A stretch of 57,412 bases of DNA, counting the filler, from Sphacelaria rigidula (taxonomy: Eukaryota): the NCBI GenBank assembly GCA_964200075.2. It is 7 parts of 7 records of this genome, joined end to end, with 100 filler letters (N's around TTAATTAATTAA, not from the genome) between each part and the next. Parts side by side here need not be neighbours in the genome. Positions count along the whole stretch, not along the records: positions 8,218 to 16,334 come from CAXNAA020012241.1; 6 more parts are not named here. One strand, written 5' to 3'. The translations under genes and the position numbers were made by a program. This document shows, piece by piece, positions 1 through 57,412 of the stretch. How positions within the stretch are numbered: the stretch's first letter is position 1; each line of letters starts with the position of its first letter. The notes beneath the pieces are model-generated. The model had not been told where the DNA came from and made no database searches. It was given only the letters and a program-made list of their open reading frames with translations.

Positions 1-52
1 TCTTTTCTCTGTTCATTTAGGAGCGATCCTGGGTGGGCGGGGGGGGGGGGGT

Positions 53-84
<32 letters not shown>

Positions 85-444
85 CTTCCTTGGAGGTGAC
101 CAGGCCGTCCTCGCGGAATGCTGCTGCGGGATGATATGGTACTGGAGTAACCACGCACAGGGGGTAGTATCTTGTGTCATTTCAGCCACGGAATTCTCAG
201 GTTCTTGTAGGTGGATCTAGGTCGATTGTGTGTTCCGAGAGCGGTCTCTGGAATGTTGCTGACTACAACGCCTTCAGCGTGTGTCCCTGAATAACCGATG
301 GTAATGTTGCCTTCTATACAACCCTGATGGGCCATCAGTCGCGTCCTCTGTCCGACTATTGACTATTGTCGTCACGTCGGCTCATAACTTTTCAGGAATG
401 TTTCCCTCCCACACAAAAAATATTACCAAACGAACAAAACCCAC

Positions 445-562
445 CACGTGACGTCAGCCATGTCCGAAGGTTCCTCCGTTCCAATGGGCCGTAAATGACG
501 TCAAACGCCAATCAAGGAATTTTGCCCAATCACAGTTCATGAATCATAATTTTGGCCAATCA
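445..562. promoter_or_regulatory. Putative Pol II promoter-like cluster: 2x TGACGTCA and 4x CCAAT
   Basis: CACGTGACGTCA at ~445-456, TGACGTCA at ~496-503, CCAAT at ~481, 508, 527 and 556. Motif density only; no target gene identified. Confidence 0.35.
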
Positions 563-834
563 GAAATTGCGGGCCACTTTTTTCTAGTCCTACCGTAGGG
601 GTGGTGCATTAGATCCCAAAATACTAGCCATCACTACGAACATTTTCTCGGCCCAACGCCCCTCGATTCGGTAGATGCTTCTCCAGCGGCTTTCACCAAC
701 TCCGCACACCCACAGCGCTAAGTGAAACCATCCCTTTGCCTTGATTTGAGGTGGTGACTTCGTCAGCGAAGGTCGCTTTCTCTCGGCGTTGTGGGTCTAC
801 ATAGCTGGTGAAAGCCGCTGAAGAAACATCCACC

Positions 835-1165
835 CATTACGGGGCTTCTTTTTTTTTGTCGCACTTTGAACCTCTCCCCTTCCTCGAGACGAGTGCATGG
901 TCTCAAGGGATCAATTCATCTCTCCCTGGTACACGCCTTGCATTTTGGTCTCGCGGATTGGGTCATGACTATCAGCACTCCCGCACCGCGTCAACTCACG
1001 TCAAACAAACTCAGTCAACTATTTTGTTTACTCACGTTCTCACGTTCTCACGTTTTCCACGGTGGAAATCAGATAGTACGAAGAAAAAACCGAATGCATC
1101 GGGAATCGAACCCTCGTTCTCTCCACCCTCATGGCGATAGTCGGACCATTACACCACCGGGGCGC
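835..1165 (-). mobile_element. tRNA-headed SINE-like element, family A
   Basis: Minus strand 1165-1090 has an A box (TGGTGTAATGG), a B box (GGTTCGATTCC) and then T6. The body is visibly homologous to 5790-6055(+) and 33395-33580. Confidence 0.7.
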
Positions 1166-2228
1166 GGCGGCACTACTATAACTCTCAAACCATGCTAGCA
1201 ACCACCCGTGAAGCTTCAGCGCTTTTTCGTACAATATATTAGGTGAAACCCGGGTGCTGACGCTGGCTCAGCAAACAAGTGGTAGGCACCATGTTATCAC
1301 AACACCCAACGCAAACGCCACATTGATCGGCGTGACATAGTAACCTGTTTTTACCACCCTCGGTGGCGATTAGAGGCATGGCCACCCGCTACGCTTACAC
1401 GAACAGTTACACCATCATTATACTGTACTCAACACAAGGAAAAAAAACGCTGGATGAGCACCGTTCAAAAATCTATTTCTAGAAAAGGAAGAAAAAAAAA
1501 ACGCTGGATGAGCACCGTTTAAAAATCTATCTGTATCATAAACGTTCATCTCCGAACACATCTTACGGTGAGTGAGGAGATGGCCAAAAGCGATTACGCC
1601 CGCGCACGTCTGCAGCGTATGGTACGTGCTGCATTCCTGCCCCTCTATCCTGACTACTCTATTTTCTTAATCCAGACGCCTGCTCCTCTATCCCTTCTAA
1701 ATGCCTGCCACTGAAGCTCGAGCTCACGCAATACACCGTGTTGCAGCTCTAAAACACCACTGCAACGCGAAACGCTCTGCACCATGCCTGTCTCTACATT
1801 ATAATCCCACTGAACATGCCCTCGTAGCGGCTATCCAACACCTAGCTTGAATTCTCGACAAGGAGTTGCGTATTGACGACGCAAGTAACCCCGTCCGTAC
1901 CCCCCCCCCCCAATTTGGCGGACATAAGTGGCCGACCTACACCTCCTGCATCGATACACACTGCCACTGCATATCTAAAAACACACGAAACGACAGAGTC
2001 ATTTCATTGCCCTCCCGGTGACAGGACGCTCAGGTTATCGAAGGCAACACCACCACTTTACCAAGGGACGCGTACAAAGGATTTACAGGCGTCTGAGGAC
2101 GTCACAACGCAAAAACCCTAGCATGCAGTCGGGACGTTGCGAAAAACCCACAACCCTACTACTGCATAGCGTGAATGATGTGTGGGTGCGACAATAAAAA
2201 CAGTCCGTTGCCCTACGAAACGGACGTA

Positions 2229-2682
2229 CTAAAGTACCGGCGCGGGTGAGGCGGGAAGAGCGACCTTGACCACCGGTACTGTTCCGGATGTCTTCACTGG
2301 CGATCGAGCGTCCCCTTCCTGCTCCCCCGGCTTGAGCCGTGCGTCAATATTCACAATCCGAAGCGCTTCACCTTCGATCGGACGCACAGTCAAGACCACA
2401 TTTGCGCGTTTCTTCTCTTTCTGCAGCTGGTCGAAAATAGGGCCGTCGACGCGAAGAAAGTGGGCCTCAGAGCACTCCTGAGACCGCCCATTGCCCACCT
2501 TGCGGCCCACCACTCTGTCAAAACAGCGAGAGCGCTCGATGTCTAGGAAGACCGTGCGGTGAAACATGGTGGAGATGTCTTTCCACTGACCCTCGTTATG
2601 CAGAAGGTGCAAACCTTCCACCACAACAACTCGGCAGTCGGGCGAGATGGCTATGGAGTCAGGAACCGGGTCATGGAGCTTC
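2229..2682 (-). CDS. P-loop kinase (YggC/YFH7-like), 3' exon
   Basis: AG acceptor at 2684-2683. Splicing restores AYDR-KLHDPVPD, then VVVEGLHLL, RVVGRKV, RVDGP, which match the YggC family pattern (YDR..HDP, IVEG, RTDGP). Confidence 0.88.
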
Positions 2683-3379
2683 CTATTATTGAGGGTGAAC
2701 AGCGCAAACAAATCGACACAACGCTTGAGCTCACGTGATCGGTGTAGAGAGTCATTGAAGTTGGATATCATCAAACTTGAGAAGCAGCCATCCAACAAAA
2801 CAGGAGGCGGTATATCAGTGGGTCATTCTCCAGTCTTTCATGATTTTGTTTCATGCATGTTGTTGCGCTCTTAGTCCTACTCCCCAATGAACATGCTTTC
2901 GGGCACGCGGATTAGACCATGAGAATCAAAGTCGATACAAAGACGGAGCACAGCCACAACATCAGGTGTCAGTTTCGAGCGCGTATATGCCGCGAAGATT
3001 TATCAAGATTCGCCCAGGATTCATCATGGCCTCTTGGAGAATATGCACGACTCCGCACCAATTTCGTTGAATATGGGCAACAGTCACCTCGACAACAACA
3101 TCTCACGGATGAAAGTGCGCACTGGTGTCGCCTAGCGATCAACACAGTGCCTGTATATACAGGCAACACACGGCGAGAGCCACGCCGAGACCTGGTCACG
3201 TGGGAACAGCGAGTTGGATCAATCAACCTTCACCTCGTAGAAAGGTGCGCCAACATGGGCTGACCTGTCATGGTGACCTGCTAAGCACGAGGACATTTTT
3301 GTTTATCGAACACCACATGCACAGACGGGGAGCAGAATGGACTGGCGGCAGGTATAAAACGCACGCGGTGGGCACGTAC

Positions 3380-3796
3380 CTGTCGTACGCAGGGAGCAGA
3401 ATGGTCTGTGAGCTTGTTGACGAAGAGCGCAAGCGCAGCAAGTCTCGCAGAAACGCATCGGCATCCAGCGTACTCGGTGCGCCCTTGATATCCTTGAGGG
3501 TGCATGCGCGACCGAGATGATCCGTCGCTGGCTGCGCGACGAGGTGGGAGTTGAAATAGCTGTAGCCATCCATGCTTACGCATTGGGCCCACGAGTCGTT
3601 TCCGTGGAGAATAGCGCTCGCAGCACAAACAAGCTGGGCTAGTACCGACTTTCCAGCTGCAGCTGCGCCAACGATTCCCACCAGCACCCGACCTCCCCTC
3701 CCTGGGATCAACCAATGGCGATGCGGCAGGACGAGAATCGGAGTTACTAGCGTCAGCACAAGCTATACTTCGCTGTTAGGGACGGGAAATGATACT
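3380..3796 (-). CDS. P-loop kinase (YggC/YFH7-like, uridine/pantothenate kinase superfamily), exon with Walker A; 5' boundary uncertain
   Basis: VLVGIVGAAAAGKS (Walker A), SMDGY, KGAPSTLD, LPAYDR followed by a GT donor at 3379. In-frame TAG at 3763-3765 upstream of the long ORF. Confidence 0.85.
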
Positions 3797-5699
3797 CTGC
3801 ATTAAGCAAGTATTCACTATTATGCCACAATGGTAGAATCAAACAGCACAATGTTGTGCTGTATCGTACTATGCTGTGTGCAGTACGCGGCGTAACGATG
3901 CTATCAAACCGTACTGTTTTTTCCAAGACATCGTCGTGTGCCGTGCGGTTCAGTACTAGATGTTGCTCCAATCATGATATTGTAATCATGACGTCAAAAT
4001 CCGAAATACGCAACGTTTACCTACATGCACCACAAAAGGGTTATCGGGTGCTGATTATTGTAGGCGTCTACGACATCAGGCAGAAGTGATGCAAGAAGCG
4101 AAAAAATCAGCAACCATTTTGCCACGGTTAAGCGAGGCGCGTGCATCTTCTTGTGCCCTCCCTGCACCCTTTAGCTTCGAGTATAATACGATTCAATAGG
4201 GCTCAATAGTGTTGGCGGTAGTGAGTACCTCCGCCACATCTTGCACACGACAGGGGTTGACCAGGGCGACAAGCCTGCCGTTGCAGGTTCTTGCGCCTAG
4301 ATCGTGTGCGTATCAACTGGTTTTGAACATGAAATTTGAGAAGGGCATAAGGGAACGTTTCCCCTTAACCTCACATACACACTCACCAAGACACCACCCA
4401 CCCACATCCACATCCACATCTGCACGCACCGCTCCTCCAGCATTGCCCTCCCCCCCCGCCAAGCAAACAAATACGTCACATCGTTCAGCGGTTCAGCAAC
4501 AGGTGATTGTGTTGACCACGTACATGTACGGCTATTGGCGCGATGATTTTACTATACAGAACTCGTTGTCGTGAGACGGCAAAGTGCTGCTGGTCGTGGC
4601 TAATGCACGAATAACTGCAGGCTGGCTCTCGCGCCCATCACCCAAAATTGGGCCACCAGCGAATGCTTTTCGCACCACCTACTCAATAGTCGCAGACATG
4701 ACATCATACTGACCTGACCGTCATGGAAAGCTGAAGAGCGCGATATATAGTGGGATTTGTGCCCAAGGCCATGCCGGTAGCGCCACGGGCATAAAGATAC
4801 CTCGACCAATCCGCGCATTTGAAATAATTCTGAGATCAAAATCACGGTTTCCAAGGCCAATTCTCCACATGCTTCAAATCGTATAAACCGCCATCGGCTC
4901 GGGAATCCAACCGCAGAAAACAGATTTGGAAGTGGTCACTACGGGGGTCGAATTATACCCGAAATCGTGCTGCTCCGATGATGTGGGGGTTTCGGCGTTG
5001 TCTAATTTCCACTGGTGATACGCACGAAAGACCCAGGAAGCCTCGTGATGGTTTTCCCTCATATCTGTTGTAGAAGAGCTCAGATCGCCCTCAAACTTGG
5101 CAGTTCCGGAGGTATCGATGCTCCAAGTGGAAATTCTGTGTTTTTTACAATAGTTCAAAGTTTCTTCGTTAACTACCCGCTTCCGGGGGTCCAAGTATGA
5201 AGACCCCCGGAAAGGCGGTACAGAATGCCCAAGAAGAATGAGAATGTAATGATGCGTGACGGGATAGTCCAAGGAACACATTTACAAAATTGGGTCGAGA
5301 AACTCGAAAACCTCATTGTTTTTCTTGTTTTTTTTTTGTCTTGACGTCAAATCCACGCCAAAAAAGACGTTTTTAAACTAGAACCAGGTAGTTAAGAGTT
5401 TGCACGTTTCAAGCTCACGTCCTCGCACAAACGCGAAGAACTTCACGCCGTTTCCAGGAGTTAGACGCTGAAACTTTGCACATATGTGCTATGGCTCAGT
5501 ACACAACTTATCGACTTTTTACCGTTTTTCGGGATAAGGGAGTCGACGGGATCCGACGGGATCCGAAGTCGTTTCACGAGGTAGTCTCTATTCTGCGGAT
5601 CCCGAAAAACCGGCCCTGCGATTTTTTTTCAATTCTTTCGCGAACGACGCTGCATAACCCATGGTTCGCGATGAGTGTTTTTTGTGTGATACGCATGAA

Positions 5700-6055
5700 C
5701 CAGCCTGTATGATGCGCGGTATAATTCGTTTCGAGAAAGCAACATAGGAGAAAACGCGGGTTCGATTCCCGCCACACGCGCCGAGCTTTTTTTTCGTTCT
5801 CCTCTCTAGAGTTTTATCATTTCCGTCCTTGAAAGGGTGAGGACATTGAGGATGTGAGTACCAACGAGAGTATTTTTGGCAGACTTTGTTCGACGACAGC
5901 CAACGCTGTGCGGGAGTGCTGCTCCAATCCACGACACCACGATGGAAGGAGAGTGCTCACGGAGAGATGGGTCGATCCCCCGAGAGCAAAAGCACGGACT
6001 CGTCCCGAGGACGGCGAGGGGTTGAAATGAGAGTGTGCCAACGATAAAAAGAGGT
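5700..6055 (+). mobile_element. tRNA-headed SINE-like element, family A
   Basis: B box GGGTTCGATTCCCG at ~5758-5771, then a T-run, then a body homologous to the reverse complement of 835-1085. Confidence 0.65.
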
Positions 6056-6554
6056 GGAGTGCGCACCAACATCACACATGAACGATGCTACAAAAACCGA
6101 GTACATGTCATTTTTTTTTTCAACATGTGCCTCCCCGCTGCGGTGGTCTGGCTGGTATCTCTTGATGGGCAAGCGGCGGAATGCTTATACGTGATGCATG
6201 CATTGCGGCGTGCAGGTGGCAGAGAATATAAGTGTAAAGTGCAGTGTGCAAGCGGGATGCCGCATCACCAACACACAATACCAGCAAAAGGGCGGGATAA
6301 GACACTGCTCGCTCACACCTGTCGCACCTGACGGGTTTTTTTGCTCTAACCGGATTGCTGCATAATTTCTCACAAATAATTTTCATGACGAACACATATA
6401 ACTGTAACACCGGGAGTGTAGCGCCTCAGGCAACGCCGGAGCAATGAGCTGAGAGAGCGCAGCAGCACGCGCAGAAGCAAAGTGAGCAGCTAGCGCACCC
6501 CACGCCGAATCAGCCACTATTCGAGTGCCGAAATTGCTTCAAGATCAACCGGCC

Positions 6555-6834
6555 GTACAAGGTTTTCTCTTCCCCGAGATGGGGATTACGGGAGATATTC
6601 AGCAGGCAAGGGGGGATCGGGGAAATGTCACCTAGAGCTATGGCGGCAAGGCTACAGAAATATGAGCACCTAGCGCGGATTAAAGAAAGTAAGCTCACAA
6701 TGCACTCATTGCGGGTAGGAGAGCCGGTAGTGCGCATGACAGCAGGGCAGGAGGTTGTGACGATAATGGCGAGTATCGGGTGGGAATCAAGCAAAATAGC
6801 GAGTAGATATATAGGACGAACAGAGCCACAATAG
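6555..6834 (+). mobile_element. Tyrosine recombinase C-terminal relic (DIRS/Ngaro-like or Crypton)
   Basis: LTMHSLRVG (H-x-x-R) and IGWESSKIASRY (conserved W and catalytic Y). A GFLFP motif lies upstream in another frame (frameshift). Confidence 0.75.
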
Positions 6835-7749
6835 GCGAAAAGGGCAAGATAATTGAATAATGCGAAGGAGGAATACGCACACAACAAGCAGCAAGGCTCA
6901 ATCCAGCGGATTTTTTTTCTCTCGTGGCACATGAATGCGTATGGAAGCTGTAGCGGTAGATCCACAATAATAAAAAAAAAAACGGAACAAATAAATCAAC
7001 AAAGTATAAATGAACAAGTAAAGAGAGGGTGGCGACGACAAGTACTTTGAGATTGCGTAAGTCAATGTGCACCAGAAGAAGAGTGAGTTTGAATGAGGGC
7101 ACTAGCCGTTGCGGCTGGAGACCTGATCCCATGCCGAAAACTGACAGGACGAAGAGTGCAAAAAGAGATATACCGCAGGATCTCTTGGAATGGGTAGGGC
7201 GGGAGGTAGAGCCTTCAAAAACCGGCAGATGTGCTTCATGTTGAAGTATCTGTACCTGACTGCCGTCGTTGACAACATGAGGACTTGAGTGTCAAACAGA
7301 AAATCGACGGAATTCGACACGATGCGGAAGTGCCAATCCAACACGTATTACAATACCAAAATGTCATGGATGTATCAGAGGGGGGGGAGGGGCGGTGAGT
7401 TGCAAGAGTGTGTTGACCATGGCATTTCCTACACTTGGGTATGTTGGAAGATCGTAGTTAATAATACGAAGGTGTTGGATGGAGACATGCGATCGTGCCT
7501 CACTTCTCCCAATATTTGGGTAGAGTTTGGAGACCGGATAATCGCAACACTAAATTCGGAGTAGTAAATACCCGGGTTTTTACCCTACCCGACACGCCCT
7601 TGGTGGGTTGCTCCCTTGGAAGTGCAGTGCCGTTCGTGCTTCTCAGACGTGATGTTTCGCCGCAGCTTGGTTCGTTCAGACCACAATCCCAAAATACAGT
7701 GTGGAAGCCGTCGATACCTTTTTCCCCTCACGAAGGATACAAACCTCCA

Positions 7750-8117
7750 AGGGCAGGTCGGGTAGAGTATGTACTTTCAAGTACTCGAGTAAAATACTCG
7801 AGTATTTACTCTACTCAAAATTGAGAAGGTCGAATACGGCCTCAAATACTTTACCAAGATTCTGAGGATGTACTCTCAGTAATACTCGAGTGTAGAGTAT
7901 CACTTGGGTATGACCTCAACACTTTTCTAAAATTTTGAGAAGGTCGAGTACGGCCTCAAATACTCTACTCAAAGTTTGAGTAGTCGAGTACGGCCTCAAA
8001 TACTTTACTCAAATTTCGAGTAGATCGAGTACAACCTTCAATACTCTACTAAGATTCTGGGTAGGTTGAGTATGGCGTCAAATACTCTACTTAAATATTG
8101 AGTAAGCACTCTCGGTA
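7750..8117. repeat. Tandem ~40-41 bp repeat (GTCGAGTACGGCCTCAAATACTYTACTCAAA...), truncated by the contig end
   Basis: TCGAGTA/TTGAGTA recurs at 7944, 7984, 8025 and 8066, with further degenerate units upstream. Confidence 0.85.
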
Positions 8118-8217
8118 NNNNNNNNNNNNNNNNNNNNNNNNNNNNNNNNNNNNNNNNNNNNTTAATTAATTAANNNNNNNNNNNNNNNNNNNNNNNNNNN
8201 NNNNNNNNNNNNNNNNN
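8118..8217. other. Artificial contig linker (N44-TTAATTAATTAA-N44); identical linkers at 16335-16434, 24551-24650, 32767-32866, 40983-41082, 49198-49297
   Basis: Six identical 100-bp N blocks with a central TTAATTAATTAA (stops in all six frames), spaced 8215-8217 bp apart. Confidence 0.97.
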
Positions 8218-8339
8218 ACTTTTGAGCAGATGGACACCTTCCCCTTGATTAGACGATGAATACAATATGCGGATCACGGCCCAACTCGTCTGTGTCGATG
8301 AGATATTGCTTTTAGAGCTTAAATCCGTTTTGAGGCTGG

Positions 8340-9482
8340 CCCAGCTCGTAGCTCCATAGTTTGCTATGAGAGCTACGTGAGCTACGCATGGTTTCCCTGG
8401 GTAAGCTACGAGAGTTGTATAAGATACACATGTTTGCCCTTCGTGAGATTATAACCCGTAGCTCATTAGCTCATATTCTTCCTGGATGAGCTATGAGAGA
8501 TGCCTAAACGACACATGTTTGCCATAGGTGAGCCATGAGAGATACATGAGCTACACATGTGTGCCCTGGGTGAGCTACCAACCCGTAGCTCATCCGCACA
8601 TGTTTGCCCTGGATGAGCTATGAGAGCTACGTGAGCTATGAGAGCTACATGAGCTACGCATGATTGCCCTGGTTGAGCTAAAGAGTTACGAGACCTACGT
8701 CGATCTTGGAGTTGTTCCTGTTCCGATGCTCATGCACGTTGGTATTGTACGTACGTGACGACGGTTTAATGTGCGCACACGTGTGTTCCGTTTCGTGCAG
8801 CGATTGGTTTGCTTTTTGTAAGCATCAACGTGGCTGCATCAGAAGTCATCCGCATCATAACCACCACACACACACACACACACACACATAATTGCCGCTT
8901 CAGTCGAAAATGAACGAGGATTTGTGTTGACTGCTTTTTTTCCCATCGCGAATAGTAAGGCAAAACACCACAACCTAGTGGTATGTGACGCCATTCGTTC
9001 GAACAAGAATGTTACATCATGAGCGATACCGGATTGGTCAGCGGCGAGCTAGGCACATGACGTGAGTGAGCCACGAGTATGTGTCCCTGGGGCGAGCTAC
9101 CAATCTTGGCTCATCCGCTCATGTTTTTCCCTGGTGAGCTGTGAGAGCTGCGTGAGCGACACATAGCTGCCTTGGGTGAGCTATTGAGTGAGCTATGAAA
9201 TATGCATGAGCTACACATGTTTGCCCGGGATAAGCTATGAGAGCTGCAAGAGCTGCACAGGTTTGTTCTACGTGAGCTACCAACCCGTAGCTTATCAGCT
9301 CATATTCGTCCTGGGTGAGCGATGAGAGCTGCATGAGCTACACATGTTTGTCCTGGGCGAGCTGCCAATTTGTGGCTCATCAGCTCTTATTCGTCCTGGG
9401 TGAGCTATCGGACGTAGCTCACACATGTACATGTTCGACTACAAGTGAACTACGGCCCGCAGATGAGCTAGCTCATGAGCTG
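8340..9482. repeat. AGCT-rich ~42 bp tandem repeat (TGAGCTACACATGTTTGCCCTGGGTGAGCTATGAGAGCTACG), interrupted at ~8700-9040
   Basis: Units visible at 8340-8700 and 9040-9480. The intervening segment is unrelated and contains (CA)n at ~8866-8889. Confidence 0.85.
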
Positions 9483-12452
9483 TCCGACGTGTGAAATATT
9501 TTTCTACCTACATCGTGGTTTTGTAATGCTATCCCGTTCACATGGTGCGAGCGAGTTGCACACTACACGTGTCGTTGTGCGATTTATTTTAAAGTGATAG
9601 TTGTAACGGTTCATGTGCACGTGGACGCGTGCGTGTTATTTATGATGTGTTCAGGAGCCACCCCCCCAAGCCCAGACACAGTATTTCCGCAAAAGCAGCT
9701 GAAACATGTCTCGCGACGGGAGCTACGTGGAAATAGTAGCCAGCAAACAAGAATGGGATGGTCGTTATTGCCGACACATCGATAAATGTCTCGTGGACAT
9801 TCCAACACCAGTATCCGGGACTACTATAATAGTCGTCGGAAGGTACCACCTTCACCATGTAGCCGTGGTACTTGAACGGAGTCATCGGTAGACACCAAGT
9901 AGGACTGGACATGTGTTCACGAACGTTCGAAAGCATGACGTGCTTTATCGGCACGCGAAGTATGAACACGGCACATGCGATTGAAGTGATGCATGGACCC
10001 CGCCTTTGTGATGGGGGCACATCACGCACTCACAGACAAACCTTGTGTACTGTATGTTTCATTGCCAGGCACATGGCAATATGGAAGTGCGTACTACGCG
10101 TAATGGACAGTTCATCATATGGCCGGCATTTCATTCGTACCTCCCCCACGCGTCCATCTCCCTGAAGCGGTTCAACGAGGGTCCTGTGAGATGTTCATTC
10201 TTTGCCGTACGCTTCTCAGTCACTCTAGACCTAAGCCCGGCTGACCTAAGCCCGGCTGAGAGATGGTCACGCGAGAGCTTGACATACGCGTCAGATGGAT
10301 TCATTGTTACAATGCATCTCGATGTCTCATTGAGCACACTCAAAATTCACTGGATTAAACGTGCCCAGACGAGACATTGCGTTGTGTTGTTGGCGATAGA
10401 GCAGCATAGTACACAGGTTAGCACACTCAGAGAGGCATTGGCAAGCGTCTCTGCAAACGATCGTGTTTGACCCAAGTGTCCTTACGAGTGCACGCCGTCT
10501 AGTGTTCCGGGAGTATGCGTAACCCCGTTTCCCCTTCAATCAAGACCCTGGAACACCCTGTACCGGTCGTGCTGCTCGTGTGAATTTTTCGGCTTTCAAG
10601 ACACAGCTGCCCCGGACCGCATATAACCAAAATGGAGGGTCAACGGTTGTATTTTGCCTGATCGCGGGTCTGGATTTGCGAGTTTTTCACAGGAGAACCC
10701 GACCATTGACAAGCGTGCGCAGGCGCACTGCTGATGGGTTCCATGTCCGCCTTTGCACATGGCGTGCCTGGTGCACACTTGAAGGGGGCTTGAGGGGTGA
10801 TGGAACATTCGTTTGGCGAAGATGATGGAGAAGACCAGCAACATGTCACAGAAATATGGAATGGAATCAGATGTCACAGTAGCAGCAAATAAACGGTGGC
10901 CCTTTTTATCCGTTCAAGCACTTTTGTGTCACCTTGCACCAAACATCTACAGTTGACCTCGAACCACGACGACCACAGTACCCCGCGCGTTGGGTAGAAC
11001 TGAACATAGAACTTCTCCTCACTTGAAAGCACATGTGCCACACATGTGTACAATACCTGATTCCTTCAAAACGTTTGTGCCCAACTAGCGTAGCTCTCCC
11101 GTTTATGTAGCACTCATCTGCGCGGCACAGGTAGGTACGCATGTGTTCAAGGCAGGTAGAATAGTACATGCTCACTGTGGGATGTATGTCCGACATAGGC
11201 GGGATGATTCCTCACCACGCTTGAAGGTACGTCTAACAATGGTAATATTCTGGTGGTGTAGAAGACGGTTGCCCAACGTTTGGTCAGATATGGGTGCGCT
11301 TCGAAACCTTCACCCTTTCCAGGCGTCTGCTGGTTTACATCGAGGGCTGTAAAGGGAAGGATCTTTACGGTGACTATTATGGTCATGTCGGCGTCATCTA
11401 GAATGTGTACACCGATCGTGTACAGTCGTGGTATACTCATCCAACAGATGTGCAATGCACTTTACTGGAAGCCTCGATGTGTCTCCCAACAGGTTTTCGC
11501 TCCGCTCAAATTCCGGCGCTTTCCTGACATGGCACTCTGACCCTGGCGACGACAAGCATGTACTACCATGCACACCATGTACACGAGATACGAGCCGTGA
11601 AGTCCGAGAGAGAAGTGACTGAGACAAACATCAGGTTACCCAACATATGAACTCACTTATGGTTGAAGTGGAAGCCGTAGCAATACATTACTTTTGTTTC
11701 CGACGGTACCCGATAAAACAAAAGGGATGAAGACATTCATGCATAGGAGCATATGTGCACGTGAATTGAGATTCGGCAGATATGTGTGCCTATCTGCGCG
11801 TGTGCACATACCGGGTTCGGTATCAATATTGATATCGTTTGCTTTCGACGGTCGCGTGTACCGCTGGTGAGAACAAAAGTCACCCCCCTTCTATTTATAT
11901 TCCTAGCAGTGAAATAGAACAGGAACAAACCAGGCCAGTAGTTCGGAACCTAGTCAGGCATCTTTGAGTTCAGCACAATTTCCCCCTCCTTGTAGGTATA
12001 AATGATCTTCAACAATGTCAGGTATTCTGCCAGTGTAGAGCAGCTTCATAAAATATTTGGTTGGTGTTCTACAGGTCCTGAACGCTACGATACTGCATAC
12101 ATCATGCCCAGTGAATCACGACTTGTTATTATGCGTTTAGGGATTTTTGCTTATATTCGTCTCTTGTACTCTATCGATGCTGTATATATGCTTCAGATCC
12201 ATATTGCCGTATTGGTGAGGAAGTCCCATTCGCTTGGATTACTTTGGGCACTAGGGTTGTAGTCACGAAGATCAGTTCATGTAAGGAGTCATTTCAGTTA
12301 GTACGGGTAGCTCCTGTCCTCCCCGTTCATGTGCGACGATAGTGTTGTTTTCAGCGCTGTTTCTAGTGAACTGACATCAGAACCCTTCGGTGTTATGCCA
12401 ATTGTGCTACCGCGAGCAGTTACTCCTCAACAAAAACCACGCGACAGAGCTG

Positions 12453-14591
12453 ATGGCCAGCGTGGCGAGGAGAGAGTGCATACAAGAGGGCTGCCCGAAG
12501 CGACCATCGTATGGTGTACCGGGCTACAAGGCGGAGGTGTGCTCTTATCATGCCAGGGCGGGGATGGTGAATGTGGTAACCAAGAAATGCGGCGGCGAAG
12601 GTTGCTCGAAGAAGCCATCGTATGGTGTGGCGGGAAGCAAGAAGGCGGAGTTCTGCTCTCAGCATGCTAGGACGGGGATGGTGGATGTTGTGTCAAAGAA
12701 ATGCGGCAATGAGGGCTGCTCCAAAATACCATCATATGGTGTTGCGGGAGGCAAAAAGGCGGAGTTCTGCTCTCAGCATGCCAGGGCGGATATGGTGAAT
12801 GTGGTCCACCAGACGTGCGGCGATGAGGGCTGCTCCACGACGCCGTCGTATGGTGTGGCAGAAAGCAAGAAGGCGGAATTCTGCTCCAAGCATGCCAGGG
12901 CGGGGATGGTGGATGTGGTGACAAAGAAATGCGGCGACGAGGGCTGCTCCAAGAAGCCGTCGTTTGGTGTACCGGGAAGCAAGAAGGCGGAGTTCTGCTC
13001 TCAACATGCCAGGGCAGGGATGGTGGATGTGGTGCACCAGACGTGCGGCCATGAGTGCTGCTCCAGGGCGCCGTCGTATGGTGTGGCAGGAAGCAAGAAG
13101 GCAGAGTTCTGCTCCAAGCATGCCAGGGCGGGGATGGTGGATGTTGTGCACCAGACGTGCGGCAGCGAGGGCTGCTGCAAGAAGCCGTCGTATGGAGTGG
13201 CGGGAAGCAAGAAGGCGGAGTTTTGCTCTCAGCATGCCAGGGCGGGAATGGTGGATGTGGTGACAAAGAAATGCGGCGCCGAGAGCTGCCTCAAGCATCC
13301 ATCGTATGGTGTAGCAGGAAGCAAGAAGGCGGAGTTCTGCTGCAAGCATGCCAGGGCGGGAATGGTGACTGTGGTGCACAAGAAGTGTGGCCACCATGGC
13401 TGCCCTACGCGCCCATCATACGGTGTAGCGGGAATCAAGAAGGCGGAGTTCTGCTCCAAGCATGCCAGGGCTGGAATGGTGAATGTTGTGCACCAGAAGT
13501 GCGGCGGCGAGGGCTGCTCGAAGAAGCCGTCGTATGGAGTTGCGGGAAGCAAGAAGGCGGAGTTCTGCTGCAAGCATGCCAGGGCGGGAATGGTGGATGT
13601 GGTGACAAAGAAATGCGATGACGAGAGCTGCCTCAAGCATCCATCGTATGGTGTAGCAGGAAGCAAGAAGGCGGAGTTCTGTTACAAGCATGCCAGGGCG
13701 GGAATGGTCAATGTGGTGCACAAGAAGTGTGGCCACCAGGGATGCTCGAAAAAGCCATCGTATGGTGTGGCGGGAAGCAAGAAGGTGAACGTTTGCGCTC
13801 AGCATGCCAGGGCTGGAATGGTGGATGTGGTGACGAAGAAATGCGGCGACGAGGGCTGCTCGAAGAAGCCGTCGTATGATGTGACGGAAAGCAAGAAGGC
13901 GGAGTTCTGCTTGAAGCATGCCAGGGCGGGAATGGTTCATGTGGTGAGCTACAAGTGTAGCAAAGAGGGGCGCTCGATGTTGGATATTCTGAAGAACGAC
14001 AATCTTGATGAGGCAAAGTTGTGCGGGCATCCTACTGCGCATGATGTAGCTAAAGTGTACGACACGGGAGAGCTCAACACTGGGGAGGCCACCTCGACCC
14101 GTAGCATAACAGAGGGTGGTGGAGGAAGCGTTGCTGGCGTGCGAGGAACAAAACGCAAGCGCGCACCATGCCTGAGTTCTGGCACAAGCGACGTTGTTGA
14201 TGCTCGACAGAATGTGTACCCCGTTGCCAGGCGGATTGGTGTTAAACCACTGTTGCTTCCGGGCCAGCTACCCTCAGGGGCTGATCGTGAGGTGTCTCCC
14301 GTGCCAAGAGTAGGAGCAGGAATGAAGGTAGAAGTGGCAGCCCCTTCTCCTATACACGGTGGAGCTATTATGGGAGAGTGTGGCAAGCATACTGCCCACT
14401 TGGGGGGTCGGAGCAGTGCAGGTGGTCAAAGTAGCTCCAGCAGCAGCAGTTGTGGTGTGAATGCGGGACGGCTTTACGGTTCTCCGGCAGTTGTTCGTGG
14501 GTCTCTTGGCGGGTTCGTTGATGAGGAATCAGTGGAGACGTTGGAGGGTTCAAGCGTGAAGTTGGAGCTAGGAGTTGCGTCCGACAGATGA
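12453..14591 (+). CDS. EsV-1-7 repeat protein 1 (13 intact + 1 degenerate 38-aa Cys/His repeats; intronless ORF)
   Basis: 733-aa open frame, first in-frame ATG at 12453. 114-nt repeats at 12471-13949 with consensus KKCGxEGCxxxPSYGVAGSKKAEFCxxHARAGMVDVV, the EsV-1-7 domain of brown algae and phaeoviruses. Confidence 0.92.
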   Translation: MASVARRECIQEGCPKRPSYGVPGYKAEVCSYHARAGMVNVVTKKCGGEGCSKKPSYGVAGSKKAEFCSQHARTGMVDVVSKKCGNEGCSKIPSYGVAGGKKAEFCSQHARADMVNVVHQTCGDEGCSTTPSYGVAESKKAEFCSKHARAGMVDVVTKKCGDEGCSKKPSFGVPGSKKAEFCSQHARAGMVDVVHQTCGHECCSRAPSYGVAGSKKAEFCSKHARAGMVDVVHQTCGSEGCCKKPSYGVAGSKKAEFCSQHARAGMVDVVTKKCGAESCLKHPSYGVAGSKKAEFCCKHARAGMVTVVHKKCGHHGCPTRPSYGVAGIKKAEFCSKHARAGMVNVVHQKCGGEGCSKKPSYGVAGSKKAEFCCKHARAGMVDVVTKKCDDESCLKHPSYGVAGSKKAEFCYKHARAGMVNVVHKKCGHQGCSKKPSYGVAGSKKVNVCAQHARAGMVDVVTKKCGDEGCSKKPSYDVTESKKAEFCLKHARAGMVHVVSYKCSKEGRSMLDILKNDNLDEAKLCGHPTAHDVAKVYDTGELNTGEATSTRSITEGGGGSVAGVRGTKRKRAPCLSSGTSDVVDARQNVYPVARRIGVKPLLLPGQLPSGADREVSPVPRVGAGMKVEVAAPSPIHGGAIMGECGKHTAHLGGRSSAGGQSSSSSSSCGVNAGRLYGSPAVVRGSLGGFVDEESVETLEGSSVKLELGVASDR

Positions 14592-17437
14592 TGGATGATG
14601 CTGCTCGTTGTACTGATCTCGTTCAGATTACGCGGGGAGTATGCTGAACGCCAGCTTGCACAACCCGCCCCCTGAAACGGGAGGTGGCTGGTACGGATTG
14701 GTTTGCTCTCGATGCGGAGACACTCGCAAGATTGTTGGGTCCTGATATCTCAATGCTATGTTACACCAGGGTGTCGTGGACACCTAGGCTCTACAAGTGT
14801 GATGGCCATGTGCGTTGCAATAATGTGCCAAGAGTTGCCCCGAGGTTGATGCACTGTGGAAGTCGGCCACCGAATGAAGCGTGACACTGCTGTTGACGCA
14901 GAATTCATGCAGTAATCATGTCCAGCTTTCTCTAGATGATGCAGTAAGATTTTCGAGGTGCAAGTCTTGAGCACCGGGACGAAGACACGGAGACGGCGAG
15001 AGGCCTTCAACTTGCCATCCTCGTTCATTTCACACCTGCATGTTTATTCCAAACCATAGTGCACGTAGTGTCTCATACTCATGTAAGCACAATATAGGTA
15101 TGTAGTCGCCCATGTTCCAATTTCACGAAGTGCATTGGTCTCTGCTCCGGGTAGAAAATTCGACTCACCGAATTTTCGCGACTCGTTTTTTGCGATAGAT
15201 TTTTCGCGTCTCGGATTTTGCGACTCGTTTTTCGCTACATTTTTTCCAGTCTAGAACCATATTTGATTTCGGCTTTTGGATAAACCTTCGTGAAACAGAA
15301 ACTAAACGCACCTTTCTCAAAGAGGCACCTGGATACACAGCAGTTCCTGCTGCTGACGTAGTATCATGCTTCGAGTCGAAGTCTTGAGTGAGAAGTTTGA
15401 CGCCCAGCGTGCAGCTGCTTGATGCTTGACGGTGTCTCCTGTCTGCCCGAGAAACAGCCGTTGGCAATATTTCTTGGTGCCCATGTACAAAGATCACATG
15501 GTGAGTTCCGGCTGCGGATGTCTACAACGATAGTGATCGGCCGTGTGTGCTCCTCAGAGCCCCATTGCAGTTGCTGCTGCCTACCTGGTATGATGCTCCA
15601 AATCGAAGTCTTGAGTGAGAATATACATGATGTTATCGATGATAGGAATGTAAAAGGTATGAAGTGCACACGATCAGGTACGTTGCCCGCGTTTGGACAG
15701 ACAGCCGTGTTCATACAACGCGTATATCTACACGTCGTCATCATACTGAAGTGCGACAGAACACAGGGAGATGTTGCAAAGGGATATGTTGTGGACGTGG
15801 TGTGGCCAAAAGGAATATTCAACATTGAGGTAGTGGCACTTCCCAAGGGAATCTACGTGAAGCGGTACTGTTCAGTTGTGTTCAACATACAGGCAGTACA
15901 GTACAGTTCTGGCCAGTGTTTGCACAGTATGTGTTGGGCTGGTTCGTTGCCAACAAATTGCAAAGCCACATCCGCCAATATTGATGTACGGGAAAGATAA
16001 CCCGGTTCGCCGCCGCACTTGTTCGCCACTCCTTGCCTCTACCAACATGTTCTTCTCTACTCGCTGCGACGTACCCCTACCACCTACCGTTTCGGTATAC
16101 CCTGCTCAGGCGAATGCTGCCGACATGTACGTGCGGTGCAGTACAGCAACTACTTTCGCCTTCATCCATCGATCAGGGGGCACCCCTCCCACACACACAC
16201 ACTTAAAACGGGCACCCCCTGCCCCCCTCCTACAGCCCCAAAATGAGATTTCGGCGACCTGGAGAGGGACGGGTGTACTCATGATCATGCATGCCATAGT
16301 CATTAGACCACTGACCTCGCATCCCTACAAAGCCNNNNNNNNNNNNNNNNNNNNNNNNNNNNNNNNNNNNNNNNNNNNTTAATTAATTAANNNNNNNNNN
16401 NNNNNNNNNNNNNNNNNNNNNNNNNNNNNNNNNNGCTGCATCCTGCTAAAATTGTTCGGCCCGCAGCCAACTGATAATCTTGCATTTGGATGACAGCCAA
16501 TAATGACTTGCTTTACTCTGTGGTATCGCCGCTTCCAGCTTCAGGCAAGGGGGGCATCAACGGAGTAACACCATTGCTCGAGAGGGATGCATTTCCACGA
16601 CCCTCCCTAGTTCGAAGGTGTGTATTGTTTCAGTAGGTGGTGACAGGGGCGACTGATTCAGGCACAGCTGGCTATCATCATGCCGCCAGGCTAGTGCCGT
16701 ATGGTGAGTGCATTAGCATGCACAACCGTCCTGCCAGTGACCCCCGCTGCCATACCTAGCGTAGAGCAACCCTTGTGTACCCACACAGGATAAGGTGGTG
16801 TCTCCCAACAGCGTATGGCAGTACGCTGGAAACGTCATAGATCGGCGTGCGCTGCCCATCTCCACATCACCATCCACCAGGTGCAGGAACACCACTCACA
16901 TGAACCGAGTAATCATCCAGCCTGTGATCCCGATGCGAGGTGCTCAGAACAGAATGACCGCACGCCCGTTGTGTGTCACGCAAATCGGATGGGTTGAGAA
17001 ACCACACTAGCGACCTCGATACTGAAGATTTCTGTGAATCCACAGACCTCGACACCCCTTCCTTTGCTTCAGCCGTGCGGCCACGCCGTGAAAACACGTA
17101 CATGCACTACGCTGCATATTGAAAGCCCCCTCTCCCCCCCTCCGCTGTAATGACCCTGCTGCAGCGGCTCTCTCTGTCGCCTGCTAACTCCACTGCTGAT
17201 GTGTCAGTTCACTCTGGCCCACGTGCCCATATGCGACCGAGATACTATGATGAAGGCTCACCTATCTTTTTCATGGGCATGGGCTAAGGTCGCTTTTGCT
17301 GGTTAATTCATGCAGGGTGCTTCTTGACTGGTCAGCTGGACTCCGTGAAGGGGTTTGTGGTAGTGCGGATCGCGGCAGCAGGAGCACCAGCGGGACTACC
17401 ACGGCTTCGTATTTTCACTGGGGCAGTCGTGAAGGGG

Positions 17438-19543
17438 ATGCCTAGCTTTTGCACCCGCACGAGTTGAACCGCGAGAGCATCATATGGCATAGCGGGTAGC
17501 AGGAAGGCGGAGTTCTGTGCCGCACACGCCCCAGCGGGCATGGTGAATGTGCTGGGCAAGCGTGGTAGCGAGGAGGGCTGCTCCACAAGACCATCGTTCG
17601 GTGCAGCCGGTAGCAGGAAGGCGGAGTTCTGCGCCGTACACGCCCGAGCGGGCATGGTCGATTTGGTGAACAAGCGGTGCAGCGACGAGGGCTGCTCCAC
17701 AATACCATCGTTTGGTGCAGCCGGTAGCAGAGAGAGGGAGTTCTGCGCCGCACACGCCCCAGCGGGCATGGTCGATGTGACGAGCAAGCGGTGTAGCAAG
17801 GAGGGCTACTCCACGAGACCAACGTTCGGTGCAGCCGGTAGCACCAAGGCGGACTTCTGCGCCGCGCATGCCCGAGCGGGCATGGTCGATGTGAGAAACA
17901 AGCCGTGCGGCGAGGAGGGCTGCTCCATAAAACCATCGTTTGGTGCAGCCGGTAGCACGAAGGCGGAGTTCTGCGCCGCACATGCCCGAGCGGGCATGGT
18001 CGATGTGAGAAACAAGCCGTGCGGCGAGGAGGGCTGCTCCATAAAACCATTGTTCGGTGCAGCCGATAGCAGGAAGGCGGAGTTCTGCGCCGCACACGCC
18101 CGAGCGGGCATGGCCGATGTGGTGAGCAGGCGGTGCGGCAAGGAGGGCTGCTCCATAAAACCATCGTTCGGGGTAGCCGGTAGCAGGAAGGCGGAGTTCT
18201 GCGCCGCACACGCCCGAGCGGGCATGGTCGATTTGGTGAGCAGGCGGTGCAGCAAGGAGGACTGCTCCACAAGACCATCGTTCGGTGCAGCCGGTAGCAG
18301 GAAGGCGGAGTTCTGCGCCGCACACGCCCGAGCGGGCATGGTCAACGTGAGGACCAAGCGGTGCTGCAAAAAGGGCTGCTCTATATACTCATCGTTCGGT
18401 GCAGCCGGTAGCAGAAATGCGGATTTGTTTGCTAGACACTCTCGAGCAGGTGTGGTTTTCGTGAGAAACGAGAAGCACGGCAATGATGACCACTCGAACC
18501 CATCATCGGTCGGTACAGAAGCTGGCAGCAAGGTTGAGTTCTGCGCCGCACACGCCCAAGCGGGCACGGTCGGCATGGCACGAAGACGGGGTGGCAAGGA
18601 GGGCTGCTCCGCAAAACCGTGGTTGCGTTCAGCCGGTCGCAAGAAAGCGGAGTGCTGCCCCCCACACACCCGTCCAGCCATGGTGGATGTGGTACGACGG
18701 CGGTGCGGCCGAGAGGGCTGCTCCACACAACGACCACCCTGTGCAGTCGGTGGCAGGAATGCAGAGTTCTGCACCGCTCAAGCCTGCGCAGGGATGGCCT
18801 TTATCAACGGTGAGGAATGCGTCTCGCTGCATCATTCCAACCTGGTTCGGGAACACGAAAATATCTACCATCATGCTCCATATGGCTTGGTCAGAGGGTC
18901 TGATTCCACAGGACATACCCGAGAAGGGAACCCAGCGAATGATGGCTTGGTCGCGGGAGAGACTTGTGTCGGTATCGATGATGGAGGTGGAAAGTCTAGC
19001 CATCCACCTAATGGCGGTCCCAACACGACTGATGGTGGTCGTGACGCTGAGTCTCGTCCCAGCTCGTGCGTCATCCGTACAAGGCGACGGGGTGCAGATT
19101 CCACCACCACGTCGCCTTCCTCCTCGAGACAGCCCCCCGGCGCGGCGGCAGCAGATACGATTACTCTAGATGGGTCAGAGATGCGAATGAAAATAAAAAT
19201 GGAGGGGACTGTTGCGCCCGTCCGAGTTTTTGAGGGGACACGAACTAGCAAACGAGCTACTGCGCCATCCAGCGGTTGCGACAGCATGAGCGGCTCCAGC
19301 AGGACAACCAGAAGCAGTAGCATTACCAATGGAAGGAACACGAAGCGGCTTCGCCGGACGGCCCAGGTACTGCCAGTACTCGGCGTGGCAGCCGGGGATG
19401 ATTCAATCTCTGCAAACGACGGAACCGATATGAAGTTAGAACTGAACGTGTCCGCCCCGTCTTGTCACGTGTCCGCGGCCCCATCCCGCCTGCGAAAAAA
19501 GGAGGTTGTCGAGAGGACCCATGCACGCCTTGTTCCCGGCTGA
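17438..19543 (+). CDS. EsV-1-7 repeat protein 2 (12 repeats, decaying towards the C-terminus; in-frame TGA at 17465-17467)
   Basis: ATG at 17438 (MPSFCTRTS*TARASYG) is in frame with the 667-aa ORF 17540-19543. Repeats KRCxxEGCSxxPSFGAAGSRKAEFCAAHARAGMVDV span 17444-18811. Confidence 0.88.
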
Positions 19544-21498
19544 TGTTCGGCGAAGCGTTTATTCACCGTATCTGTGGTGCGCAAGTCGTGATTTCGCTCG
19601 ATTCTCCGCAATGTGAATCAGGGTTTTTGTTTCGAGGTCAAAGAGTACAGTTGTGTCCAGTGGGTAGCTGGGGAGGCGGAGGCCGCTAAGTTGTTTTTTT
19701 CGATGCATGTATGGTGGCGGATCGTCTTCAGCAATGTTTCCGAAGCATCGTAGATTTGCCAGTCGCATCTTCTCCTGGTTATTTCACTACATTTAGCACG
19801 TCACTTCGGAAAAGGTGCATTCGTCGCCATATGACATACCGCCGCGGCCCAGTGGTGCAACTGGATCGTGCAGAATCGATCAGGAGAAATGTTTTAGCCT
19901 GGAATCCTGCTGGATACCTTCCCCTCATGTATCTGAATTCCGTCTTTGAAAACGCGAGGGCATGAGAATCCGGGAATATTTGACGACAGTCGACAAGGTG
20001 GGGGAGTATTGATCTCACCGGCGGTACCTAAATGTTGGACATGCACCAGGGGAAGGATGGGTTGATCCCTCGAGACGACAAACTAGTCCCGCGGAACGGG
20101 ATGGGTTGAGAGTGGGATGAAGAGAAGCACAGTCAATGCGCTGCTCGTGCCACAATTGTTTTCCTCTCGATATACAGGATCCGATACTTGCACCTGACGC
20201 CGAGAGCGCGCAGCTGGAAAGTACATCCCCATTAGGTAGCACGAGGCGTCGAAATACTTGGCAATATTGTCTTGAGAATATCACTGCGCACAGCGCCGTA
20301 GCACGACGCACATGCGTCCTGTCGGACGATTACGCGCAGCTTATTTAAGGTTGAGGATGTGCGACATCCGTGCCCGCCCGTACGCCTCGCACCTATGGGA
20401 ATACCAAGGTTGTGAGTGTCGTGAAGTTGAGGGTCACCCGCACTAGATCCGAGCTTCGAACTGCGATATGAGAACAGCTCGAGTAAACCCCAACAAGTAG
20501 ACATGGAGTTTCGGTAGCCGCCGCAGTAGGATGAGATACTATGAGCAGGGTTGGAACAAGCCGAAGCCGAGAGTGTTTGCCACACAGAATTGTTCTCGTC
20601 ACTGATACCAAGTCGTTCGTGTTTAGTCCACTCGTGTCAAATTCAGTCGAGAATAGTATATCGTTCCCACCGCGAGAGCAATTCTTGCAAGAGGCAGACA
20701 ATCGGTGTATACCTCCGCCGCCTTCCACCATTTTGGCGCGAGATGTCGCGAAACGACCCTGGATATGACCCCTACGGAATATGCGACATTCGACTGCTTC
20801 GGCATGAAATACCTCGCTAGATGTCATGAGCAACGGGTTGTGGACAAATGATTGTTCGGAGCTCGCTATTGGGTATTATATTCGTGGAATCAAAGGGGCT
20901 TCAGAGCTATTAACTGGGGTAGCCAAGGAGCGGATTTCGTTGAGGTCCTTGAGGTAAAAAAGGCTTACACTAATCCGAAATTTAAAACGTGCCCGTCTGT
21001 CCTGTCCGTCTGGACCTCGTTACGACGCTCCGAACCACGCACTTTGTTTTTTCCCGAATCGACTCGAAGCCGCGCTGCGCGAAAACAACATCCCATCGCT
21101 CTTCTAACAGCAATCGAGACGCCCTCGACAAGTTGCAGCTTCATTGGTGCTCATGGCGTTGTGTTTCGCTTCTGTCTCTGAGCGCACTCGACAACACCGC
21201 CATTTCAACCCCTTTCGAGCGAAGCGAGTCTTGACTGAACTTCTCAGACTTGACTGTCGCAACTTCAATCGAGGCCCTTTTGGAGGTTGGAGGCATCACA
21301 TGCAGCAATAAGGATTTTGCATTGGATCGACTAACCATATAGCATGCAGGAATTCCGGTCACCACATCCGCTGGTGCATAATCACAGTACACAGGGAGCT
21401 GCCTTCCAGGTGCCCAGATTTGAATTCCTACAGAAAGAGCGTGGGTAAATCTGACGAAATATCGAATATGGATGGGTGGTCGGGTTGGTGGGGGGGGG

Positions 21499-24400
21499 CG
21501 TACTCATTTGTTGCTTGCCTTGGTCGTTCGGCCATTGACCACGCATCCCTTTCGATATGGAGCACTGTTCCTACTCCTAATAGAACCACCTTCAACATTC
21601 CGGTGCCCATCACGTTTATTCCATACATTACACAGAAACCTTTTACATATCTTATTTCCGTCCTGTCTCGCCGTTTGTGGCCACCATCTGTCTCCTAGCA
21701 TAGCCATCGTTTTCTCCCTACTGTCTGATGCATCAAACGATTTCATGCCACCTTCGTTCACGCCCCGCACTTCCCGCTCTAGCACGTCCCGTTCCTTCTA
21801 GTATAGTTCACATTTTGCCACTATATGACTTCTGCTCTCTATTACCCTGCCACAGAGGCAGTTCTGCCCATCTACTTCCTCCTCCTTTCGACTACTGGTA
21901 CATCTCTTTCTTCTTTCTGGCAGATCCAGGTCTCCCACCCGAAATCGCGAGTTCATATTTTTCGTAGCGTCCATTGGGCCATGCAAATGTGCTTTCATCC
22001 CGATCCCCTTTCTCAACCACCCGTATATCTCCACGTGTTGTTCCTCGACTACCTACCGTATGAGCGCTCCTTCTCCCCCTATTTTGATCATGTCTCTTAC
22101 TTTTGCCTTGTACCCCGCGTCTTCACCTACGGACAGTATTTCGTCTTGGTATCCTCCTATCTCCTTCCACACTTTCTCCACTTCTCCATCCCACCTTGTA
22201 GCACGCCCTTTCGTGCTTTTCTTCCATACAGCCCTACCGACTACATACAGCTGGCAATCTCCTTTTCCGCATGATCTTTACGCTATACTGTCATGGCACT
22301 TTCCCCGTGTCTCTGTTTTTAGTGAGTACATTCCCAACTCTGCTCTGAAAACCGTATTACGCGTCGTTTTCGAGCATCCAAGTATCTTCTCAGCTTCTGC
22401 CATCTGTACTGTTTCCAACCTCTCAACTAACTTCACGTTCCCCTCCCATACCTTTCCTGCATATTCTAGCTTTTGTACGATCACGTTCATCAGGATAAAT
22501 ATTTTGATCCTAGTGTCTAAGTGAGGGTCTCTGAGGATCACGTCCATCCTGTCTATCTGTGCCTTACCCTTTTTTTTTACTTTGTTCATGTGTGCATCCC
22601 AAGAACAGTGTTTTTAGATCTCCACGCCAAGGTATGCATACTGGTCTACGATCGGCAGTTCCTCTTGTTCCTCTTCTCCCCACTTCCAGTTGAACTCTGC
22701 CGGATTTGTCTTATCTTCGTTCCAGACGAGTACCGCGCATTTGTTGGCGTTCGCCGTCACTCTCCGTTTTCTAATGTGTTTTAGCGCCTTGTCTATCTGT
22801 GTCCGTGATCCTTCTGGTGTTTCTGAAATCCCCCACAAATCGTCCGCGAACATCAATCCTGATACCATCTCTTCACCCACCTTGACCCCTTGTTTTGCTG
22901 CTTCTATTGCTATTATCAAGTCATTGATGAATACCTTGAATAAAGTGGGTGATGACGTACATCCTTGTGCAACTCCTTGTAAAATATCAAAGTATTTCGA
23001 TATTTCCCCGTCTGGTGTCATGGCAATTTTGGCACATTCTGTCATTTTCACCATTCTCCACATAATTCCTCCGATCTCAGCTTTCCACAACTTTTTCCAC
23101 AAACCATTTCTCCATACTGTGTCATAAGCCTTTTGCAGATCAGAAAAGGAACAGTGCGTCGCCCGCCCGGTGTCTTCCTTACCCTGAATAATCTTACTAA
23201 GTGTGCACACATGGCCTACGCAACCACGGTTTGGTACAAATCCCGCTTGTGCCTCGCTGGCCATGTCTTCGTTTTCTAACATCGTTCGTACTCCATCGTC
23301 CAGAATCTTACAGACTGTTTTCCCTACTGTGCTCAGTAGCGTTATTCTTCTATAGTTTCCTGGGTCAGCCTTGTCTCCGTTTTTGGAACGCTTGACGACC
23401 ACTCCTTCTCTTCACCTCTTGGGTGTGTACTTGTTTCCCCAGATCCAGTTGTACAGCATGACCATCATCGTAATCATTCCCTCCCCCCCGTACTTACAAA
23501 ATTCATTCACTATTCCGTCTGCCCCTGCTGCCTTTCCGTTCTTGAGTTTTGCTATGCACTCCTTTACTTCATCTCTGGTAAACTCTCTCTGCAATTCTGT
23601 CGAGCCTTTATCCTCCCGTTTCGACGTCTCTACAGTTGCTTCTGCCCACGTGTTGATTTCTTTTTCAAATTCCTTGTCGAATTCCGTGGTTGTTTCTGGT
23701 ATTCCTCGTTTGCGGTAATGCTCGACTAGCACTCCTCTCTTTCCCTTCGAACTACTGAGAATTTTACCGTTCTGTGCCCGGAGTGTAGCTATCCCCTTAT
23801 CCATCTTTCCTGCCTGGTTCTCGTGATCCCTTTTATCCCTGCCCATATTTGTTTCATCCCGCCGTCGAAATCTTCATTTGTTTGCTCCACCACAATTTTC
23901 CATACTTCCTTTTTTTCTGCTGTACCATTTTTTTTACTGCTTTCCGAGCTTTGGTATACTCCTCCCATCCTACCGTACGTTCGCTCAATATCCAACTCGC
24001 GTGGGCCTCTTTCCTTACTCTGATAGCCTCTTTCACTTCCTCATCCCACCATTTCACTGCTCTGTTGCATACGATACGTTTCCTCCCTATGACTGTGCTC
24101 GTTGTGTCCTTGATCAGGTGCTCCTATCCTTCTACAATCTTCGCTCCTGCCCAATTTCTTTCCATTTCAGTATCAACTCTACCTACGCCTTCCAATAGCT
24201 CGGAATTTTTCACTGCATTTTTGGGCATCTCCTCTTGGAACTCTTGCAGTTTCTCTTCCATATCTAGGTTATCGATTCTCCATTTGTACATCTTCCTACC
24301 CCGCCTTTTTCTTTCAGCTCTCGCCTGTTGGATTTCTGTCCATAGTAGGCAGTGAGCTGTGGTTCCTACGTCCTCCGCGTATACATCTACTTCCATTTCT

Positions 24401-24550
24401 TCACTATTTCCATCCTCCATCACTATATAGTCAAGAACGGAGCGTCCTCTCTTTCCTTTGCATTGCCTCGTCCATGCCCATTACGCCTCTGGCTTGGGTA
24501 CTCTATCGTTCAGCGTCTTCATCCCGTTATGCTCAAGGAACTTCAGCATT
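21499..24550 (-). mobile_element. Decayed APE-type non-LTR retrotransposon (LINE) ORF2 plus 3' end
   Basis: APE end (SVLDYI...TAHCLLW), then KAAGADG, NYRRITLL, QAGF, DLQKAYD, GVAQG..SPTLF, FADD, YLGV and a C-terminal CLCG..H...C. Several stops and frameshifts; 5' end cut by the contig end. Confidence 0.95.
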
Positions 24551-24650
24551 NNNNNNNNNNNNNNNNNNNNNNNNNNNNNNNNNNNNNNNNNNNNTTAATT
24601 AATTAANNNNNNNNNNNNNNNNNNNNNNNNNNNNNNNNNNNNNNNNNNNN

Positions 24651-27600
24651 GATCCCGTGTCGTGGGGTGGATTTAATGGTGTTCCTCTGAAAACTAGTTC
24701 TCAGGTGCGCTTGAATATTCGCTTTGTTGAAGGTACGCGCAAGGGTCGGAACTCGAGCACGAGTGCTTGCTTCGCAGTCTATGCGCATATCGTGCCCGAT
24801 GGTACCATGTCTTTTGACTTACTGTTGGGACGTGATGGGTTGGCTCAATTTCCTGTGCGGTCATATCGGGATGTCAGTGAATCTAGAACGATCATGTCGC
24901 TTGAGGGGGCCTCGCAATCTCCAGGTCCCACTGCGTTTGACCGTTGGGTACAAAACGCGGTGGGTATGATTGAACGAGCGTCGGGATCAGGCGAGGAGGT
25001 TGTGGTGATTTTTGCGGGTGAGTCCAATCAGGTGGTGACGCACGAGTTGACGTGGGTTCCCGTCACACTGCAGTCGCCCAGCGGGGCTCCGGCTCCGCAG
25101 GGTTCGTATTATGTGAGCTTCGAGCAGGGTTGGTCCCCCTCCGAAATGGTGGTGGATGCCGGTGAATCAGTTATTCCTTTGNNNNNNNNNNCCAGACTGG
25201 CAACTCCGGTGCTCCCTGGTGTGTTTGTGGTTGAAACGGAGGTATCTGCTCCTCCAGACGAGATGTATGGAGACTTGGGTGTGGACAAACGCGTGGCTTT
25301 TCGGCGTATGTGGGATCGCCTCCCTGGGCATTTGCGGAGTATAACTTTCGGGTTGGAGGACAAATACTGGCAGGTAGAGGATATCGACAAATTGGCGGAT
25401 GTATTGTGCAAGTTCTCGCATCGGTTTTCGGTTGACAAGATGGATTTAGGGTATTGCACGGTGGACCCGTTCAAAATTGAACTGAAACCCGGGTCTACTC
25501 CTATTAAGCAGCGCCCGTACCGTCACAATCCTGCCCTGCAGCAGAAGGTGCAAGTGGAAATTGACAGACTCTTGGCTGGTGGCTTGTTGCGGCGCTCTTA
25601 TTCCAATTGGAGCTCCCCGCTGGTGGTGGTAAACAAGAAAGATGGGGGGATTCGTTTGACGTGCAACTATCGGAAACTCAACGAAGCCACCGTCATCCCT
25701 GTTTTGCCCATCCCCACCATCGATCAACTTTTGGATGAACTGGGCGGCGCGAAAGTGTTTACGTGTTTAGATATTCTATCGGGTTATTTTAACATCTCGA
25801 TCCATCCAGACACCATCCCCCTCACCGCCGTGTGTACGCAGTCGGGTCTGTATGAATGGCTAGTTATGCCGATGGGGTGCAGCGGTAGCCCGGGTTGGTT
25901 CCAATCTATCATGGCGAGGGTGTGTGAAGGGCTGGAACGGTGCCGCCTTTATATTGACGATATCTGTACGTTCAGCGTAAATGGGGCTGAACATGTGAAC
26001 GACTTGGGCGCTTTTCTGGAACGACTGACAAAATTTAATTTGAAACTGGCGCCAAAGAAAGCGCACGTGGGGGCGCGTGAGACGCAATTCTTGGGTCATC
26101 GCATCTCGGCCGACGGCATCGCGCCCGACCCTAAGAAAGTGGACGCGCTGCGATTAATGCCTATGCCGACCAATGTCAGTGAGCTGCGTTCGCTCTTGGG
26201 GGGGTTAAGTTATTATCGGAAGTTTATTCCCAAGATGGCCGCCCGTACCAAAGCCATTAATGGATTGTTGAAAAAAGGGGTGGAGTTCAGGTTCACGCCA
26301 GAGCACGAGGTTATCGTTCGCGAAATTCTGGACGATTTGTGTAGCTCTAGGGTTCTGGCTTTTCCAGACTATGAGGATGCGGCGTCTGGTGGCCGTCCTT
26401 TTATGTTGGTTACGGATGCCAGCAAGGAGGGGCTGGGGGCTGTGGTGGAACAGCGCCAACTCGACGGTACGGTGCGACCTTTATGCTTTTTCAGGCGGAG
26501 CACGTTGCCAAACGAACGAAACTGGACGGCCACTGAGGTGGAAGCGGATGCGATCGTGTGGGCGGTGAAGAAAAATCGTCCGCTGTTTTATGGGGTGCCG
26601 GAAGATGTTAGTGGGCAATTCAAAATCACCGACTCTGCCGATGTAGATGTATACTTTATTGGGGCAAGTGGTATCCTGCCTCGTGACTTCGAACGGCACC
26701 ATGGTTCTGGTTTGGATGGGCTCCCCGGTGGGTCAGGCGCGCCCCAGGGTTCCAGTGTGGATGGGCTTCCTCCTCATGGTGTAGTTCGAGTGGGGGGGAG
26801 AGAACACTGGGATATGCCGTGGACACTTTCAGAAGTAGCGGACGACGAGTGGGATCAAATTCAAAATAATCTCAGGAAAAAACGGTTGATGACAGTCTGG
26901 AAGGGTCCAGAAGTGGTAAGCGATGACTCGCGACTTCTCCCGAGCGTGACGAATGTGGTGTGTGGGCAGTGGCAACCGGGATTGTGCTTACATGCTTGCC
27001 CGGTTACTGAAGTGGGAAAATATGTGCTACACAAGACGGCGGGTCCGGACGTTTTGGTAATCACGGATGGTGAGGCTGGGCCAGCAGAAGAGGACGGTTC
27101 GGGTACTCCCGCGCACACTTTAGAGGCGGCGGAGGAATGTAATTTTGGTGAGTGGTTGTGCGCCAAGTCAGCGGGTGACTGGGTGCACATCCAAGAGACT
27201 GATCTGACCGCTCGTACGACTACTATGCACCTCTCACAGGGGACAATGTTACTTTCGAAGGAAGAAGAAAAGTCCGTGGATAGTGGTATCGATGTGAAAG
27301 AACTGAGGGCTTTGCTGAAACAAGGAGAACTCTTTGAGCTAGCGGACGGTAGCAAATTGTTGGTGAAAAGGTTGGCTCCTGCGCCTTTGGATTCAGATGA
27401 CCGTAACCCGGGGGTATTTGAGCGATACCTGGGGGACGAACCTGTGCGAACGTATGTCCCGTTGATGCTGAGGCTCTGGGTAATGGACCAGACGCACAAA
27501 GAGGCGGTGCACCTTGGTGAAAAAGTTACCCTCTCTTTGTTGCGAAGGTTTTACTGGTGGATCGGTATGAAGGAGAGTGTGAAATTCTGGATTCGGCGCT

Positions 27601-29112
27601 GCTATTCTTGCCAAGCCAAGAAATCGGGTCGTTATACGGTGCCTTGGCCTCTACTCTCGCTACCACTACCCAGTCGGCCGGGGCAAATGGTAGCGTTTGA
27701 TTTTCTAGGCCCGTTGCCGAAAACAAAGCGGGGCAATAGACACATCTTCCTCATGGTGGATCTGTTTAGTAGGCACGCGGAAGCGTACGCGATTACCGCT
27801 GAAGAGCACTTGGCTACGGGGTGTGCTGCAATCATTGTGGGAGATTATGTACCACGATGGGGTTGCCCGCACACATTCTTGTCGGATCGGGGATCGGAGT
27901 TCACTTCCGCTGTGTGTAAATCGGTCTATGAAATGATGGGGGCGGTAAAGCGGTTCACGAGTTCGTATCACCCTCAGACGAATGGGATGGTGGAGCGGTT
28001 GATCCACACTTTGTGTCAAATGCTGTCTTATTTGGTGGTGGACGATCAGAGCAACTGGGATGAAACCCTGATGCATGCGGTTTCAGCTCATAACAGTAAC
28101 ATCAGCAGGGGTACTGGGTTGTCTCCAAACGAGGTACATATTGGACGCTACCCGCGCATGCCCATGACCATCCTAGAAGGTAGGGGGTGCGGGGGCACCA
28201 AGGTTTGAAGGACGACCAGTTGGACCATCTCCAGCTGATGAGAGACCGGCAGGTAAAAGCGTACGAGTTGGTGAGGCAAGAGGACTTTTTCATTAAAGCG
28301 AAACATGAAGCCAAGAACCAGGATATGGAGGAAATGGCCAACCGCCGGCCCAAATGGGAAGCGGGGCAGTGGGTGTTTGTGTACGATGATAAGAGCACCA
28401 TCGCCGCGGGAGGTAAGGCCGTGCAGGTGACGGCGACTTCAGCCCGGACGTCTATGGCTCTGTCAGCGAAGGTGACTCAGTGTTGGACGGGGCCTTCCAA
28501 AATTTTATTGGTGGGACCGGGGACAAGCTCGGAGGGTGAACAGGTGGGGGAAAAGTAGTTGTTGCTGGAGCTTCGCCGAAACGAACCAGGGGTCAACATG
28601 AACCCCAGGGTGTCGGTGGCAAGGTGTCAGCGGTGCTATAACCCTCATGAAGGGCCGGACAAGCCGAGATTTTTGCCTTGGGGTTTGAGTCAGTATGTGC
28701 TGAATAAATATTCCAAACTGTCACCTCCTCTGCATTCAACAACGGAGGATGTGACGAGGGAGTTGGATACGCATCGAATACTCCCTGAAAAACTGGTAAA
28801 ACACAGGGTGTCGCGGGGTGTGGGTGGTAAGTTGGTGGTGCAATACCTCACGCGTTGGGGTGGCTTGGATGTTCCTCGGTGGGAGCATGAAGCCGACCTT
28901 GAGCAGTACGGTCGGGTGGTAATTCTGAAACATTGGTTAGGGCAACCAATGCAGGTGCAAGGTGACAACGCGCAGCATCGTAAATACCGCATCCATTTGT
29001 CGAGGCATATAACGGCGCATGAGCGTGGTGGGTATTACCTTGCGCCAGGGTATAAAGTGTCGGGGCGCCGAAAAGATGGGCCGGACGTGTATGATCCTGA
29101 CATTGTTGGTTC
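24651..29112 (+). mobile_element. Ty3/Gypsy LTR retrotransposon pol (protease-RT-RNaseH-integrase-chromodomain), defective
   Basis: DLLLGRD, WSSP, NYRKLN, MPMG, YIDD, FLGH, TDAS, H..VH...CYSC, FDFLGP, SDRGSEF, YHPQTNGMVER, then chromo-like VQYLTRWGG...WE. Frameshift near 28190 and a stop at 28556-28558. Confidence 0.96.
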
Positions 29113-30594
29113 TGTTACAGCGGATATCGACTGTATGTGTAGTAGGCGTTTTGCAGTACGCGTGGCAAGTGCAGTAGGTCTTATTCCATTCGCATGTTGG
29201 TGTTGTATTCCAATCGGGCGTGCTTGACCGGAGTCCACCGCCCACACGACTTCCATCACCCAGCAACTCTCGTTTAGCTACCTAGCTAAGACTAATTAAT
29301 AACAGAGCTATCAGCCACCACTTGGAGGCATCTCGCTTACAAGTAAGTCAAGAGCACCTCTTCTGCACGTGAAAGTGAGTCCCTGCTTGGCCTTGCGGTG
29401 CAGTGCTTATCGGACTCAATGGTCTGTTACTCACGAGCTCAAGGGTCGATCCTCTCGACTGCGATTGTTCAATGTGGCTAGCCGCTGACCTCGTGTCACC
29501 CCGGGCCGAGCGTGTTCTTTGAGAGTGACGCCAGTATCACATCATGATCAGACCACGATATGGTGACCAATCGAGAATGTAAGCAGTACTGCATAGTCGC
29601 ATCGCTGTAGAGCTGCACTGTTTCGCGTTGTGTTTGCATACGGTGTACAGTAGTGCATCAATCGTGCTTTCTGTTCAGCTTTCTGTTCAGCGTGGGGTCT
29701 TCTGAGCAACGATCACGTGTTTAGGTGCCAGAATCTTACATGCCTGTTGGTTACTCGAAGAGACCATCAGCTGGGCAGAACGGAGCTGGGACACCTGGCT
29801 GCAGCGTATGCTTGCCACCTTCCGTGCTGACACGACAGCACAGGTACGTCCTGTGATTCATCATTTCACGTGCGCCTGCTTCCGGGTACGAGGACTGTTT
29901 TTTTGAAAATTTGAAAATTCAAAATTCAAAAAGTGCAGGTCGGAATCTTACAGTACCGCACGTTGGATCAGTGTGTCCCATACAGTACCCACAGCGGGCA
30001 CGCTGTGCACGAAGTGCTCCGTAGGCACGAGGTAAGTGCTGTTCCACTCCTGGAGAGTGAAGTGTCCCGAGACTGAAACCGGCGAACATGCGTGCGCAAA
30101 GTACACATGGGCGGCGGTTGTTGGGGCTGTGCACCCTGGAGGGATTGCGAGACGGTAATCCACATTCATCATTCAGGTGTGTACTGTGACAAAAGACAGC
30201 TCCTGTTAGATCTGGTGCCCAGGTACCTACCATGTTGGCCAGGTACGTGTTAGCATGGTGTTTGCACCATATTGGGCAGGTACGTGATGCATGGTGTTTG
30301 CACTGTACTTTGTGCTGTGGCAGCGTGTTTGCACTGTGCAACTTCGTACCTAACAGGACTACTCGAGCAGTTGTGCGATCATTCTATGTGAGTCCGAATG
30401 AATTTCCGACCAACATACGGGGCTTCTATGCTGGAGTCATCCTGGCGGCAAAACATGTTCAACGCCCGGCAAATGACGAATGGCCCCTAAAATGATTGAT
30501 TGATGTGCGGCAGTGTGAAAAGTCATTGCGCGGGTCAAGTCGTAGAATTCGCTTCCGCTCCACGCCACAACGTGTCGCCACTGCATTGTCATTG

Positions 30595-30712
30595 TGTCGC
30601 CACTACATGGGACCATCACTACACTACCTGGGACCATGTCTGCTCTACATGGGGCCATCACTACACTACCTGGGACCATCACTATACTTCAGAAGACCGT
30701 CACTACATGGGT
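30595..30712. repeat. 21-bp minisatellite (CACTACMTGGGACCATCACTA), about 5 units
   Basis: Units read directly in the sequence. Confidence 0.8.
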
Positions 30713-31499
30713 TCCTTCACGCCGGGAAATCGGGGGCAACCAGTGCCGTTGATCGGCAGCAGTAGACACGCCGATTGTAAAAGTTATTGTATGCGTGGCT
30801 CACGCCTTGACCATTTTATTTTGTTCACCCTGCTTCTACTGTAGCGTTGCGTTTGACTCTTCCCTTAACAATTGACCCATATTTTATTCTATTTTGTTTC
30901 ATTCGATTCTCTTCTATTTTTATCTACTTTTACGTCTCTATTTATTTTTGAAGTTTCGGAATTGCATACGAACATCGGCAGAGCGCGCACTGATACTACC
31001 CCCCCCATCCGCCCCTGCCGCTTTTGCTGTTCGATTTTGCCCGCTCCTGTCGCCCTGAACGTGCCTGCGTGATGCCGCGAGTCATCCCACGGTCGTTGGT
31101 ATCGCATCATACCACGTTTATATCCTTTCCCGCTGGTATTTTTTGTTGTTGAATTTTTTCTCTGTCGCTATCAACCGTGTTATACTAGTGATCCCTTTCC
31201 CTCATCGTCTGCATTTAGCAGTCATAGCCCACGGTGCACTATTATTGTCATTTTCTCCTTTCACCGACTCAATCATTATTTTCTTCCCCTTTTCGCCCCC
31301 CTATCTGCCGTACGTTACCTCTTGATTTTCCGCCGTTTGTCTCCTCTCTTGCTACAATTTCAGTTATATTCTCTACTCCCCGTGGCAATTTTACTCTGCA
31401 GCCATCTTCGCCGTGTGTTTTTGCTACCTTCATGTTGCAAGCGTACAGCCCCGCACATCCATGGTGTTTTTTTTGCAAATGTTTTGCTAGAGCCATTGC

Positions 31500-32045
31500 C
31501 TGACGCACGAAAGTACACCCCGGGTACATTTGTCTTGAGAAACCTGCGATGGCAAACTCCAGGGACGACCACTAAGCGCAACGAAAGCCAACTTGGGATA
31601 ACGGGTGAGATAGGGCATCGACAGCGCCTCCATCAATCGCAGCCAATGGCGGTTTGCTAGACATCTAAGAAGATGGTGTAACCTTATATCGGGAAGGTTG
31701 TAGCGTAAGGTTAACGGGTGGGTGAATCGGAGAAACGGGGGCTGGTGGGCGTCCTGCTGGGCTCTGGACACTGGGCTGTTCTCCACGGATCCGAAGCAAG
31801 TTCTGGTCATCAACAACGGTGAGCTACAAGTACCCCCTTGAGTACTGTACTCCATTCGCAGCAAATCAACGCCACCTTTTTTGTCGAGTAAAGTCACGTA
31901 GCTCTCCACGTGGTGGACCCGAGACCGCCCGAACAGCACCGATCAAGGTTCCGTAACCGGTGTGAGTACTGGTCATTCCGCACAGTTAGCGAAGGAACGA
32001 AGATAGTCGAAGTGCTCTGCGCAGGGGGGGGACACGCCTACCTCA
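31500..32045 (-). mobile_element. Possible relic of an RLE-type (CRE/R2-like) non-LTR element C-terminus
   Basis: Frameshifted succession CPPC..FD....NC..TH, HHVE, DLLRME..GG resembles a CCHC knuckle followed by a PD-(D/E)xK nuclease entry motif. Highly degenerate. Confidence 0.4.
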
Positions 32046-32171
32046 TCCGACAGACCTCGAACTAGGCACGGTGGCGAATGATCGTGCTCTGTACACCCTG
32101 ATCAACGCATCCAGTTTGATCGCCAGCAAGGAGACCCTTTGGGAGAACAGGTGCAATCGAATCTGAGGGGG

Positions 32172-32766
32172 GGCGTACTCACTTGTTGCTTGCCTTGGTC
32201 GTTTGACCATTGACCACGCATCCCTTTCGAGACGGAGCACCGCTCCTACTCGTCATAGATACACGTTCAACATTCCGGAGCGCATTACGCTTCTACCATA
32301 GCTCATTACGTTTATCCCATACTCTGCGCAAAACCATTTTACGTAGCTAATACATCAGACGATTCCATGCCTCCTTCGTTCACGTCCCGTATTTCTCCCT
32401 CTAGCACGTGTTGCTCCTTCTTGTACAGTTCAGTTCACATTGCGCCACTTTATGACTTCTGCTCTCGGCTGCTTTGCCACAGAGGTAATTTGTCCATCAA
32501 CTTCCTCTTTCCGATTACTGGTATACTTTTTTTTTTACTGTTCCCCCTTTTCTCAGAGCGTGTTTCAGTTTTGTTTCTCGTGGGTACGTCTATCATGAGA
32601 CCACGGCTGGACCCCTGGGGGGTCAGTTGAAGTGCGGCAATCAACCAATCAATCAATCAATCTTTCCGGCAGGTCCGTGCATCCAAATATCTGTTTTCTA
32701 GCTTGCGTCACCAATTTCACGTCCCACGTCCATACGTCTCCTGCATATTCCAGCTGAGGTACGATC
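32172..32766 (-). mobile_element. Second fragment of the same LINE 3' region, interrupted by a (CAAT)n-tailed element at ~32520-32662
   Basis: 32172-32520 matches ~21499-21900, and 32680-32766 matches ~22380-22480. Confidence 0.85.
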
Positions 32767-34106
32767 NNNNNNNNNNNNNNNNNNNNNNNNNNNNNNNNNN
32801 NNNNNNNNNNTTAATTAATTAANNNNNNNNNNNNNNNNNNNNNNNNNNNNNNNNNNNNNNNNNNNNGGCCGAAGCCTTCTGATTATCTTGCATTTGGATG
32901 ACAGTCTACAATGAGTTGCTTTATTTTGTGGTATCGCCACTTCCTGAGACAGCCACGGCTTAGGCACTGCCTCATTAGTGTCTCACCGCAAAAATATTAC
33001 TTACTATGGTTATCCCTATTGCGCGAAACTGGGGTTCTTCCACGCCGCACAACATGATCTAGCTCGACTACCATCATGGTTACCGCAAAAAAGACGCAAA
33101 CGCGCAAAAAAACGGTAAACTGGTTGCCTAGCTTACGCAGTGATTGGCGTGTTTTAGAGTGTCTTGGCTACCCGATGCCAACCCCATATAGGGGGTCCGC
33201 CCCTACAAAGCCGGAACGGAGCACGCCGGGTTTTCGCTGGACTACGGTGGAGTGGGGGAGGGGGGGGGGGGGGGGGTCAGGCGCAGAGCACCATAGGATA
33301 CGATCTATAAGGTCTGTATCTCGTATACAATTCTTACTCCTACACCACACACCACCATCGAATGATACGTTTTCAGCAGTCTTTTGCACCATACAGGCAC
33401 CGACGGGTTCTCTTACTGTCGTCACATTTTCAACCCCTCCCGTTCCTCGGGACGAAGTCCGTGGTCTTGAGGTATCAACCCACCTCTCCCCCGATAAACG
33501 CCTTAGACTTTCGGTTTCGCAGACCGGATCAGCACTGCCGCACAGCGTCGGCTCTCGTCGCATGAACTCTGTCGCATGAACTCTGTTCGCTGCTCATACC
33601 CCGACGTTTTCGACCATGGACCATCATATAACTCTCAGGAAAGGCCGTAAGTGAATTTACCGGGGGTTTCCGAGGGCGTATTCTTCCTCCCAAACGGGCT
33701 ACAATTGTACCTATTTCATTTAGACCACCAGGACAAGGCGGCAAGTACTGTAACGGGTGTACGTTGTTCACCACCCTCTGAAAGACAACCCCCGTTCGAT
33801 CACCTTTCGGACCCAATACAAGCGCGTTTGTGTTGTATGCCCCGATAAATACAGTAGTGATAATGACCAGTGCCACACACATGTGTATCACGTGTACCGT
33901 TGTACGCCACGGAGTCAATCACAGGATTCATCGCTTCGACATACACAACATTTCGAACACTACAGCACGGAACCCCCGAAAAGTCGATCCGAGGCCACAA
34001 ACTCGAACGAATGATAGCGTGAATGCAAAAACAGAACGCTTTCTTGGAAAAGTCCCGGCTTGAGACATCAAAACCATTGAATAAAGCAAAGGAAAAGCAA
34101 AGACTA

Positions 34107-34424
<318 letters not shown>

Positions 34425-35664
34425 CTATTCCCACGTGAACACTAGGGTGTAGCACCAGGCTACCCTCAAGCACATCTTCAACGTTCGGCCTTTCTCCTGA
34501 CACGAGATTTCAATAAAAACCGTTCGGCATTGCACATGCATGGTAGACAGACAGTGTTCACCGCAAAACTCTGGTTCTCGATATACTCCTGCCCTTAGCT
34601 CGACTGGCAAGAGCAAATACGTCGATCATTCAAAATAAAACGATTGACAGCCCTAAAAAACACAAAAAAGCAAAAAGACACATCGAAAATGACAATCGGG
34701 CAGCAAACGCGTGTTGCCTGATATGATGATGAAAGTCTTCCTCGCACTTGAGCTGGATATCCCAAGAAAAACGGCAAGCGGAAGTTGTGCGGGTCTCGAG
34801 GAAGAAACGAAAAGGCAGGCCCCCGTCGCTCTTTTTCCGGTGGGGAGGCCGTGCAAAACCAAAACCGAAATAACACACGTGCAAGGCCCTGGAAGCATGA
34901 TCATGCATAAATTCCAAGCCGCTACACATCCGCGGCGACCTACACGGACTCATAATGACTACTTGATAGTCGATGGACGCCATCTCGAACACCAGTTCCT
35001 CTGGCTGTCCTGTGCGTGTTACTATACAGTACTCCTGCCCCACATCACAGCAGGGGGGTAGGATGCAAGGGCATCTCGAGTGGGGTATACCCGATTTTGT
35101 GATATTTCGAGAAGTGGAGATCCGATCCATGCCCGCATCAGCAGCCAGCCCAGTGCTGTTGTTCCCCTCTCTAAAGTCCGCAGAAGCTATTCGTGATTTT
35201 CTCAGCCAGGTGATGTGCGACATTTTCACGAATTTACCTTGCCGGGCACGCCTTTGGCAGGACGTGATTGCTTCCACGAAAAAAGGGGCTCACAGGTGTT
35301 TCAGACGACCTAACACACTCGCGGTACACTTATATTAGGTAAAAACGGAGCCAATCGGTATTAATGAGCGTCATCTAATCGGTAACAAGCGCTCTTGAAC
35401 GACCGTTGCTGCTTTCAACGAAGATTTGAAGTGAAACTTGGTGGAAGAAATGGACCAAAACACACCCCCTCCCCTATCGCAGCATGACCCATTCGAGGGT
35501 TCAAGGTGGCAATGTCTTTCCGGGCGACACATATATATATATATCCAATATATATATATCCAATATTTTGAAGGACTCCCATTTCATGCTATATCAGCCT
35601 CATCGCCCATGGTAGTCATGCGCTAGGCAACCCACGACATCGAAAGTCCCGGAGGGATCCTCAC

Positions 35665-35779
35665 CCGTCATGTGCTTCTCCGCGCCAGCCACTCCGGTGA
35701 AAGCCCCCGTGGATTCGACCACGTATTCAGCGCCGGAGTCACCCCATTTGATGTTGGACGGGTCCATTTCGCCGTGCAC
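35665..35779 (-). CDS. GAPDH: GAPDH exon
   Basis: cag|VHGEMDPSNIKWGDSGAEYVVESTGAFTGVAGAEKHMT-G|gtgagg. Confidence 0.96.
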
Positions 35780-37392
35780 CTGCAGTACATACATACATGC
35801 GTGTAGGAACGGTGCGGTGCGGCGCGGTAAACAAGAGTGCATGCATGTCGCCAAATAACAGCGTCCGCGTGTACGTCCGTACTGGGAGATCGACGACAAA
35901 GAGCAGCCCACGTGAATGACACCATACCCGAGGAGCACTTTACAGTGCGCGTCGCAGACACTGCAGAGTAAATGCTGCCAAATTAGGCATGCGTGGATAG
36001 GCCCTACCATGATACCCCGTTTTTGCACACTCCTCTAGTCCGCATCCCCCCCCCCCCCCCAGGTCCACACCCGTGTGTCATGATCTGCACAGGGGGTTCT
36101 CTATACAATGACAAGTATATCAGTTTTACATACTCCTCCGGTTCTTGCTTCTGGCTTTCTCTCGGGTCCGTCCTTTGTCCGGCGTGTTCGATCAGTGCAT
36201 GTCCATAAGAACTTCCCTTTCCGCATTTTCTTGTATTTCTCGGGCGGCGCAGGGAAGGGGGTAGCGGTATGATTCACTCCCCTCCTATCGTAATTCTCCT
36301 ACTCGAGCCATCTGCGCCAACCTTGCGACCGCGGCTGGGCTTGTTGCGTGTCAGCTAATGACAAAACCTAATCGATCAATCTTTGGTCCGTCTACCCCTT
36401 CGGTCCGCACCCCCGTGGCGCCATCTGTCCGGCACGGGTCTTGATGATGTTGCACGCCGTGGGGAACCAAGTCTATTTCAGAGACCATTTCTGTCGATGT
36501 CCAGTCCAGCGCACGTCGAGATTTTCTGGATCTTTGCTGTGCGGCTGTCTGCCGTATTGATTCGACGTCCCGAGAAAATCGAGCGACCTCGTGCTACGGG
36601 AACATTCTTGCTCCTCTTATATATACGGCAAGTCGAAACCGTAGGCATCAACAAGTAAGGCCCAACATCACCTATTAGGTTGTCTAGCTCCTGATCCCTC
36701 AAGGATAAACGGGCATACACTCGATTTTGTAGTGAACACCACTGCGTAGTACATGTCGCACAGTGAATGCCTGTGATGTAGTGCGAAGGGGCTACGAGTT
36801 TCTCACTCGTCGAGCGGCAACTGACGGTGTATTGGTTCAACCTAGCGGGTCCTACACGTAGGACAGCAAGTGCACTGTGGGGAACAAACGCAAAAAAGCT
36901 CCGTTGCGGCTATCCTAGCACCAGGCACGCCTAATCTTCTGCCTCCTGAGTCCTTTTTTTCAACGATTAGCTCGTCAAAGTCGGTGAAACCGCCCTTTAA
37001 CCCTCTCGGAACTCGCGGGAAACAGTACAAACTCCCTATGCGAGCTTTCGTCACCGGGAAACGTCACTTCGAGTTCGGTGCATGAATCTGTCACATTAGT
37101 ATACATGAAGTTAGAGTGGTGCACCATTTTGGTGTGCTGCGTGCATCATCAACAGTTGGAGAAAAACGACCATATCTTGCGCAAGAAAACGTCAACTGTA
37201 AAACGTCATTCTTCCATCAACGGTTCCGACCGGGTTAAGAGTACCTGGACATGCGCTCAAACCAGTGGGACATGACACTACCTTGGCTATTTTCGACGAG
37301 ATTACAATCGTTCGTCTTACTTGATTGTCCAGATCGCCCCCCTACGACACTTGGAGGATGACGCCTTAGCATACCCGACGCGGAAGCTTCAC

Positions 37393-37474
37393 CTTAATCT
37401 TGGTACCGTCGACGATAAGGTGTTCGCCATCGTGAGAAACTTCGCCCGGGTACACGCCGTGCACGGTGTCGTAT
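37393..37474 (-). CDS. GAPDH: GAPDH exon
   Basis: cag|A-YDTVHGVYPGEVSHDGEHLIVDGTKIK|gt; phase matches both neighbouring exons. Confidence 0.95.
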
Positions 37475-37819
37475 CTGATGATCCACACGAAGCGACAAGA
37501 ATGGATGCAGGCATTACGTTCGTTGAGCAAAACGAGCAACGACGACAGAGACGAAAAAAGATCACGACGAACGTGCGATGCGTAGGACTACTGCTGTCGT
37601 CGTCGGTACCAAATGCGGTTGGACACACGGACTCCCCATGTACTCGGTGTTTTTTTTTTCGAGACTGGGTTGTCTGTATGTGTACTCCACATATGTTCAA
37701 CGCTCGCTGGCAAATGCACTTTACTGGAAGGCTGCAGTTTCGATAATAAAAAAAGAAAAAGCGAGACTTGCCTAGGCATATTCTCAAGATCGACTTTTTT
37801 TTTTTGTGTTAGGTGGGGT

Positions 37820-38510
37820 TTACTCCTGATCTTGCATTGCCCTAGTCATAAGACAATTGACCTCGCATCCCTACAAAGCCAGGACGGAGCATGCCTGGTT
37901 TTCATCGGGCCGGGTTCGCAGTCACCAAGCGCCGAGCAAAATGTGTTCGGCGAGTCGCGTGAAAGGTGAGCTGCATCCTGTAAAGACTGTTCGGCCGGAA
38001 GCATACTGATTATCTTGCATGTGGAGGACAGCCTCTAATGAGTTGCCTCGTTTTCCGGTATCGCCACTTCCACAGACAGCCACGGCTTACACACTGCCTC
38101 CTGGGCGTCTCACCATTCAAGCACGATGTAGTACGATCATTCTCTTTTGCGTGGAGTTGGGGTTCTCCACCTCACACAATATGATCTAGCTCGACCAGCA
38201 TCATGGTGACCGCAGAAAACACTCATTTTTTGTTTGTGTGTGTATGTGGGGGGGAGGGGGGTGGGTTACTCATGATCTTGCATGCCAAGTCATATGACCA
38301 TGAGGCGAGTGGCATGAAGGGTGAGCTGGATCCTGCTAAGATTGGTCAGCCCGAAGCGTACTGATTATCTTGTATTCGCATGATGGCTTCCAATGAATTA
38401 CTTCATTTTTTGGTATCACCACTTGCTGAGACAGCCATAGCTTATACACTGCCTCATGGCTGTCTCACCATTTAACTAGTACGCAGTATGATCATCCTCC
38501 TTGCGCAGAA
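37820..38510 (-). mobile_element. Two tandem copies of SINE/LINE-tail family C; other copies at 16275-16334, 16435-16540, 32867-33090, 45835-46000(+), 51430-51750(+)
   Basis: Shared blocks TACTCATGATCTTGCATGCC..GACCATTGACCTCGCATCCCTACAAAGCC and GCTGCATCCTG..TGATTATCTTGCATTTGGATGACAGC..GGTATCGCCACTTCC. Confidence 0.85.
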
Positions 38511-38533
38511 TCGAGGTTCGGTGGGGGGGGGGC

Positions 38534-38601
38534 GTACTCATTTGTTGCTTGCCTTAGTCATTTGACCATTGACCACGCATCCCTTTCGAGACGGAGCACC
38601 G
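38534..38601 (-). mobile_element. Severely 5'-truncated LINE 3' end; others at 46761-46821(-), 47033-47100(+), 49316-49411(+)
   Basis: GTACTCATTTGTTGCTTGCCTTAGTC..GACCATTGACCACGCATCCCTTTCGAGACGGAGCAC, nearly identical to the LINE terminus at 21499-21565. Confidence 0.85.
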
Positions 38602-39125
38602 AGGTTCGGTGGGGGGGGACGGCTATTTGTAAAATGGGGTATACCGCGTGAATTCAGGGATGAAAAGTGGTATACTTTACGGTCCCTAAATCCATTAGAT
38701 ATACCGCATTTTGTCATTTCACTTTTTAATACATCAACCAATTTGGTATTTTTTCAGCTCGGCAACTGTAGAAATATATATTCTTGTACAAAACACGTTT
38801 CATAAGTATGCTCGTGGGGAGGAAAGTATACTACCGATTCGAAAGTACTATGGCCCGTATCATGGCACACTTGAGCACACGTTCTGATTACGCAACGAAT
38901 CCAATCACTCTCAACCTCGCCTACGACCTTTGACAATTCGATTATTGTACCTGGTACTTTATTTGGCTCCTGTCACCTGTGAAAAATATACTGCACGTAA
39001 TTCGTTACCAAAAATCACGTCTATTGCTCTCTAAATAGTCCAATAATGCCGAACAAAAATCACGAACAAGTTTTAGACCATTTGAGAAAAAAAACTAGCA
39101 CCTACGCTTACAACAGTAACACTCA

Positions 39126-39458
<333 letters not shown>

Positions 39459-39899
39459 CTATTGTACCCACTTCCCTAAACTACTCCGTATAACTTACAG
39501 GGGCATCGATTACCGTTGGTGGGACCTACAATCTACGGGCGTTTGCCCCAAATAAGCTTTTTTGGTATTACCTTAGCGGTAAATTACCGAAAAATCGGGG
39601 ATGGTCCGTAATCGTCTCCCCGGGTTTCCGTTTTTTTCTCAAAAGATCAGTGTAAACCCGCTGCAAGCGCCTGAAAACAAACCAGACCCTGGGAAAATTG
39701 ATGTTCGATGTGGACGGCCGCCACTGCTGCTGCTCTGCCACTGCGGACGAGGTGAAATGCAGCTCGTGAACGTTTGCACGTAGAATAGTAAAATTTCCGC
39801 ACATTAGCCCGATCTCCCGCACCCGTGGTCACAGATGTATGTACTTTAAGGGCATATGGCCTGGTAATTGTCGTGGGTCATTTTTTTTTTTCGCTTTTA

Positions 39900-40077
39900 T
39901 TTTATTTTATTTATCTACCTTGTCTGCTCCACGTTTCTGTCTCCTTCACGTTTCTTCAGCGAGTGTTTCCAGTTTCTCATCTCGGGTACGTCTATCATGT
40001 AACTACTGTGATCACGGCTGGATCCCCGAGGGATTAGTTGAAGTGCGACAATCAACCAATCAATCAGTCGATCAATC
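39900..40077 (+). mobile_element. (CAAT)n/(CAA)n-tailed retroposon family D; others at ~32520-32662, ~40250-40432, ~43800-44033
   Basis: Common 3' block CACGGCTGGAYCCC...AGTTGAAGTGCGRCAATC followed by CAAT repeats. The 43.9-kb copy ends in AATGTGAGGA plus about 16 CAA units. Confidence 0.7.
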
Positions 40078-42975
40078 TTCAGTCACCTACCCCACCACGG
40101 TACTGCCGGTAACTACCGGTGTACAGGTAATCGGCATTCCTGATCATTTTCAGCCGGTACCCTAGATACCCTAAAATACTGAGTATTATTTTCAGCGGGC
40201 GATATCACACGTACCCTGGAACACTGGCTATTTTCGGCAGTCTATAGCAGTCTACTTCGTTTCTTTGTCTTATCTTCTCGTTCTTTCCGCAACCTTTCAT
40301 CTTTTTTCAGCGAGCATTTCCACCTTGCTTACCTTGGCTTACATGCGTCTATTTTATGGATAATGACCGCCATCGGGTCCCTCATGGACCAGTTAATGTG
40401 CGACAAGCAATAAACTCAATCAATCAATCAATCGAGTATCACAGATACCCTTCGGTATTTGGCCCTGCACTTGTCCTGAAAATCCAGAGGTACCTCGGAT
40501 ACCCGGTACCAGACCCTAATCAAAACATTTACAACTTACAATAGATACATCTTGATGCACAGTGAGCGCAGACTGAGCATGCAAGACAACAGTGTTGTAC
40601 TGGTGGGTAGGTGAATAAAAGTGAACGCATATTCCCTACTTCTTTTCGACTGTACCCGTTATAGCATCACGCAATAATCTCAACAAAAATATCTTCCTTT
40701 CAAGTGTTACAAAACAAAAACAAAAGGAGACAGAAACAACGGTACAAAAGGTGCGCATACAAACACCATCGTGAGCAATTTTGTTCGCTATACTGTGCTA
40801 CTTACTTCAACGGAAGGCGTAACACTTTTCTCATTGTTACTAGTGCAACCGAAAATATATATATTATTTTATTTTCATTGAAGAAACATTTTTTTTTCTT
40901 TATCGTGCTATAATTTTTGTTTCTGAGCTGAACCCCTAACATGGTGGCCATACTACTCTCCTTGTGTCACCCGTCCTTTTCTNNNNNNNNNNNNNNNNNN
41001 NNNNNNNNNNNNNNNNNNNNNNNNNNTTAATTAATTAANNNNNNNNNNNNNNNNNNNNNNNNNNNNNNNNNNNNNNNNNNNNTATCTACACAACGCCAGC
41101 CAACGTCTGCTGAAGGGCGTAGACGGGGGTGGTGGAGGTGGAGGTGGGAGGGTTGAAGGGTGTCCTCGGCGCCGTGCTCGTAGCCAGAGCTCGAATCCTT
41201 TCAGTAATAGTTGTCAACCTCTGAACTTCGCTTTTTTAACTAAAAGCGATTTTTGTTGGTCTTTCGATTCCTACGACCCACGCACAGTTTCCGTTAAATG
41301 CCGAACTTTGGGAATCGAGAGAAATGAATACGCGGTACAATTCACGAGAAATATACATATGTATATATATATTTATATATATATAAGCCGCACGGGACCC
41401 GGGGCTGCGCCCCCGTGAGACTAAATCCTCTCTCGAAATGTTCATGCCCGCCGGAAACATTGCAGGACCACCGCGATCGCGCGTCCGTTCGAACGGTCGC
41501 GAACGCTTGTGTACCACCGCACAAAGTAAAGTACGAATCCGCTAACCGGACCCCTAGCACTAACATTGGCCCGAACAGTCATCTCCCGGAGCGGGTGCGG
41601 AGAAACTTTCACACTAAAATCAGCATTAACTCTCGTGGACGCCTCGTTACAAAGTATGATTCACGCTCGTGAGCTCAAAATATTCTGAATGTATACTATA
41701 GGTGTATATTTACGACCAATATGAACGATATACAGGCCTACCAGTCTTTGGGGGTCCTACGAGTGTACAGCTCTCGGTTCTCGTTCGTCGATACTTTCGC
41801 TCGACCGAACCGATCCGGATCGTTGTAATGGACAGTTCAACGGTCATAGATTTTCTATTCTATCTATATTTATTGCGCTACAGCCAAAATACCGTTTCAT
41901 TCATCTCCCCGGATTCATACCTGGCAATACAGGCAGGACCCTGAACATCGACTTCAACGGCGCTCGCATGTGTACCGATGCTCGACGCTCTGCTACACAG
42001 AAGAGACTTCGGGAGCAGGCTCACCTTCATGGTACTTGCACACAACACGGGTGAGATTTAAGCAGCATCCTATCGAGGGTGAATGGGAAGCGTAGAGATG
42101 TACCTTTATTTGTCCGAAAACCTACACCGTGACTCAAGGCAGCCTAAAACACACACCTTCGAACTGAAGGGAGGTTACTAAGGATGCACCCTTCAGAATG
42201 TACGGGTTGGCGGGGCCCAAGTTGGTGCCTCTCCGGCGACAAAATGGGCCAAGACACGACTGCTGTGCACCCTCTCGACAACCTGGGTGGTGCCAGCGCC
42301 TTTCACAGGATCCGAATGTCAGCCGTTACTCTAAAACCAGTATATTTGGTAAGATTGTATGCTGTAGCGTATACCGGCTGAAAGTCGGATACTTGAAGAG
42401 GTAACAAAAAGAGTATTATGGCGGCAACGACTCTTCCGAACCACACCAGATTGTTCGAAATAAAACTCGATACCTTGCCTGACTACGTCGGAATACTCGG
42501 TACACATTTTTTCAGAATGGTTTGGTATGTGAACCAAAAAATACCCCGCTTGCGGGTATACCCTATCTAAACACAACACAACCTTGTAGTTTTCAACCCT
42601 TGGATTTTGGCAAAGAATTGCGGGTGGACAAACGTAGTATTGTTGCACTCATAATAAAACTATTCCCGTTCTCTGGGCTTCCTCGTTTCCGGAAAAAAAA
42701 CAACGACGGATATATATGTAGGCGCGACCGTAGTGTACCGCTGTGACAAAAGAGGTTTTCGAGGAACCGTGTTCTTGATTCCTGGCCCCTAAAAGCCGGA
42801 AACAGTGACAAAAAGCACATCTTGCATCCATATTACCAATCATATCATGACTTCATTTTGAGCCACACACATACGAACCGATACTCCAATCTCCGATTTT
42901 TGGGGTTACTCTTGCATGAAAAATAATAGTGGTGTACCACTGCGCACGTTCCATGCCAAAATGAGTTCTCTTTCT

Positions 42976-43077
42976 CACACACGACACACACACACGCACG
43001 CACGCACAAACACACACACACACACACACACACGCACGCACGCACGCACAAACACACACACACACACACACACACAA
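42976..43077. repeat. Compound (CA)n/(CACG)n microsatellite
   Basis: Read directly. Confidence 0.95.
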
Positions 43078-43085
43078 ATTCGCAC

Positions 43086-43197
43086 CTTTGCGAGTCTTGG
43101 TATAGCCTTCGTCCCACGCCAGCTCCCGTGCGGCGGTGTCAATCCACTCATATGCCGCGGACACGAGACGCATAGCATTGTCCATAGGTAGACGCAC
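43086..43197 (-). CDS. Orphan internal exon, unknown protein
   Basis: cag|VRLPMDNAMRLVSAAYEWIDTAARELAWDEGYTKTRK-G|gtgcga; open frame with canonical splice sites and protein-like composition. Confidence 0.6.
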
Positions 43198-43983
43198 CTG
43201 TTCCGCCCGGTGTCGAGGGACAACGCCAAACTCAATCGAGATCGAACACAAATTATGACGCTTTGAGGAGCATGAGCTAGCTGTTACTGTAGGTGCCCGT
43301 TTTCAATAAACGCTGGGCTCGGTTCCGGAAGGTCTTCATCTTTTTATTGCTTTTCACTTTTTGTCTCTCCTTTTGCGCTCCCCCCTGCGCGGAAAGGGGA
43401 TACGCACGGCAAGTTTGTGATATACTTACGCTGTTGTCTAGATAAATATGAAATCCCGTCGAAAGTCGTGGACGAATAAACATTATTGAAAAGAATAGCC
43501 CTCTATTCCGGGTGTGACACCGGATTAACTCAGTCACCAGCATTGGCACACTAGAAACAAGTAACCATCTCTGAGGTTGGTGGGCTTCTGCAGAACAGCC
43601 ATACTTTGACCTACGTCAACACTTTTTCGACACAATTAATAGTCATCGTAGTCGGATCCTATGTTCATTTCTACTTGATCTCGCGCGTCGAGTCGGAAAG
43701 CCGGGTGCCACCCCCTGAAGTCCGAATGGCCACCTGCGGCACCGGATCCTCTAAGGTTAGCCACATGTATTATATTATTATTATTTATTTATTTTACTTA
43801 TCCCTGTTTTGCTTGTATCGCGTTTTGTGAGTTTTAATCTAGGTCTACTTTGGGGGTTTTCGGTTTTGTTTGATTTCCTCATACCTTATTACAGGTAGCT
43901 AGCCTGTGACCACGGGAGGCGTCCTCACCAGGTGCTCAGTACGAATGTACCGCGCAGATATCGGAACGGTTTTCAATGTGAGG

Positions 43984-44034
<51 letters not shown>

Positions 44035-47000
44035 TGTACTTCGACCGTTCCAGGCCTGCAACTCCCGTAGTACGTTAGAACGATGTCTATTCACGTCCAT
44101 TTACTTTATTTCTCACTTGTACTTAACCAAGAACATCGGCAACGGGCGAGAGACCATGCCCACAGAGACCAAAATGTAGCATCTTTTCTTGTTTTTTGCT
44201 TCGTTTCCCTTCGAAAGCGTGCACAGTATATGACGCCACTGCTGCAGTAATACGATGGAAACAAGATTGGAGTTATCCTACGATAGGTAGGGGGGGGGGG
44301 GGGTATTTTGGGCCACTTCTTGCACGAGTTCCAAGTCAACTCGTCGTTGAAAGCAGTAGCGGTTGCTCCAACGAGCTTGTTGTCAGTAAGTAACGCTCAT
44401 TCATACCGATCGACACCGTTTTGAACCAAGTACAAGCGCACCGCGAGTGTGGCACGTCGTCTGGCACATCTATGAGCCTCTTTTCCGTGCATTCATATAT
44501 CCCCCCTCCTCCTATCGTAGACTGACTCATTGACATCATCTTGAGAGGCTGAACAGGTGTTGACAGGATCCACACGACATGTAGAATATCTGGTAACTCG
44601 ACATGTTGACTCTTTGGTAGCTTGATGACGACTTATCTGGCGGCTACCGGGCAAAAAGTGGATTGGTTTGTTGAGATCATGGACGCGTCTCAAGCAAGGG
44701 AATGAGTTCGAAGTATGACAAATATATACTGATATTATGTGATGGATGTGAAGTATTCGAGTCCACTTTTACGAAAAACAGATCCCCGCCGGTCCTTTCG
44801 GCTTCGATTTTCACGATCCACCCCTCGCAAACGCACATGGCATATAATGGACAAACATCAAAAGTACCAACGAGCAGCGGGGTAGACTGCGGAAACCTGA
44901 GTGACGAGGCAACGATGAAACACACCACGCCTGCATTTCCCGTCCAAACAAATGCAGGCAGGAAAATGGTCGGGGGCACGAAGCCGCCAGCAAATACCCT
45001 ACATGAACCGGATGAAATGAGTTCGGCTGGTACATTTATCTGGAGAACGAGCTGACCTTTCTTAGCTTTGCTCATCACAACTCCCCAAGAAGCATCGCTC
45101 CTATCGTGCTGGGGAATCACGCCCATCGATTACAGCTCCCCAAGGAAATGGGCGTGCAAGTGTGCAGGACTGTGATGTACTGAGCTGTTTGGTGCAGCGT
45201 AACGTTGTACTGTACTGCACTGTTGTAGTACTCTGCCCAATATAAGATAGGGAAGCCACGCAGCCTACACATGTCGTGGGTGTGTGGCTGATTTCCGTTG
45301 TATGCATCATTTTCCGCATTAACGAGCAGCCTGCAAAAAGCGCCACAGGTCTTTCATGAGCCCCGAGCCCACCAGGATTCGACCGTCTGTCGAGTCCGGA
45401 TACACAGCCAATACTCATCAGCGCATGACCGCATGGAGCAAGTCATTGGCGCCAGGTGGTGCAGTACGAATACCGCGTCACGACCATCGTCCGTATACCT
45501 CGTACATACGCATGCACTTTTCCCGGATTGGAGAGAGCGGTCTGACTCCTCCGGACGTGTATGCGTTCTCGCATCCATGTATCTCCTTTATTTCGAGTGC
45601 GTATCTTTACAGATACACTACCACCACGATACCAACGGCTAATTTCCGAACAGGCACATTTATTGTTTTTCGAAGTTCTCAGGTCTTAATCGATGGAGAT
45701 CACAAAAAATATCTTGCAATTTCCTCCGCAGGATTTTTCCCACGGTGAAGTGGGGCTCGCAAAAAAAGAGGTTCAGTGGGTGATAGCTTGGTAGGTCAAA
45801 TTAACCCCCCTCCCCTCTCCTCCCTCCCCTCCCTCCGGCGTACTCCGTCCCGGCTTTGTAGGAATACGAGATCAATGACCTCATGAACATGGCATGCAAG
45901 ATCATAAGTACATGCTCCTCCTCCGGCGGAAATCCGGCGTGCTCCGTACCGGTTTTGTAGGGATGCGAGGTCCAAATGGTCTCATGACTGTAGCATGCAA
46001 TATCACAATATCACGAAGATTTTTGTGTAGTGTTACGCAGTCGCTGAGTTGTATGTAGTTCGAAAGCTACCCGTCGACTAAGTCGTGCTACATCAGACGT
46101 TCGATAGATGACTACACTCCTGTGCTCATGGAGCGCCACCCTGTACGGGAACGAGGATCCACCTCACCGCTTGTATCTTGCATCAGCGGTATCACTTATC
46201 CCTTCCACCATGGTAACTTCTATTATGTAAACAGCGATATGCAGCATGTGGTCTACTCGTCCGTGTTTGGCCATTTTCTACTCACGTGGGACCGGAGTTT
46301 CCGGCTGTTTCCGTTGATTCACCTATACTCGTCGATCTTGTAATTACATTAGGGTTCATTGCAGATCACATCATGTCTCACAATCTCACAGATCAATCAG
46401 AACCCGGAACTACATGTTTCGTGCAGTGTTCGGTCGCCCGCATGGGTTAGCTAGTAACCACGACAATCTTCTGCCGAGGATCGAGGCATTTCATGATATG
46501 ATCCGAAAGTGGAAAACGACCATTTAATCAGAAAACAACATTCGCTTGATCTCTCGACGACGGAAAAGGAACAGCCGGACCCTTCTCGCGATAAAGAGTG
46601 AGGCAATCACCGCGGAAGGAAAGTGGGAAAATATTTTTGAAAACAAAAACTGTGTGACTCCGGTGGGAGCACCTAAATACTCCGGAACGTGCAGGCCTCC
46701 AGAATGACGGTGACGAGAACACGTACACAGTGTAGGTGTGATGTTGCGATAGGGGGTGGGGTACTCATTTGTTGCCTGCCTTAGTCGTTCGACCATTGAC
46801 CACGCATCCCTTTCGAGACGGAAGGGGTGGGGGGGATTGAACCATTTCTTCCACGAAGCCTCACCTCAAATCGCCTTCGGAAGCAGCAACGTTTGTTCGA
46901 ATGCGTTTTTATCGATAACAAAATACTCATTCCTACCAGCTGACACCGTTTTCACTCAATTACAAACACACCGGGAGTCATGAAATCGTCCAACACACCT

Positions 47001-47167
47001 GTGAGAGCCTGTTATTTGGTGGAACCCCCTCCCCTGCTCCGTCTCGCAATGGATGCGTGGTCAATGGTCAGACGACTAAAGCAAGCAACACATGAGAACG
47101 CCCCCTGCTGCCCCCATCATCACTCATCCGCACTACGTTGGTTGCCATCGCGGGCATCGCATACCGT

Positions 47168-47366
47168 TGTAATGCGTGAGAGGACCGCGTGCTTAGAGGA
47201 CCGCATGGTAGTTCGAAACACCTCAGGATCGACGTTTTTCATAACCAATCGGGGCAGTCTCTGCAGGGACCACGCCCCTGACGACAACCCCAACACTAAC
47301 CCTAACCATGGGCATGTTCAAATTCCGATGCGGTCCTCTACGCACGCGGTCCTCTCACGCATTACA
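47168..47366. mobile_element. MITE with 39-bp terminal inverted repeats
   Basis: TGTAATGCGTGAGAGGACCGCGTGCTTAGAGGACCGCAT (47168-47206) versus its reverse complement at 47328-47366, one mismatch. Internal CTAACCCTAACC. Confidence 0.85.
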
Positions 47367-47546
47367 CCCTGCCTCAAAACCCATCATATGTGTTCTCGAA
47401 ACGCAGCGTAGTTACCAAAACCCAAGAAGGGAAAACTAGAGTGTTGAGTTTCTCAAACTTCCATCTCTGTGGTCCTCATGTGTCACCATACGTAGTCTTG
47501 CCTGTACGCCTGTACGATTCCAGGCCGTTTCCCACAGGACCCGCAC

Positions 47547-47645
47547 TTTCTCCGCGGCGGCTGCTGTGGATACAGCGGAAAATGCATCAAGGCCTTCTGT
47601 TTTCATCGTGACCGAGCTGGTCTTGACCATGGACTCAATCACCAC
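47547..47645 (-). CDS. Orphan internal exon, probably the same gene as 43086-43197
   Basis: cag|VVIESMVKTSSVTMKTEGLDAFSAVSTAAAAEK|gtgcgg; 99 nt, phase 0. Confidence 0.5.
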
Positions 47646-47844
47646 CTGTTTGAGGTAGAAAACAAAATAATTACATTAAAAAAGAAGCGCATTTTGACTG
47701 CTTTCTTTTAGCCAGTAAGGGGGATCGCAGCAGGTGGCTTCAGGGCAAGCAGTAGGCCGAAAACCTCAGTAAACCGGCGAGGACAGGAGAGGGAAGAGAG
47801 AGGTCGTGCCACGCACGTTACCGTGTGTGGTTTTGTTAAGACTG

Positions 47845-48212
47845 CACACTCTGTACAACTACGACTAACAACGAACTAAGATAGTTGTTTGTCGACCAAC
47901 TACCGGCTAGTGAGTTTTTAAGCAACTAGCTGCGCACGATTCTAAGAGAGTAGTTGTCTGGAAAGAACTAGTTGCGCACGATTCTAAAAGAGTAGTTGTT
48001 TGGAAAGAACGAGTTGCGCACGATTCTGGAACAGCAACTGTTTGGAAGCAACTAGTTGCGCACGATTCTGAACAGTTAGTTGTTTGACAAACAACTAGTT
48101 GCACACGATTCTGAGCAGTAAGTTGTTTGACAAACAACAAGCTGCACACGATTCTGAACAGTAAGTTATTTGGAAAGAACTACCAACAACTGTTGTAGTT
48201 GTACAGGGTGTG
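47845..48212. mobile_element. hAT-like MITE with 18-bp TIRs enclosing six 42-43 bp tandem units
   Basis: CACACTCTGTACAACTAC / GTAGTTGTACAGGGTGTG (17 of 18 match). Flanks TAAGACTG / AAAGATTG resemble a decayed 8-bp TSD. Internal unit AACTAGTTGCGCACGATTCT... Confidence 0.8.
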
Positions 48213-48900
48213 AAAGATTGCAGTTGTGCGTAGTTAGCATATCCGAAAGAGAAAAGTATGATGGCCTAGGTACTGTCTGGGTTGTGAAACATGTGTGTTT
48301 ATCTAGACGACGACTGTAAGTTGCGTTTTGCCCAAAATAATGGTATATATATATACAAGCCCCTCGGGACCGTCGCTGAACTCCGGTCCCTCACGCCTTT
48401 TTTCCTAGAAGCGAGTGATGATGGAGGCAACTATTGCGAAGCTTATTCAAGGAGTGGAGAAAAGGGGCGACACGTGTAAACAAGCCCTCGTGAGGGGAGA
48501 ATCGTTTTTCCGATAGACACGATCGCCAATATCATTTATATTGGATTAGAAAAAGAGTATGCACGAAGAAGTACGTAGCATCGGGTGGAACCGCCGCTTC
48601 GCTGCGGATCTCCGCGATTGTCGCCGCAAAAGCAGACAATAAGGCCGACACTTACAACGAAGCCCTTGTGGGAGGAGACCGTGCATGATATTCACATCAG
48701 CTGTAATGATGCATGTCCACAGCGAAGTCGGTGGTCCGTGTATGCCTAAGGTGAGTGGGGACGCGTGCATTCTTCGTATGACGCCAACCACAATTTACCT
48801 TGTTCAGTTCAGTGTGAGAACTCGACACATCCAGGTTCGCGTTGACGTGATAGCTGTTGATAATCGTTGCCAATTTATGTTGAATGACGTACATGAACCG

Positions 48901-49130
48901 GTCGCCCCGGTGGCTCAGTTGGTAACCTCCAAACCCTCTGAAGGTGGGGTCATGGGTTCGAATCTCGGAGCGATCTAGAACTTTTTCTCACACACAGTGT
49001 ACAACGCTGGAGAGCGATCATATGTCGTGGGTACACAACATTCGACGTAATGGTCGACGAGGGAAATAAAGGACTGCTGAAATCCTCTCGCGATAAACGC
49101 TAAAGGCAAGCACCGCAGAAGGGAGGAGCC
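48901..49130 (+). mobile_element. tRNA-derived SINE, family E; headless tail copy at ~46550-46625
   Basis: A box TGGCTCAGTTGG, B box GGTTCGAATCT, then T5. The tail TCTCGCGATAAA...AGGCAA.CACCGC.GAAGG is shared with 46580-46620. Confidence 0.75.
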
Positions 49131-51826
49131 ATCCTACGATAGGGGAGGGGGGGTATTTGGTTGCACGAAAAAAGAGGCTCATAAGTGTGTCAGACATNNN
49201 NNNNNNNNNNNNNNNNNNNNNNNNNNNNNNNNNNNNNNNNNTTAATTAATTAANNNNNNNNNNNNNNNNNNNNNNNNNNNNNNNNNNNNNNNNNNNNCCC
49301 CCAAAAAAAAAGAAGAGAAGGTGCTTCTATTAGGAGTAGGAACGGTGCTCCGTCTCGAAAGGGGTGCGTGGTCAATGGTCAAACGACTAAGGCGAACAAC
49401 AAATGAGTACGCCTCTCCCCCCAAAATAAACGCCCCCCCCAAAATAAAGAAGAAAAAGAAAACAGCCCAAAACGCTCACGGAGAAAATGGCCACACAGCG
49501 CCTGAAGTTTCGTTTCAGACTACGTGAAGCGCCTCGTATAGGCAACATTGGCGAAAAGGAACCCAAGCGTGGGAATTCCCAGCTGCTCGTTGCGCTCGGC
49601 TTGTTTCATGTCGATTTACGTGTAGGTTTTGGATCCCCAAGCCAGCCACGATTTCGGGGGGAGCTATCGTAGAAAGTGTCGGGTGCGGTCCTCGTGGAAA
49701 ATAGCGGTGGATATATGAAAGAAGTTCTTACTTTTAGTTGGTCTTTGTCCACCATAAACCCACATCCCTTGAGTCACAGTCAATTTCGCCTGGAATAGAG
49801 TGCAACACGCAGGTGATCCGCCCTGGCGGCCGAAGGGTTGAAAATCGAAAAGTGCGTTTGTTGTACGCGCTGTCACTAAACACCAGAATCGACCATTTTG
49901 ACATCCGACCCGAGCAGCGATCGGTTGGCAACTCTCGTTGTCAGTAGTGAGTGTGTTTATCCCCCGACTGCGAGGCTTTCGGGATCATTCTTGCTGTGAA
50001 GCATTCGTGCATCAAGATCAAGCTACCTAAATCGGCATCGGTACACGTGATGGACTGACTTAGGGTCACCGCTACAGTCATCTACTAGCCAAAGAGCGAT
50101 TGCGATTTGTAATAAAGCAATGGCATTTTCTCAAGGCCGAGTATTGGAATGCCAATCGAAGCAGCTACTCTCCAGGCACGACCCGTATATACGTAGTCCT
50201 GACTTTCATCCTGAATGTACAGGGTCTTCCGGGCGGGACGTGTAGATACCTAATCCTGATTTTTATCCCGAATGAACAAGGTTTTCCGGGCGGGGTATTT
50301 TTTTGTGGTCCATGTACCCAGTCTTCCGGGCGGAACGTGTATAGATATCATCCTGAATTTTGTAAGAGTTTTGCTCAGTGCGGTCAGCTGATGGTTGAAA
50401 AGTAGGTGCGTTTGCAGCACAGTCGGCAGTATATTGTCGAAACCAAGCGTTGCGAAATTCGTTCGACGCAGCTGCCGGTGTTGCACGAGTGTCGTATCGC
50501 AGGTGAGTGATCTGAGTCCAAGTAGGCGTAATCCGTATCCCATATCGGAAACGAACATGGGTCGAGCCTATCGAGGCAGGCAGGTACGCACATTTCGTTT
50601 TTCGTCACCGAGATACGGGATTTTGCTGCTCGCTACCGATTGTCACTAGTTACCGCCAATATTTAATCGGCGAAGCCACGACGGCCGCGCCATGAAAACG
50701 ACTTGCATCCCTCCTGCCCCCACGATGAGATGATCGCACAAAAACACAGCTGCAGCCAAGGAAGCTCACCTCTACAGTATTCGTTGCGCATGAATATCGA
50801 CCCGATTCCCATGCTCTTGGTGAAGTCGGAACCCGCGTATGTGTCTTTTGCCACCATGTACCCGCAGGAACAATGTTTCGCCGTAGGTGTTTTCTTCTTC
50901 TTTACATGTAAGTAAATACCGAGATATTCGTTAAAAAAATGTAAACTCTTTCGCATTATTTGGAACCAACATTCTACGTCGTATTTTCTGGTCGCGATCG
51001 TGTCAGGATTACCTTTCTCGTATCACAGATTATTTTGCGTTTAAGACCACCGTAATTTTTTACGTATCTCTAGTGCCTTCCTCGCTGCCCTAACCATACA
51101 TATTTACCCTTCTCTTTTCAAGTGAGACCACGTTGCCAATCAACCGCAGGTCGAATATCTGGTGATCCCTTACCCCGCCGTGATTATCGCTTGGAGCTCG
51201 TTTGAAGCCTTGTGTTCTGACTCCCTGTCTCTGCATTGCTACCGTGCACGTGTGCACGCTTTGTCGAGACGACCGGAAGCACATCGCTGTCGATGTTGCA
51301 GTTCCCTGGCGCATTAGTCAAGCCTCGGCTGTAGACTGCAAGTCGAAGTAGGCGACGTTTTCATTGCTCTTCATTAGTTTATTTAGTTAAGAACAACACT
51401 CTGTACCGCTCATGAGCAACTCATGATCGCTAATGTTGAGACACCCATGAAGCAGTGTAACCCACGGTTGGCTCTGAAAGTGGCGGAGCCAGGAAGTGAA
51501 GCAACTCAACTCATTGTAGGCTGTCATCCATATGCAAGATAATGGGTACGCTTCGGGCCGAACAATCTGAGCAGGGTGCAGCTCAGCCTTCATGCAACTC
51601 CCTGAGCACATCACGGCGTTTCGCACTTGATGATTGATTGCGAGCCTGGTCCGTCGAAAACCCGGCGTGCTCCGTCCCGGCGTGCCGTCCCGGCTTTGTA
51701 GGGGTGCAAGGTCAATGGTCATATGGAAATGGCATGCAATATCATCAGTACCCCCCGCGCCTACCCCCGCCTACCCTCCGCCTACTCCTACACGCCCACA
51801 TCCCCTTCCCCGGAACTCGCGGTCAG

Positions 51827-51995
51827 GCAAGTGGGTTGTGGTAGGTTCACTGCTCGCCGGGGCGCTCCCGGTACTGACCGGACTTCTCGTGCATGACGCT
51901 CTGAGAGGGCCATTGCCTCCCGCAGAGGAGACGGCCGCGTTGACGTGGGGCAAGATTTGGGCTTTGGGGCTCGTGTGCGTCAAAGTCTGGGCAAG
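51827..51995 (+). CDS. MARCH6/DOA10/SUD1-type ERAD E3 ubiquitin ligase, exon
   Basis: KWVVVGSLLAGALPVLTGLL...WGKIWALGLVCVKVWAR resembles MARCH6 VLLAGVVPLLLGLL...WQDWALG; AG and GT flanks. Confidence 0.8.
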
Positions 51996-53138
51996 GTGCG
52001 GCGGCGTAACGGAGATGACCGCTTGCAAATACTGTTTCGCCCTCTTGACGGATACAAACATGAAGTGGTGACTACAACTGAGTGACTACATTTGTGACTA
52101 AACTTAGTACTGATACAGGGACCAGTAATGGCGACTGAGGATTCACGTGGTTGTTTATGTGGCGTAAGGCTACAAATGATCTGTTCTGTTTTTTCGGAGA
52201 TCTATTCATGCGCCGCAGTCTATCAATCAGTCAATTATGGTGTATTCACAGGGAATTTTTCATTCATGTACCGACTATGTTGGACTCGCTGTGTGCATTA
52301 CCAGCGTGGGGGCTGGAGAGGAATTCGTGCGAGTCAACGGTGTGGGCAAGGGTGAGCCGCCGAGCCGTTGGCACGATTATGCTGCTCGTTGTTTTCTGTG
52401 CTAGAACACACGATCTTTTGTTTTTTTTTCGGCACTTTGCAGCCAAAAATGTATTGTCGAGAAACTTGCTAGGGGGGTGGGAGGTACATTCGCAAAACGA
52501 AGAGATTTGTGCAGTCGATACTCGAAAAATCAATGAAAAACCTGGAAAAGAGTGGCGATAGAGTACTGATACTCAAATATGTTTTCTGATGTTTTGGCAA
52601 CGCTTGGTCTGGTGAAAGTCTGGTGCATGCCCCTGCTTGCCGTCTCACCTACAGCTAGGAGAGCAGGCAGCTCCCCTCGCAGATGTAGGAGCTCTGTTCA
52701 CTTCGTTGTCTGCGAAACATTTAGCAACCTTCTGTGCAAGAGCATGAATGTAAGGAAGCCAACTTACCATAATTCCGCGGTGGGCACAGTTGGGGCGCAG
52801 GTTAACGTCTTCCCGGTTAGAGGCTTGACACCGACTCAATGATTTTTGGCTGAGGACGTGGATGCCGGCAGGCACTGTTCGACAAAACCGTTACGGGAAC
52901 CGTTCTGGTGTACTAGCCTTCGAGAGCATGATGCCTTCCCAGCGTCCCATGCGTCACTAATGCGTTTCATCCCTGATATGCCTCCTGGGGTCACCCCTGA
53001 GGTACACACTTGTATCCATCTCTTCAGCCGGCATCGTGTTATCTTGCTGCATAACTCCCAGGCAAGGTCGTTCATCTGCCGGTTGGTCGGGCGGTCATCC
53101 CGAAATGTACCGAAATCCGATGTGTTTGTTGTGTGCAG

Positions 53139-53244
53139 GTGTGTTCTGGCTGGTGGACTGGCGGACGAACAGTGGAGAGCTCGCCTGCGCCGTGTGCGCA
53201 ACAACGGAATACGAGGGGTTGATTTCCGTTACACCCTGACCCAG
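53139..53244 (+). CDS. MARCH6/DOA10-like exon
   Basis: cag|CVLAGGLADEQWRARLRRVRNNGIRGVDFRYTLTQ|gtgaga (cf. W...E.V..NGIRNIDL); phase compatible with the previous exon. Confidence 0.85.
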
Positions 53245-53877
53245 GTGAGAAGCCACCTCTTTTCATCGTCGACGTACTAGCACCAGTGTTTTTGTCAGAC
53301 CCGCGATCGCAATAGAGAAGTTCGAATCCAAACACCGACGCTGCTGAAAGGGGTGCAGGGTGGCTGCAGGCACGACTCATCATGAGAAAGCAGGGTCCAT
53401 GTACGTCCAGCAAGTATTGTTTTCCGTTTTTGTTGCATTGTGCGGATGTAGATGCCGTCGATCAGCCCGCACCGTTCGATGTACGGCAGTAGCATGATAC
53501 ACCTGTGGTCGAATGCGCACCCACCCCGCGCACCCTTATTCGCTGTCACCCTGGTTTGCTCCGCAACGGTATGTTGCCGTCAGCCGCGCCATATGTCAAC
53601 GTGAGGAGGAGATGGTAAAGTGTTTTGCTGCAGAGCCCGACACCGAACCAGGGGGGGCACAGTAGGAGGGCGGTACGCTCTCCAAGGTGCATGGTGTGGG
53701 TTGTGAATGTGATATTTGTTCAGAGTGGTGAGAGGGGAACACATCTTGACCGGAGTGTTCTGTGAATGATGTGCCATGCACTCGCTGCTCATGGTGTCCG
53801 GGTCGGCGCCTGGAGCAACTCGTGGCCACCCCGTGAATCCTTCATTTGCCGACAGAAACTACCAAGGCTATGTTCTG

Positions 53878-54073
53878 TGGGGTATACGGGCTGAAATTCG
53901 GGTATTTTCAGAAGCAAAAAACAGGCATATCATTGGTTAAAACCCTTCCCGACCATGCCGAAAATGTTGGGAACAGGACTCGATACCCTTCCAAACCATA
54001 CCGGGATGTTGGCTACACGTTTTGGCATGGTTTAGTATGCCAACCAAACCCCTCCACTTCCGGGTATACCCCA
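53878..54073. mobile_element. Short MITE-like element with TGGGGTATAC termini
   Basis: TGGGGTATACGGG at the left end and CGGGTATACCCCA at the right. The same terminus occurs at ~35081 and ~38635. Confidence 0.5.
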
Positions 54074-54819
54074 TATCGTAGAACACAACCAAATTACCGC
54101 TTTGCGGGGGGGATGGGAGGTTTTAGGCGTGGATACGCGGCGTCACAGACTCGTCATGCGCTTGTATGTGCCTGGGAGCGCTGCCGAGAGCATTAAAATA
54201 CAATTTGCACCTTGCAGCGACGCTTGGCAACAAGTAGTTTCCCCTCGGCCGGACCCAACCCCCGGATCGGAAGGGGGCTTGTAGTGTGTAGAGATGTTTT
54301 TTTTCGCCGGGTGGCGGTGAGATTGTTTTTGACTTCTTTCCCCCGCATATCCCTTGCGTGCATTGGGCCCACAAATCAACGTCTCACCGTCTCCGAACAT
54401 GTATTTTGTTTGCGATTTTTATTCCAGCTGTGCTTGTTTGTGCCCCTACATTTTCGCGACGGTTTGTTGCTCCTCGCTTCGCTCAACTGTTTTTCATTTT
54501 TTTTTCATCGTGGCGATCGGGCTGGGATCCAGACTCAGTATCTTCTGGTCACTAACAAGAGCTATCCATTGGTTCGGCAAGATGAAGATGTTGTTGGGCC
54601 TTTGTTCAGCACTTGTAGCACTTCACTCCTTTTCAATAAGGCAGTACGAGTATACACATTATTTTCTGCATCTTAGCATTCTTCTCTGAGTTTCACGTAC
54701 CGTCTCGTCAACTTCTTATTCCCGTATTAACCAAAGTGATCGAAACGGTCTCATGTGTAAGTGATGATGCGGTTCCTGGTTTTCGGTTCTGTGAATTTCG
54801 TCGTTCCGTTAACGTGCAG

Positions 54820-54948
54820 GTGTGCTTCCCGCTTTTGGATCGCGTCGGACAGTACTACTTCTGGCCCTACCTGCTCAACCGATTCGTGATTCCACTGGTC
54901 GTCACCAATCAGCGGGACCTGAGGATAATCCAGAAAGCAACGCCGTGT
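54820..54948 (+). CDS. MARCH6/DOA10-like exon
   Basis: cag|VCFPLLDRVGQYYFWPYLLNRFVIPLVVTNQRDLRIIQKATPC|gtgagt (cf. P......L.VPYV....V.PL). Confidence 0.8.
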
Positions 54949-55810
54949 GTGAGTGTGGAATTTCGACGTGTCGACGGCACGTAACATTTTCCCTTCCCCG
55001 CGCACGAGCGCGACGGAAAAGCTCGAAAGAAACAAACAAACATGTGCATTGTATTTTTTTCAAGTGGATTGACTCGAGGGTTTTCCCAAGCTCCACACCA
55101 CCCAAAGCGCGTGGGTATATTCAGTATGCCGTCATTGACAAGGCCGCACGCAAGACCCTTGTGTGTGCATATCGTGGACACTGTTGTACCTCGAACTCGC
55201 CGGGGTAAAACGAAATGTATTGGAATTAAGTAGTCTATGCGCTGACGTTTTGAGGTGCTGAGTGTGAATAATATTGGTGGCCACGAGACTTGCCATTTTC
55301 CCCGTTCAATATTGGCCATGTCGTGTCGCGGCCATCATCTCTAGGTGTTGGCAAGTCCGTATCATTCGAAGATTGCCGCCGTGTGCATTTAAGCGCAATT
55401 CATTATTTGCAGGCTCACCAGGTTGCGCATGGCAATAACTCACAAGGAGGAATGACATGCTCGTGGGTGCCGTGGGGTATATTCTTTAGAGTATGTTTGC
55501 GCTTGGTGGCGTACAGCTGATGCCGTAGCAACGTACCGATGATTACTCTCACACTCTCAGGACTCACTCGAGAAGAGATTTTTACACAGGGGGTTTCCAC
55601 GCCCGAGCAAAGCGACGTGGGGTGTCAAACACTGGCGTTTTCTGGTTTGCTTCTCGTCGCCTGTGGATCGATTTGGTATCACCTCCACTGGCTGGGTTGT
55701 TGCGAAGTATAAGATTGCAGCGTGCTCTTGGCTGTTGGGATTCTTGCCACGGGAAACACCCAACCCGTGTCGTTACGCCCGTGCGGGTTCCGTGGCGAAC
55801 TATGCCGCAG

Positions 55811-55885
55811 GCGTTCCTGCTGACGGAGGCGGCGTATGCGGCGGGTGTGTTCGTGGTGAGCAAGATCAAAGCGCTGCATGATCGG
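55811..55885 (+). CDS. MARCH6/DOA10-like exon
   Basis: cag|AFLLTEAAYAAGVFVVSKIKALHDR|gtgaga. Confidence 0.8.
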
Positions 55886-56924
55886 GTGAGAGTGACGTCG
55901 GGGCTGCACGTGCTGGTTGGTGTGGCTGGAAGCTAACGCTAGTATGGGGCCTCGTGTTTTCACACCTCGCAAGCACTTTCCTTGTGGTTACGCTCGTCCT
56001 GTATTTCCCTTGTTTCGGCAGTGTTTGCCGTGCCCATTTGTTTCGTTGGCACAACGTATCTTTGTACATGTGCACGACTGATGTTCGTTCAGATACAGTA
56101 GTGGGCGGTCTAACTATTCAGCGGGGTGTTGGGGTTTTCCTCGCGTTCTGCTCTTCGATAGACCTCGAAATTGGTAGCGTCGGTAGATTTTGGTACAATG
56201 AACAGATGATCCTCAGAACACAGTGCCCAAGTCAGTGCTAGTTGGTGTTATCGGACGAAACGAGTAAATACCTCGTCCATCAGGAGGGTGGTATTGACCG
56301 TGAAACACAGTTTTTCGGCTCTAGTGCAATGAGAAGGCAGAGTTTCCAAAAAAATAAAACTGTACATTTTCTTAGAAGTATGATCGGGACAGGCTCGATC
56401 GACCGAAAATACCGAAGAGTAAGAATCTGGCTGAAACGTCGCAGGGCCCCCGATGACCGGTCAGCCCGTCACTCAATATTGAAAACATTTTTTTTTTTTC
56501 TCGGAATGTGAAGCGGATACAAATCTCTTCAGATCCTCGACGTGATAAGCGGTGGCAAGCGAAAAGAGGCCAAGAAAATCGCCAATCACGAAAAAAACAC
56601 AAAATGCCTCAAAATTAATAGTTAGACCGCCTACTACTGTAGTTGAACAGTGGCGTGCTGTATTCATGTGTTCACGACGGTCTCCTTTCGTTTCCGATTT
56701 ATGCACTTTGCTTTTGATCTGGTGGTATCCGTTAATATTGCTCACTGAGGGTTCATTTACGCACTCAACGGTACTGCACTGCTGCCTGAAACATGCGGAA
56801 GCCATTCGGCCATCATCGCGTTGCCAGATACGCGGAATATCCACCCCGTTCAAACTTATTCTGCGACGGCCTCCTCCCTCTTACATTTTCGCTTTCGCCG
56901 CGGTGTTCTGGTGTTGCTATGAAG

Positions 56925-56990
56925 ATACGTGACGACGAGTATCTAGAAGGACTCGAGCTCGAGAACATGCCTCCGGAGGGACGCAACTGA
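56925..56990 (+). CDS. MARCH6/DOA10-like terminal exon (conserved C-terminal element)
   Basis: ag|IRDDEYLEGLELENMPPEGRN*. The spliced LHDRIRDDEYLEGLELEN matches the family motif LH..IRDD.YL.G..L.N. Confidence 0.88.
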   Translation: MRDDEYLEGLELENMPPEGRN

Positions 56991-57379
56991 TGCGTTCACA
57001 GCGGACCAACGCGGGCGCTGTTCGACGTGGACTGTTTGGCACCTTGCGAGCCACTTGGAGTCCCTCCTGGATATCGTATTCGTTGGTGCTGTTGTCTAGT
57101 TGTGCTCAATCGACCTCGATCAATGGTCGCGCGAAGCGCGGAATTTGCGGCGAAGACCTAGGAAGTATCGAGGCGATTTTGAGGCACGCAGGGCGTGAAG
57201 TAGCTTGTATCCCATGGATTTTGTTTTGTTTTTGGGTATTGAGTGCATGTGCTTTATTGCGCAAGGCTTGTTCACCTGAAGCCATGCTGCAGAGACCGGC
57301 CAGTGAGTTTTTTATATAGATGTAGTACTGCCCCCCCCCCCCCCCGGCCCTCCCCCTTCCCCCCCCCCCGTTTTTTCCG

Positions 57380-57412
<33 letters not shown>

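Follow-up and report, generated by a model that had tools for sequence, protein, structure and literature searches.

A 13-unit EsV-1-7 array gene of Sphacelaria rigidula under purifying selection, with indirect links of the repeat to DNA

To understand what a long tandem array of EsV-1-7 repeats may do in a brown alga, and whether its units could read nucleic acid one step at a time as an earlier note on this DNA had proposed, a gene encoding such an array in Sphacelaria rigidula was analyzed. The window, i.e. the whole stretch of 57,412 nucleotides that was studied, consists of 7 joined parts that are not necessarily neighbours in the genome; the gene lies in the part from CAXNAA020012241.1 (positions 8,218-16,334). 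In the accessible parts of the published sources, EsV-1-7 proteins are described as the largest orthogroup in brown-algal genomes, including the developmental regulator IMM. The literature that was found contained no binding, metal or localisation data on any family member and, as far as the accessible parts of these sources go, names no ligand of EsV-1-7, in line with the note.

An open reading frame extends on the plus strand from 12390 to 14591 (first ATG at 12453, stop codon at 14589-14591) and encodes 712 aa from this ATG (Table 1). The protein was matched by PF19114 (EsV_1_7_cys) of Pfam with an E-value of 3e-202 (654.5 bits, with the cut-off at 25; 13 stretches), and beyond this just two Pfam matches were found, neither with an individually passing stretch. 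Tandem Repeats Finder reported a single array at 12486-13946, with 12.8 copies of a 114-nt period, 80% matches and a score of 1683. When the units are cut at Cys1, unit 1 has 37 aa with the pattern C-x4-C-x15-C-x2-H, and units 2-13 have 38 aa with C-x4-C-x16-C-x2-H. The family assignment of the earlier note and its 13 units of these lengths were borne out by the Pfam match and the unit table, and the near-invariant scaffold that it described is exact in 12 units; the array that it had placed at 12471..13949 is real, but both ends had been set about 6 nt early. Among named proteins, those of Sphacelaria rigidula are the closest relatives of the array protein. The gene is intact, nuclear and brown-algal, and it falls into the EsV-1-7 family, which is expanded and clustered in tandem; it is an ordinary additional member of this family and no new kind of thing.

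Table 1. Features of the array gene and of its paralog in the window, with the evidence for each.
Feature	Position	Strand	Evidence
Array-protein CDS	12453..14591	+	ORF list, translation, ATG and stop positions
13 tandem EsV-1-7 units	12477..13955	+	Tandem Repeats Finder, Pfam PF19114, unit table and column entropies
Units 7-11 with recent block duplication, lag of three units	13158..13727	+	Pairwise nucleotide identity matrix
Non-repeat C-terminal tail, 211 aa	13956..14588	+	BLASTP of tail
Broken 14th unit at start of tail (Cys1 retained, Cys2 replaced)	13956..14015	+	Translation
Basic run GTKRKRAP, NLS-like	14145..14168	+	Coordinates, tail relatives
MKVE, hydrophobic-K-x-E motif in tail	14322..14333	+	psi-K-V/M/A-E in 14/14 tail relatives
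VKLE, second hydrophobic-K-x-E motif near C-terminus	14556..14567	+	[VLM]KL[ED] or VKID in 12/14 tail relatives
Paralogous EsV-1-7 gene, 667-aa ORF	17540..19543	+	Pfam PF19114 E 8.4e-122, 9 stretches; translation

The Cys3His ligand columns are invariant across the array and all 52 ligand residues are present. P10, S11, V14, K19, H26, A27, R28, M31, V32, V34 and V35 occur in 13 of 13 units, Y12, G13, A20, E21, A29 and G30 in 12, and F22 in 11. Eight columns have an entropy above 1.2 bits over the 13 units, namely column 3 (2.57), 9 (2.20), 24 (1.70), 33 (1.57), 7 (1.55), 36 (1.46), 25 (1.30) and 37 (1.24). The triplets after Cys2 had all been listed correctly (PKR, SKK, SKI, STT, SKK, SRA and CKK in units 1-7; LKH, PTR, SKK, LKH, SKK and SKK in units 8-13), as had the linkers TKK, SKK, HQT, HKK and HQK; the last linker is SYK. 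Column 8, the middle of this triplet, is K in 10 of 13 units, so the 'variable triplet' is really S/x-K-x, and SKK makes up five of the 13 triplets. The array is strongly basic, again as described before, with a pI of 9.29 and 82 K+R versus 39 D+E in 493 aa. K or R occupies columns 8, 18, 19, 28, 37 and 38 in 11, 12, 13, 13, 8 and 10 of the 13 units, respectively, and among 1097 family repeats the same columns are basic in 32-69%. The mean nucleotide identity between units peaks at a lag of three (0.84). Units 7 and 10 are 93% and units 8 and 11 94% identical, with every amino acid difference within these pairs falling in columns 2, 3, 7, 24, 25 and 33. Both LKH triplets are thus the product of one block duplication, which the earlier note had not recorded.

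Nucleotide identity between units ranges from 71 to 94%, and the silent divergence between them is high (array-wide dS 0.557), so that purifying selection, rather than recent copying, maintains the scaffold. For the array as a whole dN/dS is 0.29; for the scaffold it is 0.15-0.20, and the scaffold changes at 0.21 of the silent rate. This indicates that the gene is under purifying selection. In the TALE/zinc-finger-style programmable array that had been proposed, each unit would read one nucleic-acid step, with the triplet, column 3, the C-xx-H pair and the linker setting specificity. In its favour, variation is concentrated near the ligands (columns 3, 7, 9, 24 and 25) and within the joint (33, 36 and 37), all of which are among the columns that vary family-wide (Spearman 0.46, p 0.003); repeat number differs among paralogs (13, 7, and 5 or more); and, taken singly, columns 3, 9 and 36 evolve 1.5-2.2 times as fast as silent sites across the array. 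Within their own codons, however, these three columns are neutral and not elevated (pN/pS 0.67, 0.93 and 1.07). The check set beforehand, an excess of non-synonymous change at variable sites, came out the other way: family-wide variable columns, a class defined independently of the array, showed a dN/dS of 0.40 in it; relative to the pooled silent rate this is 0.64, significantly below 1 (p 0.002).

The pattern of variation across the family also argues against such a code. Among the 230 collected proteins used for family statistics, 190 contributed 1068 repeats, in which the triplet after Cys2 took 481 distinct forms and five-column combinations numbered 977. Identical triplets were tenfold commoner within proteins (0.059) than between proteins (0.0056), which points to descent and not to choice. 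Variation extends beyond the triplet, over 8 or more columns in the array and about 14 of 38 family-wide. A spacing of 38 aa is by far the commonest in relatives (354 counts; next value 29). Ligand columns showed no difference in eight of ten protein pairs and in nine of ten virus gene pairs, and the most divergent virus pair (L001/L002) differed in 1 of 24 ligand codons. In close virus pairs the variable class had a dN/dS of 0.09-1.40, on 1-8 changes. In paralogs of other species, protein-level change per site was 0.04-0.43 in family-variable columns, 0.17-0.25 in non-repeat parts and 0.04-0.40 in the scaffold; judged by these rates, the family-variable columns are neither strongly conserved nor accelerated. 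Taking in also the recurrent SKK, the duplicated LKH, the lysine of column 8 and a predicted structure of short beta strands with almost no helix, the claim that one unit reads one step with a TALE-like triplet is not supported, and we consider it highly unlikely.

A second EsV-1-7 gene, likewise absent from the earlier note, lies about 3 kb downstream along the joined stretch on the same strand. It contains 10 units in register, of which five retain all four ligands and five have lost ligands. Its scaffold changes at about the silent rate (0.9-1.15), pointing to relaxed constraint. The variable class of this gene changes at 1.9-2.1 times the pooled silent rate (p 0.045-0.088, in a star-shaped count that treats shared changes as independent), which would speak for a programmable array; but since the scaffold is neutral and ligands are lost, the excess looks like decay. 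In the accessible part of one report, EsV-1-7 genes are described as 'clustered in tandem arrays' (bioRxiv 10.1101/2024.02.19.579948).

The array gene itself could be a decaying or selfish copy as well, either what is left of an inserted virus or a recent duplicate heading for loss, with no function for the host. The EsV-1-7 family is thought to be virus-derived, according to the accessible part of the source, retrotransposon pol genes lie nearby in the window, and the paralog has lost ligands in half of its units and has a neutral scaffold. Against this, the 712-codon frame is intact with every ligand in place, the scaffold is held far below the silent rate despite old unit divergence (dS 0.56), and the tail is conserved in 14 paralogs. 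Further, five other large ORFs of the window were tested and gave no Pfam virus hallmark, and contigs from four public runs cover the unique tail without any difference. We consider a decaying copy very unlikely.

To describe the fold of the unit, AlphaFold models of the whole array (pLDDT 79.2, pTM 0.50; pLDDT of at least 90 for 256 of 517 residues) and of three units alone (pLDDT 84.3, pTM 0.54) were examined. In the predicted unit, columns 12-14 and 31-33 form strands and column 22 a bridge, and DSSP assigned short strands and almost no helix to both models. The invariant ligand columns, the pair comparisons and the residues modelled with high pLDDT fit the idea that each unit is a metal module. 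Against solved structures, Foldseek returned 52 rows for the whole array and 32 rows for three units, none with E ≤ 0.001. VIA-align over 48,161 chains gave a best Z of 3.2, over model residues 1-45 only, and a further fold comparison with 32 chains gave no Z ≥ 2. A search for solved relatives by sequence yielded chance matches only (RecA concatemers without a passing stretch, plastocyanin at E 0.4-1.3 and one more at E 1.1), and the ESM Atlas searched with three units, PF19114 excluded, gave no usable match. The three-unit model did match a predicted EsV-1-7 structure in BFVD (E 3.8e-13, 48% identity); of the 29 BFVD matches at E ≤ 0.001, four bear the depositor name 'Endonuclease' and one 'DNA primase'.

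The weak fold neighbours were the RING domains of IDOL, BIRC7 and MEX-3C (Z 2.9-3.2) and B-box domains (Z ≤ 3.2), and among the Foldseek rows LIM, PHD-C5HCH, PZP and B-box (E 1-10, none below 0.9). Every one is a zinc module and most of them bind protein, as would be expected if the array were a scaffold in which LIM/RING/B-box/PHD/MYM-like modules assemble nuclear complexes and the basic charge is incidental. Two conserved psi-K-x-E motifs in the tail would suit such a scaffold, and in the accessible part of a further report Ectocarpus members have no other Pfam domain (bioRxiv 10.64898/2026.04.27.720984), a layout common in adaptor proteins. However, no fold match was significant (Z ≤ 3.2 over 38-44 residues; Foldseek E > 0.9), the recurrent fusion partners in relatives are DNA-acting enzymes and not signalling or ubiquitin domains, and six conserved basic columns per unit better suit a polyanion ligand. 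We regard a protein-binding scaffold as unlikely.

The 211-aa tail, which the earlier note had also left out, matched 14 other proteins among the 230 collected in BLASTP, mostly from Sphacelaria rigidula (P0003 with 72.5% and P0004 with 66.5%). The stretch of the broken 14th unit is conserved in these two paralogs. The tail defines a subfamily within the EsV-1-7 proteins. Of the 14 tail relatives, 13 retain four basic residues in a row (KRKR or close to it). The classical nuclear localisation signal (NLS) follows the consensus K-K/R-x-K/R, and GTKRKRAP, which matches it, is a candidate signal of this kind. Similarly, MKVE agrees with the SUMO consensus psi-K-x-E and is a candidate SUMO site.

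Indirect evidence on the ligand came from the relatives. In 76 of the 230, an array of 1-14 repeats precedes a conserved C-terminal domain that is marked by the motif RPD..E.DE.QH..RFNPD. The nearest named ESM clusters of this domain were restriction-endonuclease and DUF559, at 0.84, which is a lead only. Nothing relevant was found for it in Pfam at E ≤ 10, a PDB sequence profile gave chance matches only, and PF04480 did not match the virus C-terminal domain in the single record searched; the term 'nuclease' thus rests on lead-level ESM features and the names given by depositors. In two virus loci (L006/L007) this domain is nearly identical (dN 0.015, dS 0.34) and the array beside it has been replaced (dS 1.3-1.6), a swap that also counts in favour of programmable arrays. 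These loci were reached via a metagenomic relative (P0090); virus loci sought from the array protein or its alignments yielded no usable pattern or confirmed relative. An Ectocarpus transposase carrying the EsV-1-7 domain is published, according to the accessible part of the source. Among 51 representatives with the longest non-repeat parts, no informative enzyme partner was found at a Pfam E-value ≤ 1e-5; minor matches were a partial methyltransferase (P0195) and, on five others, DUF2769, CoV_NSP13_ZBD, DNApolII_insertion and Zf_WRKY19. The array protein (P0001) does not have the RPD..E.DE.QH..RFNPD domain and lies outside the 76, so the inference from fusions may not carry over to algal proteins.

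At the level of the family, fusions of relatives to DNA-acting enzymes lend indirect support to nucleic-acid binding. For the array itself such binding is plausible, considering its basic charge, the KRKR tail, the fusions, the transposase and a ligand spacing shared with the Zn1 site of SBP proteins. Whether RNA could be the target was considered. A PUF-, PPR- or CCCH-finger-like array acting on transcripts would also be basic and modular, which is equally evidence for DNA, but the enzyme partners act on DNA (named endonucleases, primase, transposase), the array swap beside a putative nuclease fits a choice of DNA target, and the Pfam tallies of the family hold no RNA-binding family. RNA as the ligand is thus very doubtful.

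How the array relates to known systems was then compared. With the EsV-1-7 family (PF19114 / IPR043822; EsV-1 gene 7; IMMEDIATE UPRIGHT) it shares the repeat, its pattern and the 38-aa period, no other recognised Pfam domain is present, and a second family gene lies in the window; what sets it apart is the combination of 13 units with a tail common to only 14 of 229 others. The tests that were run gave no IMM orthology of the array protein, the comparison being made outside the N-terminal domain of IMM. Giant-virus proteins that join an array to an endonuclease-like domain, some named 'Endonuclease' in UniProt, have the same repeat in 1-14 units and the same predicted module fold, but in the array protein the NLS-like tail takes the place of the C-terminal domain. 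The Zn1 site of the SBP DNA-binding domain is given as CX4CX16CX2H in the accessible part of one source (bioRxiv 10.1101/2021.08.22.457055). Its ligand set and spacing are identical to those of 12 of the 13 array units, and both are basic and mainly beta, by the model in the case of the array. Pfam SBP (PF03110) matched nine of 79 relatives weakly (best E 0.018). In contrast to the tandem array, SBP (SQUAMOSA promoter binding protein) is a single domain, and in the array protein neither its second site CX2CX3HX11C nor a PF03110 match at E ≤ 10 was found. The Foldseek and VIA-align rows contained no solved SBP structure, an absence that does not exclude the fold.

TAL repeats resemble the array in their fixed-length tandem units (34 aa versus 38), their few variable columns and the varying repeat number of paralogs. 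They are helical and metal-free and nearly identical in DNA, with two variable residues that take only a few forms, whereas the array is made of Cys3His beta modules with 71-94% nucleotide identity, at least 8 variable columns and, across the family, hundreds of triplet kinds. C2H2 zinc-finger arrays likewise consist of tandem metal modules with a conserved linker and arise by duplication and divergence; their scaffold is kept by purifying selection, and their genes form large clusters that are specific to a lineage. Unlike these, the array model has no recognition helix or helix after the second ligand pair, and its variable sites show no excess amino acid change; neither the pattern C-x2-4-C-x12-H-x3-5-H nor a zf-C2H2 match in Pfam at E ≤ 1 was found in the array protein. 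Zf_WRKY19 (PF24906) does not match the array protein itself but 16 of 79 family members (best E 9.8e-09), three relatives matching its first 12-16 positions; these matches extend over only half of the 24-position model.

With moderate confidence, we propose that the array forms a nuclear rod of metal modules that binds DNA via its basic surface; no evidence was found for a simple code of one unit for one base. Each 38-aa unit would fold round one metal ion, probably zinc, via Cys1, Cys6, Cys23 and His26 into a small, beta-strand-rich module. With units spaced at exactly 38 aa and joined by the conserved V-[DN]-V-V-x-K-K, the 13 modules would line up in a long, positively charged rod, and the KRKR-run tail probably carries the protein to the nucleus. 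Its most likely activity would be binding of DNA along the basic surface, where the conserved K/R at columns 8, 18, 19, 28, 37 and 38 may provide affinity and the loosely constrained residues of the metal site (columns 3, 7, 9, 24, 25 and 36) may at most tune preference. What was observed is the layout of the gene, its place in the family, the purifying selection and the fusions found in relatives; we infer which metal is bound, that the array protein is nuclear, that it binds DNA and any preference that it may have for sequence.

A bolder reading, which we consider unlikely, is that EsV-1-7 arrays in general are another natural class of modular, sequence-reading DNA binders. Giant viruses would aim homing-type endonucleases with them, transposons would borrow them, and brown algae would have adopted them as a large family of nuclear regulators (including IMM and the array gene), with columns 3, 7, 9, 24, 25 and 36 of each module contributing a short, separable part of the target. 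If binding is modular, the family would be of interest to both brown-algal developmental biology and protein engineering. The array gene provides a clean 13-unit example under purifying selection, and the indirect evidence assembled for the repeat as a DNA-targeting module (fusions in a third of relatives, endonuclease names, array swap, transposase, SBP Zn1 geometry) makes the function of EsV-1-7 a direct bench question.

Most of the contigs aligned to the locus fit several places because the repeat belongs to a family. Contigs of three runs, RNA by guess, are nearly absent before 12370 and beyond about 15000, where run X1 continues, a pattern that does not count as evidence on expression.

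The earlier note's observation of a basic tandem array of 13 EsV-1-7 units was confirmed, because the open frame, Tandem Repeats Finder, PF19114, the triplets and the linkers all fit. A single tandem array was detected at 12486-13946 (period 114 nt, 12.8 copies, 80% matches, score 1683; Tandem Repeats Finder), and PF19114 (EsV_1_7_cys) matched the encoded protein in 13 stretches (E 3e-202; Pfam), which bears out the family assignment. Two other Pfam families were listed for this protein, neither with a stretch passing alone. Unit 1 comprises 37 residues (C-x4-C-x15-C-x2-H) and units 2-13 comprise 38 residues each (C-x4-C-x16-C-x2-H). In the unit table all triplets and linkers proved to have been read correctly, and the coordinates assigned to the array were about 6 nt off at either end. 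The array is basic as stated (pI 9.29; 82 K+R versus 39 D+E) and exceeds chance by far. By all features tested, the gene is a member of the EsV-1-7 family. Publications already describe this family along with its expansion and tandem clustering, and the gene itself is ordinary; its relevance lies in the ligand question for the EsV-1-7 family. Our reading, held with moderate confidence, is that 13 metal modules would form a basic rod, which would be located in the nucleus and bind DNA there; we infer not only the binding but also the metal and the location.

Features of the array gene, its surroundings in the window and two giant-virus loci
Feature	Location	Strand	Source or remark
Open frame of the array gene	12390-14591	+	ORF list; first ATG 12453, stop 14589-14591
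13 EsV-1-7 units	12477-13955	+	Cut at first cysteine
Non-repeat tail, 211 residues	13956-14588	+	Frame runs on past array; opens with a broken 14th unit
KRKR run	14145-14168	+	Kept in 13 of 14 tail relatives
First hydrophobic-K-x-E motif	14322-14333	+	Kept in 14 of 14 tail relatives
Second hydrophobic-K-x-E motif	14556-14567	+	Kept in 12 of 14 tail relatives
Second EsV-1-7 gene	17540-19543	+	PF19114 E 8.4e-122; 3 kb downstream along the window, in the next joined record
Reverse-transcriptase fragment, separate	22614-23402	-	Pfam
Ty3/gypsy-type pol frame (RT, RNase H, integrase)	24657-28208	+	Pfam
Array plus C-terminal-domain gene	L006 1501-2580; L007 1501-2808		Giant-virus contigs

Nucleotide identity between the units ranged from 71 to 94%, and units 7 and 10 (93%) as well as 8 and 11 (94%) are products of a recent block duplication, the copies being offset by three units; this accounts for the two occurrences of the triplet LKH in the array. 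Across the 78 unit pairs (Nei-Gojobori) synonymous divergence was high (dS 0.557) and dN/dS came to 0.29 for the whole array; restricting it to the 30 less variable columns gave 0.15, and restricting it to the eight most variable columns, which were chosen post hoc, gave 0.69. Since picking columns from the array itself is circular, a variable class was taken from relatives only, as the 14 highest-entropy columns in 581 unique repeats of other proteins. For this class dN/dS in the array was 0.40 (0.59 relative to the array-wide dS). When changes from the unit consensus were counted, its rate relative to the pooled silent rate was 0.64, significantly under 1 (Fisher p 0.002), and that of the other non-ligand columns 0.21, and the ligand columns (Cys1, Cys6, Cys23 and His26) had no amino-acid change within the array. 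Columns 3, 9 and 36 reached 1.5-2.2 times the array-wide dS, and their own-codon pN/pS (0.67, 0.93 and 1.07, respectively) was approximately neutral. Taken together, these figures describe old units whose scaffold is under purifying selection, with a few positions almost free to change; that the gene is a functionless remnant appears highly improbable. Diversifying selection on the array is ruled against by the rate of the variable class and the near-neutral pN/pS, and near-identical DNA copies as in TALEs are ruled against by the unit identities and dS. By the defining features examined, the array is neither a TALE nor a C2H2 array.

These rates bear on the proposal of a TALE- or zinc-finger-style code, in which the triplet after Cys2 (columns 7-9) would determine specificity. 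Three or four unconstrained columns in the array leave room for such a simple code. The non-synonymous excess looked for at the variable sites was absent, which only weakens the proposal, as paralogous units at dS 0.56 give little power. Nor does the triplet look like a small reusable code: 481 kinds occur among 1068 repeats (TKQ, TKR, SKQ and SKR being most frequent), and sharing is tenfold more common within one protein (0.059) than between proteins (0.0056), which argues for descent by internal duplication. On balance a simple code is quite improbable.

Across the family, an 18-unit profile from the window matched 4681 representative clusters at E <= 0.001, and 2321 at E <= 1e-10, among 1.84 billion proteins. 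Conservation across 1097 unique canonical repeats covers the four ligands, M31 (935), G30 (786), P10, G16, V32 and the aromatics at columns 12 and 22, and about 14 columns vary freely; the variable columns of the array are a subset of the latter (Spearman 0.46, p 0.003). Close relatives were compared as six independent pairs (76-86% identical). Their ligands were unchanged, scaffold columns had 0.04-0.40 changes per site (0.40 in a pair that has just one canonical repeat), and the variable class had 0.14-0.43 versus 0.17-0.25 in the non-repeat parts, so that the variable columns and the low-complexity tails are about equally free to change. Zf_WRKY19 (PF24906) matched 16 of 79 family members, P0021, P0047, P0116 and P0124 among them; in three relatives the match covers the first 12-16 model positions, and some scores exceed the 27-bit cut-off. 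PF19114 and PF24906 probably overlap as Pfam families.

The second EsV-1-7 gene has 10 units in register, just five of which retain all four ligands. Its scaffold changes at approximately the silent rate (0.9-1.15), and the variable class at 1.9-2.1 (p 0.045-0.088, borderline, with shared changes counted as independent). With a ligand lost in five units, these rates read as relaxed constraint, and the excess in the variable columns may reflect decay or else be a remnant of diversification. A direct repeat of 137 nt (21489-21625 and 32164-32300; 86% identity) lies on both sides of the pol frame along the window and may represent LTR remnants of it. Five further large ORFs of the window had no Pfam match, and no marks of virus insertion were seen in the region. 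It looks like ordinary repeat-rich nuclear brown-alga DNA with the tandem clustering typical of the family, as described for EsV-1-7 genes in brown algae (bioRxiv 10.1101/2024.02.19.579948). About 17 CAA units form a microsatellite at ~43980-44030; on the minus strand it translates into a cysteine run, which gave a false motif match. Paired 44-nt N runs recur every ~8216 nt (8118-8217, 16335-16434, 24551-24650, 32767-32866, 40983-41082 and 49198-49297), with one additional 10-nt run at 25182-25191; spacing this regular looks like a masking or assembly artefact and not biology.

The tail of the array protein was found by BLASTP in 14 of 229 other collected proteins, the majority of them named Sphacelaria rigidula proteins, and marks a 15-member subfamily. 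Its KRKR run resembles a nuclear signal, and its two hydrophobic-K-x-E motifs look like SUMO consensus sites. Two paralogs with matching head and tail, P0003 and P0004, have seven and at least five units, compared to 13 here; unit number therefore changes freely. Contigs of four public runs, three of which were only guessed to be RNA, match the tail or downstream flank (13918-14107, 14268-14450 and 14581-14877) with zero differences, showing identical sequence in other data sets.

Evidence on the ligand came from relatives. In 76 of the 230 collected proteins, 1-14 repeats are followed by the conserved motif RPD..E.DE.QH..RFNPD. Twelve giant-virus loci, reached via the relative P0090, carry a C-terminal domain that spans about 135 residues and has 51 invariant columns; it was not recognised by Pfam, a PDB profile or, in the one record searched, PF04480. 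By ESM features its closest clusters are those of PvuRts1I-like and DUF559 endonucleases (0.84), a likeness that serves as a lead only. Two of these loci, L006 and L007, have almost the same C-terminal domain (3 amino-acid differences in 154; dN 0.015, dS 0.34), whereas 49-88% of array residues differ (dS 1.3-1.6); the array was swapped as a cassette. Such a swap is the behaviour expected of a targeting module and in this respect favours the simple code. Independently of these loci, 29 BFVD structures matched a 3-unit model at E <= 0.001, among them EsV-1-7 itself (E 3.8e-13), four that depositors name 'Endonuclease' and one 'DNA primase'. The EsV-1-7 ligand spacing, CX4CX16CX2H, is identical to the one at which the plant SBP DNA-binding domain holds its first zinc (bioRxiv 10.1101/2021.08.22.457055). 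Pfam SBP matched 9 of 79 relatives weakly, and the array gene shares this spacing without being an SBP domain by the defining features compared. Apart from a remark that an Ectocarpus transposase carries the domain, literature searches found no published link of EsV-1-7 to a nuclease, DNA-binding or a zinc finger. Together, the fusions, named look-alikes, array swap and SBP spacing point to DNA over protein as ligand, short of proof. A protein-binding scaffold is unlikely, and an RNA binder is improbable.

The 517-residue array was modelled with AlphaFold2 from 115 aligned relatives (pLDDT 79.2, pTM 0.50, 256 residues >= 90); three units gave pLDDT 84.3 and pTM 0.54. Each unit is predicted to have strands at columns 12-14 and 31-33, a bridge at 22 and almost no helix. 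No solved structure like these models was found by Foldseek (E > 0.9) or a second fold search, nor were PDB relatives found by sequence; VIA-align reached a best Z of 3.2, for RING domains over 43 residues. Every weak fold match is to a zinc module (RING, B-box, LIM, PHD, nsp13 zinc domain or GATA), which fits a metal-knuckle module and assigns no fold. All 13 units contain C-x2-H-x4-M (columns 23-31). The stretch around Met31 aligns with the plastocyanin copper-site loop (PDB matches, E 0.4-1.3) and Pfam Copper-bind matched 2 of 79 relatives (best E 5.6e-4); this likeness may be due to chance or to a packing residue.
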